In this document: one piece after another, positions 1 to 23,171 of the stretch | Layout of the letters: the number at the start of each line of letters is the position of its first letter | Numbering within the stretch: position 1 is the first letter of the stretch | DNA from: a virus | Lineage: Duplodnaviria > Heunggongvirae > Uroviricota > Caudoviricetes | Length of the DNA: 23,171 bases | Reading direction: 5' to 3' (one strand) | Virus record (IMG/VR): IMGVR_UViG_2531839128_000009 | Program-made: the position numbers and the translations under genes | Notes under the pieces: generated by a model | The model's database searches: none | What the model was told of the DNA's origin: nothing | What the model saw: the letters and a program-made list of their open reading frames with translations, nothing else

Positions 1-75
1 AAGGATAGAGGCTTTGTTGAATTTCAAGACACATTGGACATATTCAATGAACGAATGCAATCTCTAAAAAAATAA
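1..75 (+). CDS. possible 3' end of a gene starting upstream of the window (hypothetical)
   Basis: Frame is open from nt 1 for 24 codons (…LDIFNERMQSLKK) and ends at TAA 73-75. No start or RBS is visible because the 5' part would lie outside the window. Confidence 0.2.
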   Translation, partial: KDRGFVEFQDTLDIFNERMQSLKK

Positions 76-295
76 AGCCACTGAGATAGGGCTGCTCTCT
101 GTCAATTACCGCTCTTGGCACATAGCAGCCCTAGAAATGGTGACGTATAGTCATAGATGGTCGGTGGCAGGAGATGCAAATCATCTCATACAAAAATACG
201 TAAAATCAATAACGGCTAGAAATTATTCAACACTCGCACTATCGACATTTCACCAGCTAACCGTAGCACGTTCTTGCATACGACGCGCTACGGTT

Positions 296-850
296 TCATT
301 TATCTCCAACCGGAAACTTCTTATACAGTGTCGATATACCAACATCATAGATGATCGCCACCTTCTGGCGAGGAACGCCTGATGCAATTAATCGCCCGGC
401 CTGCGCCCATTGTTCTGGTGTAAGTTTGGGACGACGTCCACCAATTCGTCCCTGTGCGCGAGCAGCTTCCAGTCCAGCTTTTGTTCGTTCAATAATCAGT
501 TCTCGTTCCATTTCAGCCAGGGCACCCATCACATGAAAGAAAAAACGCCCCATCGGTGTGCTGGTATCAATAGCATCCGTCAGGCTGCGAAAATTAACGC
601 CACGTTCGCGCAACTCCTCAACCAGAATGACCAGATGCCGCATACTACGCCCCAGCCGATCCAGCTTCCAGACAACCAGAGTGTCACCTGCCGATAATGT
701 CCTGAGCAGTTTTTTCAGTCCCGGCCTTTCGGACTTTGTACCGCTTATCTTGTCTTCAAAAATCAGCTCGCATCCTGCACAGTTCAGTGCATTACGTTGT
801 AGATCTGTGTTCTGGTCATTTGTTGACACGCGTACATAGCCAATAAGCAT
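296..850 (-). CDS. serine-recombinase DNA invertase, Hin/Gin/Pin/Cin family
   Basis: Translation begins MLIGYVRVSTNDQNTDLQRNAL…, with the catalytic-serine N-terminal motif, the conserved VVWKLDRLGRS and FFHVMGALAEMERELIIERT blocks and a C-terminal HTH tail, as in small DNA invertases. Start ATG 848-850 has a GGGGAG SD 7 nt upstream; the track ORF starts 12 codons earlier at another ATG. It sits directly outside the left crossover site. Confidence 0.93.
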   Translation of the reverse strand: MLIGYVRVSTNDQNTDLQRNALNCAGCELIFEDKISGTKSERPGLKKLLRTLSAGDTLVVWKLDRLGRSMRHLVILVEELRERGVNFRSLTDAIDTSTPMGRFFFHVMGALAEMERELIIERTKAGLEAARAQGRIGGRRPKLTPEQWAQAGRLIASGVPRQKVAIIYDVGISTLYKKFPVGDK

Positions 851-904
851 GGTAGATCTCCCCGACAAAAGCAGGAATGATGCCATTTGCTTGTTATTTC
901 TGCA

Positions 905-930
905 TTTTCATAAACGTTGGTTTGGGAGAA
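905..930. other. left crossover site of the invertible segment (gix/hix-like, 26 bp)
   Basis: Plus strand TTTTCATAAACGTTGGTTTGGGAGAA; its reverse complement TTCTCCCAAACCAACGTTTATGAAAA matches the right site at 14 of 14 positions in the inner half plus central AA. Imperfect dyad around a 2-bp core, as in Din-family sites. Confidence 0.75.
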
Positions 931-1212
931 GGTGCTAACTGGGTTATGTTACCTGGAGGAATGATAATTCAGCGTGTTTATCTTGGATTTCCTGTCGGCA
1001 CCAATGTAAGACACATAACTTTCCCCCGGTCGTTTACAACAACGAACTATTCAATCTCAATTAACTGGAATGATATCGGTACTGCAACAACTGAAACACA
1101 ATCTCCAGCAAATGTGGCGGTTGTTCATCAAACAAAATCATTAACAGGGGCCAGCATCTGGCAGGCAGGTCCCGGGGGATTTAATGTGGACATTATAGCG
1201 GTGGGGTATTGA
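919..1212 (+). CDS. alternative (currently silent) tail-fiber C-terminal variable segment
   Basis: Open frame reading through the left crossover site in the same codon phase as the tail-fiber constant region. Both variable regions begin with GLGEG, encoded by the conserved inner half-site. After inversion it would fuse to fiber codons 1-119. Stop at 1210-1212. Confidence 0.7.
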
Positions 1213-1213
1213 T

Positions 1214-1642
1214 ATGTACGTATGGAGCGCTAAAGCAAATGGCTTTTTCCCCATAGCGGAGAAAGAAAAATTTGAGGCATCAGGTATGTGGCCTGATGAT
1301 GGTGTAATAGTCAGTGAAGAAGAACATAAAAAGTTATTTATGGATATTCCACCAGGAAAACAGATTGGAACACAGAATGGAAAACCAGCACTGATAGATA
1401 TTCCTCAGCCGACCAAAAAGGAATTAATCGCTATTGCTGAAGTTAAAAAATCCCAATTACGGGAAAAAGCTGACAGTGAAATATCCTGGCGTCAGGATGC
1501 TGTTGATGCTGATATCGCAACTGATGAAGAAACTTCAACTCTCACCGAATGGAAGAAATACCGTGTGCTGCTGATGCGTGTTGATACTTCAACAGCACCC
1601 GATATTGAATGGCCTACGCCTCCGGCAGTTCAGGCCAGATGA
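1214..1642 (+). CDS. tail fiber assembly protein, alternative copy
   Basis: 142-aa ORF directly after the alternative fiber segment. Its C-terminus [15 protein letters not shown] matches the C-terminus of the minus-strand copy ([15 protein letters not shown]). Confidence 0.8.
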
Positions 1643-2219
1643 CATCCGGCGCGGTGCTGGTATCTGTTACCGTCACCGCGTCAATGTAATCCAGCACGGC
1701 GTTAAGTCGGGTTGTTTCTGCCTGCGTCAGCTTCCGCCCGGCCTGTAATTTCAGTTGAATCAGACTGATGGAAGCCATTGCAGTATCCATCAGCGACTGG
1801 CGCTGTGCTTCTGCTGCATCTACTGCGGCGCTATGCTGTGCCTCGGTATCCGTCACCCATTTCTCACCATTCCATTTATCGTATGGCGTTAACGGGGCGA
1901 TAGTGGTTGTATTATCAGGGTAATCCCCCGGAGCTGTGATTTCTTTTGATTCTCCCGTTTCGGTGTTATAGACAACTTCACCGCGATGATCTGGCACATA
2001 TTCCCATGAGTTAAAATCTGCCGAACGGCAGATTGCATAACCAGCCTTATGTGTGCCAGGAGCATCTAAACAGGAATATGCGGGGATACCGACACCCACA
2101 GCAAGATATTCAATTGATGCAGAAATATACTCCCGTGTCTCACTGTCATAGTTATAAACGGTAATCTCTCCTGCCTTTGTGGCAATAAATTTATTATTTA
2201 AGATGGCGTTATACATCAT
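1614..2219 (-). CDS. tail fiber assembly protein, copy matching the expressed fiber
   Basis: 201-aa ORF; its start codon overlaps the fiber stop (ATGA). The 3' end overlaps the convergent copy by 29 bp. Confidence 0.85.
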
Positions 2220-3091
2220 GCAGCCCTCACAATGTAATTAAATGAAATATTACGTGGGCGTGTCTCTGCTGCACCGACAATACTGGTACTCAACCCCGTT
2301 GCCGTTCGTTTGTTATTTTTATTTCCTTCAATCAAACAGTTGTAATCATCATTACCAATTAACGAATTGGTGGCATCAATACTGTCCGGGGACAAGGCAT
2401 TAGTTGTGGAACTTAAAGTCAGCATCTCGTCTGAACTTGGAAGATTTTTTAATGGTGTTTCATTGCGTGAAATACCCGCGTAAAAAAAGGACTCATGCCT
2501 GTGAGCTTCAAAAGAGTCATCCTGAAGACTTAGCAAGGCTCGCCCCGCATCCACTCCACGTCCATCATCCCAGCCACGAATAAATTCACCGCGTAAATCA
2601 GGCAATTTATTGGTCGGGTAAGCCTTTGCCAGTTCCGGGTATTCTTCAGCAGAAAAAGCCGCACCATTGCATTTCAGCCAGCCTGTTGGCGGAGTGGCTG
2701 AAGGCCACGGAACAGGGACCCCAACCGGTAATGCAGAGCCTTCTCCCAAACCAAGGTTTTCGAGAGCCGTTTTCACCGCGCCATCCGATTTGATATCACC
2801 AAACGGATTCTTGCGGCTCAGGTATTCAACAGCAAACCCCGATCCCAGCAATTCAACAAAACCGGGCAGATCACCATTATCAAGCACATCCCGTTGCGTT
2901 TTGTCACTTACAAACTGGGCCAGAGCTGCAGCAATAAAGCTGGCCTGCCGAATAACCTTATTGACTTGCGCACTGGATGCTTTCCCTGCTGTAAATCCGG
3001 ATAAAAGCGCAGGCAACGCTTCCCATTCCTCCTGCGACATAACATTGGCATTCCGATCAGTTGCAAACGCTTTAAAGTCATTTTTCGCCAT
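2216..3091 (-). CDS. tail fiber protein (constant N-terminal part plus currently expressed variable C-terminal part)
   Basis: Translation MAKNDFKAF…NLGLGEG…[10 protein letters not shown]…[17 protein letters not shown]…[13 protein letters not shown], a collar-type fiber C-terminus as I recall it from P2 H / Mu S-like fibers. Start ATG 3089-3091 overlaps the upstream stop (TGATG); an alternative ATG lies at 3107-3109. The right crossover site lies inside the gene at codons about 118-125. Confidence 0.85.
2741..2766. other. right crossover site of the invertible segment (26 bp), inside the tail fiber gene
   Basis: TTCTCCCAAACCAAGGTTTTCGAGAG: half-sites flanking a central AA, with the inner 14 nt identical to the left site in inverted orientation. 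Confidence 0.75.
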
Positions 3092-3771
3092 CAGAGTAAT
3101 ACTCCCCATGCCCCTACATCAAAACCACTGATGAATTCGTTATCCATATCAAAACCAAAAAATTTTGAACCTTCCGATGGAGTTTCCACCGAAGGTGTTT
3201 CAATGCCACCCGCCCAAACCCCGGCGGCTTTTACTGTGAGATATCCCTGTTTAATTGCAGCAATTAACTCACGCGATACATCTGAAATATCAGTATCAGG
3301 AAAGAGCCAGACCGATATCGTCATGTCCTGGTTATCGACTATCTGCATTCGCAGTCCGGATCCTGCTGTCGCCGCGTCAAGAATTGCTGGAAGCGAATCA
3401 TTCCGTCCGTCCCAGTTATTAATCGCAATCTTCGCTTTAAGGATGACACGATAAGTTTCATCGCTGAGGTACATGTATCCGGAATCAGGATCGTATGGCC
3501 CCTGCCATACACCATGATCATATCCAAGCCCGTCGGTATCCCAGCTGAAATAGACACCTGAGATAGGCTGGCTGACAACACGGCTACGTCCGATCCACAA
3601 TCCAAGAATGTCAAGTTGCACACCAACCGCAGAGTCAATATCAAATGCAGTAATCAGCCCTCTGGTGGCAGCCGCAACATCAATAAGCGGCCGGGTCATC
3701 AGATCAACATGTGCAAGAAATTTAGGTTTGGTGGCGTGGTAGTTCGTGATCAGTTCGGTGTATTTGCTCAT
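3091..3771 (-). CDS. baseplate / tail protein (gpI- or Mu gp48-like by position)
   Basis: 226-aa ORF immediately upstream of the tail fiber gene, overlapping neighbours on both sides. Assignment is from synteny only. Confidence 0.65.
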
Positions 3772-4967
3772 GACTCCACCGTTATAACGATATTTTCCGG
3801 TGTACAGGACGCAGATTCGTTGTATCTGATATCAATGTTTGATGACGACAAAGCCCCCGGGGATTTCCCAATCGTCAGTTCCTGAATATCGTAATAGCGT
3901 GCATTCCCGCCACTCACCACGCCAAGATTCGCCGGTGAGTAAATGCGACTTAAAAGGACCGAATCACCAATCATCAGACTATTGATATAGTCGGAAATAG
4001 CCTGCTGGATCTGCTGCCCTATCTGTGAGGTATAACCCGTAAAAACTTTTAATTTAATCCGGGCATAAACAGGTACATCACTGGAACGCGAGAATTTGAT
4101 TACATGGGGATTGCCGTATTTATCCGGAACCGTAACGGATGTTCTACCGTGAGTGGCTGTCCCCTGGCCTTTATTCCCTCTAATAGCCTGAGCAATATCC
4201 GTCACATCACCGCCATCCACAATTACAGCAACAGAGTGTGGCGGTAACCCGTTACCGTCCTCCGAACCAGTATCGTTTTCATAGAGTTTGTGGCGGGTTA
4301 CACCGGTAACATTAGAAACAGCACCATCCAGTGCTTCAAATGGGGTTATTGATGGCAACGCAACACTTTGCGACTGGCGGATACGTAACTCAGCATCAGT
4401 TTCTGCCGGAGAGCCAACAGTAGCCGCAGCAGGATTAGTTACCGAAACCCAGCCACGGGTTGGCGTATTAATTTCAGTGATAGTTCCAGCCAGCGCCGCC
4501 ACTGCACCACTGACGGAACATGTTGCGGTCGCCATCACTGTACCATCCACGCCGACCACCACTGAAGCAGGCAAACGCCATATCACATTATTACTGTCTT
4601 TCACGCTGCCATTAATGATGGTTGTTCCGGCAGTTCCTGTAAGAAGCAAATCAACCGTAGAGTTCGTCGCGCCTTTACGTGAAATACCATTTATTTTCAC
4701 GTTACTGGTCAGTGCAGCCCCATAGCCGGTTGCCGGTGAAAAACAGTTGTAGACAGTTATCGCCATATTATTGGCATCATGAATCGCCAGCGCCGTCAGA
4801 GCCACCATCTGGCCGTCTTTGCTGTCCGGTTCGAGGTAGGCATCACTGCCATAAATCTGCTGAAAATAGCTAATCAGGGTGCTGAGTATCGTCTGATAAT
4901 CAGGCGCACTGATCCCCTCCGCGGTTACCTTTGCAGATAAACCGAGAGAATCAAGGTTCAGAGCCAT
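3768..4967 (-). CDS. baseplate J-like protein (baseplate wedge)
   Basis: 399-aa ORF with size and position of gpJ / Mu gp47-type proteins. Start overlaps the upstream gene. Confidence 0.75.
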   Translation of the reverse strand: MALNLDSLGLSAKVTAEGISAPDYQTILSTLISYFQQIYGSDAYLEPDSKDGQMVALTALAIHDANNMAITVYNCFSPATGYGAALTSNVKINGISRKGATNSTVDLLLTGTAGTTIINGSVKDSNNVIWRLPASVVVGVDGTVMATATCSVSGAVAALAGTITEINTPTRGWVSVTNPAAATVGSPAETDAELRIRQSQSVALPSITPFEALDGAVSNVTGVTRHKLYENDTGSEDGNGLPPHSVAVIVDGGDVTDIAQAIRGNKGQGTATHGRTSVTVPDKYGNPHVIKFSRSSDVPVYARIKLKVFTGYTSQIGQQIQQAISDYINSLMIGDSVLLSRIYSPANLGVVSGGNARYYDIQELTIGKSPGALSSSNIDIRYNESASCTPENIVITVES

Positions 4968-5320
4968 TACGCCTCCGATGTAACAGTCGTTATTCCATAG
5001 AGAGTGTCGATTTCAGCGGAAAACATGACACGTCGGGTCGTGGTATCCACCGTCGTATTGAAAGAGAGGATTGATTTAACGCCCCGCGTTTCCAGAATGC
5101 GTTTTCTGATCGCCAGGTTGTAAGTTTCCGGTTTTTGCCTGCCCAGCACGGACTGGATCCACGGAGTCCCCTCGGTGGTGTCGAGAAACCATTGCCCATA
5201 CCACAATTCGAATCGCGTTTTTACCGCCTGCGCCACGGCCTCCAGTGAGTTAATCAGCCAGGTGTCATCACCGCTGCCAAAGGTGTAATCGCCATCGGCG
5301 TCTTCACGTCTGTATCGCAT
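4967..5320 (-). CDS. small baseplate protein (gpW / gp25-like by position)
   Basis: 117-aa ORF between the spike-like and J-like genes. Assignment is from synteny. Confidence 0.6.
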   Translation of the reverse strand: MRYRREDADGDYTFGSGDDTWLINSLEAVAQAVKTRFELWYGQWFLDTTEGTPWIQSVLGRQKPETYNLAIRKRILETRGVKSILSFNTTVDTTTRRVMFSAEIDTLYGITTVTSEA

Positions 5321-6072
5321 TAGTTTACCCCATCGGTATTGCTTCCACCGCGCTGAACACCGCCATGAGTGTGCGTATCATCGATTGGCTTGCCGTTAGC
5401 CTTAACGCTCCCCAAGAACTCAACAGCACCAGTGATTTTTGAAGCCACACCAGAAACAACAGACCCCACCATGCCCCCCATCCAGGTTAACAGGCCATGA
5501 ATGGTTACTTTCTCAGAAAAATCAGCCAGAGGGGCAACCACATCAAGACCACCCGGGGCGACAATTTTAATTTTCCGGGTATCAGGATTAAGCTCAAAAT
5601 AGGTGCTGCCGTCGTCACTACGCAACTGTGTGGCACTGATATTAATACCGCTAATCTTCCTCGCCTGCGACTGGGGACCGGCTATACAAAACGCATCCGA
5701 TAAATCATGCATTCTGTCATCGACCGGCTCCTGTATCCCACCGCTCTGCCACCAGAAATCAATACAACGATCGGCAAAAACGACAAGACACTCATCCCCG
5801 GCTTTAACCGGAAAAGTCAACGTACAGCCTCCGCCGCGCGGAAATACCACTGGCACATCCACCAGCAACGGGTAATTTTTGGTAATGCGGTTACCGTCGT
5901 TATCCTTTTCAACCGAACGGATAGCTGGCTGTACAACCGCCGTCACCGCGTCGGGATCGAATGACTGAACAATGCCAGGCAAGGCGACACGGATCTGGTT
6001 CTTTGTTGTTTCCCGTTCAGATTTGAATGTTTCGGCAAGGTCGCCGCTGCGGGTCTGGTCAGATACTGCCAT
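5320..6072 (-). CDS. baseplate spike / gpV-like protein
   Basis: 250-aa ORF with a GGAG SD 8 nt upstream of ATG 6070-6072. Position and size fit a baseplate assembly V / central spike protein. Confidence 0.7.
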   Translation of the reverse strand: MAVSDQTRSGDLAETFKSERETTKNQIRVALPGIVQSFDPDAVTAVVQPAIRSVEKDNDGNRITKNYPLLVDVPVVFPRGGGCTLTFPVKAGDECLVVFADRCIDFWWQSGGIQEPVDDRMHDLSDAFCIAGPQSQARKISGINISATQLRSDDGSTYFELNPDTRKIKIVAPGGLDVVAPLADFSEKVTIHGLLTWMGGMVGSVVSGVASKITGAVEFLGSVKANGKPIDDTHTHGGVQRGGSNTDGVN

Positions 6073-6091
6073 TTAGTAGGCTCCAGAAAGC

Positions 6092-6116
6092 AAAAAACCC
6101 GCCGGGTGGCGGGTTC
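6092..6116 (-). terminator. rho-independent terminator after the small membrane-protein gene
   Basis: Perfect 7-bp GC-rich stem ACCCGCC / GGCGGGT (6097-6103 and 6108-6114) with a 4-nt loop, followed on the minus strand by TTTTTTG. It lies 16 nt past the stop of 6132-6371. Confidence 0.75.
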
Positions 6117-6131
6117 ATTATTGAAGTTTCA

Positions 6132-6371
6132 TTACTGCTTGTTTGCTTCTAACGCTTCAGCTATTCGGCGAAGATACTCATTGTTTTTAAATGAAACCAT
6201 GATGCACTCAAAGAATATTCGGCAAAATACAGCACATAACAAAAGCACTAAAGCGCCAGCAGCCTTCCCATTAACAAACGTTATAATGGCGGCAACAACC
6301 AGAAGTAACATTGTGATGCCATACAGAACGTTGATGATTTTTGGAGTTATTAATTTATCAAATCCGAACAT
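6132..6371 (-). CDS. small two-TM membrane protein (inserted accessory gene, function unknown)
   Basis: 79-aa ORF with two hydrophobic stretches (IINVLYGITMLLLVVAAIITFV and AAGALVLLLCAVFCRIFFECIMV) and an AAGGA SD 9 nt upstream of the ATG. AT-rich by eye relative to flanking structural genes. Has its own promoter-like element and terminator. Confidence 0.8.
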   Translation of the reverse strand: MFGFDKLITPKIINVLYGITMLLLVVAAIITFVNGKAAGALVLLLCAVFCRIFFECIMVSFKNNEYLRRIAEALEANKQ

Positions 6372-6407
6372 GCGACAAATTCCTTATCGTGAAAGTAGAA
6401 GTACCAC

Positions 6408-6436
6408 ATTATAATTACGAGTGATTAATCAACAAT
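6408..6436 (-). promoter_or_regulatory. candidate sigma70 promoter for the small membrane-protein gene
   Basis: Minus-strand TATAAT (plus 6408-6413, perfect -10 consensus) with TTGTTG 16 bp upstream as a weak -35. Lies in the 53-bp gap between the two accessory genes, about 35 nt upstream of the ATG. Confidence 0.5.
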
Positions 6437-6766
6437 CTTTTTGCATGGAAAGGAACCGATGATTTTCGGCGCATCCATGCTGTTCTGCAGCAGTTGGACA
6501 TTCAGGAATCGCGTTTCGGTACCAGGGCGACGAATGTATTCAAAGCCGTAGTTGTTACCGTCTTTGGCAGGCATAAGCCCCATGTCTACTTTCAAACCAT
6601 TGGTACCCAGTTCGGTGATTTTTTGAGAGGTAACTCTTTCACCGTTGATTGTCGATAACTCGCCCTGGTTTGCAACCATAGTGTAGCCACCGCATTTAAC
6701 CGTGAAGCCATCCGCCCACGCGCTGCACGCAGAAAAGACAGCTAACAGAAAAATAATACCCCTCAT
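6425..6766 (-). CDS. small secreted / periplasmic protein of unknown function (accessory gene)
   Basis: 113-aa ORF with N-terminal signal peptide MRGIIFLLAVFSACSAWA followed by DG (AXA-type cleavage; a lipobox reading is less likely). Mature part has two Cys (CGG near the N-terminus, FPCKK near the C-terminus). AGGGGA SD; start is 3 nt after the upstream stop. Confidence 0.8.
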   Translation of the reverse strand: MRGIIFLLAVFSACSAWADGFTVKCGGYTMVANQGELSTINGERVTSQKITELGTNGLKVDMGLMPAKDGNNYGFEYIRRPGTETRFLNVQLLQNSMDAPKIIGSFPCKKIVD

Positions 6767-6769
6767 TGC

Positions 6770-7831
6770 TCATCCCCTTTGCAAAGCCGATTGCGTATAC
6801 AGATCCGCCGCGCCACGCGCTTCGCACATCATATCCATGTACCACGCCTGGCCTCTTGTATCGCCACTGTACATAATCCCGCGCACAATATAAACGCCAT
6901 CCGTTGCGATGCTGGCAGGCTGCGATGTGGTGCCGCTGAGCGTGATATTTCCGTCCGTGTTCTGGTCGGTGATCTGACCACCAGCCATCGCAATATCGTT
7001 GTTCGACAACGCGGTACGATAGACGGAAGCCTGATCCAGCTGAATGAGCCCGTTAACCCGGATGTTCGGATTAATAAGAGCGCGGACGTTTACGCCGTTG
7101 CCGATGGTCTGCTGCGGCATGCCAATAAGCCCGGTAGCACTGTTGAGCACAATCGCTTCGTGAACATATTCATTAGTCGCCACCATCTGGCGCTGACCGT
7201 CCACGAATTGCCATGTTGCGCCACATTGCCCGGCTACGTTATCCATTAGATGCCGCGTCATGCCAAAGAGCACCCGCCCCCGGGGGAATACAGTAGCAGG
7301 CATTTCAGGCGTCAGGCCTTCGGTCGCACCTTTGGCTTCGAAGTCTTTCATCAGCGCACGGTTCACATCAGCGACCGTGTAACCGGCAGCCAGCGTCTGT
7401 GAGGTTATACTGGTGGCAAAAGCCAGATCAGTATCTGCTGCCTGAATCAGGACGTAGGAATCAACCGGACTGTCTTTTCCTGTGACCGAGTAGCGAATTT
7501 CACCGCTGAAAATCAGTCCGTAGTTGCGGCCATCTCTCTGGCCCACGTCCGCCGCGTCAACTTCCCGCACGGTCCCTACGTCGCTTGCTGACACCTCCGG
7601 CGCGATACCGTCGTAACCGGCAATCAGACGCACTTTCGAAAATTCCTGCCCGGTGATTCGGTTCACAGTATCTGCCGAGAGGTTATAAATTTTGATAGTC
7701 CCTACCCGGGACGCGCTGCTGATGTTGAACCAGTCGATCGTAAAGGTGACTTTGAAATCACTTAGCTCAATTCCCTGACCGTTCCCGTCCACAAGCTGCA
7801 GCTCGAAATGTCTCATCCAGTTCTGTGACAT
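6770..7831 (-). CDS. baseplate hub-like protein (by position and size)
   Basis: 353-aa ORF in the baseplate block downstream of the tape measure. Assignment is from synteny. Confidence 0.6.
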   Translation of the reverse strand: MSQNWMRHFELQLVDGNGQGIELSDFKVTFTIDWFNISSASRVGTIKIYNLSADTVNRITGQEFSKVRLIAGYDGIAPEVSASDVGTVREVDAADVGQRDGRNYGLIFSGEIRYSVTGKDSPVDSYVLIQAADTDLAFATSITSQTLAAGYTVADVNRALMKDFEAKGATEGLTPEMPATVFPRGRVLFGMTRHLMDNVAGQCGATWQFVDGQRQMVATNEYVHEAIVLNSATGLIGMPQQTIGNGVNVRALINPNIRVNGLIQLDQASVYRTALSNNDIAMAGGQITDQNTDGNITLSGTTSQPASIATDGVYIVRGIMYSGDTRGQAWYMDMMCEARGAADLYTQSALQRG

Positions 7832-7833
7832 GC

Positions 7834-8136
7834 TTACTCCGTTGATACCAGTAAATGACTGAGGCCGCCCAGATCAGTTTTCGTGGGATAATCCTGTGTG
7901 TTGTCATCGCAGACCACCACCAGCTTAAAACCAAGTCCCATACAGGCGTACTGCGCCAGCAGGTCAGCACCAGTGACGAGAGGAATACCGGAGATTACCG
8001 GCTCCCCTCTGTCGTTCTGCAGGTCCATAATCCAGTACAGATCGCGCCATATGATGCTAATCCGCCAGGTAACACCACCCAGGACGATGCTGAACTGCTG
8101 GTTGTCCGCTGTCAGCGGAATTTCCTGAATTGTCAT
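7834..8136 (-). CDS. small tail / baseplate protein (hypothetical)
   Basis: 100-aa ORF tightly packed between neighbouring tail genes on the same strand. Confidence 0.55.
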   Translation of the reverse strand: MTIQEIPLTADNQQFSIVLGGVTWRISIIWRDLYWIMDLQNDRGEPVISGIPLVTGADLLAQYACMGLGFKLVVVCDDNTQDYPTKTDLGGLSHLLVSTE

Positions 8137-8723
8137 TAGCCGCCCCCCAGTAATGACGCCACGTTACCCGTGATGCTTTTCAGCAGTGAAGTATCTGGAG
8201 GCTTGGTGGTTTTGTTGCCGCTGTTCTGTACCGCCGACGTGCTGGCCCCTTCCTTCATGTTGGTTTTATCCGCGACGGTAATCTGCTGCGTCCGGGAGAT
8301 AAGGACCTCCCTCAGGGTGAGGACGGCGGACAGGACGTTTTCGGTTGTCTTGTCCGTCGTCACTTCCAGCGCCCGGATCAACATGTTGCTGTACAGTCGT
8401 TTACCGGTTACCACATCGAAGGGGATACGGCTTTCCTGCAGATCCAGTAGCTCCTGATACGTCTGCTGAGGACTCAGGCCGAGCAGGCTGGTAGCCGTCA
8501 GATTACTGGCAAAATCCAGCAATGCGCCGCCACCGGCGAAACCAACCTCCATCACCACTTCTGACGGTTTTTTATAGGCATGATCAGCGACAGCGGCCCC
8601 AACCTCTACCGGATGCTCTGTTATTTCAAGCATATCTGTATGCTTCTCTGAAATAACAACACTGGGAACAATCATTCCTATTTTTCTGCTCTGCTGATGA
8701 AAAAGTGTAGAGAGAATATCCAC
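8136..8723 (-). CDS. tail protein following the tape measure (hypothetical)
   Basis: 195-aa ORF whose start overlaps the tape measure stop, same strand. Confidence 0.6.
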   Translation of the reverse strand: MDILSTLFHQQSRKIGMIVPSVVISEKHTDMLEITEHPVEVGAAVADHAYKKPSEVVMEVGFAGGGALLDFASNLTATSLLGLSPQQTYQELLDLQESRIPFDVVTGKRLYSNMLIRALEVTTDKTTENVLSAVLTLREVLISRTQQITVADKTNMKEGASTSAVQNSGNKTTKPPDTSLLKSITGNVASLLGGG

Positions 8724-10712
8724 TAACCCACCCTCACCTGATTACTTCGCATGACCTGAGCATTTGCAGACTGTTGCCGACGTGCAACCTCATTACCGAC
8801 AGCGTGCGGATCTCCACCACCGTAAATGTGGTAGGTATTTTGCTGGTTAACCTCTGTCATTTTGCCACTAATTCCCGCCACGGCAGCCTTATTAATCAGC
8901 TCTCGAGAATAGATATTTCTTCCATTCTCATGCTGGATAATGCTGCTCATCAATGCTGACATGGTTTGCGGATCGCTCATATTCAGGGCAGCCCGGGGAT
9001 CCACTCCCAGTCGTTGCGATACAGCCCTGATATACGCAGTTGTGTTGTTATTATCAGACGCAGGTGCCCAAGTAGAGATAATTTTCTCCACACTGTTTAT
9101 TCCCCGTCCGGCGTACAGCATTAACTGACGAGCAAGAGCCCGTAATCCATCAAAAGCAGTTTCAAATCTGGCAAATCGCCCGCCCGGGCGTTCAAGAGAA
9201 GCCCCTGCCTGACCAGCAAAATTAAGGTTTCCCGGATTGTTATTCCGTTCTCCTCGTTTCGTAGCCTGTGCATATTGTTCCGGCTCATCATCACCAAACC
9301 AGCCGCGTACCGTCCGGCCCACACTGCGGGGATCGAATCCCCAGTGCTCTTTAATCCAGTCGGCAGTACTGTTAGCGCTGTCTGTAACCATCGGCATCGC
9401 TGACGGATTTTCGCTGCCCTGATTAAGTATCTGTTTGCCGATGATGACGGCATCAGCCCAGCGGCCATCTTTGATAGCGTTGAGCAGGTCGGCGATCATG
9501 TTCAGCATTTTGCTGAATTCGCCCATCTGGTCGATGAAGTTGCTGAAATCCCACTTCAGGGACCATGATTTTGGGTCAATATTGAGCAGTTTCGCCAGCG
9601 CTTTCGCCAGTTCATTAACAGACCCTTTCAGGTCACGAACCATCTTCAGCGCGGCATCGACCTCCGGCTTCCACTTGCCCCAGTCAATCAGGCTGTCGCC
9701 GCCTTCCTTCCAGGTCTGATAGTCCTCCCACAGAAGGGCAATCCCCGCCGCCAGCGCGGTAATGAGACCAATCGGCGACATCCAGAACGTACTGTTCAGA
9801 ATGCGCAGCGCAATCGTCAGCGCGCCAAACAGCGAGATGAGCTCCCGCGTTTGCTTATCCAGCGATTGCCACCAGGTGATAAGGCTGGATGTTCCCTCAA
9901 TTAGCCTGAAGAACAGCCGCCCGATGATGTCTCCGATCGCCAGAATGCCTTTTATGGCTTTCGTCAGGGTCTGCTCGATACGAGGGAAGTTGTCCAGGAT
10001 ATGGCGGCGCAGGGTGTCCAGCGAACCCGCAAGCCCACCCGCAAGATTAGAGCCGATTTTGTCACGGGCCATGCCTGCCATCGCGCCGAACTCGCGCAGG
10101 GAGGTCATGAATTTGTTGGAGCTTCTGGCCGCCTCGTCAGCATTGAAGCCGATAGCTTTCGCCATTGCGCTGTACTGCCCGGAGCCCCCCCCCCACACCC
10201 CGGCGCATCGCCATAAGGGTATTTTCGTCAATGCCCAGCATCTGCGCATACTGGTTAGCCCGGTAATACGGCATGCTGCTGAGCTTCTGGCCGACGCCCG
10301 TAAAGATAGCGGCCATGTCGCGCATGTTACCGCTGGCGTCACGGGTCTGTACCCCCAGACGATTCAGAAATCCCTCCGCCCCGGGGTTATTACGGATAAA
10401 ACGGGCAAGGCTCTCCAGTGACCCGCGCGCAGCGTCCACGCTGCCGCCAACCTGCGAAACCGCATAGCCAATAGACTGAATTCCCTGGACTGTCGCGCCG
10501 GTGCGCTGTGACGCCCAGTAAAGATTATCCAGGCCGGAGGCGATCTTAGCCGTGAAGGCCACCACGGACAGCGCAGCTCCTTCAACGGCCAGTCCCATTT
10601 TGATGACATTTGCAGTTGTACCGGCGAGGACAGAACCGAACTTTTTCGCTCCTGCATCATCCACACTGAAGCCAAGCGAGACGAGGAAATCTTTAATAGT
10701 TTCAGCGTTCAT
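8723..10712 (-). pseudogene. tail tape measure protein, frame interrupted in a homopolymer tract
   Basis: Two overlapping minus-strand ORFs (10137-10733 and 8723-10342) in different frames both give tape-measure-like sequence, and switch frame exactly at the C10 run 10185-10194. Removing one base restores a continuous roughly 660-aa protein reading …MAMRRGVGGGSGQYSAMAKAIGF…. Start ATG 10710-10712 has a GGAGAGAGGA SD. Confidence 0.8.
10185..10194. repeat. C10 (G10 on the coding strand) homopolymer inside the tape measure gene
   Basis: Ten consecutive C counted on the plus strand; they encode Gly-Gly-Gly in either frame. A length of 9 or 12 would be in frame. Confidence 0.9.
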
Positions 10713-10947
10713 TATCCTCTCTCCATTTCTCAATGCGCCGCTGGTTATCCGCTTTTACCGCCAGATGGTCATTCAAGAGAGCAATGTCATACAAATCGAC
10801 AGAGCCATCTTTAAGTGCTGTATAGGGAATTAACCCGGCGTCAACCGGATTGAGAAGGTAGGACAGCCCGTCCGGCAGGCTGTTAAACGTCAGCCCTGTT
10901 GCAGGCTCTGCGTCGTGCTGGTAAGGGGTGTAGGCAAAAAATTTCCC
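10702..10947 (-). other. -1 programmed frameshift signal and extension frame of the tail chaperone
   Basis: Coding-strand GGGAAATTTTTTG (plus 10935-10947) contains two overlapping heptamers, G_GGA_AAT and T_TTT_TTG, in the zero frame 16 codons before its stop. The -1 frame is open from there for 79 codons to TGA 10702-10704, overlapping the tape measure start. Predicted fusion is about 210 aa. Confidence 0.7.
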
Positions 10948-11342
10948 AGCGAATCGGCGACCACCCGCGCCACCAGATGAAGCATGACCAGCAAGTCAAT
11001 ATCATCAAACATCAGTTCGCCCTGGGTAAATACCGGAACCCATCCGTCCATATGACGCCGCGACACCACCGCAAGACAGGGATGAATAATCGCATCGGTG
11101 TCATCTTCGGTCAGGGAAGACAGTTCCTCAGCGATACGCGGGAGCATGGTTTCAAACACCGGTTTTAACTGCTCGAATTTCACGGTGTCGATTTTGCCGT
11201 CAGCAGGCAAACGGGAGCGAATGCTCCCGAAATCTGACATCATTCCCGCCAGTACCGGCAGAAGTTTGCGGGTCACTTTCAGCTGGTCAAAAACGCTGAG
11301 TTTTGCCACGCGATATTTCACGCCTTTGATTTCGAATTCCAT
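10890..11342 (-). CDS. tail assembly chaperone (zero-frame product)
   Basis: 150-aa ORF between the tube and tape measure genes, the conserved position of the G/GT-type chaperone. Confidence 0.8.
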   Translation of the reverse strand: MEFEIKGVKYRVAKLSVFDQLKVTRKLLPVLAGMMSDFGSIRSRLPADGKIDTVKFEQLKPVFETMLPRIAEELSSLTEDDTDAIIHPCLAVVSRRHMDGWVPVFTQGELMFDDIDLLVMLHLVARVVADSLGNFLPTPLTSTTQSLQQG

Positions 11343-11345
11343 GCA

Positions 11346-11786
11346 TTAAAACTCCCCGAGAACCTGGTCAATCTTGCCGCAGTCAAACACCCACGGCATC
11401 GTATTACCGGTTTTAGCGTTGGCGTTATCCGGTTGTTTCTGGAACGCAACACTGCGTGCCGTGATGATGTCGCCGCTGACCTTGTTGCGGATCACGATAA
11501 CGTTATTCCCCCATGTGGCAGAAGACTGGCTCTGTGCGTTATACGCCAGCGACAATTTTTTATTTGTCGGTGATGTCTTCAGAAGGTTAACGGTAATCGT
11601 CCCGCTTTTATCTGCATGGAGACTGTGCATCACTTCGCCATCAGCACCGATGGTCATGGTGTTTTTAGGACCGCCCATCGCAACCACAATCCCCTCTTCA
11701 GAACTTGCAGAACCGTACCCGAGGTCAATCGAACCGGTCGGGCCGGTCAGCGTCGCAGTGACATCCATAAAAGAATAGGTAGACAT
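11346..11786 (-). CDS. tail tube protein
   Basis: 146-aa ORF immediately after the sheath gene and before the chaperone. Assignment is from size and synteny. Confidence 0.75.
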   Translation of the reverse strand: MSTYSFMDVTATLTGPTGSIDLGYGSASSEEGIVVAMGGPKNTMTIGADGEVMHSLHADKSGTITVNLLKTSPTNKKLSLAYNAQSQSSATWGNNVIVIRNKVSGDIITARSVAFQKQPDNANAKTGNTMPWVFDCGKIDQVLGEF

Positions 11787-11796
11787 TCACTTCCCC

Positions 11797-12942
11797 TTAG
11801 CGAACAACGTTAATCTGTACGTCAGCGTAATGAACCGCGCCTGCAAGTTTTATTGCAGCCTGAATCACCGGAGCCTTACGGGCTTCACGTTCTGATTGTG
11901 CCTGTTCATCCAGCGGCTGGGCGTATACGTAATAACCTTTGGGCAGCGTGTCACCTGATGACAACTGACCAAGGTCGCCACCGTTCCATACGCCCGGAGC
12001 AATCAGTCCATTCTGAACGGCCTGAGCCAGTGATTTTTCAACATTTGATAACAGTCGGGTAATACCGGCTTCAGTCTGGGGAACCTTCGTGGTGCTGGTA
12101 TAAAGCAGGTTATAGAGGTTGGTCTGCACATAATTCTGTAACCAGTCCAGGCCGTGGCGTTCATCAAAGAAATCGCCGTTAGCCATCACTCCCTGCTGGA
12201 GGATAGCTGTATCATTCTGGTAGTACACGAACACATTGCAGTTTTTTGCATCAAGTGCCGATGCCTGGCTGACTGTCAGTGTTTCATACCCGACACCCGG
12301 CTCCTGCTTAAACTTGAGCGTAATCGCGGTATTACTGCCATTGAAATTAACCGTGAATGCCCGGCCAAATGCAGATAACGCAGCGTATTTACTACCCGAT
12401 GAATATTGAATAAAACTGCGTGAATATCCGGCGGTTTTCAGTTTTGATGCCAAATCATCGCTGGATGCAGTCTGCAGGCATTTCTCATCGCTTGTCGTAA
12501 TCGCCAGAATACGGCTTACAGAAGAGGATTCGATCGCCGCAGCCACTTTCAGCCAGTCTGCATCCGGAATATCTTCATCGTCTGCAATCCCCAGCCCATA
12601 CCATGAAGTATAATCGAGCATGGCATTCACAGCCTGCTCCAGCGTCTCAGGCGTGGCCTGTTCGCTGTCTCCCTTCGTTTTCACCCAACGACCAACAAAA
12701 ACCTCCTGAGGTTTCGGTGATTGAGAGAAAAACACCTGCGCAGCCTTATATTCTGGTGATTCCACGCCAAAATCTTTTCCAATATCTTCCGCGGCAGAAT
12801 AACGGCGAATGCGCTCACTTACCGGAATGATTGTGGACGGGCCGAGAATGAGTAATGCACCAAAATTTCGCCCTGATGCTGCACGCGGCGACATGATCAC
12901 ATCAACATTAACAACGTTTGATACAGGCAAGCCCTGTGCCAT
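11797..12942 (-). CDS. tail sheath protein
   Basis: 381-aa ORF at the head of the tail block. Size and position fit a contractile sheath subunit. Confidence 0.8.
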
Positions 12943-12945
12943 AGC

Positions 12946-13554
12946 TTAATCTCCGAAAAAGATGACTGGTGCTTCCACCAGCGATTTAATACCGTACTCG
13001 CGCACAACCTTCCGGCGCAGACGCACCGTCATATCGTAGCGGCGGACCCATTGCTGATTAATAAGTTCAGGGAAGGGAGTCAGACCTGTGTAATCGCCAA
13101 GAGACAGCCCCAGCGCATTCAGTGCTGCGTTGTTCTGCGGTACAGATATACCGTCACGAAACCGGGACGCATACACCATCCCCGCCGGACCATAAAACGA
13201 AGCCATACACTCAATCGTTTCATGCCGCCAGAGCTGAGAGCCATCATCGGTCTGTCTGGTGAATGCCGGACTGTCATCACCTGACCATCCGATAACCCCA
13301 AACGCACACCAGTTCGTTTCAGCCGGTAGCAGTGGCGGTTGCTCTTTCTGCCAGCGCGGACGAACCATCCCGGCAGACAGACCGGAAACGTTACGCATCC
13401 ACTGGCTTAACAGCCTGTCGAGCGCTTCGTCATAATCCGGATCGCCACTGGTTGGTATCAGCCATCCGCGCTCTGTGCTGGTGTTATTGCTCAACCGGAA
13501 TTCCCCCATCAAACGGCAGCAACTCACAATGCGCCTGAACGAATCCGGCACCAT
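12946..13554 (-). CDS. head-tail joining / tail completion protein (hypothetical; start uncertain)
   Basis: ORF ending 3 nt before the sheath start. Alternative ATG at 13507-13509 (MGEFRLSNN…) would reduce the overlap with the upstream gene. No clear SD for either start. Confidence 0.55.
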   Translation of the reverse strand: MVPDSFRRIVSCCRLMGEFRLSNNTSTERGWLIPTSGDPDYDEALDRLLSQWMRNVSGLSAGMVRPRWQKEQPPLLPAETNWCAFGVIGWSGDDSPAFTRQTDDGSQLWRHETIECMASFYGPAGMVYASRFRDGISVPQNNAALNALGLSLGDYTGLTPFPELINQQWVRRYDMTVRLRRKVVREYGIKSLVEAPVIFFGD

Positions 13555-13873
13555 ACGCTGTATACGGGTCGACGAAAGTCACACGATAATCACGGCCCTG
13601 ATACGTCACGATATCGGCATCACGGCCAGTCTGTCCCTGCGTCAGTCGCTCAGTCGTCACAATCAGAATTGCACCACTGATTACCTGCCCGGCCTGCATA
13701 CGACGGTTTTCCAGAGAGCGATCAACAGTTACGACTCCGGCAAACTGCTTTTTAACTTCGCTGTCGCTGCCGATCCCGTCCTCATCCACCGTTTGCACAC
13801 GGCGTGTTACCCACAAATTGAAGTCGCAAAAATCGGGGTCAAAAAGCACATCTGTTACATCAAGAGTCGGCAT
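13484..13873 (-). CDS. head-tail connector protein (hypothetical)
   Basis: 129-aa ORF, same strand, overlapping neighbours. Confidence 0.6.
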   Translation of the reverse strand: MPTLDVTDVLFDPDFCDFNLWVTRRVQTVDEDGIGSDSEVKKQFAGVVTVDRSLENRRMQAGQVISGAILIVTTERLTQGQTGRDADIVTYQGRDYRVTFVDPYTAYGAGFVQAHCELLPFDGGIPVEQ

Positions 13874-14414
13874 TTTTATCCCTCACAACATGGGTAATCG
13901 CTCTGCGATATTGCCCGGTGTCAATTAATGGTTTCGCCAGTTCGGTTCCCGGGGATTCGCCAGCAGCACGCCGGGCAAGTTCCAGTGTTGCCCCCTTGCG
14001 CCCCCGACGAGCCCGGGCTTCAACAGTACTGTCAGCAAGCGGCGTAAAGCCGGTAATGGTCATGTAACGCCTGACGCCATTAGCCGCCAGTGTTCCGGCA
14101 CGGTTGAGTGCGCTTTCTGCTCCCGCAGCATTACCATCAAGTGCAGCCTGCGCCGCGACTTTGAGCTGCGGCACCGTCTGCTCTTCTGCCGATTTAACGC
14201 CGGGAACCAGGTGAGGTCGTGGCGGGATGTTCTGCTCTGGTGAGCCGTATTCGTTGAGGTAACCGATGCCCGCATTACCAAACGGAACATCATCCCGCCC
14301 GCTGTCTTCCGAAGGGATGCCGACCAGCACATCTTTTTTGGTTAACGACCTGAGCGCATCCAGAATGGCCTTAGCGTTATCCACCCTCGTTGTTACACCG
14401 CTTTTGAAACTCAT
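13860..14414 (-). CDS. virion morphogenesis / neck protein (hypothetical)
   Basis: 184-aa ORF, same strand; ATGA overlap with the upstream gene. Confidence 0.6.
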
Positions 14415-14818
14415 AGCTGGCGACCACCTGCACCGAACATCGTGATCAACTGATAAAATTCAGCGCCATATCGGGTGTTATTCCAGAAACCTGCATCAGG
14501 ATTCAGCGTCGCGCTGGTGTCATAACTGACGCTTACCTTATCCACGGACTTTGAGGACTGAACACCATTGGTTGAACCGCCCGGACCACCAGCCAGCATC
14601 GCCCGACTGTCTGCCGCCCAGAGCGTCATGTAGTGCGCAACGAACAACCCGGCAAAGTACGGAAACAACTTTTTGCCGGTGACGTTTTCGCTCAGCAGTT
14701 CATCGGCCAGATTCAGACGAAACTGGATTTGCGCTTCGGGATATTTGGCAGGGTCAGCAAACTGCGGGAAGTCGCGGCGAAAATCACTTACCGCTGGCAG
14801 ACTTTGATTCTTTGGCAT
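14411..14818 (-). CDS. head-tail adaptor-like protein (hypothetical)
   Basis: 135-aa ORF with a GAGGT SD 5 nt upstream of ATG 14816-14818. Confidence 0.65.
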
Positions 14819-15005
14819 TTTTTACCTCGTTACGCGCGTCTGTGGCTTTGCCAACGGATACTTCCGCGTGCGCACGAGTGAACCAGTGCGTGGCAACTTC
14901 TTCCTCCACAGCATGACGGCCTTTAACAAACTCGCTCCGTGAACCGTCGGGAAGCGTGAGCACAAACGGGGTATGTACGTGTATTACTGCATTATTTTTT
15001 GCCAT
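14784..15005 (-). CDS. small Lys-rich protein following the capsid gene (hypothetical)
   Basis: 73-aa ORF with an AAGGA SD 7 nt upstream of ATG 15003-15005. Overlaps the next gene by 35 nt. Confidence 0.5.
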
Positions 15006-15020
15006 CGGGTCATCCTTAAT

Positions 15021-15040
15021 GGCCCCGCCAGGGGGCCATG
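15021..15040 (-). other. intergenic stem-loop between the capsid gene and the next gene
   Basis: GGCCCC-GCCA-GGGGGCC (6-bp GC stem) located between the capsid stop (15047) and the next SD. No U-run follows, so it is not a classical terminator. Confidence 0.4.
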
Positions 15041-15046
15041 TGGCTG

Positions 15047-15988
15047 TTAAATGCCATCAACGTACGAAATGGTTTCTTTGTACACTGGCTCAACCGCACC
15101 CAGCTTGCCGTAGTAAGTGACGATCTGATACAGACCGCGATACTGCACCGGCACGCTCTGAAGCGGAACCAGCGGGTAGCGGACGTATTTTTTATCGTTG
15201 GTGTACGCAACCATGCGATCCTTTTTCCCCACACCACGGCCTTTCAGCCATTTAACCGCGCGGATATTCAGCGGAACACCGTTCTGGTGATAGCTGATGG
15301 TGTTGGTCTGAAGATACGTCAACAGGGACTGGTTACCCGCAGATGAAACGATGATGCTGGACAACAGAGCAAACTGCTCAGGCGGGATCAGCAAATCACG
15401 CGGAACCACAGAGTAACCGGAAGCGGCCCACGCATCAGACAGCACCTGGTTAATGCTTGCGCGGATTTCGTCCGGTGTTGAGGTTGCCCACGTTTTAGCA
15501 GCGTTGTTGACAGGCACGCCGTCCAGGGTAACAAGGCCTTTCAGGTTTAATGCGGAATCGCCAACATATACCTGTTCATCGTTATCCATCTGCCATTTCA
15601 GTTGCATACCGTCATACTTCTGCGTATCAATCGGGCGGCCGACCTGCTGAGCAGCCTGCAATTCTATGACCGTCCAGCCAAGTTCCATCCCCCACAGGTT
15701 CAGCGGGTTACCGGATTTGCCGATATCCACGTTCACGCCAGCAATAGCGGTTGAGTCTTTGCCTACCCAGTTTTTGCCATTCGGATTTGCACCAGTACCC
15801 GCAGCGGCGAAGCTGGTATTCGTCCAGCTGGAAATGTCATCTGCGATAGAGACATCTTCACGCAACTGAATATCGCGGGTCCAGGTGTACCCCACCAGTG
15901 GCAGGTTCAGCGTCTGGTCGAGTCGCTCCAGCTCCCCGATGAGAAAGGCACCAGAGCTGTCAACGGTTGCCTGATCAAAAGTAATCAT
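15047..15988 (-). CDS. major capsid protein
   Basis: 313-aa ORF downstream of the scaffold/protease and a small structural gene, followed by an intergenic hairpin. Assignment is from synteny and size. Confidence 0.75.
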   Translation of the reverse strand: MITFDQATVDSSGAFLIGELERLDQTLNLPLVGYTWTRDIQLREDVSIADDISSWTNTSFAAAGTGANPNGKNWVGKDSTAIAGVNVDIGKSGNPLNLWGMELGWTVIELQAAQQVGRPIDTQKYDGMQLKWQMDNDEQVYVGDSALNLKGLVTLDGVPVNNAAKTWATSTPDEIRASINQVLSDAWAASGYSVVPRDLLIPPEQFALLSSIIVSSAGNQSLLTYLQTNTISYHQNGVPLNIRAVKWLKGRGVGKKDRMVAYTNDKKYVRYPLVPLQSVPVQYRGLYQIVTYYGKLGAVEPVYKETISYVDGI

Positions 15989-15999
15989 TCGTCTGTTCC

Positions 16000-16506
16000 T
16001 TAAATCTTCCAGGAAATTTCTGCATTGCCGTCAGCATCACCGGCACCTGTGAATTCAGCGTTGGTCAGCACCACGTTTTTGCCACTGACTGACGTGGACA
16101 TGAATCCACCCAGCGGCACTTTGATGGATTCATCAGTGGAGACGACAACGTATACCGGGTCGCCTTTTTTGATGGTGCTGGCATCAAAATCAGAACCGAG
16201 ATTAACGGTCACGTAGCCACGCTTCATGGCGTCGCCCGGGAAGTTCTTGCCAGTCCCCACCTGGCGAACCATGTCCGGCTGCGAAGTGGTCGGATAAGGG
16301 CGCACGTAGATCCCCTTCACCTTGTCTGCGGTATCACCATCTGCCAGCGGCACGAAAAAACCGTCATCATCGTATTTACCAGCCAGGCCATAGGCAGCGA
16401 AGGCGTTATCGGATTTAAGGACCACCGGTTCGACGGTTAAGTCCTGCGGGCGAGAGACAGCCCCGGCAATGCCAACAGGCATCCGGTACAGAAATACATT
16501 ATTCAT
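16000..16506 (-). CDS. capsid-associated structural protein (decoration or accessory; hypothetical)
   Basis: 168-aa ORF between the scaffold/protease and capsid genes. Confidence 0.6.
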   Translation of the reverse strand: MNNVFLYRMPVGIAGAVSRPQDLTVEPVVLKSDNAFAAYGLAGKYDDDGFFVPLADGDTADKVKGIYVRPYPTTSQPDMVRQVGTGKNFPGDAMKRGYVTVNLGSDFDASTIKKGDPVYVVVSTDESIKVPLGGFMSTSVSGKNVVLTNAEFTGAGDADGNAEISWKI

Positions 16507-16509
16507 TTT

Positions 16510-17730
16510 TTACCCTTTACGGTTTGCCCAGAATTCAGCGTTTTGTTTGTTCAGGGAAGCGATACTGGTCATGCCCATGTTTAGGCGCTGTGCATCGCCG
16601 GTGGTGGCGCGGGTGTTTCGCCCTTTGGCAATCTCAGACACGGCATTAAACGCCATGTCGACCGATTGTTTCGGCAATTTGCGGATATCCGCATCACCGA
16701 CTATCTGGCGAACCAGCGTTTTGTCAGCAGAAGCCAGAACCTCGCGTTTGAACGCGGTCGGTTTCATCTTACGGCTCAGATCGATACCCGGAACGATAAC
16801 TTCGGCACGCCAGGCTGAGTCACCAGTAATCGTGGTTTCCTCTTCATCGTCCTCGCCGTCACCGGTTGGATTATCGTCAGGCTTATTATCGTTATCGCCC
16901 GTCGCATTTCCTTCCAGCTTAGCCAGCAGGGATTTCAGTAATGTTTTGAGGTCATCATCACTGTCGCCGGTTGGACCTCCGCCCATCTCTGGTGCTTTGT
17001 CCGGTAGTGGTTGCTGCGGGGACAGGTTGATGTTGAGATTAACGCCCTGCGGCAAATCCCCCTCATCTCCTGTAACCGATGCGGGAGCCGACTCCACCAG
17101 TTCGTTCATGGTGTCGGCATCTCCTGTCTTGATGGCTGCACGCATGCGGTTCCACCAGTTTTTCTTTTGATTTGCCATTGTGTCTCTGTCTCCAATTGCA
17201 CAACGATTTCCGGCTCTGCCTTTGGGGACAAGAGCCACATGGTTTCCGGTAATATCGACCTGCTCGGCTTTACCTGGCTCGGTCTGCTCATACTCCGCGT
17301 CATAGCCGCACGACACTTCGCGCAGGCCATCTTCGATAAGCTGAATGGCGCTTTCGTCTTTGACGATAAGGTCAGCCAGCATCAAATCAGACTGCTCACC
17401 CGTCCCGCGCCGGACATTCTGGAGGTGCCCGACAGCAAGCTCTTTCCAGTTCTCGGGATTTACCAGCCGCACATTCCCGTTTTCATCTTCAGGATGCAGG
17501 ATCGTGATGCTCATCCCTTCGAATGAGGCAAGCGTGGCCGGATGGAATACCTGCTCAGGAGAACGTGTGACGACTATTTCACCGAACTTATCGGGTTTCA
17601 GTTTTGGCAGGTCATCAGCACCATAGAGCTGCTTACCTGTTCGTCCTATCGGCACGTCTTTGCACAGCAACGAGCCGTCAGCCAGCTGATAGCGGGTTTC
17701 CCCCAGCCGGGTATTGAAAAAATATTTCAT
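16510..17730 (-). CDS. head scaffold / prohead protease-like protein
   Basis: 406-aa ORF with a long acidic low-complexity central region (…GDSDDDLKT…DNDNKPDDNPTGDGEDDEEE…) typical of scaffolding proteins. Lies after the portal and MuF-like genes. Confidence 0.7.
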   Translation of the reverse strand: MKYFFNTRLGETRYQLADGSLLCKDVPIGRTGKQLYGADDLPKLKPDKFGEIVVTRSPEQVFHPATLASFEGMSITILHPEDENGNVRLVNPENWKELAVGHLQNVRRGTGEQSDLMLADLIVKDESAIQLIEDGLREVSCGYDAEYEQTEPGKAEQVDITGNHVALVPKGRAGNRCAIGDRDTMANQKKNWWNRMRAAIKTGDADTMNELVESAPASVTGDEGDLPQGVNLNINLSPQQPLPDKAPEMGGGPTGDSDDDLKTLLKSLLAKLEGNATGDNDNKPDDNPTGDGEDDEEETTITGDSAWRAEVIVPGIDLSRKMKPTAFKREVLASADKTLVRQIVGDADIRKLPKQSVDMAFNAVSEIAKGRNTRATTGDAQRLNMGMTSIASLNKQNAEFWANRKG

Positions 17731-17744
17731 GTGTTACCTGCGAT

Positions 17745-18518
17745 TCAGGCGGGATAAGAATGGGAGGAGGGAAAAACGATTTCTTTATAACAGCGACAAT
17801 TCGGGAGCTCGCCAGCGTGACCGGTCATGCCATCAAGCGTTGGAGGTTTGCCCCATTCGACAAATTTACCTTCCATTTCCCGATGAGAATGCCTGACGTC
17901 ACCATCTTCGGCTGTACGCCAGATATAACCATTCGAACCAATTGACAGCGCACGTGCCTGATCCAGCGCGCCGGTTGCACGTCCAAGTTCAGTACGGGCA
18001 ATCAGGTCAGCTCTGGACTTTGCTATATCACCCGATGCTGCAATTTCTTTAGCAAAATGTTCTGCTCTCCCACCGGTCACAACAGCTTCTATCGCCCGAT
18101 TCTGGATGTCGTACACCCTGTCAGCCGCCTCGAGGGGGAGCGATTTGATGTACTTGACCTGTTCGGCGATGATGGATTGCATCACCTGCCCTGGCGGGGC
18201 ACTGTTTACCAGATTGCGTAGCTCACGGCTGATGGTTTTGCTGTGTTTACGCCACTGCTCATCATTCTTGCGCACAATATCGGCGGTAAAGTTTTCCGCG
18301 ACCTTTGTCGCCCAGGGGGTGATGATTTCACTGTAGCGTTCCAGCGCCTCAATAATTTCCGTGATACTGTCATTTGAACCATCGTAGTGACCATTTACGA
18401 TGTCCCCGACCGCCCGCGCTATCCTGCGTAGGCTGGTTCGATACCGGATTTCCGCCTGACGGTTCCTGCGGTTCGTCATCAGGTTCGCCGATGCCGGGCG
18501 GCGCTTCATCTTCGGCAT
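17745..18518 (-). CDS. head morphogenesis protein (Mu F / SPP1 gp7-like minor head protein)
   Basis: 257-aa ORF. The C-terminal block YIWRTAEDGDVRHSHREMEGKFVEWGKPP…GELPNCRCY looks like the conserved MuF-type domain. The N-terminus overlaps the portal 3' end by 149 nt, so the start is uncertain. Confidence 0.8.
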   Translation of the reverse strand: MPKMKRRPASANLMTNRRNRQAEIRYRTSLRRIARAVGDIVNGHYDGSNDSITEIIEALERYSEIITPWATKVAENFTADIVRKNDEQWRKHSKTISRELRNLVNSAPPGQVMQSIIAEQVKYIKSLPLEAADRVYDIQNRAIEAVVTGGRAEHFAKEIAASGDIAKSRADLIARTELGRATGALDQARALSIGSNGYIWRTAEDGDVRHSHREMEGKFVEWGKPPTLDGMTGHAGELPNCRCYKEIVFPSSHSYPA

Positions 18519-19836
18519 TCTCGATGTCCTCGTCGGTAATGGATGCCCCGATGCCGGTTACGTCAGAATTTTCTCGCAAATCAGTCATAGCGGCTTTCAG
18601 TGTCATCAGACCATCACCCAGCGCTGTACTGATTGCGTTGGTAGTGTTTAACGCCACCGTTGAGCGATCGACATCAGACATTTGCCAGAGCGGGTTAAAC
18701 TCAAACGTGAAATCGTCCGGTAGCGGCTTGCCAAGTTCCGAACGATGCATGATGTCCAGTATCCGCCGCACCGGAAGACGTAAACGTCTCTCCTGCAGCG
18801 AGCTTACCCGATCGTAATAGTTGGCAAGGTCTGCATCGCCGGTAGAAAATCCTTTCGGGGACTGTCCGAACAACCGCACCAGTGGGATACCAACAGCGCC
18901 ACTAATCTGTTCTGCAAACTGCGAAAGGATGTCATCCAGACCACTGAAGCTGTACTGATGGGTTTCAAACTTATCCCGCGAGTCCATGAGCGTCATGCCT
19001 TCATTGCTCTGGAACTGTCGAATCAGGTCGATATTCTTCAGCAACGCTTCATACGCAGGACCACCAAGTGCGATAAGCTCGCGTAGCTTCTCCACGCTGT
19101 AGGTGCGCAGATGCGCCTTGTAGACCAGCTGCGCCGCGCCGACAGTAGCGCTGTCGAACGCGGTAAGACGATCCCAGATACGCTCTACAACCGACATTCC
19201 CCATTCGTTCTCGGTCATCTTCTGCTGGAATGGCAGCGTGACGCCATCAAAGCGAATCAGACGACTGTGATGAATGCGCCAGGCAGGAATTCCCGTTGCT
19301 GTGGTCACCACATCGTAAAACTCAGGTTTACCCAGGTCCGGCCCCATATCTTTAATGCGGCGGGTCAGCACTGGGTTAATCATCCAGCGGTCGAGCGGGA
19401 GAATCCCCTTAAACTTGCCTTCTCCAATGGTTTCGAGCCGCAGCGGGGTCATTGGTGCCTGCCCCTCAATCATGATGAAACCCACCGCGCCGCCATAGAG
19501 GCGCGACCATTTCAGCACGTCATTCAGCGCATCCCAGATTTGCAACTCATCCAGTTGTGATTCGAGAATGCCGCGATCTTTTGCATCAATTTCCGAAGTG
19601 ATGCGAATGCCTTTGCGGGTCATATCATCCGGGATAGCATCGACCGCTTCGCCGATGATCCAGGACGAACGATAGGACCATTCCACCAGCATGCGGTTAC
19701 GACTGGTGAAATTAGCCCGGTAGGTGGATGCTGAGTGCTGGTTAGGTGTCTGCATCCCTACGCGGGCAATAAAATTCTCATAACCATCAGCTGTGGCCTG
19801 CGCAGTTCGCCGCAGGGCTTGTTTGTTTCGTGCCAT
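18370..19836 (-). CDS. portal protein
   Basis: 488-aa ORF directly after the large terminase (ATGA overlap), with the acidic C-terminal tail common in portals. Confidence 0.85.
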   Translation of the reverse strand: MARNKQALRRTAQATADGYENFIARVGMQTPNQHSASTYRANFTSRNRMLVEWSYRSSWIIGEAVDAIPDDMTRKGIRITSEIDAKDRGILESQLDELQIWDALNDVLKWSRLYGGAVGFIMIEGQAPMTPLRLETIGEGKFKGILPLDRWMINPVLTRRIKDMGPDLGKPEFYDVVTTATGIPAWRIHHSRLIRFDGVTLPFQQKMTENEWGMSVVERIWDRLTAFDSATVGAAQLVYKAHLRTYSVEKLRELIALGGPAYEALLKNIDLIRQFQSNEGMTLMDSRDKFETHQYSFSGLDDILSQFAEQISGAVGIPLVRLFGQSPKGFSTGDADLANYYDRVSSLQERRLRLPVRRILDIMHRSELGKPLPDDFTFEFNPLWQMSDVDRSTVALNTTNAISTALGDGLMTLKAAMTDLRENSDVTGIGASITDEDIENAEDEAPPGIGEPDDEPQEPSGGNPVSNQPTQDSAGGRGHRKWSLRWFK

Positions 19837-21458
19837 CAGGCCTGTCTCCCTAGCAGCTCCCAGATGTTCAGGGCTGAATTCATTGGGGCATAGTTGATCA
19901 TCACCGAGTCGGCAAGGTTTGGCGACCGGGTTCCATCAGGCTGTTTATCAATAACGATTTTTCCCACACCATTAATGGAATAGGTCGGCTGCGAAAGCTC
20001 GATGATGAGTTTATCTTTGAGTGCCATGCTACTGCTGATTGAGATGATTTCGTCCGGGTTGTAGGCCATGCCCTCAACCACGGCACGGTAGGTGTTCTGG
20101 AAAAGTTTACGTAACCGCCACCAGCTCTGGGCTTTGGCGTTAGCGAAGAAGTCCTTGTTCAGACGTGCGGCTTGCCCGTTGTCCCCGCGAACAGCTTCAT
20201 CATCCGGATCAAATACCGCGCCACTACCTCGAAACGGTGTGGCGAGTATTGACGGTCGGCGCGCAGCGTTACGCAGTTCGTTGATAGCGCGTGCATCGCC
20301 GCGAACGCCAGCGCCCAGCCCGTCCTCATCAAAGCGAAACTCTTCGAGGTTGTCCTGTTCGCAAAAACCGAAGACCTTCTCGACGGACTGATAAATGTCG
20401 CTGCCCACACCAGACCATTCCCGCACATTTTCCAGGAGGAAGCCATGACGGGTGGAAAAGGCATTTTTGTCCCTGCCTTCGTCGGCGACATCCATCGCGC
20501 CAAGTCGTTTGCCTGTTGGCTGGATCCCCAGTTTGATATGCGCATCAACGGCAGCCTGTACCCATTCGGATGGAATCAGGACGCCTTCCGCTGATGCGCT
20601 GTAGTTCAGATCAAGTTCCTGTGCCACCACCACCGGATTATCGATTTTCTCGCATTCCCTGCGATACCACTCTTCATCCTTGCGAGGATCATCCCGCCAG
20701 TGGAATGTGAATACCGGTATCTTCCCGCCATGACGCTTCTGAGCGAACGGGTTCGCCATGCCATTAACTGAACTCAGGTCAATACGGCAACGCGTCGTTT
20801 GTGACAACGCCGCATCAATCAGCAGAGGACGCTGAAGGAATGCAGCCTCATCAACCAGATAAAGCGTGGTACGGTCACCACGACCAATATTATCGCCAGC
20901 CTCGCCTTTGATAACGGCACCAGTTTCAGGAAACTCAACACGCATATATGGCGCGTGCTTCTTCTCGCTCCACGAACCGCGAAACTCTACAGGTAGTGTT
21001 TCCACGAACTTGCGCGCCTTCCAGAACAATGCTTTCGGGTCACCGGTGCTGTCGACGTATTCCTCTTTACGGGAGCCGAAACCGATAACCATTCCTTTGT
21101 TGAAGAGACAAAGCGAGCAGGCCAGTCCGATCGCGGTCCAACTGAGCCCCATTTCACGGGATTTTTCGGTAATACCATTCTCCCGATTACCCCAGCGTTC
21201 CATAATCCAGTGGATCCACTCCTCCTGCTTAGGGAAGAGTAAAAACGGAATGGTCACCGGCAGGCCATAATCAATATTACGCGGGTCCGTTGTCATGCCC
21301 CAGTCGATGATGAACTGAGCCGGATTGGTTCGGTAAAACTGCTTCAACACGGGCAATATTTCAGGATTCTGGCGAATGCGCTGTAGGCGTTCCATCCGCC
21401 ATTCAAAAACCATCTGGTAATCAGGATGTTTAAAATCGAAGGGGAATGGTAACGGCAT
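19836..21458 (-). CDS. terminase large subunit
   Basis: 540-aa ORF following the small terminase with an ATGA overlap. Size and position are typical of TerL. Confidence 0.88.
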
Positions 21459-21460
21459 AC

Positions 21461-22012
21461 TTAGCCCATCATTTTTCTATACGCCTCTGCAGCCTGCTCC
21501 GGCGTTAAGTTGGTAATTTCTGTTCTGACTGGTCCTCCATCAGCGCCAGTCACTTCATTTTTGACATTGTCTTTAAACGCCTGAACAGAAACATGACGCC
21601 CAAGCAACTCAAGATTTTTAACCTTATCAGGCCATTTGATTTTCTTCAGAAGTGCGGCGCTATCTGCGGATACCATCTCCACGACATCCATTCCTGATAG
21701 CGTTGTGCGCCATACCTTAGGCCAGTCTTTAATGGGTTTTAGCTCACCGTTTTGCAGGAGAATGTCAAGCACATCCATCTGGTCGATTTCAAGAAGGCGA
21801 TTAAGTACATATTCTGCATTAATACCAACAAGATCATTGCGTTGCGCTTTCAGTTCAGCGATTCTTAACTTGATGTCAGGTTTTGACATGTTTTCGGACG
21901 CAGTACGGTTGGCTGTCTTTGCGCTGTACCCCGCCCGAATAGCCGCTTGTGTGGCGTTTAAATCGATGAGGTACTCGCGACAGAACATTTCTTGTTTGTC
22001 GGTGAGTGCCAT
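21461..22012 (-). CDS. terminase small subunit
   Basis: 183-aa ORF; N-terminus [30 protein letters not shown] is the characteristic HTH start of one small-terminase family. First gene of the packaging/morphogenesis block. Confidence 0.88.
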
Positions 22013-22036
22013 GGCAAAGTCTCAATTGGATTGAAA

Positions 22037-22309
22037 ATGAGTGATTTATTACTAATTAAAAACTGGTTAATTGACCATCATACACTATCAATTTTCTTTG
22101 GTTTTTTATCGGCTGGGTTATGGATCAAATCAGCAACAGCCAAAGTCAAAACAGGTAGAAGCACCGTTGTAGCAATTACATTTGATGATCCCCAAAAAAA
22201 TGTAGATCTTCACGAATTTTTCTTAACTGCGCGGTTACAGTCTAAATATAACTCATATGCAGCTTTCGCTGCTGCTGCAACTGTGATTTTGCAAATGGCT
22301 GGCTATTAG
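22037..22309 (+). CDS. possible small membrane protein on the opposite strand (hypothetical)
   Basis: 90-aa frame from ATG 22037 (MSDLLLIKNWLIDHHTLSIFFGFLSAGLWI…) with one clear hydrophobic helix, in an AT-rich region. Only a weak SD. A plus-strand terminator lies about 285 nt downstream. Confidence 0.3.
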   Translation: MSDLLLIKNWLIDHHTLSIFFGFLSAGLWIKSATAKVKTGRSTVVAITFDDPQKNVDLHEFFLTARLQSKYNSYAAFAAAATVILQMAGY

Positions 22310-22398
22310 AAAGCCTTAACCACGATATTATTTACCTTTATCAATATCAGTTAACGGCTCAAAGTGTAATGGTTCCACATTCTCCTAATGGAGTTATT

Positions 22399-22524
22399 CT
22401 ACTCGCCCATCTCGGTAGCCGGCTGCATAAAGCCATTAACCAGCTCACGCTGACGTCGTGACATCTTACCCGTAAAGGTTTCGCCTGTTTGGGTGGTTAA
22501 CATGATTTGGTAGATGTCGGACAT
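22399..22524 (-). CDS. possible 41-aa small protein (hypothetical)
   Basis: Hand translation gives MSDIYQIMLTTQTGETFTGKMSRRQRELVNGFMQPATEMGE ending at TAG. AAAGAGG SD 6 nt upstream of ATG 22522-22524. Below the size cut-off of the supplied ORF track. Confidence 0.35.
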   Translation of the reverse strand: MSDIYQIMLTTQTGETFTGKMSRRQRELVNGFMQPATEMGE

Positions 22525-22592
22525 TGAGAACCTCTTTATCCGCTTGTTGGGATATCAGTTAAGTTATCCCGTGTAGGGTATAAGCCATTATC

Positions 22593-22620
22593 AAAGCCAC
22601 TCGGCATGGAGTGGCTTTTG
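22593..22620 (+). terminator. rho-independent terminator, plus strand
   Basis: AAAGCCACTC-GGCATG-GAGTGGCTTT hairpin (8 to 10 bp stem) followed by TTTTG on the plus strand. Confidence 0.55.
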
Positions 22621-22630
22621 TAATAGCAAT

Positions 22631-22656
22631 AAAAAAACCGTCCGGAGGCGGCTTGT
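22631..22656 (-). terminator. probable rho-independent terminator of the peptidase-like gene
   Basis: Short GC hairpin (CCGCC…GGACGG with one mismatch) followed on the minus strand by seven T, immediately after stop codon 22658-22660. Confidence 0.5.
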
Positions 22657-22657
22657 G

Positions 22658-23171
22658 TTAAATCCCCAAGAGAGGCTTAAAGTCATTTAGCTTCTCTGCT
22701 TTAATAACAAATCCGAGATTCATTGTAATTTCAGAACGCACAACTGGTGTAGCGACTGTTGGTACGTCAATAATTTCAATATTCCCGCTAACATTCGTTA
22801 CTGGCCCTGCATACAACAACCCAAGGAAAATTAATCTCTCCCCCATAGCAATACCATCATTAGTAGCATATGAGCCTTGGTTCATTATATAAACGGGAGA
22901 ACCGCTAGAACCACCGAAACAAGCCATATCAATGAGGAATTCAGGCTTACCCTTCCAGTTTTCCATAGGTGATGATGCTGTGATGCCTTTCCTGGTAACA
23001 GGCCTATTGTTTACAGAATCCCATAATCCATTTGGATATCCTGTCATGTAAACATCTTCGACAGGAGTAATGTAATTGTTACCACGCATCTGACGATCTG
23101 TGAAAAAGAAGAGTTCTGGGCTAATGCCACTTTTCTCCATCTCATTCAGCAATCCAGCGATAGGCAATATG
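22658..23171 (-). CDS. trypsin-like serine peptidase domain protein, C-terminal part (5' end beyond window)
   Basis: Frame is open to the last base of the window. Contains CFGGSSGSPVY, matching the GxSGxP catalytic-serine motif of chymotrypsin-fold peptidases; the His/Asp part would be upstream and outside the window. AT-rich by eye relative to the phage structural genes. Confidence 0.7.
   Translation of the reverse strand, partial: ILPIAGLLNEMEKSGISPELFFFTDRQMRGNNYITPVEDVYMTGYPNGLWDSVNNRPVTRKGITASSPMENWKGKPEFLIDMACFGGSSGSPVYIMNQGSYATNDGIAMGERLIFLGLLYAGPVTNVSGNIEIIDVPTVATPVVRSEITMNLGFVIKAEKLNDFKPLLGI

Follow-up and report, generated by a model that had tools for sequence, protein, structure and literature searches.

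A probable Pin-type invertible tail-fibre switch of the e14 P-segment kind at the end of the tail operon in a myovirus-type Escherichia coli prophage

In the G segment of phage Mu and the C segment of phage P1, served by Gin and Cin, respectively, a constant fibre part (Sc) is combined with one of two variable parts (Sv or Sv'), each having its own chaperone gene (U or U'), and the invertase gene lies just outside the segment. The closest described system to the locus analysed here is that of the cryptic e14 prophage of E. coli K-12, which is arranged stfP-tfaP-tfaE-stfE-pinE. Both orientations of the e14 segment are found together in clonal K-12 cultures (PMC4272514), and overproduction of PinE lifts the inverted fraction to 49%, whereas deletion of pinE locks the segment (PMC12529663). 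Here, we examine a virus-derived DNA stretch of 23,171 nucleotides (hereafter the window), in which a first-pass annotation had read the interval 296-3109 as a Gin/Pin-type host-range switch. That interpretation is supported by the crossover sites, the invertase, the in-frame fusion, and the occurrence of both orientations at homologous loci. The locus is very probably a two-state, Pin-catalysed inversion switch of the Gin/Hin/Cin/Pin family, sitting where the tail operon of a myovirus-type E. coli prophage ends, and follows the same logic as the Mu and P1 segments.

The proposed crossover sites are two 26-bp sequences in inverted orientation, one proximal to pin (905-930, TTTTCATAAACGTTGGTTTGGGAGAA, central dinucleotide 917-918) and the other proximal to the fibre (2741-2766, TTCTCCCAAACCAAGGTTTTCGAGAG, central AA 2753-2754). 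They had been described as sharing 14 inner positions and bracketing about 1.8 kb, and direct comparison bears out both statements: the reverse complement of 2741-2766 (CTCTCGAAAACCTTGGTTTGGGAGAA) equals 905-930 at 21 of 26 positions, the central TT/AA together with the inner half-site accounts for 14 contiguous identities, and the sites lie 1810 bp apart, with 1836 bp separating the crossover centres. Read on opposite strands, the sites have the layout TTCTCCCAAACC-AA-CGTTTATGAAAA and TTCTCCCAAACC-AA-GGTTTTCGAGAG; each consists of two imperfect 12-bp half-sites and a 2-bp core, and this asymmetric core is equal in both sites, which are inverted relative to each other. The perfect inverted repeat within the pair extends over 16 bp (917-932 and 2739-2754), and the pair tops the inverted pairs listed by a repeat search of 200-3300 (21 nt, 95% complementary). 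Across the 23 kb, the 10-mer CCCAAACCAA (at most one mismatch) matches solely at the two crossover sites, and a near-palindromic 26-mer built on the shared half-site (at most three mismatches) has one match in the window, at 2741-2766, and none in 100 shuffles. Moreover, the sites are those of K-12 e14: the reverse complement of 905-930 (TTCTCCCAAACCAACGTTTATGAAAA) is exactly its pin-proximal site and 2741-2766 is exactly its stfP-side site, and the two include the published e14 repeats TTGGTTTGGGAGAAGG and CCTTCTCCCAAACCAA (PMC12529663).

The fibre gene (2216-3109, minus strand), an open reading frame of 297 aa with a Pfam Collar domain, closes the baseplate/tail operon and is contiguous with DUF2612 and Baseplate_J genes. 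RefSeq homologues begin the fibre at the ATG at 3091 (291 aa) rather than at 3109, and its constant N-terminal part (2755-3109, minus strand) is about 119 aa long when counted from 3109 and 113 aa when counted from 3091. The region 2740-5000 is 99.8% identical to the homologous locus L009, and 2767-2818 forms a linker common to the window and e14-type prophages, with 95% identity to K-12 stfP over 2739-2818. A mosaic junction inside the E-type tail was considered and rejected, as the best BLAST hits end at 2818, which is the outer edge of this conserved linker.

The segment had been described as holding the expressed fibre tail with its assembly gene and, in opposite orientation, an alternative tail with its own, and the open reading frames are as claimed. 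The E-type tail, currently fused, comprises 178 aa from GLGEG (2216-2754, minus strand) and carries a Collar domain (E=3e-15) besides a weak match to S_tail_recep_bd. Of 164 positions compared with the K-12 StfE fragment, 106 are identical, and the distal part of the tail is diverged. Its assembly chaperone is TfaE-like (1614-2219, minus strand, 201 aa, Caudo_TAP E=5e-32) and has 200 aa from the second ATG, 179 of which are identical to K-12 TfaE (89.5%). At its start, the TfaE-like gene overlaps the stop of the fibre gene, and at its 3' end it shares 29 bp with the other tfa gene. As a separate observation, the two half-cassettes reassort where the convergent chaperone genes overlap. The P-type tail, parked and unfused, comprises 97 aa from GLGEG (917-1212, plus strand) and is assigned to Gp53-like_C with 27.5 bits against a Pfam cutoff of 24.9; K-12 StfP carries the same domain, and the two tails are identical at only 26 of 92 positions. 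The chaperone for this tail (1214-1642, plus strand, 142 aa, Caudo_TAP E=3e-34) shares 136 of 142 residues with its homologues in L011 and L002 and 44 of 125 with K-12 TfaP. A Caudo_TAP gene is translationally coupled to each tail, and since the tails fall in different domain families, the earlier view that they are unrelated is fair. The search for receptor-binding homologues was productive for the E-type tail, which matches the collar regions of T4 gp37 (2XGF) and gp12 as well as a C-terminal ...RNI(A/S)FNYIVR motif; for the 97-aa P-type tail, a PDB sequence search gave no match apart from a lone spurious hit to a ribosomal protein (E=0.63). Outside the pin-proximal site lies a conserved leader, ATGATG plus 11 codons (877-916, plus strand, MMPFACYFCIFIN), which reads in frame into whichever tail is parked beside pin. 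All 14 sequences compared have the in-frame ATGATG, even P2-like prophages whose spacer has diverged, and leader and parked tail together make a 111-aa open reading frame (877-1212, plus strand) that is annotated in RefSeq.

Just outside the segment, as the first-pass annotation had stated, lies a full-length gene for a small serine DNA invertase, pin (296-850, minus strand, 184 aa), with Pfam Resolvase (N-terminal, E=1e-51) and HTH_7 (C-terminal, E=5e-13) domains. Its product shares 174 of 184 residues with K-12 PinE (94.6%) and matches Mu Gin (3UJ3) over residues 1-181 with E=6.7e-94. Homologous loci annotate the same gene as pinE, 555 nt, and because every one of them is annotated so, the most likely start is at 850 (MLIGYVRVST, 184 aa) and not at 886. 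Inactivation of this reading frame, which had been named as evidence against a working switch, was looked for, and pin proved intact with the catalytic Ser9 in MLIGYVRVST. In addition, Pin Q150, R153, and L154 (QAGRL) align with the QxxRL of Hin in 1HCR (Q151, R154, and L155 in the Hin residue numbering of the 52-mer), and K46, K47, and R50 correspond to basic residues in helix B of Gin. Conserved in Pin are thus the residues that contact Fis and the enhancer (Hin Q151, R154, and L155, together with basic residues at 47, 48, and 51), which are reported as unique to Fis-dependent invertases (PMC3798978).

The 5' part of pin is where a recombinational enhancer would be expected. By eye, two putative Fis-binding sites were picked out there, within 693-757: GAAGACAAGATAAGC (743-757, pin nt 94-108) and GCTCAGGACATTATC (693-707, nt 144-158), both of the form G-N3-A-N5-T-N3-C, as is the Mu gin stretch aligned with nt 94-108 (GAAGATAAATTAAGC). 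The enhancers of the Gin/Hin/Cin/Pin family have a Fis-site spacing of 48 bp. The candidate sites are 50 bp apart, and about two such matches are estimated to occur by chance per 555 bp; at this chance frequency and this spacing, an enhancer cannot be called, and the pair stays a candidate. Pin positions 60-217 have two differences from K-12 pinE in an alignment read by eye. A scan of 150-3300 for sigma-70 promoters and terminators found none 5' of pin or of the parked open reading frame, and promoter-like sites in this interval were fewer than in shuffles.

Inversion of 918-2753 in silico keeps the reading frame and turns the 297-aa fibre into one of 216 aa, so the earlier count of a 179-codon tail exchanged in frame for a 98-codon one, both beginning GLGEG, agrees with the computed 178 and 97 residues plus stop. 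Natural genomes contain both states. Three near-isogenic E. coli pairs (strains 571/613, GF75/GF8, and ETEC-2264/L3_CS7_E2980) have the homologous segment precisely inverted at the sites between flanks that are 99.97-100% identical, and in natural inversions a SNP in the inner half-site moves with the segment. One of these pairs has the window's prophage type, and that type occurs in both orientations (L007 vs L009). Across complete E. coli genomes, 546 have the E-type fusion junction and 23 the P-type junction. The records vB_EcoM-606R2 and 611R5 were considered as evidence on orientation in packaged virions and rejected, since they represent predicted prophages excised together with host flanks, and their invertase is truncated.

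Taken as a mechanism, Pin dimers would bind the two 26-bp sites and then synapse, and Pin would cleave the DNA at the central AA/TT dinucleotide, after which strand exchange would leave 918-2753 inverted; in the Gin/Hin/Cin/Pin family this reaction proceeds on an enhancer that is bound by Fis and lies towards the 5' end of the invertase gene. In the sequenced orientation, the constant N-terminus (2755-3091/3109) is joined to the Collar, gp37-like tail, followed by the TfaE-like chaperone; after inversion, the same N-terminus would carry the Gp53-like_C tail in frame, followed by the different chaperone. We infer that the window copy, assembled in a single orientation, does flip, that Fis is required for this, and that each tail recognises a receptor of its own. 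Given two alternative fusions, a lysogen population should yield virions of two kinds that differ in receptor specificity, and this would amount to host-range bet-hedging.

One may argue that the inverted repeat plays no part in recombination and reflects chance or the shared coding sequence for GLGEG, a peptide motif that is conserved in both tails and overlaps the repeat. However, the match runs outward beyond the coding overlap into half-sites of the family type, the sites equal those of e14 and adjoin a Gin-like invertase, the palindromic 26-mer is absent from the shuffles, and the breakpoints of natural inversions fall precisely at the sites; these breakpoints effectively refute the argument, and its probability is negligible. 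It is also conceivable that the switch is a frozen relic, in which sites and pin look intact but inversion has ceased in this host, for instance because pin is silent or the enhancer defective, so that the fibre would be permanently of the E type. The window does show a single orientation, and the related records ON470579 and ON470588 carry a truncated, 315-nt "DNA invertase", which indicates that locked copies exist in this prophage lineage. Nevertheless, the window's own pin is full length and retains the catalytic and Fis-contact residues, its 5' region is almost that of K-12 pinE, both sites equal functional e14 sites, and the same prophage type is found in either orientation, all of which make a relic very improbable.

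The switch could also, or mainly, serve the lysogen as a phase-variable defence, if the parked tail were produced from the ATGATG leader, masked its receptor, and blocked the adsorption of other phages. This proposal draws on the conserved in-frame leader start, diverged P2-like spacers included, on the annotation of 877-1212 as a CDS in RefSeq, and on the report that the leader plus StfP-tail product of inverted e14 (the StfE2 chimera) blocks T2 adsorption (PMC12529663), the window being in the equivalent state with the leader joined to a Gp53-like_C tail. Against it, the scan described above placed no promoter-like site upstream of 877-1212, the spacing between AGGA and the two ATGs is only 0 or 3 nt, and the leader is short, its conservation perhaps reflecting a regulatory sequence of pin instead. 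In addition, the divergence of the P-type tail from K-12 StfP means that the T2 result is not transferable to the window, and as the prophage looks complete, the classical host-range role suffices. We consider a defence role unlikely, and the more specific proposal that 877-1212 is translated as a free Gp53-like receptor-binding domain protecting the lysogen by receptor masking rather improbable. If true, a single inversion would change both the host range of the virion and the phage resistance of the lysogen, mirroring the StfE2 claim with another tail allele in an apparently complete prophage.

Returning to the host-range switch, the locus is an unremarkable and seemingly intact example of the already known Pin/P-segment switch of E. 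coli prophages, as the first-pass annotation had recognised in calling this a known class. Many sequenced E. coli genomes already contain its components. Its further suggestion that the variable domains might be new was wrong. The window fibre shares 288 of 291 residues with a RefSeq protein of strain QML220601, the parked-tail open reading frame 109 of 111 with its counterpart in strain WS0115A, and this same frame 97 of 99 with the C-terminal end of a fibre that is fused in strain MINF_2E; such 97-99% identical proteins annotated in RefSeq E. coli genomes settle the question of novelty. An Rfam scan of the whole window gave no match. The element that carries the switch is not e14 itself but a SEN34/606R2-like myovirus prophage with a full structural module, which implies a transfer of the pin-segment module from one tail type to another. 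The locus matters little beyond correct annotation, yet the labels are worth setting right: the locus should be named as a Pin-type invertible fibre switch and the "gp53-like" 111-aa open reading frame as the parked alternative fibre C-terminus, and two forms of the fibre should be annotated, of 291/297 aa and about 210/216 aa. It also offers a clean case of a pin-plus-segment module moving among Mu/e14-like, P2-like, and SEN34/606R2-like tail chassis, and is of use in predicting or engineering the host range of E. coli prophages.

Compared with e14, the window has the same gene order and orientations, identical 26-bp sites, the same pairing of a Collar tail with a Gp53-like_C tail (StfE/StfP), and the same pin-side leader and fibre-side linker of about 80 bp; Pin and the TfaE-like chaperone are 94.6% and 89.5% identical, respectively. 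The MG1655 reference has e14 in the opposite orientation, whereas the window has the E-type tail fused. The E tail is 65% identical to that of e14 (106/164), while the P tail (26/92) and its chaperone (44/125) are distant alleles within the same Pfam families, and the 16-bp repeats enclose 1806 bp in the window against a reported 1797 bp in e14. In addition, the constant fibre part and the tail/baseplate are of the DUF2612 type rather than the DUF2313/YmfQ type of e14, and the window prophage has a full structural module whereas e14 is defective. By sequence comparison, the locus can thus be placed as a member of the e14 P-segment module family with a different P cassette allele on a different phage chassis. 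Pin-bearing P2-like E. coli prophages (571/613 and GF75/GF8) have a segment 97% identical to the window's over 1846 bp, with both cassettes and chaperones, and are seen in both orientations; they differ in a more distant invertase (197 aa, 158/180 identical to the window Pin), in the outer half of the fibre-proximal site (TTCTCCCAAACCAAGGTATGCGAGAA), and in a constant part that is a long P2 H-type fibre (454 aa fused). In Mu, the distance from crossover point to invertase start is 67 bp, as in the window, but the site sequences are different, the G segment is about 3 kb, and the fibres are far longer with other domains (Gp34_trimer, Phage_fiber_2, and gp37_C), the window fibre being very short (291-297 aa). 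Salmonella flagellar phase variation by Hin at hix sites involves the same recombinase subfamily and Fis/enhancer mechanism, and the Fis-contact residues are conserved in Pin; Hin, however, flips a promoter from within its segment, whereas the window locus swaps coding sequence and keeps its invertase outside.

The Gin/Pin-type invertible host-range switch proposed for this locus in the first-pass annotation is real and was read correctly, as seen from its anatomy, its reading frame, the identity of its crossover sites with those of prophage e14, and natural inversions at homologous loci. The five ORFs in 296-3109 reproduce the gene arrangement described at that stage. The invertase gene pin (296-850, minus strand; Resolvase and HTH_7 domains) encodes 184 aa from MLIGYVRVST; its longest ORF begins at 886, and all annotated homologues begin at the ATG at 850. 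On the plus strand, an ORF of 111 aa (877-1212), with its last ~87 residues matching the Pfam domain Gp53-like_C, carries the alternative tail parked beside pin (the P tail) and is followed at its 3' side by a Caudo_TAP tail-fibre assembly gene (1214-1642). Convergent on this pair is a second, TfaE-like Caudo_TAP gene (1614-2219, minus strand), which serves the fibre ORF (2216-3109, minus strand; 297 aa, Phage Tail Collar domain) with the tail currently fused to the constant part (the E tail). The start of each chaperone gene overlaps or abuts the stop of its own fibre tail, and the two convergent genes share 29 bp at their 3' ends (1614-1642). A C-terminal motif conserved in both chaperones, ...DTSTAPD(I/V).WP..., is coded in ~1580-1642 on opposite strands.

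Direct alignment of the pin-proximal site (905-930) with the reverse complement of the fibre-proximal site (2741-2766) confirms two inverted 26-bp sites with 14 shared inner positions: 21 of 26 positions match, and the 14 contiguous identities span the inner half-site together with the central dinucleotide. The perfect inverted repeat is 16 bp long (917-932 / 2739-2754) and ranked first among the inverted pairs listed for 200-3300 in a repeat search, and a near-palindromic 26-mer derived from the common half-site, with up to 3 mismatches allowed, has one match in the window and none in 100 shuffles. The core 10-mer is present at these two places only in the 23 kb scanned, which argues for a simple two-site, two-state arrangement and rules out a multi-site shufflon. 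When 918-2753 was reverse-complemented in silico, the fibre ORF stayed open, passing from 297 aa to 216 aa, and the junction was located in the GLGEG common to both tails. The proposed in-frame swap of a 179-codon tail for a 98-codon one, both from GLGEG, therefore holds, with 178 residues in the E tail and 97 in the P tail once the stop codon is set aside.

Since a single window cannot display two orientations, homologous loci were examined in 5,426 complete E. coli genomes. In three genome pairs (strains 571 and 613, GF75 and GF8, and ETEC-2264 and L3_CS7_E2980), both members carry one prophage at one shared position; their flanks are 99.97-100% identical, and the segment is reversed exactly from site to site. 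The prophage of the third pair is of the window's own type and shares its PinE, DUF2612 and baseplate proteins. In 571/613 and GF75/GF8, the inner half-site has a G/T polymorphism (GGTTTGGGAGAA vs GGTTTTGGAGAA) that provides a natural marker: it travels with the segment and changes sides, pin-proximal vs fibre-proximal, between orientations. Hence, the crossover lies outside that base, which fits exchange at the central dinucleotide. Of the two fusion junctions, the E-type (linker plus E-type tail) occurs in 546 genomes and the P-type (linker plus the window's P-type tail) in 23. For e14, clonal K-12 cultures contain the segment in both orientations side by side (PMC4272514), 49% of segments are inverted when PinE is overproduced, up from a lower level, and the segment is locked once pinE is deleted (PMC12529663).

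Classical Pin inversion is the most likely mechanism. Pin dimers would bind both sites and gain activity on an enhancer, occupied by Fis, within the 5' part of pin. Strand exchange at the central AA/TT would then flip 1836 bp, so that the late operon ends in the other receptor-binding tail with its chaperone. We infer that the window's own copy flips, that this depends on Fis, and that the two tails differ in receptor. Truncated invertases in related records might suggest that the switch is a locked relic, but this is unlikely because pin and both sites are intact here. ON470579.1 and ON470588.1, GenBank 'complete phage genomes', contain the host genes yfhH, pgpC and tadA together with an invertase gene truncated to 315 nt. 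Both appear to represent prophage predictions rather than sequenced virions, and their switch is probably locked.

A different role for the parked tail is raised by an in-frame ATGATG and a leader of ~13 codons (MMPFACYFCIFIN...) at window 877-916, just outside the pin-proximal site, which make the parked tail a complete ORF in every locus. The leader is present in all 14 sequences examined (including L001-L009 and L011-L013, which cover K-12 e14, the P2-like prophages, strains QML220601, ETEC-2264, MINF_2E, L3_CS7_E2980 and WS0115A, and the two GenBank records) and is kept in the P2-like prophages despite a diverged spacer (MMPLARYLCIFIN...). Given this conservation, and the parallel with the e14 equivalent StfE2, which a 2025 paper claims to block T2 adsorption (PMC12529663), the parked tail might be translated from the leader as a receptor-masking defence protein. 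However, a promoter scan of 150-3300 gave no promoter support and the window's tail allele differs from that of e14, so we consider this improbable.

The tails exchanged by Pin inversion, which the first-pass annotation had thought possibly new, are not: RefSeq contains near-identical proteins, and across 1846 bp the invertible segment shares 97% identity with that of P2-like prophages. The whole fibre has 288/291 identities with its RefSeq counterpart in strain QML220601, the parked ORF 109/111 with that in strain WS0115A, and the P tail 97/99 with the C-terminus of a fused fibre in strain MINF_2E. A search for homologues of both tails succeeded for the E tail, which resembles T4 gp37 and gp12 in its collar region and C-terminal ...RNI(A/S)FNYIVR motif; for the P tail, no relative among solved structures was detectable by sequence search.

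What remains of the window forms a myovirus structural module (including portal, Mu-F-like, major capsid, DUF3383, tail assembly chaperone, baseplate hub and plug, Baseplate_J and DUF2612 proteins), with ~97% identity to prophages of 154 complete E. coli genomes and ~82% to Salmonella phage SEN34, whereas the e14 baseplate is of a different kind (YmfQ/DUF2313). The interval 10343-10889, which separates the gene for the tail assembly chaperone (10890-11342, Phage_TAC_15) from a tape-measure-sized ORF (8723-10342), holds only overlapping ORFs assigned to no family (10137-10733 and 10364-10675); a programmed-frameshift extension of the chaperone usually sits at this position. The pin-plus-segment module, to window 2818, is found beside Mu-like tails (WS0115A) and also beside P2-like tails; it has thus been exchanged between phage chassis. 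Together with a linker of ~52 bp (window 201-2818), it occurs at 93-97% identity in three tail types: Mu/e14-like, P2-like and the window's SEN34/606R2-like myovirus. In Mu/e14-like loci the likeness ends at 2818; in P2-like loci it ends at the fibre-proximal site (2765), whose outer half there (TTCTCCCAAACCAAGGTATGCGAGAA) differs from the window's. The switch thus travels as a cassette.

Within the segment, the E and P halves reassort as well. In QML220601 and ETEC-2264, only the E half matches the window, from ~1580 rightwards, and MINF_2E matches 912-2257, the P half plus the TfaE-like gene, with a different allele in the distal part of its E-type tail (~2257-2545). Reassortment occurs near the convergent tfa overlap (~1580-1642), where the region of the chaperone C-terminal motif may be a recombination hotspot. 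The DNA beyond pin is different in every genome (window 1-295, WS0115A locus 1-3572, QML220601 locus 164-2261, locus L014 1-3134): Avs2 in WS0115A, an AAA ATPase and HNH endonuclease pair in QML220601, the yfhH host flank in ETEC strains, remnants of another prophage in strain 12089, and, in the window, only the 3' end of an ORF (1-75) and a hairpin with a 13-bp stem (259-271 / 283-295) directly after the pin stop. This prophage end resembles a variable spot for cargo or defence.

The two 26-bp sites match those of the e14 P segment in K-12 MG1655 at every base and include its published repeats TTGGTTTGGGAGAAGG and CCTTCTCCCAAACCAA (PMC12529663). The invertase has 174/184 identities with PinE, gives an end-to-end alignment with Mu Gin (PDB 3UJ3, E=6.7e-94), and starts 67 bp from the crossover point, the same distance as in Mu. 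It retains the active-site serine and the residues unique to Fis/enhancer-dependent invertases (PMC3798978), namely the QxxRL patch of DBD helix 1 in the Hin alignment and the basic residues of helix B in the Gin alignment. Candidate Fis-like sites at pin nt 94-108 and 144-158, 50 bp apart, are no more numerous than expected by chance, and the 5' pin region holding them is nearly unchanged from K-12 pinE. The chaperone at 1614-2219 has 179/200 identities with TfaE and the fused tail 106/164 with the StfE fragment; the parked tail (26/92) and its chaperone (44/125) represent no more than distant alleles of StfP and TfaP but share their Pfam families, which makes the pairing of Collar and Gp53-like_C tails that of e14. 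Relative to pin, the TfaE half is opposite in orientation to the MG1655 reference; thus, the window represents the 'inverted' state, with the E-type tail on the constant part. The switch, carried by a common E. coli prophage, is a textbook system, and all of its components are already in public genomes.

Follow-up and report, generated by a model that had tools for sequence, protein, structure and literature searches.

The hub–spike interval and its genes

The DNA analysed here, a window of 23,171 nt (the whole stretch under study), belongs to a lambdoid-regulated, SEN34-like (Brunovirus) myovirus prophage of E. coli. Between its baseplate hub and central spike genes lies a slot that holds two small genes and several expression-related motifs, all in the same orientation:

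6770–7831, minus strand: baseplate hub gene, left border of the slot (phrog_196 'baseplate hub', E 1e-88; weak Pfam match to E217_GP41)
6425–6766, minus strand: gene for a 113-aa signal-peptide (secreted) protein, phrog_3443, semi-conserved and first in the slot
6073–6446, minus strand: probable mobile cassette, comprising a promoter-like region, the DUF4282 gene, the terminator, the spike ribosome-binding site and the last codons of the 113-aa gene
6430–6435, minus strand: -35-like hexamer TTGTTG (3/6 matches), placed barely inside the cassette border, where the 113-aa gene has its final codons
6408–6413, minus strand: perfect -10 hexamer TATAAT, located 36 nt ahead of the start codon
6381–6385, minus strand: Shine–Dalgarno sequence AAGGA, 9 nt ahead of the ATG
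6132–6371, minus strand: DUF4282 gene, ATG start, 240 bp, 79 aa, with Pfam and PHROG matches
6089–6116, minus strand: intrinsic terminator, a 9-bp stem with 6 GC pairs and an ACCC loop, followed by TTTTTTGCTTT
5320–6072, minus strand: central spike gene (gpV-like), right border of the slot (PF18352, E 5.6e-44; PF18946 Apex motif)

The ORF at 6371–6132 was confirmed on the minus strand with a product of 79 aa, as given in the initial annotation. That annotation placed it between the hub and spike genes, which is correct for the slot, but its immediate upstream neighbour is the 113-aa gene (6766–6425), and the hub gene lies one gene further upstream. In RefSeq, the product of the 113-aa gene is named 'STY1065/STY2022 family' and that of the spike gene, which lies on the same strand downstream of the terminator, 'membrane-puncturing spike protein'. 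The late genes around the ORF are tightly packed, as had been claimed, most of them overlapping or separated by 14 nt or less; the exceptions are one gap of 41 nt and an apparent gap of 547 nt that results from a frameshifted tape-measure gene call. The gaps on either side of the DUF4282 gene are 53 and 59 nt. Its description as AT-rich also holds, since its GC content of 0.375 (GC3, 0.388) is the lowest among the 27 late ORFs, the other 26 having values of 0.46–0.57. An antisense ORF of 102 aa overlaps the gene (6106–6414, plus strand), but was treated as a shadow ORF and rejected as a gene because all conservation lies in the minus-strand frame.

A remote homology search of the kind first suggested did find a family, Pfam DUF4282 (PF14110), with an E-value of 1.2e-10 and a score of 42.2 bits (cut-off, 27), residues 2–71 of the protein aligning to profile positions 2–85 of 86. 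Judged by this match, the protein is a bona fide member of the family, and RefSeq E. coli genomes already name it 'DUF4282 domain-containing protein'. Its only PHROG matches at E ≤0.1 were phrog_12129 and phrog_16782, both of unknown function; the Pfam scan gave in addition a weak match to the YbhQ inner-membrane family, and an NCBIfam scan returned sub-threshold noise only. In all, 87 homologues were collected, with identities of 45–87% over at least eight genera. Synonymous sites in the gene are saturated, with pN of 0.17–0.46, and dN/dS is around 0.14–0.30 where estimable, a pattern by which the ORF is to be regarded as a real gene under purifying selection. No paper on DUF4282, PF14110 or phrog_12129 was found in the literature searched, and so far as we could find, the link of this family to tail modules has not been described.

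Predicted structure and conserved motifs of the protein

The two transmembrane segments claimed for the protein agree with two hydrophobic stretches at about residues 12–33 and 38–60, and with an AlphaFold2 model (pLDDT 87) in which helices span residues 10–33 and 37–78. The product is, with little doubt, a two-helix membrane protein, predicted to fold as a helical hairpin. Searches of the model with Foldseek, against the PDB and against viral predicted structures, gave nothing at E <0.1, and were uninformative because a two-helix hairpin is too simple a fold. In the homologue alignment, an N-terminal motif, FDKLITPKII, and a C-terminal motif, R-IFFE...FKNNEYLRRI, are invariant or nearly so. 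Conservation is high in the juxtamembrane N-terminal motif and the C-terminal helix, with variation in the membrane cores and in the short loop that joins the helices; within the second membrane helix, R51 is nearly invariant and E55 invariant. The predicted periplasmic loop has only about 4–6 residues and the prediction puts the most conserved parts in the cytoplasm, so the protein would be unlike a simple periplasm-facing blocker.

A variable slot with a mobile cassette

The slot was compared in 80 near-identical prophages, with hub genes at least 96% identical. Its length ranges from 690 to 1861 bp, and among the relatives it holds at least 12 alternative cassettes, mostly unannotated. Of the 78 related slots analysed from IMG/VR and phage records, 16 hold the DUF4282 cassette, as do 83 of 306 complete E. 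coli genomes that have the same hub gene, a share of about 20–27%, so that about 75% of near-identical prophages have other cargo. The gene is thus neither conserved in this position in all relatives nor of uniform composition, and the position does hold different cargo, a comparison that the initial annotation had proposed. On these alignments, the hub–spike region is a hypervariable cargo slot. The 113-aa gene is the more regular occupant, being present in 72 of 79 slots at 54–100% identity, and apart from its last three codons it lies outside the cassette.

The borders of the exchanged DNA can be located closely. Homology to other slot alleles ends at about 6438 (or 6427/6422) and restarts at 6115–6118, and a unit of about 375 bp (6446–6073) is 99–100% identical in three related loci (L068, L079 and L038) on backbones in which the body of the 113-aa gene is only 62–63% and/or the spike gene 71–72% identical. 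Together with the patchy distribution, this bears out the view that the gene was horizontally acquired. An identical 361-bp stretch is present in E. coli DEC5E and FDAARGOS_1059. The unit shows features by which morons are recognized, among them a differently filled position, a deviant composition and a terminator, and is very probably a mobile accessory cassette of this type. The alternative cargo of the slot includes a YafO-like protein and a transmembrane protein weakly similar to PycTM; among ten alternative cargo proteins scanned with PADLOC, a single weak, PycTM-like match was obtained, and the 113-aa neighbour gave no match.

Expression signals

The gene was originally described as carrying its own expression signals. 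Both the TATAAT hexamer (6413–6408, minus strand) and the AAGGA sequence (6385–6381) are present as read, and a spacer of 16 nt separates TTGTTG from TATAAT. The bare TATAAT motif occurs six times in the window against eight expected, and TTG-N19-21-TATAAT once against 0.44 expected, this being the sole instance. When the 120 nt upstream were shuffled, 18% of the shuffles contained a promoter match of equal quality. TTGTTG-16-TATAAT is a plausible promoter candidate, statistically not distinguishable from chance; it lies wholly within cassette-specific DNA and travels with the DUF4282 gene. A positionally conserved sigma-70 promoter was sought upstream of homologues, in eight contexts and 14 loci directly after a tape-measure gene, and since no match exceeded those in shuffles, a family-wide promoter is not claimed. 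The Shine–Dalgarno sequence and the hairpin with its T-run stand as read; the promoter stands as a candidate.

The terminator is the top terminator-like site in a scan of positions 1–12000 of the window. Its hairpin, GAACCCGCC-ACCC-GGCGGGTTT at 6116–6095, has a fold energy of -18.6 kcal/mol (z = -3.2) and is followed by a T-run, the six Ts of which (6097–6092) end 7 nt ahead of the spike ribosome-binding site. The claim of a strong hairpin and T-run at 6092–6116 is well founded, but the terminator is as much a feature of the slot as of the gene; other cassettes end at the same hairpin, and for this reason the reading of it as private to the DUF4282 gene was rejected. Rfam and tRNA scans covering the window were negative, leaving the intergenic regions without a known RNA element. 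In published work, a transcriptome paper on ST64B reports no locus in the hub–spike slot (PMC7067206).

Homologues in other phages and genomes

Prophages of Pectobacterium, Erwinia and Hafnia carry homologues of 65–68% identity in the same hub–spike slot. A second position, directly after the tape-measure gene, is occupied in a Klebsiella siphovirus-type prophage, a Salmonella myovirus remnant and Edwardsiella phage GF-2, the last of which has its hub and spike genes directly adjacent. Counted over 79 IMG/VR loci, the homologue lies directly after the tape-measure gene in 39, in the hub–spike slot in 31, and in a lambda-like interval between gpI and gpJ in two; in the present phage, the DUF4282 gene is three genes from the tape-measure gene. 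Low GC and a terminator recur with the homologue in all eight contexts compared and in most of the divergent viral loci, and a hairpin with a T-run was found on its 3' side in 8/8 contexts and nearly all viral loci surveyed. At many of the after-tape-measure loci, the gap to the homologue is 0–16 nt, a spacing more in keeping with transcription alongside the late genes than with lysogenic expression.

The family reaches beyond phages. Its profile retrieves 564 clusters, mostly of stand-alone small proteins, and versions with five or six tandem copies of the domain exist. One homologue occupies a non-prophage chromosomal site, with a terminator of its own, and another lies in a gtrABC conversion region.

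A possible role in superinfection exclusion

Prophages change their hosts mainly by means of morons, and for most moron products no function is known. For the DUF4282 gene, the explanation preferred here is that of a moron cassette in a cargo slot, serving most likely in superinfection exclusion at the step of genome entry, to which as a whole we give a probability of about 0.4. The functional part, that the protein blocks the entry of phage genomes, is an argument by analogy and is put forward a little more tentatively. The protein would reside in the inner membrane, its N- and C-termini both cytoplasmic. From its own promoter, the cassette would be transcribed in the lysogen as far as the terminator, and because transcription stops there, the downstream baseplate genes would be kept silent. 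During lytic growth, a Q-modified late transcript would pass through the terminator; the Q position of this prophage is occupied by a DUF1133 protein, and DUF1133 has been reported as a Q antiterminator by HHpred (PMC8136144). When a superinfecting phage arrives, the 79-aa protein could interfere with the inner-membrane channel formed by the incoming tape-measure protein and tail tip or, alternatively, with a host inner-membrane entry factor, a mode like that of HK97 gp15 and T4 Imm, to neither of which it is related. The exclusion hypothesis gains from the strong association of homologues with tape-measure and tail-tip genes; their positions support, but do not prove, an inner-membrane role in blocking genome entry. 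Observations that point the other way include the homologue at a non-prophage chromosomal site, the extension of the family beyond phages, the gaps of 0–16 nt at after-tape-measure loci, the promoter match reached by 18% of local shuffles, and the predicted cytoplasmic placing of the best-conserved parts.

The closest parallel is the gp15 moron of HK97, which blocks genome entry in a manner dependent on the tail region of the excluded phage (PMC3594210; Juhala et al. 2000; Cumby et al. 2012). Both are small, AT-rich genes for inner-membrane proteins (predicted, in the case of DUF4282) in a tail operon beside genome-delivery genes, have an intergenic gap upstream and a GC hairpin with T-run right before the next tail gene, and are missing from close relatives. 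They differ in that gp15 is a protein of 62 aa with one membrane helix, derived from YebO, whereas the DUF4282 protein has 79 aa and two helices, and also in position, gp15 preceding the tape-measure gene and the DUF4282 gene lying between hub and spike or, elsewhere, after the tape-measure gene. Kinship was rejected, as hhalign of the homologue alignment against gp15 gave a probability of 0.2% (E 0.26) and no homology was found. Expression in the lysogen and exclusion, established for gp15, are hypotheses for the DUF4282 protein. A model for the mechanism may plausibly be taken from T4 Imm, a membrane protein of 9.3 kDa that binds the tape-measure protein and blocks genome translocation (bioRxiv 10.64898/2026.03.06.709160). 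By description, it can be set beside the DUF4282 protein as a phage-encoded membrane protein of about 9 kDa; it belongs, however, to a lytic phage, is expressed early in infection and has been modelled with four helices. The 79-aa protein gave no profile match to annotated exclusion families (Imm, SieA, SieB, Cor and Ltp as in PHROGs), no match to annotated exclusion or defence families in Pfam, and no family at E ≤1 in PADLOC-DB 2.0.

Other accessory genes in or beside tail genes, such as lom and bor of lambda and cor of phi80, N15 and HK022, are described as expressed from the prophage. Their products are outer-membrane proteins or lipoproteins acting at adsorption, whereas the DUF4282 protein is a predicted inner-membrane hairpin, and Pfam and PHROG scans gave no homology to them. 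Cor, for instance, excludes phages at the receptor step (PMC3594210).

Alternative explanations

A role in the phage's own lytic cycle is an unlikely alternative, in which the 79-aa protein is made late and has a function bound up with the tape-measure protein. It might shield the inner membrane of the producing cell from the newly made, pore-forming tape-measure protein, in the style of colicin immunity, or it might modulate lysis timing as a holin- or antiholin-like factor. Placement right behind the tape-measure gene in 39 of the 79 viral loci, in many of them with a gap of 0–16 nt and no promoter-like signal above shuffles, would fit such a role, but in the present phage three genes intervene, and the gene must be dispensable, given the other cargo in most near-identical prophages. 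Size, two membrane helices and a charged C-terminus are compatible with a class II holin. The gene is, however, in the baseplate cluster and not in a lysis cassette, no holin family was matched in Pfam or PHROGs, and a complete lambda-type holin, endolysin and Rz cassette is found elsewhere in the prophage; identity as a class II holin was accordingly rejected.

Lysogenic conversion that alters the physiology of the host and not phage infection is similarly unlikely. Here, the protein, a small one of the inner membrane, would use its conserved cytoplasmic motifs to bind and regulate a host membrane protein, for example a transporter, sensor or protease. Such a function would suit the conservation of the predicted cytoplasmic juxtamembrane motif and C-terminal helix, the homologues at the chromosomal locus with its own terminator and in the gtrABC region, the many stand-alone small proteins among the 564 profile clusters, and the weak match to YbhQ. 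It leaves unexplained the bias towards tail-tip and tape-measure positions (70/79 viral loci), and we know of no host partner for the DUF4282 protein.

Abortive infection, with the hairpin oligomerizing and depolarizing the membrane once triggered by infection, is less probable still. It could be speculated from the toxin-like cargo of the slot (the YafO-like protein and the transmembrane protein weakly like PycTM), from R51 and E55 being retained inside the second membrane helix, and from the tandem versions of the domain. Yet this is a single gene with neither a sensor nor an antitoxin partner, it has no PADLOC match, and a constitutive pore former would be costly to a host, whereas the cassette is stably kept in 83 complete genomes.

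That the ORF is mis-called, or a passenger without function in an intergenic region prone to recombination, a notion invited by the shortness of the gene and its antisense shadow ORF, is effectively refuted by homologues of 45–87% identity over at least eight genera, invariant motifs, saturated synonymous sites with low pN and a Pfam score above the gathering threshold.

Wider significance of the family and the slot

Exclusion at genome entry, the reading favoured above, can be extended to the family, although the extension is a speculative one and we doubt that it will hold. DUF4282 hairpins may constitute a widespread, unrecognized family of inner-membrane proteins, carried by phages and acting on the delivery of genomes by the tape-measure protein, either to exclude superinfecting phages or to confer immunity to the tape-measure protein of the carrying phage. 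Their capture beside tape-measure and tail-tip genes would have taken place independently in five or more unrelated types of tail module in Enterobacterales, with the variable helices and loop setting specificity and the invariant cytoplasmic motifs forming a common effector or anchor. If a block of genome entry proves true, it would be the first function for this Pfam DUF, and the third case, after HK97 gp15 and T4 Imm, of an unrelated small inner-membrane guard against the tape-measure channel, which would point to a general strategy.

The slot itself resembles the accessory and defence hotspots of P2 and P4, which occupy a fixed site between conserved genes and hold many alternative cassettes. 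It differs from them in lying inside a baseplate cluster and in another phage family. With its 12 or more cassettes, the hub–spike slot is a compact place to seek new accessory or defence genes of prophages. For the 240-bp DUF4282 gene in particular, the same prophage with other cassettes provides natural isogenic controls for the E. coli genomes that carry it.

The DUF4282 cassette and its gene

The DUF4282 cassette (~375 bp, 6446–6073) is a mobile, AT-rich, terminator-bounded accessory element that encodes a conserved two-helix membrane hairpin, and its gene has entered tail modules on repeated occasions, mostly next to tape-measure or tail-tip genes. A mobile AT-rich cassette of this kind fits the definition published for morons (PMC3594210), an already established concept, and is as such an ordinary class of element.

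The window covers the late region of a temperate myovirus-type prophage, in which the structural genes all lie on the minus strand and run from terminase (~21458) to tail fibres (~1614). The DUF4282 gene has the lowest GC among 27 late ORFs (0.375, GC3 0.388, against 0.46–0.57 for the others), which bears out its described AT-richness. Spacers of 53 and 59 nt separate it from its neighbours; other adjacent late genes overlap or are at most 14 nt apart, the exceptions being a gap of 41 nt and an apparent one of 547 nt that exists because the tape-measure gene call is frameshifted. Rfam and tRNA scans of the window found no Rfam families or tRNAs. The features around the gene are as follows.

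6425–6766, minus strand: gene for a 113-aa protein (phrog_3443 match; RefSeq 'STY1065/STY2022 family phage-derived protein')
6435–6430, minus strand: TTGTTG, -35-like hexamer, 16 nt upstream of TATAAT
6413–6408, minus strand: TATAAT, -10-like hexamer
6385–6381, minus strand: AAGGA, 9 nt from the ATG
6371–6132, minus strand: DUF4282 ORF, 79 aa
6116–6089, minus strand: terminator hairpin GAACCCGCC-ACCC-GGCGGGTTT, then a T-run

The ORF is a real gene. Its product matches Pfam DUF4282 (PF14110) above the gathering threshold (E 1.2e-10) and PHROG 12129 (function unknown) over its full length, and RefSeq already names it 'DUF4282 domain-containing protein'. The 87 homologues (E ≤1e-3) come from Escherichia, Erwinia, Pantoea, Pectobacterium, Hafnia, Brenneria, Klebsiella, Raoultella, Cronobacter, Salmonella and other genera; between genera, synonymous sites are saturated (pS 0.64–0.95) and pN is 0.17–0.46, with dN/dS of ~0.14–0.30 where estimable. 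The two-TM protein proposed in the initial annotation was recovered both as two hydrophobic segments (residues ~12–33 and 38–60) and in an AlphaFold2 model built from a 58-sequence alignment, a confident hairpin (pLDDT 87) with a short N-terminal turn, a helix at 10–33, and a single long helix at 37–78 that overshoots the second hydrophobic segment by ~18 residues. By the positive-inside rule, both termini are most likely cytoplasmic. Residues F4, T9, P10, Y17, E55, F61, K62, E65, Y66, L67, R69 and I70 are invariant in the family alignment and the block R51-IFFE-x5-FKNNEYLRRI is nearly fixed among homologues, which vary freely in the hydrophobic cores and the 4–6-residue connecting loop.

A cargo slot between hub and spike genes

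The hub protein was used to retrieve 80 IMG/VR contigs (hub at least 96% identical), in which the hub and spike genes were then located. The gene had been placed between these two; the slot was confirmed, but the immediate upstream neighbour is the 113-aa gene and not the hub. Hub-to-spike distance ranges from 690 to 1861 bp among relatives. A homologue of the 113-aa protein comes first after the hub in 72/79 slots, at only 54–100% identity, and gene content beyond it varies, so that relatives carry different cargo, one of the outcomes initially envisaged. The compared contig loci (L004–L083) show at least 12 alternative cassettes in this position, most of them with no Pfam or PADLOC match.

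Cargo of the hub–spike slot
DUF4282 gene: 16 loci and the window
243-aa TPR-like protein and ~142-aa protein (e.g., L009, 243 and 142 aa): 21 loci
266-aa protein and 131-aa protein: 11 loci
192-aa protein and 138-aa YafO-toxin-like protein (PF13957, E 1e-14; e.g., L029/L046): 9 loci
184-aa transmembrane protein (e.g., L056): 4 loci
100-aa protein and DUF2335 membrane protein (e.g., L055, 100 and 190 aa): 4 loci
241-aa lipoprotein, in place of the 113-aa gene (e.g., L058): 4 loci
170-aa protein with RNNLFH (HEPN-like) motif: 2 loci
Several singletons: 1 locus each

One cargo transmembrane protein weakly resembles PycTM. The hub gene is present in 306 of 5426 complete E. coli genomes, 83 of which carry the full 361-bp DUF4282 region, and the isolated phages SEN34, YP3 and vB_EcoM-606R2 hold other cargo in the slot.

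Cassette boundaries were defined by blastn of window 5700–7100 against all loci. Homology to other slot alleles ends at ~6438 (6427/6422 in some), inside the final three codons of the 113-aa gene and 3 nt upstream of the -35-like hexamer, and resumes in most at 6115–6118, where the terminator stem has its outer base. The DUF4282 gene and its putative promoter are thus cassette-specific, while the terminator and spike RBS form a right-hand junction common to all cassettes. In three loci with diverged backbones, where the 113-aa gene is 62–63% and/or the spike gene 71–72% identical, 6446–6073 remains 99–100% identical to the window, indicating that promoter-like region, gene and terminator move together as a recently exchanged block. 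Of the initial interpretation, the moron and its horizontal acquisition hold up, with expression in the lysogen and exclusion as hypotheses. The hairpin region (6089–6118) is the right-hand junction for nearly all alternative cassettes, and the hairpin may double as a shared recombination site for cassette exchange.

The 113-aa protein has a clear signal peptide (MRGIIFLLAVFSACSAWA|DG) and its gene starts 3 nt past the hub in those 72 of 79 slots. It is odd to find a secreted protein with a fixed place inside a baseplate cluster, and it may itself be an accessory factor. In locus L125 (4323–5447), a 374-aa ORF and non-tail genes take the place of the spike gene after hub, 113-aa gene and DUF4282 cassette, an arrangement that indicates a recombinant or rearranged prophage.

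Expression signals

The TATAAT, AAGGA, and hairpin with T-run listed in the initial annotation are all present. Evidence for the terminator is robust: the hairpin ranks first among terminator-like sites in window 1–12000, folds at -18.6 kcal/mol (z = -3.2 vs shuffles), and a GC hairpin and T-run lie ~5–50 nt past the homologue in 8/8 independent contexts inspected and likewise 3' of it in most of 48 divergent viral loci. It is less clearly the gene's own, as had been claimed, being common to the slot's other cassettes. Evidence for the promoter is weaker. TATAAT by itself is not enriched (6 observed vs 8 expected), TTG-N19-21-TATAAT occurs once in the window, at the DUF4282 gene, against 0.44 expected, and shuffling the local AT-rich 120 nt gives an equally good match in 18% of cases; no positionally conserved promoter was found in orthologous cassettes (8 contexts and 14 after-tape-measure loci).

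Since the terminator occupies the coding strand and lies 7 nt ahead of the spike RBS, read-through is a necessity for late transcription. In E. coli DEC5E, the same prophage is arranged in lambdoid fashion, with a DUF1133 protein in the Q position, immediately upstream of holin, endolysin and Rz genes, and DUF1133 is given as a Q antiterminator by HHpred (PMC8136144), which makes it plausible that the late transcript would pass the terminator by antitermination.

Homologues in other tail modules

Pectobacterium, Erwinia and Hafnia prophages carry a homologue in the same slot (65–68% identity), accompanied in Pectobacterium (112 aa) and Erwinia (111 aa), not Hafnia, by a small secreted-protein gene. 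Elsewhere it follows the tape-measure gene: immediately 3' in a Klebsiella pneumoniae siphovirus-type prophage, after a 9-nt gap in a Salmonella myovirus remnant, and with zero gap in Edwardsiella phage GF-2. A Pantoea copy lies in a prophage remnant adjoining gtrABC, and one copy is at a non-prophage chromosomal locus. Scanning IMG/VR with the family alignment gave 79 loci, 39 immediately after the tape-measure gene (identity confirmed by PHROGs for four representative upstream proteins), 31 in the hub–spike slot and 9 elsewhere, including 2 between lambda-like gpI/gpJ, 3 at a lysis/terminase junction and 2 in gtr regions. In the lambda-like siphovirus tail clusters of L134 and L135 (~3396–4240), the gene between gpI and gpJ sits beside a 132-aa lipoprotein gene, so that one tail-tip slot contains two cargo genes for small envelope proteins.

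Searched with the profile, 1.84 billion representatives gave 564 clusters (E ≤1e-3), mostly stand-alone proteins of 75–115 aa. A few homologous proteins (P0113, 507 aa; P0132, P0141, P0208, P0217) have 5–6 tandem copies of the domain, which suggests that the DUF4282 unit can function in the membrane as a repeated or oligomeric module.

Likely function

The searchable literature contains no description of a tie between DUF4282 and tail modules or the tape measure, of the hub–spike slot as a site for hypervariable cargo in this family of prophages, or of a function for DUF4282. The 79-aa protein has no match in annotated PHROG families or PADLOC, and fold searches of its model (PDB, viral predicted structures) were empty. 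The moron prototype, HK97 gene 15, has a parallel layout: it encodes a 62-aa, one-helix protein, is preceded by a 57-nt gap and is followed by a GACCCGC...GCGGGTTTTTTTT terminator placed 12 nt ahead of the tape-measure start. HK97 gp15 blocks genome entry in a manner dependent on the excluded phage's tail region (PMC3594210), and in T4 the 9.3-kDa membrane protein Imm binds the tape-measure protein (bioRxiv 10.64898/2026.03.06.709160). By analogy and positional association, entry-blocking superinfection exclusion would be the top-ranked function, with a probability of about 0.35; profile comparison found no homology to gp15.

Two points speak against exclusion: the conserved motifs are predicted to lie in the cytoplasm, and many after-tape-measure copies appear co-transcribed with late genes. 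Unlikely alternatives worth keeping in view are a role in the lytic cycle that involves the tape-measure protein (for instance self-immunity or timing in the manner of a holin) and, about equally doubtful, the modulation of a host membrane protein in a role with no link to phages. An abortive-infection-type membrane effector is more improbable again, and a functionless passenger, set beside the dN/dS values, is effectively excluded. As a system for finding a first function for a DUF, the cassette is clean, cheap and well controlled.

Other features of the window

The tape-measure gene is broken into ORFs 8723–10342 and 10137–10733 by an extra base in a 10-nt homopolymer.

10185–10194: homopolymer in the tape-measure gene, C run on the plus strand (G10 on the coding strand)

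The stretch has an in-frame 35-nt version in 60 related loci and a 36-nt version only in the window and L004, which is from the same source contig; either the prophage is tail-defective or the extra base is a sequencing error in the homopolymer. At the left end, 194–1895 matches the DEC5E prophage at its Pin-type invertase and alternative tail-fibre assembly genes and is an invertible host-range segment.

Follow-up and report, generated by a model that had tools for sequence, protein, structure and literature searches.

The 113-residue protein encoded directly after the baseplate hub gene of a contractile-tailed Escherichia coli prophage is very probably an exported, non-structural accessory protein, and in closely related phages the same place in the tail module is at times filled by exported proteins of unrelated families. 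The window in which the gene was found, a stretch of 23,171 nucleotides, is the head-tail region of a SEN34-like (Brunovirus-type) prophage. Some part of the window was matched in 4557 of 5426 complete E. coli genomes, and the exact 711-bp cassette around the exported-protein gene in 41 of the 5426; RefSeq names the two genes of this cassette "hypothetical protein" and "DUF4282 domain-containing protein".

The gene occupies positions 6425..6766 on the minus strand, with an ATG start and a stop codon at 6425-6427. The original prediction had placed it at 6425-6772; the open reading frame is real, but its true end is 6766, position 6772 belonging to the stop codon of the hub gene. The junction between the two genes (6767..6772, minus strand) reads TGA-GCA-ATG, the hub stop TGA (6770-6772) being followed by GCA and then by the ATG, which lies 3 nt past the hub stop and is preceded at 6 nt by a Shine-Dalgarno sequence, GGGGA, within the final codons of the hub gene. 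The proposed translational coupling to the hub-like gene is thus tight. We looked for a sigma-70-like promoter 5′ of the gene and found none, and given the coupling to the hub this supports only late, hub-coupled expression. Pairwise dN/dS within the family is 0.06-0.2, indicative of purifying selection, and we therefore take the gene to be a functional coding gene and not a chance reading frame. Its GC content is mildly below that of its flanks (44-48% versus 52-58%).

The first 18 residues (MRGIIFLLAVFSACSAWA; 6713..6766, minus strand), which are followed by DG, form a predicted signal peptide with a charged n-region, a hydrophobic core and an A-x-A site, and signal peptidase I is predicted to cleave after AWA. 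Export was scored on translations by a crude three-part check for n-region, hydrophobic core and A-x-A; among the 27 genes of the window it was passed only by this open reading frame and the neighbouring membrane-protein frame, and it was passed by 96 of 131 full-length family members, the failures being nearly all 5′-truncated or mis-extended gene calls. The n/h/c architecture is kept in every subtype of the family though its sequence drifts, and a basic n-region, a hydrophobic core and an A-x-A-type site are present in all full-length relatives down to ~25% identity. Judged from the translations, the secretion signal claimed at the outset is therefore a conserved property of the family. The two cysteines, C25 and C108, that had been noted as placed for a possible disulfide are likewise invariant down to ~25% identity, and the conserved pair makes such a bond likely. 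A third cysteine, C14, lies within a weak lipobox-like site (FSAC) inside the signal peptide and occurs only in some subtypes, the residue there being mostly F, G, S or A. Given that C14 is not conserved, we rejected the lipoprotein reading, which had been one of the options raised earlier, and consider that the family is exported via signal peptidase I and is not lipidated. The mature protein is hydrophilic, with a pI of 8.0, and the family has the predicted features of a Sec/signal peptidase I-exported periplasmic protein.

The sole family match was to phrog_3443 (E 1.4e-47, residues 2-112 against profile positions 2-114 of 115), a family without an assigned function, so that this full-length match provides a name for the protein but no explanation of it. 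Searches of Pfam, NCBIfam, PADLOC and PDB sequences returned no relative, and the defence profiles of PADLOC-DB in particular were not matched. Similarity to lysozyme inhibitors, which had been suggested as something to look for, did not emerge: no Pfam family, PF09864 (MliC/PliC) included, was matched by the query at E 0.1 or by any of 25 family members at E 10. The family comprises 396 clusters at 90% identity, with 40 representatives in a library of 1.84 billion proteins, and its named members are nearly all from Enterobacterales. The literature on SEN34, Brunovirus and hot spots held nothing on the exported-protein gene or its site; the family is uncharacterised, and the arrangement of slot and adjoining hot spot described below appears to be undescribed.

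A structure prediction, which had also been called for earlier, was unusable when built from a shallow alignment (pLDDT 55), but with distant relatives added to the alignment the mature 95 residues (6428..6712, minus strand) were modelled with confidence (pLDDT 93.6) as an all-beta, soluble, eight-stranded up-and-down barrel. In the model the invariant cysteines, Cys7 and Cys90 of the mature domain, fall in the first and last strands, respectively, and a disulfide between them would staple the two ends of the barrel together. A Foldseek search of the model against BFVD and the PDB gave nothing significant; the fold relatives are only generic ones, avidins, with PliC-type inhibitors lower in the list. 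Two loop motifs, PAKDGNNYG and NSMDAPK, are strongly conserved in the family.

Several family members depart from the usual form or setting. Mixta calida carries a chromosomal, non-prophage homologue (L091:5001-5357) of 118 aa and ~25% identity, with a signal peptide and both cysteines, which is flanked by cls/yciY and yciI and has the same sequence on 166 contigs. Given this homologue, the phage family may be derived from, or domesticated as, a host periplasmic protein; a scan of genome contigs for the Mixta-type homologue returned only spurious weak matches. A 292-aa relative (P0146, L087:6001-6879), encoded directly after the hub, bears a true LSGC lipobox and has the domain as its C-terminal part. 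A Serratia-type copy (L092:371-709) lies between plug and hub, one gene earlier than usual, and a decayed prophage that has lost its hub retains a copy of the gene (L094:5001-5342). Five very long predicted proteins of 916-5298 aa (P0123, P0142, P0144, P0153 and P0157), each with up to 20 separate matches to the family profile, are probably artefactual gene calls of the public collection.

All genes of the surrounding tail module lie on the minus strand. The tape measure protein (8723..10733) is followed by a Dit-like tube initiator (8136..8723), a plug of the Pam3 gp18 type (7834..8136), the 353-aa hub to which the exported-protein gene is coupled (6770..7831; phrog_196 at E 1e-88, a weak match to PF22759 E217_GP41, and NF047561) and, beyond the slot, the 250-aa spike (5320..6072; an N-terminal PF18352 domain and a GpV Apex motif). 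On the 3′ side of the spike come the sheath initiator, the baseplate J and DUF2612 wedge genes and then the fibre. The C-terminal part of the tape measure protein (8723-9400, minus strand) resembles the solved endolysin 7q47 (E 1e-13) and also matches Gp29 of 9vvp (E 2e-20); the RefSeq name of the protein is "lytic transglycosylase", and one relative has a Pfam SLT domain. This muralytic domain, at about 8723-9260, is basic, with a pI of 10.4.

Other features of the module were noted in passing. A run of ten G residues on the minus strand (10185-10194) causes a +1 frameshift that splits the tape measure gene into open reading frames at 10137..10733 and 8723..10342. The gene is intact, with GGTGGCTT-type sequence at this site, in 40 other related loci and in E. 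coli Rb-50, and the run, which otherwise occurs only in a 100%-identical IMG/VR contig, is a sequencing error or else a mutation that inactivates the gene. A gene read by eye from its translation as a serine invertase of the Hin/Gin type (296-886, minus strand) adjoins oppositely oriented open reading frames for an alternative fibre C-terminus and for fibre assembly (877-2219), an arrangement that resembles a host-range switch operated by inversion. Among relatives the C-terminal part of the fibre is hypervariable, 55 loci carrying 40 types.

We compared the place after the hub in 85 loci, namely 80 IMG/VR loci with a hub at least 96% identical and five annotated phages. The C-terminus of the tape measure protein, Dit, plug, hub, the gpW-like sheath initiator and the gpJ-like wedge are 96-100% identical across these loci, as is the N-terminus of the spike in the 80 IMG/VR loci. 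Over the same loci the identity of the exported protein spans 54-100%, and its copies form at least six subtypes of ancient divergence, the copy in the window belonging to subtype A. In 8 of the 85 loci (~10%) the slot is filled by unrelated exported proteins, either a secreted protein of 153-158 aa (for example 153 aa at L059:5068-5529) or a 241-aa lipoprotein with an LTSC lipobox (L060:5068-5793), neither related to the family, and such replacements were seen beside a hub and spike that are 97% identical. A further locus, truncated by the contig end, was left unscored. Three of the eight (L056, L080 and L082) retain, after the replacement gene, a 15-aa remnant of the 3′ end of a family member. 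Whichever family occupies the slot, in the relatives its gene begins between -1 and +5 nt from the hub stop. Searches of Pfam, PHROG and phage databases with both replacement families yielded no function, and Pfam and PHROG gave no match for either; a protein of Hafnia phage yong1 is homologous to the 153-aa protein at 62% identity. The family gene itself is the next one after the hub in SEN34, Klebsiella phage Mulock, E. coli phage vB_EcoM-689R2 and Yersinia phage YP3, and this holds even for Klebsiella phage ST340-VIM1phi10.1, with a hub of just 51% identity.

The subtype of the exported protein did not covary with the tape measure (rho 0.13), the C-terminus of the spike (rho 0.21) or the fibre type (AMI 0.08), and no co-varying partner was found within 10 kb on either side among the tape measure, Dit, plug, spike, sheath initiator, gpJ- and gpI-like wedge, fibre and head genes. 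The one association of subtype is with the immediately adjacent end of the hub gene, which we attribute to physical linkage; sliding identity places the left recombination breakpoint in the last ~30 nt of that gene. A second anchor is the conserved 3′ third of the exported-protein gene (FLNVQLLQNSMDAPKIIGSFPCKK; 6450..6570, minus strand), which is 80-100% identical in nucleotides between subtypes. Rapid positive selection was considered as the source of this diversity and rejected, dN/dS being ~0.1-0.2 and dS between subtypes saturated; low dN/dS and saturated dS together indicate old alleles shuffled by recombination. The position after the hub is a fixed slot for an exported protein, in which ancient subtypes of the family, or unrelated secreted proteins and lipoproteins, are swapped by recombination while the tail genes around them stay unchanged.

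Given that the gene is coupled to that of the hub, and that even divergent phages keep it in place between hub and spike, one might suppose that the product is a minor component of the baseplate or tail tip, or an assembly factor, and that its hydrophobic N-terminus is not a cleaved export signal. We regard this as highly improbable. The A-x-A site and the invariant cysteine pair, of the kind found in periplasmic proteins, are conserved, and no structural family was matched, searches of Pfam, the structural PHROGs, NCBIfam and PDB sequences having returned no known baseplate family. The cryo-EM structure of the Pam3 baseplate, whose gene order is collinear and in which the hub and spike genes are adjacent, is complete with six components (PMC9942802), and its set, gp18-gp24, includes no counterpart of the exported protein. 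Since the Pam3 baseplate needs no such protein to be complete, since some other secreted protein or a lipoprotein can stand in for it beside nearly unchanged neighbours, and since it does not covary with the structural proteins, a structural role is very unlikely, which upholds the original view that a periplasm-targeted product at this position would not be a virion part. The virion proteome of Klebsiella phage MMNM was set aside as evidence, the phage being unrelated. The gene has the character of an extra, horizontally exchanged gene that is expected of a moron, being absent from the collinear Pam3 order and swapped, as subtypes or for unrelated proteins, beside flanks that are 96-100% identical; the other marks of a moron, an own promoter and terminator and a deviant GC content, were not found for it.

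These marks are found in the adjacent gene, which encodes a 79-aa DUF4282 protein with two transmembrane helices (6132..6371, minus strand; PF14110 at E 1e-10) and has a GC content of 37-42%. A perfect -10 box, TATAAT (6408-6413, minus strand), with a weak -35 lies in the 53-bp spacer, and a strong, conserved intrinsic terminator hairpin (6095..6116, minus strand), a 9-bp stem with 6 GC pairs followed by a T run, is located just upstream of the spike gene. The hairpin sits where identity between relatives resumes and forms the right boundary of a cargo hot spot (6095-6570, minus strand), of which the conserved 3′ third of the exported-protein gene provides the left recombination anchor; in a chimeric locus, L070, a subtype-D 5′ part is joined to a 3′ part identical to that of the window and to the DUF4282 gene. 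At least 12 cargo sets occupy this site beside near-identical tail genes (L001-L085), among them a YafO-type toxin pair, a HEPN-like pair, a DUF2335 membrane protein, a PycTM-like protein and DUF4282, so that the site adjoining the exported-protein gene carries toxin-antitoxin and defence-like cargo. The DUF4282 gene accompanies 13 of ~38 subtype-A copies and also two subtype-D copies, and because it goes with only some copies of one subtype and with copies of another, the two genes do not form an obligate pair. The suggestion that they constitute a periplasmic-plus-inner-membrane pair is not supported, DUF4282 being one of at least 12 alternative cargoes with its own -10 box and terminator, and an obligate two-gene system was rejected on the ground that the partner is interchangeable and present in part of the loci only. 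A spanin or lysis pair was rejected as well, the second gene being interchangeable and no coiled-coil or Rz1-like protein being present. The DUF4282 gene is an independent moron cargo of classic design, with its GC content, TATAAT box and terminator (cf. PMC3594210).

All occupants of the slot have export in common, and we therefore place the function of the protein in the envelope. It is translated from the late tail transcript by way of its coupling to the hub gene; the precursor would be cleaved after AWA and the protein would act in the periplasm on something other than its neighbouring tail proteins, where it might interfere with the periplasmic stage of infection by an incoming phage. 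A role in such superinfection exclusion is our leading though tentative reading, somewhat short of an even chance, and draws on the context of the gene: the defence-like cargo of the hot spot, the lower GC content, the Mixta calida homologue and the precedents of HK97 gp15 and T4 Spackle. Against it we counted the generic fold and the fact that the place beside the hub is kept across deep divergence (hub identity 51%), or nearly so in the Serratia type, where the gene lies between plug and hub; the protein also matched no known exclusion family. Exclusion by a lysogen fits poorly, since only late, hub-coupled expression is supported, and the conserved hub-adjacent place could reflect a role tied to the tail tip. 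The fuller proposal, that SEN34-like myoviruses keep a dedicated, hub-coupled slot for a periplasmic effector, that the barrel family would be a new class of exclusion protein or tail-tip decoy, and that subtypes and replacements would differ in specificity, we consider doubtful.

The decayed prophage remnant that has kept the gene (L094), the chromosomal, non-prophage homologue in Mixta calida, and the conserved loop motifs PAKDGNNYG and NSMDAPK, which are consistent with a candidate binding site, would all suit a factor of lysogenic conversion that benefits the host, that is, a periplasmic binding or inhibitor barrel directed against lysozyme, a peptidoglycan-hydrolase effector of type VI secretion or a colicin, or one that sequesters a small ligand in the manner of avidins or calycins. 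We think this unlikely, given that even at E 10 neither MliC nor any other Pfam family was hit by a member, that Foldseek found no significant match, that members occur almost exclusively at a single position of a single phage tail module, and that no sign of expression during lysogeny was found. Exclusion of incoming phages, our tentative reading, has still another competitor in the timing of expression, for the tight coupling (-1 to +5 nt) by which any slot occupant follows the late hub gene and the failure to find an own promoter would suit a helper of the lytic cycle, exported late, that either tunes lysis or protects the producing cell or its progeny, for example from lysis from without or from wasteful ejection into infected cells or debris. 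The muralytic domain of the tape measure would indeed reach the periplasm from sibling virions. Such a helper is nevertheless distinctly improbable: neither the tape measure nor any further part of the virion covaries with the subtype, the unrelated replacements point to a generic function that is not tailored to this phage, and the protein is neither spanin-like nor holin-like.

Few envelope-level exclusion proteins are known so far. Were a role in exclusion true, the barrel would be a structurally new family, and an easily testable one, beside T4 Spackle and Imm, HK97 gp15, P1 Sim, P22 SieA and the Llp and Cor lipoproteins, and the adjoining cargo site would offer a new hot spot of prophages in which to look for defence genes, in tail sequences of the SEN34 type that are widespread in E. 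coli. Were the protein only generic periplasmic cargo, the gene would be an ordinary uncharacterised prophage accessory gene, and an exported accessory gene inside a prophage tail operon is a well-known kind of thing.

Exported accessory proteins encoded in or beside tail blocks, such as lambda Lom and Bor, T5 Llp and Cor, modify the host envelope or block reinfection, and envelope-targeted proteins encoded among or beside tail genes mostly either exclude superinfecting phages, as does T5 Llp, or modify the host surface, as does lambda Lom. Lom, Bor, Llp and Cor are, however, outer-membrane barrels or lipoproteins, whereas the strands of the exported protein are too short and polar for a membrane barrel and its lipobox cysteine is unconserved; the invariant +1 cysteine of lipoproteins of the Llp/Cor type was not found in the family, a canonical LSGC occurring only in the fusion relative P0146. 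The PF09864 profile of the PliC/MliC lysozyme inhibitors was unmatched by the exported protein, and PliC-type folds came after the avidins in the list of generic fold relatives.

T4 Spackle is a periplasmic, disulfide-bonded excluder, an alpha-helical bundle encoded by an early gene, that inhibits the gp5 tail lysozyme (PMC7677548). It shares with the exported protein a small size, phage origin, periplasmic location, cleaved signal and single disulfide, the last two features being predicted for our protein. The phage studied here likewise delivers a muralytic domain, on its tape measure protein, so that a Spackle-like target exists. In contrast to the helical, early Spackle, the exported protein is coupled to a late gene and is modelled as all-beta, with nothing of a compact alpha-helical bundle in the predicted fold. 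It shows no covariation with the muralytic domain and, like that domain (pI 10.4), is basic (pI 8.0). The different fold, the constancy of the muralytic domain while the exported protein varies and, weakly, the basic character of both proteins argue against a mechanism in the style of Spackle.

HK97 gp15, encoded by a moron within a tail operon, keeps superinfecting phages out at the level of the envelope (PMC3594210). It differs from the exported protein in being an inner-membrane protein with its own promoter and terminator that is expressed from the prophage, whereas ours is a soluble barrel, coupled to the hub, for which no promoter was detected, and the two have no relation in sequence or fold. 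They are nevertheless alike in being small, envelope-targeted, encoded among tail genes and exchangeable between related phages, and each has a homologue on a host chromosome, YebO in the case of HK97 gp15 (PMC3594210) and the Mixta calida gene in that of the exported protein.

Follow-up and report, generated by a model that had tools for sequence, protein, structure and literature searches.

Frameshift at a poly-G run in the tape-measure gene of an ETEC prophage, probably a recent slippage mutation

In homopolymer frameshift pseudogenes of prophages, a one-base change in the length of a run breaks an essential structural gene in an otherwise intact prophage, and close relatives carry the in-frame length. 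Poly-G contingency tracts were reportedly described by Sorensen et al. 2021 in Campylobacter jejuni and in Fletchervirus phages. There, a run of 9 to 10 G lies in a phage structural open reading frame (ORF), its length sets the frame, and natural length variants occur. In Campylobacter, whose mismatch repair is weak, these tracts are conserved, switch with high frequency and lie in receptor-binding genes, with both states useful. Programmed frameshifts, such as the -1 shift of the G/GT tail chaperone and the +1 shift of prfB, also change frame at a slippery run, and the chaperone case belongs to a tail-morphogenesis operon. At these programmed sites the out-of-frame arrangement is found in all homologues. 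Here we describe a G10 run in the tail tape-measure gene of an Escherichia coli prophage and compare it with these systems.

The window, the whole 23,171-nt stretch of DNA analysed, is contig APYM01000327.1 of assembly GCA_000357205.2 from E. coli ETEC P0299917, and the host of the prophage is the ETEC clone from that subject. The closest deposited phages were SEN34, Yersinia phage YP3 and four E. coli phages such as vB_EcoM-689R2. The gene order from sheath to baseplate was the same as in the window in Salmonella phage SEN34 (Brunovirus) and in E. coli phages vB_EcoM-689R2, -611R5, -683R1 and -606R2. When the tape-measure region alone was compared, SEN34 DNA was 87.7% identical over 73% of a 2.2-kb query, and 689R2 DNA was 93.5% identical over 67% of it. 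Unlike the window, both phages have intact tape-measure genes (669 and 661 aa, respectively) with no long G run at this place. The annotations of SEN34, YP3 and 689R2 also gave the gene as uninterrupted.

Judged by its sequence, the disrupted gene is a tail length tape-measure gene and a member of phrog_2276. With the extra base removed, the whole protein aligned with phrog_2276 (tail length tape measure protein), residues 1-662 covering profile positions 21-659 of 673 at an E value of 9.8e-281. This agrees with the initial annotation, in which the frames on both sides of the run were read as tape-measure sequence. The single continuous reading frame expected of a phrog_2276 gene was present in the relatives and absent in the window. 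Residues ~442-649 of the repaired protein also matched phrog_873 and phrog_7182, and the C-terminal third resembled endolysin and lytic transglycosylase families in PHROGs, which accounts for the RefSeq name 'lytic transglycosylase' on intact homologues. A Pfam search of the tape measure returned just a sub-threshold PhageMin_Tail match.

The position of the gene was typical of a tail operon in these phages. It lies downstream of the sheath gene (11797-12942), the tube gene (11346-11786) and a 150-aa tail assembly chaperone (10890-11342, minus strand, phrog_1688), and upstream of the Dit-like, baseplate and hub genes, with synteny in SEN34, 689R2 and E. coli strain A16. The Pfam order on the contig was E217_gp31_N, Phage_Tube_PhiTE, Phage_TAC_15, DUF6889, the tape-measure gene and Dit_like. 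All other structural ORFs of the window had the same lengths as their intact homologues. We also noted that the -1-frame ORF between the chaperone and the tape measure (DUF6889, called at 10702-10866, minus strand) was open from a slippery heptamer of canonical form, T_TTT_TTG, at 10941-10935 (span 10702-10941). A -1 shift at this heptamer is predicted to produce a 213-aa G/GT-type fusion with the chaperone, and the site, one gene upstream of the tape measure, looks like a genuine programmed frameshift of the tail operon.

The whole tape-measure gene occupies 8723..10712 on the minus strand and measures 1990 nt, against 1989 nt for the intact gene, a +1 frameshift. From the ATG at 10712, the minus-strand frame runs from MNAETIK to MAMRRGVGGG and then into LRAVQRNGESYRLQC, 15 out-of-frame residues before the stop at 10139-10137. 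The resulting N-terminal fragment ORF (10137..10712, minus strand) has 191 aa, 176 native and 15 out of frame. The next minus-strand frame contains GGGSGQYSAMAKAIGFNADEAARSS and continues to the stop at 8723. This C-terminal remainder (8723..10165, minus strand) can be called as an ORF from either of two starts, an internal ATG at 10165 (480 aa) or 10108 (461 aa), and such gene calls were also found in two related contigs (L008 and L009). Its frame is open upstream as far as 10342, and the interval 10137-10342, where the initial annotation placed the break, corresponds to the overlap of the two mechanical ORFs. A two-piece tape measure made by re-initiation at the ATG at 10165 or 10108 was unsupported, with no obvious ribosome-binding site.

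The frame changes at a G10 homopolymer, which appears as C10 on the plus strand at 10185..10194 and exceeds the in-frame G9 by one base. The plus-strand context is CCCGGAG, CCCCCCCCCC and ACACCCCGG, with ACACC directly after CCCCCCCCCC. This was the sole homopolymer of at least 8 bases in the window; shuffled sequences gave an expected count of 0.04 for C10/G10, and 4 of 100 shuffles reached one. Alignment with the three intact phage homologues (SEN34, YP3 and 689R2) placed exactly one extra base, inside the run, just where the shift had first been noticed. Deletion of one G yielded a continuous protein of 662 aa containing RRGVGGGSGQYSAMAKAIG, as the initial annotation had written. The predicted full-length product has a mass of ~71 kDa, and its predicted junction peptide is GVGGGSGQYSAMAK.

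Tape-measure homologues were found in ~309 of 5,426 complete E. coli genomes. The exact G10 sequence had no match among these ~309 genomes; among the matches listed, all were one base shorter. The sole exact match to the G9 sequence in this set was strain A16, where the run encodes Gly-Gly-Gly in frame. Between A16 and the window there was one net indel in 15.2 kb, the extra base in the run. Most relatives, including E41, 09A19CPO009 and MS20659, instead had GGGGGGG-TT-C at the site (G7-TT, encoding Gly-Gly-Phe). In IMG/VR, seven of the eight matches were G7-TT, and the remaining one (L020) was G10. The tract gave no hit in exact-pattern scans of GTDB species representatives and JGI metagenome contigs. 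Intact homologues of 662 aa were annotated in A16, E41 and MS20659, and the repaired window protein differed from the common E41-type protein by one codon, Phe177Gly.

Much closer relatives were sister prophages (L024-L031) in at least eight other E. coli assemblies, which were 99.90-99.99% identical to the window over 18-20.7 kb. All eight carried G9 and an intact gene, and the tract was the sole indel relative to the window. In five of them, the 4,790 nt surrounding the gene were identical to the window. The exact protein with one G fewer (P0016) occurred on 48 public contigs, in 111 index blocks. Such near-identical G9 sisters, with the tract as the sole indel, indicated that the change was very recent, and together with the full-length structural ORFs this implied that the prophage is otherwise intact. 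The comparison of tract length among sister genomes, suggested at the outset, thus gave G9 in frame in the sister prophages and A16, and G10 in the P0299917 siblings. We consider it likely that the extra G is real and recent, a +1 insertion into the tape-measure gene of a SEN34-like myovirus prophage that is otherwise intact, and that it arose in all likelihood by G9 to G10 slippage. Of the three explanations offered in the initial annotation, a genuine inactivating mutation is the best supported, with G10 in the siblings and G9 in near-identical prophages.

Split or truncated forms of this tape-measure gene exist elsewhere and have other causes. The protein SPX12791.1 (P0011) carried another frameshift, further downstream in the same gene, where NLAGGL is followed by RVRWTPCAAIS. 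A separate 'tape measure' family of ~218 aa, phrog_12506, matched residues 1-228 alone.

The prophages also varied at places outside the tape-measure gene. A Pin-like serine recombinase (Resolvase and HTH_7 domains; 'pinE' in A16) lies at 296-886 on the minus strand. Adjoining it is a segment with tail-fibre and fibre-assembly genes, bounded by 21-nt inverted repeats at 912-932 and 2739-2759. Part of this segment (~1866-2757) was inverted in L024 and L026 relative to the window. To judge from this layout, the recombinase and the segment have the look of an invertible Gin/Cin/Pin-type switch of host range. Between the baseplate genes, a variable slot at 6106-6440 held a 79-aa DUF4282 ORF in the window (6132-6371, minus strand), a 190-aa DUF2335 gene in L011 and L015, and two other ORFs in A16; it could be a moron or cargo position. 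At the recombinase end of the prophage, a 936-aa gene with a SIR2_2 domain abuts the prophage in L024, L026 and L027. By alignment with converted coordinates, the first ~75 bases of the window would be the 3' end of this gene, which may be a defence gene at the prophage edge. A 19-nt hairpin at 87-133 may be its terminator.

The isolates from subject P0299917 allowed the heritability of the extra base to be examined. The colonies came from a single Bangladeshi ETEC patient and comprised nine clonal isolates and one distinct isolate (PMC4462620). Their assemblies were built with Celera Assembler from HiSeq2000 data of >200x coverage (PMC4462620). By exact protein look-up, the 191-aa N-terminal fragment was present on at least 13 contigs. 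Besides the window, its carriers included four more NCBI assemblies (the APYL, APYN, APYR and APYS series) and Logan re-assemblies such as SRR446943, and the fragment also occurred in two unrelated 2025 runs; at the DNA level every one of these loci read G10, as did L020 from IMG/VR. NCBI names it 'putative bacteriophage protein [E. coli P0299917.5/.10]'. The SRR446943 contig was common to nine samples, which fits the nine clonal isolates of the published study (PMC4462620).

A sequencing or assembly artefact, in which one G was over-called in a true G9 tract, would give the same consensus. Homopolymers are classic error sites, the siblings were all sequenced in one batch, and the other G8 and G10 variants were seen in automated Logan assemblies alone. 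The sibling assemblies also differed mutually almost solely by T>G at GGT, with some sites recurring between isolates, and GGT>GGG is a known systematic Illumina error (PMC3295828). Against the window, L008, L010, L013, L014 and L020 each had 4-9 differing sites over ~4.8-20 kb, almost all of them T>G at GGT or A>C at ACC (the other strand). These differences match the Illumina error and were taken as consensus errors, not real within-patient SNPs. However, errors of this kind are substitutions and add no base, and the window and one Logan re-assembly (L012) had none of them and still read G10. G10 was concordant across the sibling assemblies examined, and was present in five NCBI sibling assemblies, the IMG/VR locus L020 and independent Logan re-assemblies, although these tract lengths come from consensus assemblies in a data set that is not error-free in G-rich contexts. 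The eight assemblies of other samples with a near-identical prophage all read G9, and no other indel was present in 15-20 kb; coverage was >200x. A noisy long-read assembly was also rejected: the data are Illumina, and comparison over 15-20 kb with A16 and the sister loci gave no further net indel. The repeated recovery of G10 from the five sibling assemblies, the IMG/VR copy and the Logan re-assemblies makes a heritable +1 slippage mutation much likelier than an artefact. Assembly error, which the initial annotation had listed first, is therefore unlikely.

To examine the stability of the run, we constructed the proteins predicted for alternative tract lengths and looked them up exactly, comparing the same N-terminal haplotypes. 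For the window-type allele, the G10 fragment was found on 8 contigs (the window, L008-L015 and L020) and the G8 fragment on 2 (L032 and L033). For the A16-type allele, the G10 fragment was on 2 contigs (L034 and L035) and the G8 fragment on 1 (L036). The in-frame G9 protein was carried by 48, 10 and 2 contigs (P0016, P0017 and P0018, respectively). For G7-TT in the same two N-terminal haplotypes, 128 and 41 contigs were in frame (P0034 and P0035) and no contig was out of frame with G6 or G8. Of the 73 contigs with the G9 allele, 13 were thus out of frame, and of the 169 with G7-TT none was (Fisher p = 7.6e-8); these counts contain clonal duplicates and may be biased because some annotation pipelines drop pseudogene proteins. 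The difference persisted (p = 0.0015) when a minimum of five independent length-change events was counted. The G8 and G10 lengths were confirmed in DNA, with G8 in L032, L033 and L036 and G9 in L004 and L024-L031; the G8 and G10 variants outside P0299917 came from automated Logan assemblies alone. Neither G11 N-terminal fragments nor the in-frame G12 protein of the window-type haplotype were present in the protein collection. The restriction of length variants to the G9 allele indicates that the G9 run is a mutational hot spot, and such a run would in principle be able to revert.

One further G10 lineage (L011 and L015) differed from the window at 80 positions in 4,790 nt and had its own exact G9 counterpart, P0018. 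The tape-measure genes of the two lineages differed at 26 nt, 21 of them synonymous, as might be expected of an old functional G10 allele under purifying selection. This explanation was rejected on two grounds: an exact G9 form exists for each lineage separately (P0016 and P0018), and the differences are concentrated in gene positions 729-954, which resembles a recombination patch. In numbers, 18 of the 26 differences from L011/L015 fell within gene nt 729-954, and 12 of the 17 differences from the A16 allele fell within nt 288-327. This clustering looks like short recombination patches, and points to mosaicism inside the gene.

The same length variation could be read as a sign that selection has kept the poly-G run as a reversible on/off switch for tail production, an evolved contingency locus. 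Public assemblies contained G8, G9 and G10, spread over three or more haplotype backgrounds, which implies at least five independent length changes, and length variants were significantly commoner at the G9 than at the G7 allele. The run lies inside an essential structural gene, and its length decides function. Contingency loci contain mononucleotide runs of ~8 or more in an ORF or promoter, and the window has G10 in an ORF; tract-length polymorphism among isolates, another of their features, was also present. However, the run is not conserved: it is interrupted in SEN34, YP3 and 689R2, and G7-TT takes its place in seven of the eight IMG/VR matches and in E41, 09A19CPO009 and MS20659. The exact G9 allele, found in A16 alone among the ~309 complete genomes, is a single Phe>Gly codon away from the common allele. 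The sibling colonies examined were all G10, which gave no sign of high-frequency switching at the consensus level, a level at which minority lengths are hidden. E. coli has working mismatch repair, unlike the classic phase-variable species, and we know of no benefit of a tail-off state. The tract of the window thus differs from those of Campylobacter and Fletchervirus in being a rare derived allele, in lying in a tape-measure gene and in showing no switching within the clone.

Overall, the contingency-locus explanation is not supported; it fails on the conservation of the tract and gains nothing from the uniformly G10 siblings. We regard an evolved switch as very improbable, and the initial annotation had ranked it as the least likely of its three explanations, a ranking that the derived, non-conserved allele and the lack of switching among sibling colonies bear out. 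If it were a true switch, poly-G phase variation of phages would extend to E. coli, and the evidence is against this. A working toggle born of the TT>GG change, with lysogen populations mixing tail-off (G8 and G10) and tail-on (G9) prophages and possibly low-level +1 decoding of G10, has only a slim chance of being correct. If it did operate, infectivity of the prophage would be stochastic, as with the poly-G of Campylobacter phages, although here the host is proficient in mismatch repair and the gene encodes a tape measure.

We also considered whether G10 might still give a full-length tape measure, leaving the prophage partly functional, either through a +1 ribosomal slip in which tRNA-Gly moves along GGG_G or through loss of one G by RNA polymerase slippage. 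In the sequence, a tRNA that moved one base downstream would pair as perfectly with the second GGG as with the first and would yield exactly the G9 protein, and a G-rich Shine-Dalgarno-like sequence precedes the run. Few tape-measure copies are needed per tail. Non-programmed frameshift suppression of 1-10%, measured in E. coli for -1 events, also counts in favour (PMC10861913). On the other hand, the out-of-frame arrangement, which programmed sites such as the G/GT chaperone and prfB have in all homologues, is not conserved for the run at 10185-10194; 60 G9 and 169 G7-TT contigs were in frame against 13 out of frame, and no complete genome had G10. The 121-nt RNA around the run folded no better than shuffles, with an energy of -40.3 kcal/mol where shuffles averaged -44.3 (z = +1.09). 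A transcriptome-wide study of E. coli placed all homopolymer insertions in A/T runs, judged G/C runs not slippage-prone and showed very few homopolymer deletions (PMC5574713); a deletion of this kind in the mRNA is what G10 would need. Neither conservation nor local RNA folding revealed a recoding signal at the run. We consider effective recoding extremely improbable, and leaky suppression of G10 at a few percent is a residual possibility compatible with this analysis.

A slippage mutation that inactivates the gene accounts for these observations through a short series of steps. The starting point would be the common allele of the family, GGG GGG TTC, encoding Gly-Gly-Phe, with a run of G7. 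A TT>GG change (Phe177Gly) would then have created an uninterrupted G9 that was still in frame. This run is unstable, and replication slippage probably lengthened it by one G in the ancestor shared by the nine clonal isolates from P0299917. Translation goes off frame after Gly-176 and stops 15 codons on, with loss of 486 of the 662 residues, including most of the length-determining region and the C-terminal transglycosylase-like part. In tailed phages, a full-length tape measure is required for tail assembly. Given this general role, we infer a loss of tail production, and infectious particles are expected from the prophage only after a return of the run to G9. Back-slippage from G10 to G9 might occur at an elevated but low rate, so that the defect would be formally reversible. 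Such reversibility is a property of any run of this kind and is not evidence of design.

Taken together, the locus shows an ordinary slippage event at an unstable run and not a novel sort of switch. Nothing essential sets it apart from the homopolymer frameshift pseudogenes of prophages, which likewise have the in-frame length in close relatives. Here, in addition, the TT>GG change that created the run can be seen, and both -1 and +1 variants are public. For annotation, a single frameshifted pseudogene of the tape measure should replace the two ORFs, and this ETEC prophage, complete as it looks, is best recorded as probably incapable of particle formation. The locus also provides a small natural example of how a two-base substitution, by turning G7 into G9, made a phage gene visibly unstable in public genomes.

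Follow-up and report, generated by a model that had tools for sequence, protein, structure and literature searches.

The question raised by positions 22013-22657 of the window (the whole stretch of 23,171 nucleotides that was analysed) is why so short an interval between a peptidase-like gene and terS, within a late operon on the minus strand, holds small ORFs and hairpins on both strands. The region has a G+C content of 40.6%, compared with 50.8% for the whole window, and lies among the lowest 1% of 645-bp windows, which bears out the AT-richness reported in the initial annotation; the ORFs, Shine-Dalgarno sequence and hairpins described there were all recovered where it had placed them. A consensus scan of the region returned 3 promoter-like sites (4.4 ± 2.1 in shuffles) and 3 terminator-like sites (1.4 ± 1.5 in shuffles), neither of which is an excess, so the significance of the promoter and terminator features depends on comparative evidence and not on the scan. 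The full explanation preferred here, with a probability of about 0.6, is that the 645 bp form a mosaic junction in a lambdoid-type E. coli prophage, at the point of its late operon where the accessory genes behind the lysis cassette give way to the DNA-packaging genes. Junctions of this type are ordinary, additional genes being carried by temperate phages in the interval that separates lysis from packaging genes. Functions were inferred for all parts of 22013-22657.

The packaging side of the junction begins at terS (21461-22012, minus strand), which encodes the small terminase subunit (Terminase_2, Pfam E 2.8e-39). A divergent spacer of 24 nt (22013-22036) runs from the terS start codon (22012, minus strand) to the start codon of a 90-aa ORF (22037, plus strand) and forms the left edge of a cargo spot. 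Among relatives the terS-proximal spot was either empty or occupied by genes of 90 aa, 174 aa or 81 + 301 aa, and the distance from that one terS start codon to the start of each of these three unrelated reverse cargos is 21-27 nt. The 90-aa gene and the 5' part of terS upstream of it are inherited together: Klebsiella aerogenes prophages carry this gene with a 5' fragment of terS, besides a complete terS of their own, and a decayed terS trace lies upstream of a 68%-identical homologue. The spot is a place to seek new prophage exclusion or defence genes.

The 90-aa ORF (22037-22309, plus strand, 36.3% GC) was matched over its full length to phrog_14357 (PHROG E 2.9e-62, profile positions 1-90 of 90). 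A dN/dS of 0.08, calculated against the 68%-identical homologue of the same length, showed it to be a real gene under strong purifying selection. The 90-aa protein belongs to an unnamed family of 83-92-aa proteins, and the 41-aa ORF discussed below has 89 homologues. The structural model of the 90-aa protein (pLDDT 80) has helices at residues 2-34 and 58-88, with hydrophobic segments at 16-33 and 73-90, and is predicted to be a two-helix membrane hairpin. Fourteen members of the family were searched with no Pfam or PADLOC family assigned, and a Foldseek search of the model against the PDB gave no match with E<1, so the function of the protein is read from its context. In every context found the gene is opposite to its neighbours, and elsewhere it stands beside DUF2441, TonB_C or baseplate genes with no constant partner. 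On this basis the gene would be expressed from the prophage and its product would work at the inner membrane, e.g. in excluding superinfecting phages. No convincing sigma-70-like promoter was located within 200 nt upstream by the consensus scan or by a separate scan. A minus-strand promoter-like site at 22354-22327 was dropped as it fell within chance expectation. Identity as a class II holin was also rejected. The pair of hydrophobic helices would fit, but such holins have a charged C-terminal tail and are encoded in the lysis cassette, and here the tail (…ILQMAGY) carries no charge, the gene lies outside the lysis genes and on the other strand, and no holin Pfam match was obtained.

The morons of lambdoid phages, among them lambda bor and HK97 gene 15, are additional genes inserted in an operon. 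The 90-aa gene resembles them in that some related, syntenic prophages have it at this position and others lack it, in having a base composition unlike that of the backbone (36.3% vs 50.8% GC), in pointing against the late operon, and in encoding a small membrane protein, as do several exclusion morons. It differs in that a promoter of its own was not found, in that a terminator, if any, would be borrowed from the junction element 284 nt downstream, and in that its product has no sequence or fold relationship to characterised moron products. The 83-92-aa two-helix membrane family is a conserved one. Transcription against the late operon, which the initial annotation had deduced from a plus-strand hairpin, is supported indirectly by the purifying selection on this gene and by the association of T-tract hairpin variants with reverse-strand ORFs described below. 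A transcript of the 90-aa gene would run antisense across the dead phrog_6581 gene and would stop at hairpin 1 of the junction element or at the complement of the minus-strand terminator.

The dead gene is represented by the 41-aa ORF (22399-22524, minus strand), which has AAAGAGG 6 nt upstream of its ATG and is separated from the 90-aa gene by a spacer of 33.7% GC (22310-22398). The ORF was matched to phrog_6581 (PHROG E 2.5e-16), but the match covers no more than positions 1-41 of the 66-position profile; intact members of the family are 57-72 aa and most of the homologues are 62-72 aa. In the window copy codon 42 has changed from TGG to TAG. The decayed 3' part of the gene was traced at 22328-22398 (minus strand), in a frame that differs from that of the 41-aa ORF (ENVEPLHFEPLTDIDKGK*), by tblastn with an intact Cronobacter homologue, by three-frame translation and by a 1-nt gap in the DNA alignment. 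Judged on its sequence, the 41-aa ORF is a dead copy of a small late gene, ended by the codon-42 stop and a frameshift. Insertion of the cargo was rejected as the cause of truncation because a remnant of the original 3' end persists to 22328. In a common E. coli allele of the small gene this TAG is present as well but the frame beyond it is intact, and the 41-aa product might therefore still be used. The ORF has a G+C content of 50.8%, like the phage backbone, and the peptide is hydrophilic (mean hydropathy -0.61). A model of the intact phrog_6581 protein gave a five-strand small beta-barrel, predicted to be Sm/Hfq-like, whose strands 4 and 5 would be missing from the 41-aa product. The intact protein could be a partner of the RNA of the junction element.

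On the accessory side the region is bounded by the 3' part of a trypsin-fold peptidase gene (22658-23171, minus strand, 41.1% GC), which is cut by the end of the window. It matched PADLOC PDC-S45 (E 1.6e-67), a candidate defence family, and phrog_7688 (E 9.5e-70), and gave a weak match to Trypsin_2. This is an accessory gene, and in an otherwise matching prophage of E. coli HZ13 a Rha-family gene stands in its place. An intrinsic terminator was identified by the consensus scan and by folding at 22631-22654 (minus strand), 3 nt past the peptidase stop codon. It consists of a G+C-rich stem with 5 G-C pairs and one bulge (22638-22654), directly followed by 7 U (22637-22631), and is a credible terminator closing the PDC-S45-like peptidase gene. 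The complementary hairpin also received a weakly terminator-like score on the plus strand in the consensus scan. Related phages have other G+C-rich hairpins at this position, every one with a T5-7 run and next ATTGCC after it; such differing units of hairpin and T-run were found in 34 of 117 copies.

The peptidase-gene terminator would stop RNA polymerase that is unmodified by Q, keeping it from the terminase genes in a lysogen. Terminators within lambdoid late operons are recognised, and blocking transcription that proceeds without antitermination is one suggestion for their role (PMC8022706). The intrinsic terminators of P22-like late operons are alike in having a G+C-rich hairpin and U-run within a Q-antiterminated operon, with a suggested role of halting unmodified polymerase (PMC8022706); they differ in that the terminator described here is part of an accessory gene insertion, the gene and its terminator being exchanged as one.

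Between this terminator and the phrog_6581 gene lies an unannotated conserved element of ~95 nt (22531-22627, minus strand), composed of two hairpins and a 3' end that is a Shine-Dalgarno sequence. Hairpin 1 (22584-22627, minus strand) has a 7-bp lower stem, then an invariant 2x2 internal loop (22591-22592 and 22619-22620) that reads CA/GA on the late strand, and above it a 10-bp upper stem (22593-22618) capped by a 6-nt loop. The hairpin that had been described as a plus-strand terminator at 22593-22620 is the upper part of this longer one; read on the plus strand, 22593-22618 form the upper stem, in which AAAGCCACTC pairs with GAGTGGCTTT, and TTTTGTAAT comes next. Hairpin 2 (22549-22570, minus strand) pairs GGGAUA with UAUCCC across a 10-nt loop and is joined to hairpin 1 by CUUAUACCCUACAC. 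In diverged variants the stem GGAUA/UAUCC is retained and the loop of hairpin 2 is changed. The 3' end of the element, AACAAGCGGAUAAAGAGG (22531-22548, minus strand), carries the Shine-Dalgarno sequence of the next late gene, and GGATAAA(G/C)G(A)G is retained ahead of four different partners: DUF2560, phrog_6581, terS or the end of a reverse ORF. The order on the late strand is thus a 17-bp hairpin with an invariant CA/GA loop, a second hairpin and GGAUAAAGAGG as a ribosome-binding site. The late-strand fold of 22515-22660 had a z-score of -5.4 against shuffles, compared with -2.7 for the plus strand. A short ORF within the element (22536-22607) was rejected as its start codon falls in the variable hairpin loop, and readings of the invariant core as an IHF site or a sigma-70 promoter were rejected by eye as poor matches.

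The element is present, unannotated, in 2314 of 5426 complete E. coli genomes (~43%), with ~3040 E. coli copies, and in 106 phage records. In Sf6, HK97, HK022, epsilon34, mEp460, Stx2 phage 1717, phiKp_30 and Kati its position and orientation are alike, and throughout the E. coli genomes and phages the element was always found at the junction of lysis-accessory and packaging genes. The window holds one copy only (103 bits). The element was absent from E. coli K-12 DLP12 between the lysis genes and nohD. No Rfam family reached its gathering score in the whole window, and at E<=1 the only hit in the region was P9, with 18 bits against a threshold of 43. The core sequence, searched on both strands as DNA and as RNA, was found in no paper in a full-text literature search, and the element was not found in the literature on boundary sequences, late-operon processing or prophage sRNAs.

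Conservation of the structure was assessed in an alignment of 33 unique copies, in which 98.2% of cells were paired, compared with 40-55% when the partners were slid. Of the 17 pairs of hairpin 1, 7 have compensatory changes, and 97.5% of cells in this hairpin were paired. The covariation score was 0.295 vs 0.178 in shuffles and was reached by 0 of 500 shuffles, a test that overstates the significance, since the copies are related and were gathered by a pattern that fixes part of hairpin 2. Hairpin 2 was invariant in the 33 copies, which for the same reason is partly ascertainment. The strands were compared for hairpin 1: 97.5% of cells were paired on the late strand and 85.6% on the plus strand, G.U pairs numbered 74 and 7, respectively, and the late-strand fold was the more stable in 47 of 62 hairpin variants. 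For the hairpin class of the window copy the two strands were nearly equal (-24.6 vs -22.9 kcal/mol). The compensatory changes and G.U pairs favour the folding of hairpin 1 on the late (minus) strand.

These comparisons bear on two accounts of the element that differ from the preferred reading. In the initial annotation the 22593-22620 hairpin was a plus-strand terminator, and it could be mainly that, forming with the minus-strand terminator a convergent pair that insulates the reverse cargo gene from the peptidase gene, and owing its conservation to this function alone. The account, which is considered unlikely, draws on TTTTGTAAT following the upper stem on the plus strand and on a mean of -19.4 kcal/mol for class A/B hairpins on that strand. 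These are the T-tract classes, which include the window copy, and in an unbiased scan a reverse-strand ORF ended at the element in 36 of 72 T-tract-class copies compared with 2 of 39 copies without a T-tract (Fisher p 6e-7 for all copies, 0.009 for unique sequences). At 22593-22627, though, the plus strand reads as a 10-bp stem followed by UUUUGUAAU, with only four U in a row; the tract may alternatively be paired within the lower stem, and the consensus scan made no terminator call. Class C (HK97, HK022 and epsilon34; one third of copies) has neither T-tract nor reverse gene, and in it the hairpin is nonetheless kept through compensatory changes. G.U pairs are in excess on the late strand. 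Conservation extends to the internal loop, hairpin 2 and the Shine-Dalgarno part, none of which a terminator requires. The hairpin noted earlier does exist, but it is part of a widespread element whose structure suits the minus strand better; a secondary role of hairpin 1 as a plus-strand terminator is plausible. The element might also be a DNA linker with no RNA function, kept near-identical by homologous recombination that exchanges modules. One core does join many different left and right neighbours, and the points at which homology to related prophages breaks off (22582, 22625-22628 or 22651) lie within the element or on its border. Recombination alone would leave the compensatory changes at 7 pairs, the invariant loop between co-varying stems and the one-strand excess of G.U pairs unexplained. 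Copies of hairpin 1 alone or hairpin 2 alone are present at other junctions, and this account is judged rather improbable.

Two further suggestions of the initial annotation concerned the region as a whole. A small toxin-like or antisense module, with either the 90-aa protein or the 41-aa peptide as a toxin under overlapping antisense transcription, would take advantage of the convergent arrangement, in which a plus-strand transcript is antisense to the 41-aa ORF, and the small size and hydrophobicity of the 90-aa protein would suit it. Type I toxins are known as hydrophobic peptides of under ~60 aa with a single helix; here the 90-aa protein has two, and the 41-aa peptide is a hydrophilic, decayed fragment of a longer beta-barrel protein. 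The 90-aa gene is solitary, and in its varied contexts it lacks the 41-aa partner. No promoter for an antisense transcript was returned by the scans and no match by Rfam, leaving an antisense RNA locus hypothetical and the module as a whole very improbable. The late promoter or its leader was likewise sought within the region, which is AT-rich and lies just upstream of terS. The leader part of that proposal stood, as 22531-22627 is conserved and ends in the ribosome-binding site of the next gene. The promoter part did not: the closest annotated relative has its Q antiterminator ~3.4 kb upstream on the same strand, past the lysis genes, which places the promoter several kb away, as in Sf6, and the promoter-like sites in the region do not exceed chance. 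That the late promoter is the explanation of the region is scarcely credible.

Under the preferred reading of a mosaic junction, the element would act as an RNA leader within the late transcript. Hairpin 1 would most likely be an RNase III-type processing or stability signal, to go by its shape, which in all classes is a hairpin of 7 bp, 2x2 loop and 10 bp and so resembles an RNase III site of ~20 bp with an internal loop. Such a signal would uncouple the upstream message from that of the packaging genes, and the rest of the leader would set up translation of whichever gene follows. RNase III processing hairpins of phage messages include the T7 R1.1-type sites, the lambda N-leader and sib. Hairpin 1 is like these in being intercistronic, in spanning about two helical turns with a small conserved internal loop, and in lying after upstream stop codons and before the next cistron; it differs in that its loop is a symmetric 2x2 and in having no sequence similarity to known sites, and cleavage here is presumptive. 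It is tentatively proposed, as a possibility short of an even chance by a good distance, that the ~95-nt element, with both hairpins and the shared ribosome-binding site, is a so far undescribed RNA motif that acts in cis in lambdoid phages. It would be read by a nuclease or RNA-binding protein that sets the amount or stability of the packaging message apart from that of the lysis message, it would serve as a site of cassette exchange as well, and the phrog_6581 protein could be its partner. The element has compensatory base-pair changes, yet it is unannotated, matches no Rfam family and is not mentioned in the literature searched; should it prove to be a signal for processing or regulation, it would be a new control point in the best-studied phage late operons.

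The element would also act as a crossover point for module exchange, because the same sequence is present at the junction in many phages, and breakpoints were observed at 22582 and at 22625-22628. As a processing or regulatory signal it would then also mark the sites at which accessory cassettes are swapped. The boundary (linker) sequences of HK620/Sf6 type are comparable in being short conserved sequences at a module boundary where phage homology starts or stops, and differ from the junction element in that the latter is longer and has covarying RNA structure. The Sf6 record annotates boundary features elsewhere, e.g. bsq7, and not the junction element.

Prophage sRNAs of pathogenic E. coli (Pas, AgvB, AsxR, STnc100, Esr41) are likewise unannotated conserved noncoding sequences in lambdoid prophages. 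They differ in lying near Q and holin genes or in other islands, those with Rfam models had no match here, and the junction element has no promoter of its own. Identity with the Pas sRNAs was rejected as these map near Q and holin genes and not at this junction, and the junction element is not a known sRNA. Among the lone hairpins at other junctions, hairpin 2 was present by itself in locus L024.

The late operon of the prophage is encoded on the minus strand, and the region at 22013-22657 lies between the gene for a trypsin-fold peptidase (22658 to the window end, minus strand) and terS (21461-22012, minus strand; Terminase_2, E 2.8e-39), which is followed by terL (19836-21458, minus strand). 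It contains a non-coding gap (22658-22525), a 41-aa ORF (22399-22524, minus strand) and a 90-aa ORF (22037-22309, plus strand). The initial annotation had described the region as AT-rich, and its GC content was indeed 40.6% against 50.8% for the window, which ranks it among the lowest 1% of windows of 645 bp. This low figure was due to the 90-aa ORF (36.3%) and the spacer 3' of it (33.7%); the 41-aa ORF (50.8%) resembled the backbone. The two hairpins (22593-22620 and 22631-22656) and the AAAGAGG ribosome-binding site were found where they had been annotated. Terminator and promoter consensus scans of the region alone gave counts not above chance, and weight was therefore put on comparison with related sequences. 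The locus is of an ordinary kind, a moron (cargo gene) junction in a lambdoid late operon with uncharacterised members, and the only part worth pursuing is a conserved structured element of ~95 nt at 22531-22627.

Matches to this element at 80-95% identity were obtained in 106 phage records, among them HK97, HK022, Sf6, epsilon34, mEp460, Stx phages and Kati. Among 5426 complete E. coli genomes it was present in 2314, at 3040 places in total, and nearly all matches were without annotation. With one genome taken per species, and apart from a few stray metagenome bins, exact copies were found only in Escherichia and Shimwellia. In every annotated phage the element was located 3' of the lysis and accessory genes and 5' of the packaging genes, and its orientation with respect to the late operon did not vary. 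Neighbours were counted for 117 copies from a pattern scan of viral contigs, with left taken as downstream in the late direction. The element was adjoined by the start of a DUF2560 gene in 64 copies, by that of phrog_6581 in 8 and by terS itself in 2; a reverse-strand ORF adjoined it with its 3' end in 36 (strict classifier) to 38 (looser classifier). GGATAAA(G/C)G(A)G was retained throughout as a ribosome-binding site, whatever the left neighbour. Neither an Rfam family for the element nor literature containing its sequence was found, and the sRNAs Pas, AgvB, AsxR and STnc100 map elsewhere. Homology between the window and related prophages ended at 22582, 22625-22628 or 22651 on one side and inside terS on the other. 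As the former breaks fall within or at the edge of the element, it is judged from these alignments to be a mosaic crossover point. Phage Kati, mEp460 and Stx2 phage 1717 carried identical sequence on the same flank of the element (2337-2498, plus strand, in Kati, comparison locus L003; left flank in L006 and L008). In Kati this flank contributes the 3'-terminal part of a reverse-strand ORF of 53 aa (...EYGDDTAHDVSGLNTFIL*), which stops exactly at the element edge and would have the element as its 3' untranslated region.

The element contains hairpin 1 (22584-22627, minus strand) and hairpin 2 (22549-22570, minus strand). Folded on the late strand, hairpin 1 consists of two stems, a lower one of 6-8 bp and an upper one of 9-10 bp, which are separated by an invariably CA/GA 2x2 internal loop and capped by a loop of 3-6 nt; its sequence falls into several classes. 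The alignment comprised 33 unique copies, gathered by a pattern fixing part of hairpin 2. In it, paired cells amounted to 98.2% (40-55% with partners slid), compensatory changes occurred at seven pairs and the covariation score was 0.295 against 0.178 in shuffles, a value reached by 0/500 shuffles; the copies are related and the shuffle control ignores phylogeny. Helix 1 was paired in 97.5% on the late strand versus 85.6% on the plus strand, with 74 and 7 G·U pairs, respectively. The late-strand fold was the more stable in 47 of 62 hairpin variants. When unique hairpin sequences were grouped by class, the mean late minus plus energy was -10.2 kcal/mol for class C (HK97 type; late strand more stable in 9/9) and -3.1 kcal/mol for class A/B, to which the window belongs (18/25). 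A covariance model located one copy in the window, at 22535-22635 (minus strand, 103 bits), and single hairpins, either 1 or 2, at other Klebsiella and Enterobacter prophage junctions (3446-3526, 3777-3840, 4578-4635 and 5497-5586, minus strand, in comparison locus L024; 4910-4977 in L026-L028). As each hairpin occurs alone, the two appear to be separable modules. Lone hairpins were seen at several successive gene junctions, from lysis to terS, in Klebsiella aerogenes and Enterobacter prophages. On the late strand the element would serve as an RNA signal for processing or stability and as a translation leader; an RNase III reading is suggested by hairpin shape only.

The hairpin at 22593-22620 had been annotated as a plus-strand terminator, implying transcription opposing the late operon. 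The hairpin is present, but it is part of the widespread conserved element, and termination is only possible. In classes A and B, including the window, the upper stem is followed on the plus strand by TTT(T)GTAAT; class C copies have no T-tract. A reverse-strand ORF ended at the element in 36/72 class A/B copies versus 2/39 class C copies (Fisher p 6e-7 over all copies and 0.009 over unique sequences, the copies not being independent). Because the T-tract classes are associated with reverse-strand ORFs, opposing transcription is a reasonable inference, and hairpin 1 possibly also terminates plus-strand transcription, but this fails to explain the conservation of the hairpin in phages without a reverse gene. 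Proposals that the region is a late promoter, a toxin module or an antisense sRNA were not supported.

The gene of the 41-aa ORF is broken. The ORF matched positions 1-41 of the 66 in the phrog_6581 profile, and its homologues (n=89) are mostly of 62-72 aa, reading ...GEWLYFAPADVKRVQFTP... past residue 41. Codon 42 is TGG in intact phrog_6581 genes and TAG in the window, where a 1-nt indel after this codon causes a frameshift. The former C-terminal sequence (ENVEPLHFEPLTDIDKGK*) is still readable in another frame down to 22328, ending only 18 nt short of the 90-aa gene's stop codon. Truncation by cargo insertion was rejected because this remnant is still present; the gene is read as having decayed in place. 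Over the first 41 codons, comparisons among intact copies gave a dN/dS of 0.135 and comparisons of the window with intact copies gave 0.27-0.45, which, at small counts, agrees with relaxed constraint. Among E. coli alleles of the small late gene, a very common one (protein P0007; 4001-4230 in comparison loci L032-L035) shares with the window the TAG in place of TGG at codon 42 and is listed in 593 blocks of the collection index. Its downstream frame is intact and conserved (LYFAPGDAKRVQFTP), with a dN/dS of 0.13 against an Enterobacter copy; it could be a recent inactivation, be read through or be a tolerated short form.

The 90-aa ORF is a real, mobile cargo gene. Its protein matched phrog_14357 over the full length (E 2.9e-62); close relatives were very few among 5.8 billion proteins, and an exhaustive HMMER search gave a family of 83-92-aa proteins with identity down to 33% and the common pattern LSAxLW..SA, then QSK(Y/W)NSxAA..AA...Q. 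Against a 68%-identical homologue of equal length dN/dS was ~0.08 (synonymous changes 44/60.7 sites, non-synonymous 39/209 sites). In an AlphaFold model (pLDDT 80) two long helices, spanning residues 2-34 and 58-88, form a hairpin, and the hydrophobic segments are 16-33 and 73-90. No relative was found in Pfam, PADLOC or PDB. The gene was opposite in strand to its neighbours in all four contexts found: this window, the same block in 17 IMG/VR prophage contigs, the interval from lysis to terminase genes in Klebsiella aerogenes prophages, and positions next to DUF2441 and baseplate genes; no partner gene was constant across the four. The protein would be made from the prophage and act at the inner membrane, e.g. 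in superinfection exclusion, and its transcript would end at the hairpin pair.

Between the small late gene (phrog_6581) and terS, other E. coli prophages carried a reverse 174-aa gene (4257-4781 in L029-L031) or a reverse 81 + 301-aa pair (4305-5452 in L032-L035). All three cargos start 21-27 nt from the same terS start codon (22013-22036 in the window), have the terS 5' coding sequence as upstream region and gave no Pfam or PADLOC match at E<=0.01. From these arrangements the terS-proximal spot looks like a cargo hotspot in E. coli prophages. Together with the 90-aa gene, about 240 bp of terS 5' sequence moves into K. aerogenes prophages possessing a complete terS of their own. This joint movement hints at a putative promoter or 5' control region of the 90-aa gene embedded in the terS 5' end; no convincing sigma-70 motif was found in the upstream region scanned. 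A decayed, recognisable terS trace (TTTGAATAGATGAGG...) was seen upstream of the 68%-identical copy. The loci examined for this displaced terS sequence were 4738-5000 in L024/L025 and 2380-2500 in L021.

The minus-strand terminator annotated after the peptidase gene is credible. The stop codon is followed by a G+C-rich stem and seven U, and at the same position other phages have different G+C-rich hairpins with T5-7, joined to a common ATTGCC...; such units occurred in 34/117 element copies in an unbiased scan. Late operons under Q antitermination are known to contain terminators, for which one role proposed in the literature is to halt polymerase without antitermination (PMC8022706). Here the terminator would shield the packaging genes from unmodified polymerase. 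The peptidase gene (22658-23171, minus strand, cut by the window end) matched PADLOC PDC-S45, a candidate defence family (E 1.6e-67), and also phrog_7688. Its GC content is 41%, and it is equipped with a terminator of its own. The otherwise matching prophage of HZ13, an E. coli strain, has a Rha-family gene in its place.

What the first reader, a model, noticed from the sequence alone, without database searches (positions are those of the whole stretch)
22658..23171. Trypsin-like serine peptidase gene at the window edge, upstream of the packaging operon
The last 514 nt encode the C-terminal part of a protein with the catalytic-serine motif GGSSGSPV of chymotrypsin-fold peptidases. The frame stays open to the window boundary, so the gene is truncated by the window. 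It looks AT-rich compared with the phage structural genes and ends in its own terminator. Peptidases of this fold are not part of the lysis or packaging cassettes normally found before terS, so this is likely accessory cargo; a defence or abortive-infection role is a hypothesis only. Any partner genes would lie beyond the window.
Basis: partly seen in the sequence, partly recalled or inferred. Interest (0 to 1): 0.6.

Follow-up and report, generated by a model that had tools for sequence, protein, structure and literature searches.

The report
Stand-alone serine protease carried by prophage
The window edge holds the last 170 codons of a cytoplasmic trypsin-fold protease that a temperate phage carries as optional cargo between its lysis and DNA-packaging genes; the family is already catalogued as an untested anti-phage defence candidate (PADLOC PDC-S45).

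Summary
On the minus strand, 22658-23170 encodes 170 residues plus a stop and stays open to the window edge. It contains GGSSGSPV, is AT-rich (GC 0.40 against 0.52-0.56), and is followed by a weak terminator-like hairpin with a U7 run. Near-identical contigs give the full gene: about 266 aa, one chymotrypsin-fold domain, with His-Asp-Ser invariant in 72 homologues and no signal peptide or membrane segment. It matches PADLOC candidate PDC-S45 over its full length (E 8e-101) and PHROG 7688 (function unknown). It lies between the lysis cassette and terS. E. coli prophages with the same packaging genes carry other cargo in that slot (Rha, KilA-N, hypotheticals). Relatives of 47-98% identity sit just upstream of the packaging genes, after the lysis cassette where there is one, in five unrelated prophage types. 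Outside prophages, relatives are embedded in or next to restriction systems, including in an archaeon. No partner gene is conserved. The best reading is a single-gene, prophage-borne defence protease that aborts infection, but nobody has tested this family. It is a new member of a known candidate kind, of moderate interest.

The parts
22658..23170 (-). 3' part of the protease gene: residues 113-282 in the numbering of the 282-aa gene call (97-266 of the likely 266-aa protein), plus the TAA stop at 22658-22660. The gene runs off the window edge.
   Evidence: Translation. 99% identity to P0001 and 98% to Salmonella P0002. PADLOC PDC-S45 E 1.6e-67. DNA differs from L001 by 1 nt.
22892..22915 (-). 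GGSSGSPV active-site motif. The catalytic Ser codon (AGC) is at 22904-22906.
   Evidence: G199 S200 S201 G202 S203 P204 are invariant in 72 homologues. The motif aligns to GGNSGSP of staphylococcal glutamyl endopeptidase.
23018..23041 (-). GYPNGLWD, a motif specific to this family (G156, Y157, P158 and D163 invariant).
   Evidence: The motif was used as a search pattern that recovered at least 516 genomes and 135 viral contigs.
22628..22654 (-). Terminator-like hairpin (22654-22635) followed by a U7 run, starting 4 nt after the stop codon.
   Evidence: Energy is only -7.3 kcal/mol, z -1.2. Conserved with one substitution in Salmonella P22-like prophages. A stronger terminator follows the Klebsiella homologue; the Morganella homologue has none.
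22549..22657 (-). 3' flank that travels with the gene. Near-identity to Salmonella P22-like prophages ends at about 22549, which marks the downstream edge of the shared lysis-protease module.
   Evidence: In alignment A1 the invariant columns run without a break to position 623 of the reverse-complemented window and then diverge.

Best explanation
What it is (shown). The window holds the 3' two-thirds of a gene of about 266 codons. It encodes a stand-alone, cytoplasmic serine endopeptidase of the chymotrypsin fold, belonging to PADLOC candidate family PDC-S45 (PHROG 7688). A lambdoid temperate myophage of an enterobacterium, most likely E. coli, carries it as optional cargo in the variable slot between the lysis cassette and terS.

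How it most likely works (inferred). The lysogen expresses it on its own, from a weak promoter-like site upstream, and its transcript ends at the hairpin-U7 site. Q-antiterminated late transcription would read through that site. The protease stays latent in uninfected cells. When another phage infects, a phage product activates it, and it cleaves an essential host protein or a phage protein. The infection then aborts. This resembles the way the e14 prophage protease Lit works, but with a different catalytic class. Sensing and proteolysis sit in one polypeptide, because no partner gene is conserved. A flexible but partly invariant 25-residue loop (residues 238-263), located where the S1-pocket loop lies in this fold, is a candidate regulatory element.

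Shown: fold, triad, lack of export signals, single-gene status, genomic contexts. Inferred: defence function, latency, trigger, substrate.
For: Identity.
- PDC-S45 model covered end to end: E 7.6e-101 for the full protein, 1.6e-67 for the window fragment.
- H65, D110 and S201 invariant in 72 homologues. They align to the triad of glutamyl endopeptidase.
- No hydrophobic segment or signal peptide.

Cargo status.
- GC 0.40 against 0.54-0.56 in neighbouring genes.
- 292 complete E. coli genomes hold the same head and packaging module. None has this protease, and only one has a distant relative.
- Alternative cargo occupies the same slot in sister prophages.
- The lysis-protease-terminator block is 98% identical in Salmonella P22-like prophages with unrelated packaging genes.

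Defence association.
- Relatives are embedded in type I R-M operons in a bacterium and a Thermoplasmata archaeon, with overlapping start and stop codons in the latter.
- One follows an Eco57I/PglX-like methylase. One lies between a type I R-M system and McrBC on a Bacillus plasmid.
- The PDC set was defined by exactly this kind of embedding (10.1101/2024.01.29.577857).
- 4 of 8 other PDC/HEC candidates tested elsewhere protected E. coli (10.1101/2024.09.26.614923).

Single gene.
- Among 150 neighbours from 45 loci, no Pfam family occurs more than 3 times.
- 2,046 clusters at E<=1e-30, and almost all of the best 150 listed are 265-300 aa.

Own transcription unit. A terminator sits inside the late operon here and in Klebsiella. 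A promoter-like site lies 55 nt upstream of the ATG.
Against: - No member of this family has been tested against phages in the literature I could search.
- The gene is co-oriented with the late operon, so it could simply be a late gene.
- The promoter-like site is a 9/12 consensus match, no more frequent than chance. The hairpin is weak and absent in Morganella.
- Recognisable defence genes are only a small minority of the 150 neighbours from those 45 genomic loci, and many neighbours are housekeeping genes.
- Trigger, substrate and latency are entirely inferred.
- Between the 98%-identical copies, 11 codons differ synonymously and 10 non-synonymously. That is only moderate purifying selection.
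Confidence: 0.55

Rival explanations
1. It is a late-expressed phage protease that serves the phage's own lytic cycle. Transcribed with the lysis and packaging genes, it would cleave host proteins, for example immune or proteostasis factors, to favour virion production or to counter host defences.
For: The gene is co-oriented with the late operon and sits inside it. In five prophage lineages it lies directly before the packaging genes. Terminase and portal families are the commonest downstream neighbours in viral contigs, and lysis genes the commonest upstream. In Morganella there is no terminator and only a 49-nt gap to terS.
Against: Closely related phages do without it. None of 50,697 deposited phage genomes encodes a relative. 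Relatives sit inside cellular R-M operons in bacteria and archaea and on plasmids, which is hard to square with a phage-serving or anti-defence role. A terminator between it and terS only makes sense for transcription that is not Q-modified.
Confidence: 0.2
2. It is a lysogenic-conversion gene unrelated to phages. It would be a cytoplasmic protease that changes host physiology, such as stress tolerance, regulated proteolysis or persistence, and so benefits the lysogen.
For: It has moron-like features (AT-rich, terminator, variable slot). Many non-prophage relatives lie among ordinary metabolic genes. Its nearest structural neighbours are the HtrA/Deg quality-control proteases.
Against: It lacks the PDZ domains and export signal of HtrA proteins. 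It is repeatedly embedded in restriction systems. It is patchy and horizontally spread from archaea to CPR bacteria at about 40% identity, which is typical of mobile defence genes and not of physiology genes.
Confidence: 0.12
3. It is a toxin-like addiction or selfish module. The protease would be toxic when its carrier element is lost or disturbed, which stabilises prophages, plasmids and R-M operons.
For: It occurs on plasmids (19 records), in prophages and in R-M operons. Serine-protease toxins exist, such as IetS of the IetAS system (PMC13069673).
Against: No conserved neighbouring antitoxin or ATPase gene was found. The gene is a single unit of about 270 aa in almost all of the best 150 family representatives.
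Confidence: 0.08
4. It is a prohead maturation or scaffold protease needed for capsid assembly.
For: It is a protease gene next to the head and packaging genes.
Against: Prophages with the same head module at 98-99% identity lack it. The same gene occurs in P22-like prophages with unrelated heads and in a prophage that has its own HK97 prohead protease. It lies upstream of terS, not between the portal and capsid genes. It also occurs outside any phage.
Confidence: 0.02

Closest known systems
PADLOC 'phage defence candidate' PDC-S45 (Payne et al., bioRxiv 10.1101/2024.01.29.577857), equal to PHROG 7688
   Same: The HMM is covered end to end (profile 11-283 of 293, E 7.6e-101). It is a single gene of about 270 aa containing only a Trypsin_2 domain. 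Relatives found here are embedded in type I R-M operons, the criterion used to define PDCs.
   Different: This copy is not embedded in a defence system. It sits in a prophage late region between lysis and terS. The family is only a computational candidate, and I found no functional test of it.
Lit protease of the E. coli e14 prophage (own knowledge: a zinc metalloprotease that cleaves EF-Tu when the T4 capsid Gol peptide appears)
   Same: It is a single protease gene carried by a prophage and proposed to abort infection by proteolysis once a phage product appears. This is the working model adopted here.
   Different: The catalytic class and fold differ (HExxH metalloprotease against His-Asp-Ser chymotrypsin fold). 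There is no sequence relationship. Lit's trigger and substrate are known, and here both are unknown.
HtrA/Deg family protease domains (DegS, Deg1/2/9, DegQ; S1C)
   Different: Identity is only 16-20%. This protein has no PDZ domain and no signal peptide or membrane anchor, and it has about 80 extra residues.
Staphylococcal glutamyl endopeptidases V8/Esp (S1B)
   Same: They are the best sequence match among solved structures (profile E 3.7e-4) and the best Foldseek hit. The triad residues align.
   Different: They are secreted enzymes with a pro-peptide, of 216 aa. Similarity is marginal (14-20% identity; Foldseek TM-score normalised to the query about 0.49).
FAM111A serine protease domain (human antiviral restriction factor)
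   Different: It is eukaryotic and multi-domain, with 10-18% identity. This is a resemblance of fold and theme only.
Protease modules of multi-part defence systems: RT-Protease class XI (UG/Abi), LmuA-protease of Lamassu, and trypsin-MBL pairs (HamMAB)
   Same: There is weak profile similarity to the protease domains of RT-Protease_XI (E 2.3e-6) and LmuA (E 8.6e-4). In these systems a trypsin-like protease is the effector or the activator.
   Different: Those proteases are fused to, or paired with, an RT, an ABC ATPase, a helicase or an MBL nuclease. Here no partner is fused or conserved nearby.

Membership tests
Clan PA / family S1 serine peptidase (chymotrypsin fold) | Two-beta-barrel chymotrypsin fold | tested here: met
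Clan PA / family S1 serine peptidase (chymotrypsin fold) | Catalytic triad in the order His, Asp, Ser, with a GxSGxP motif around the Ser | tested here: met
   H65, D110, S201 and G199-P204 are invariant in 72 homologues and align to the triad of glutamyl endopeptidase. Only the Ser lies within the window. His and Asp come from L001/L002.
Clan PA / family S1 serine peptidase (chymotrypsin fold) | Peptide-bond hydrolysis | not testable with these tools
   This needs an enzyme assay with a Ser-to-Ala control.
PADLOC PDC-S45 | Full-length match to the PDC-S45 HMM | tested here: met
   E 7.6e-101 over profile positions 11-283 of 293 for the full protein, and E 1.6e-67 for the window fragment.
PADLOC PDC-S45 | Single-gene unit with no obligatory partner | tested here: met
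   No Pfam family recurs more than 3 times among 150 neighbours from 45 loci. The neighbours in prophages are lysis and packaging genes.
PADLOC PDC-S45 | Members found embedded in R-M, BREX or DISARM operons (guilt by embedding) | tested here: met
   This holds for relatives, not for this copy: L018 and L029 lie inside type I R-M operons, L032 follows an Eco57I/PglX-like methylase, and L104 lies between type I R-M and McrBC.
PADLOC PDC-S45 | Protection against phage infection | not testable with these tools
   I found no published test. It needs plaque and liquid-culture assays.
Phage 'moron' (own knowledge: Juhala/Hendrix definition - an extra gene with its own promoter and terminator, atypical composition, present or absent between related phages) | Presence/absence polymorphism between otherwise similar phages | tested here: met
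   Sister E. coli prophages carry Rha, KilA-N or hypothetical genes in the slot. 292 genomes hold the module, and none has this gene.
Phage 'moron' (own knowledge: Juhala/Hendrix definition - an extra gene with its own promoter and terminator, atypical composition, present or absent between related phages) | Composition different from flanking phage genes | tested here: met
   GC 0.401 against 0.539 for the spanin gene, 0.539 for TerL and 0.563 for the portal gene.
Phage 'moron' (own knowledge: Juhala/Hendrix definition - an extra gene with its own promoter and terminator, atypical composition, present or absent between related phages) | Own terminator | tested here: inconclusive
   The hairpin plus U7 is present and conserved but weak (-7.3 kcal/mol, z -1.2). 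It is stronger in Klebsiella and absent in Morganella.
Phage 'moron' (own knowledge: Juhala/Hendrix definition - an extra gene with its own promoter and terminator, atypical composition, present or absent between related phages) | Own promoter active in the lysogen | tested here: inconclusive
   There is one 9/12 consensus match (TGGTCA-17-GATAAT) at L001 9966-9994. Site counts are no higher than in shuffled sequence. This needs transcript mapping.
HtrA/DegP family (S1C) | C-terminal PDZ domain(s) and export to the periplasm or envelope | tested here: not met
   Pfam finds only Trypsin_2. There is no hydrophobic N-terminus: the maximum 19-residue hydropathy is 1.34.
Trypsin-MBL / nuclease-protease defence pairs | Adjacent co-evolving MBL-fold nuclease, and protease fused to a defence protein | tested here: not met
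   No such neighbour occurs in the prophage loci, and no partner family recurs among the genomic neighbours. The protein is a single domain.
Prohead maturation protease | Required part of the head module, found together with portal and capsid genes | tested here: not met
   It is absent from prophages with the same head genes. It is present alongside unrelated head modules, including one with its own HK97 protease.

The most novel reading that the evidence does not exclude
PDC-S45 proteins would be a pan-prokaryotic, single-polypeptide immune protease. One chymotrypsin-fold domain of about 270 aa would both sense a conserved phage late product and carry out abortive proteolysis, with no partner sensor. 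This would be a bacterial and archaeal counterpart of intracellular antiviral proteases such as FAM111A. Its unusual conservation (about 40% identity from enterobacterial prophages to Thermoplasmata and CPR bacteria) would reflect a universally conserved trigger or substrate. Prophages would place it at the head of their packaging operon to exclude competitors.
Probability: 0.3. Interest if true: 0.65.

Novelty: new member of a known kind. Interest (0 to 1): 0.4.

Why it matters
If the defence reading is right, this is a simple immune module: one small protease domain with no partner. It is spread across bacteria, archaea, plasmids and prophages (2,046 clusters at 50% identity), and its trigger and substrate are unknown. 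The Salmonella, Klebsiella and E. coli prophage copies offer a convenient system in genetically tractable hosts. The slot between lysis and terS, which holds different cargo in sister prophages, is a good place to look for more such genes in lambdoid prophages. If the reading is wrong, the gene is a phage cargo protease of unknown function. It would then still mark a recombination module, because the lysis-protease block is shared between E. coli-type myophages and Salmonella P22-like podophages.

Tried and rejected
- Prohead protease: rejected. Sister prophages with the same head genes lack the gene, and it co-occurs with unrelated head modules and with an HK97 protease.
- HtrA-type quality-control protease or secreted V8-type protease: rejected as family membership. 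There is no PDZ domain and no export signal, and sequence similarity is marginal.
- Protease-nuclease or RT-protease system: rejected. No partner is fused or conserved nearby.
- Partner genes beyond the window edge: that region holds the spanin, lysozyme and holin genes.
- tblastn of the fragment and of the full protein against 50,697 deposited phage genomes: no match.
- NCBIfam: no meaningful hit. Pfam: only the generic Trypsin_2.
- Literature. 'PDC-S45' occurs in one paper, as a bare PADLOC hit. Searches for trypsin-like single-gene defences, for PF13365, and for prophage serine proteases in exclusion or abortive infection found only multi-component systems. The one paper that tested PDC candidates did not include S45.
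- Promoter scan upstream of the gene: one weak site, no better than chance.
- One lookup (P0081) found no contig on record.
- I could not inspect the model coordinates, so active-site geometry and the position of the 238-263 loop were inferred from secondary structure and alignment only.

Full report
**Observation**

On the minus strand, 23170 down to 22661 translates into 170 residues without a stop, and a TAA follows at 22658-22660. The frame is open to the window edge. The peptide contains ...IDMACFGGSSGSPVYI.... The motif is encoded at 22892-22915 and the active-site Ser codon at 22904-22906.

GC is 0.40-0.42 across 22001-23000, against 0.52-0.56 in the structural genes. A short hairpin at 22654-22635, followed by U7, starts four bases after the stop. 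It is weak: -7.3 kcal/mol, z -1.2.

terS (Terminase_2, E 2.8e-39) lies at 21461-22012, further along the same strand.

**Recovering the full gene**

The fragment finds 372 homologues. The best are P0001 (99%, from metagenome contigs) and P0002 (98%, Salmonella enterica). Contigs L001 and L002, which encode P0001, are essentially the same DNA as the window from the protease through terS. There is 1 nt difference in the 513-nt fragment. They are therefore a legitimate extension of the window.

The gene was called as 282 codons. An ATG preceded by GGGAG, together with the 262-269-aa length of most enterobacterial homologues, points to a protein of about 266 aa starting MSVSQ.

Beyond the window edge lie the spanin (DUF2570), lysozyme and holin genes, then the Q antiterminator. 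The order is Q - holin - lysozyme - spanin - protease - terminator - a 41-aa ORF - a 90-aa gene on the opposite strand - terS - TerL - portal.

**What the protein is**

- Pfam sees only Trypsin_2, and NCBIfam sees nothing useful.
- The protein matches PHROG 7688, of unknown function, at E 2.9e-100.
- It matches PADLOC model PDC-S45 over the whole profile, at E 7.6e-101.
- An AlphaFold model built on 72 homologues is confident (pLDDT 90.4, pTM 0.89).
- By sequence, the nearest solved structures are staphylococcal glutamyl endopeptidases, at only E 3.7e-4. That alignment places H65, D110 and S201 on the known triad.
- These three residues are invariant in all 72 homologues. So are the family-specific motifs GYPNGLWD, R172/G174 and D193/A195.
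- There is no signal peptide or membrane segment, and the protein is acidic. It should act in the cytoplasm.
- After the catalytic Ser comes a long hairpin, then a low-confidence stretch (238-263) that still holds invariant P249, N263 and G265. The last strand and the C-terminal helix follow. By its position in the fold, this stretch replaces the loop that lines the S1 pocket. I could not inspect the coordinates, so this placement is inference.

**It is optional cargo**

The head and packaging part of the window (14000-22300) is 98-99% identical to prophages in E. coli. 443 of 5,426 complete genomes match, 292 of them over at least 80% of the query. It is also 98.4% identical to induced E. coli myophages, and it is related to Salmonella phage SEN34. 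None of those E. coli genomes has this protease, and only one encodes a distant relative at 71% DNA identity.

In sister prophages with the same terS, TerL, portal and opposite-strand 90-aa genes, the slot after the lysis genes holds other cargo:

- a Rha regulator;
- a 135-aa hypothetical protein;
- a KilA-N protein plus a hypothetical protein.

Conversely, the lysis-protease-terminator block recurs at about 98% identity in Salmonella P22-like prophages with quite different terminase, portal and coat genes. The similarity stops about 110 nt past the stop codon, at window position 22549. The window is therefore a mosaic of two modules, and the protease travels with the lysis module.

**The position recurs**

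More distant homologues occupy the same position in other prophage types.

| Host | Identity to the window fragment | Upstream | Downstream |
|---|---|---|---|
| Klebsiella | 64% | Rz | several kinds of terS/TerL |
| Morganella | 47% | nin-like genes | terS, 49 nt away |
| E. coli C3728 | 71% DNA identity | GH19 endolysin and two small ORFs | HNH - P27-type terS; this phage has its own HK97 prohead protease |

IMG/VR holds 135 viral contigs with a relative. I scanned 63 non-redundant loci from these.

- Downstream, terminase and portal families are the commonest neighbours: Terminase_6C in 7, Phage_portal in 6, Phage_portal_3 in 4, Terminase_2 in 4, HNH in 4, and others.
- Upstream, lysis genes are the commonest: Phage_lysozyme in 9, Rz in 6, DUF2570 in 4.
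- Integrase-adjacent and tail-module positions also occur.

No deposited phage genome among 50,697 gives a tblastn match, even with the full protein at E 1e-3.

**Outside prophages**

Among the 80 best loci kept, the hosts include Bacteroidota, Bacillota, Actinomycetota (many Collinsella), Planctomycetota, CPR bacteria, and Thermoplasmata and Woesearchaeota archaea. These copies are still about 40% identical over the full length.

An exhaustive profile search gives 2,046 clusters (50% identity) at E<=1e-30. Almost all of the best 150 listed are 265-300 aa.

Among 150 genes flanking 45 non-redundant loci, no Pfam family occurs more than three times, so there is no conserved partner. The neighbours include integrases, HTH proteins, BrnT toxins and Schlafen/AlbA_2 proteins. 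They also include type I R-M subunits, a PglX/IIG enzyme, a UG19 reverse transcriptase and other PDC candidates, alongside ordinary metabolic genes.

Four loci are telling:

- HsdR - protease - DUF4365 - DUF1016 - HsdM, next to an integrase (L018);
- HsdM - HsdS - protease - HsdR with overlapping start and stop codons, in a Thermoplasmata archaeon (L029);
- the protease overlapping the end of an Eco57I/PglX-like methylase gene (L032);
- type I R-M - protease - McrB-like ATPase - McrC, on a Bacillus plasmid (L104).

This is the 'guilt by embedding' signal from which the PADLOC authors derived their 145 PDC candidates (10.1101/2024.01.29.577857).

**What is known about the family**

'PDC-S45' appears in one searchable paper, as a bare PADLOC hit in Sinorhizobium prophages. 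A study that tested eight PDC/HEC candidates found four protective, but it did not include S45. Trypsin-like proteases with a proven role in defence all belong to multi-part systems: HamMAB/trypsin-MBL, gasdermin/CARD, RT-protease and Lamassu. This protein shows only weak profile similarity to the protease domains of RT-Protease_XI and LmuA. The family is therefore catalogued but functionally untested.

**Most likely mechanism**

I take it to be a prophage-borne, single-gene defence. The protease would be made in the lysogen and stay latent. An infecting phage would switch it on, and it would then cut a host or phage protein so that the infection aborts. This is the logic of the e14 Lit protease, with a different catalytic class.

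Shown: fold, intact triad, cytoplasmic location, single-gene status, cargo status, and repeated association with restriction systems.

Inferred: expression in the lysogen, latency, trigger, substrate, and a regulatory role for the 238-263 loop.

- The terminator argument is that an intrinsic terminator inside a Q-antiterminated late operon can only act on transcripts that start at a separate promoter. That is reasoning from known lambdoid biology.
- It is weakened because the hairpin is weak here and absent in Morganella.
- The upstream promoter-like site is no better than chance.

I put this reading at about 0.55.

**Rivals**

- A late lytic-cycle or counter-defence protease (0.2) fits the orientation and the position next to terS. 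It does not fit the gene's absence from close relatives and from all deposited phages, or its embedding in cellular R-M operons.
- A lysogenic-conversion protease unrelated to phages (0.12) and an addiction toxin (0.08) are possible but less well supported.
- A prohead protease is excluded by the comparisons above.

**Verdict**

It is a new member of a catalogued but untested candidate family. It sits in a clear variable slot of lambdoid prophages and is easy to test. Interest is moderate.

Noticed in passing
window 296-1642 (with 1614-3109): A DNA invertase gene (296-886, minus strand; phrog_125, E 5e-97) lies next to plus-strand ORFs for a tail-fibre C-terminal piece (877-1212) and a tail-fibre assembly protein (1214-1642). 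These face the minus-strand tail-fibre gene (2216-3109) and assembly gene (1614-2219). This looks like a Mu Gin / P1 Cin-type invertible host-range switch.
   Followed up: no
window 22037-22309 (+): A 90-aa gene on the strand opposite to the late operon lies between the protease and terS. It is AT-rich (about 0.40), matches phrog_14357 (E 2.9e-62, unknown function) and has two hydrophobic stretches. It is conserved next to terS in E. coli sister prophages, so it may be a second moron-like gene, perhaps for a small membrane protein.
   Followed up: partly
window 22300-22602, including the 41-aa ORF at 22399-22524 (-): This short stretch, with a 41-aa ORF (phrog_6581), matches 2,321 of 5,426 complete E. 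coli genomes at 83-96% identity. That is far more than carry the rest of this phage's packaging module (443). It seems to be a widely shared junction sequence upstream of terS.
   Followed up: partly
L001 82-705; L002 384-1253; L005 7-930: The contigs that extend the window, and the related Salmonella prophages, carry other defence-type cargo next to the repressor gene: BstA (BstA_C) in L002 and L005, and an Nmad5-domain protein in L001. These phages therefore hold accessory genes at two or more separate sites.
   Followed up: no
phage genome collection, and window 22658-23170: No deposited phage genome (50,697 records) gives a tblastn match to the protease. Yet 135 IMG/VR viral contigs and many Salmonella, Klebsiella and Morganella prophages encode it. 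Only 1 of 5,426 complete E. coli genomes has a relative. The reason for this gap is unexplained.
   Followed up: partly
window 6001-6500 (ORF 6132-6371, minus strand): GC dips locally to 0.414 inside the tail module. The dip coincides with a 79-aa ORF of unknown function (phrog_12129, E 8e-48), which may be another small inserted gene.
   Followed up: no
window 8723-10342 (-): The tape-measure protein (phrog_2276) also matches endolysin and tail-injection transglycosylase families over residues 319-526. This suggests a built-in peptidoglycan-cutting domain.
   Followed up: no
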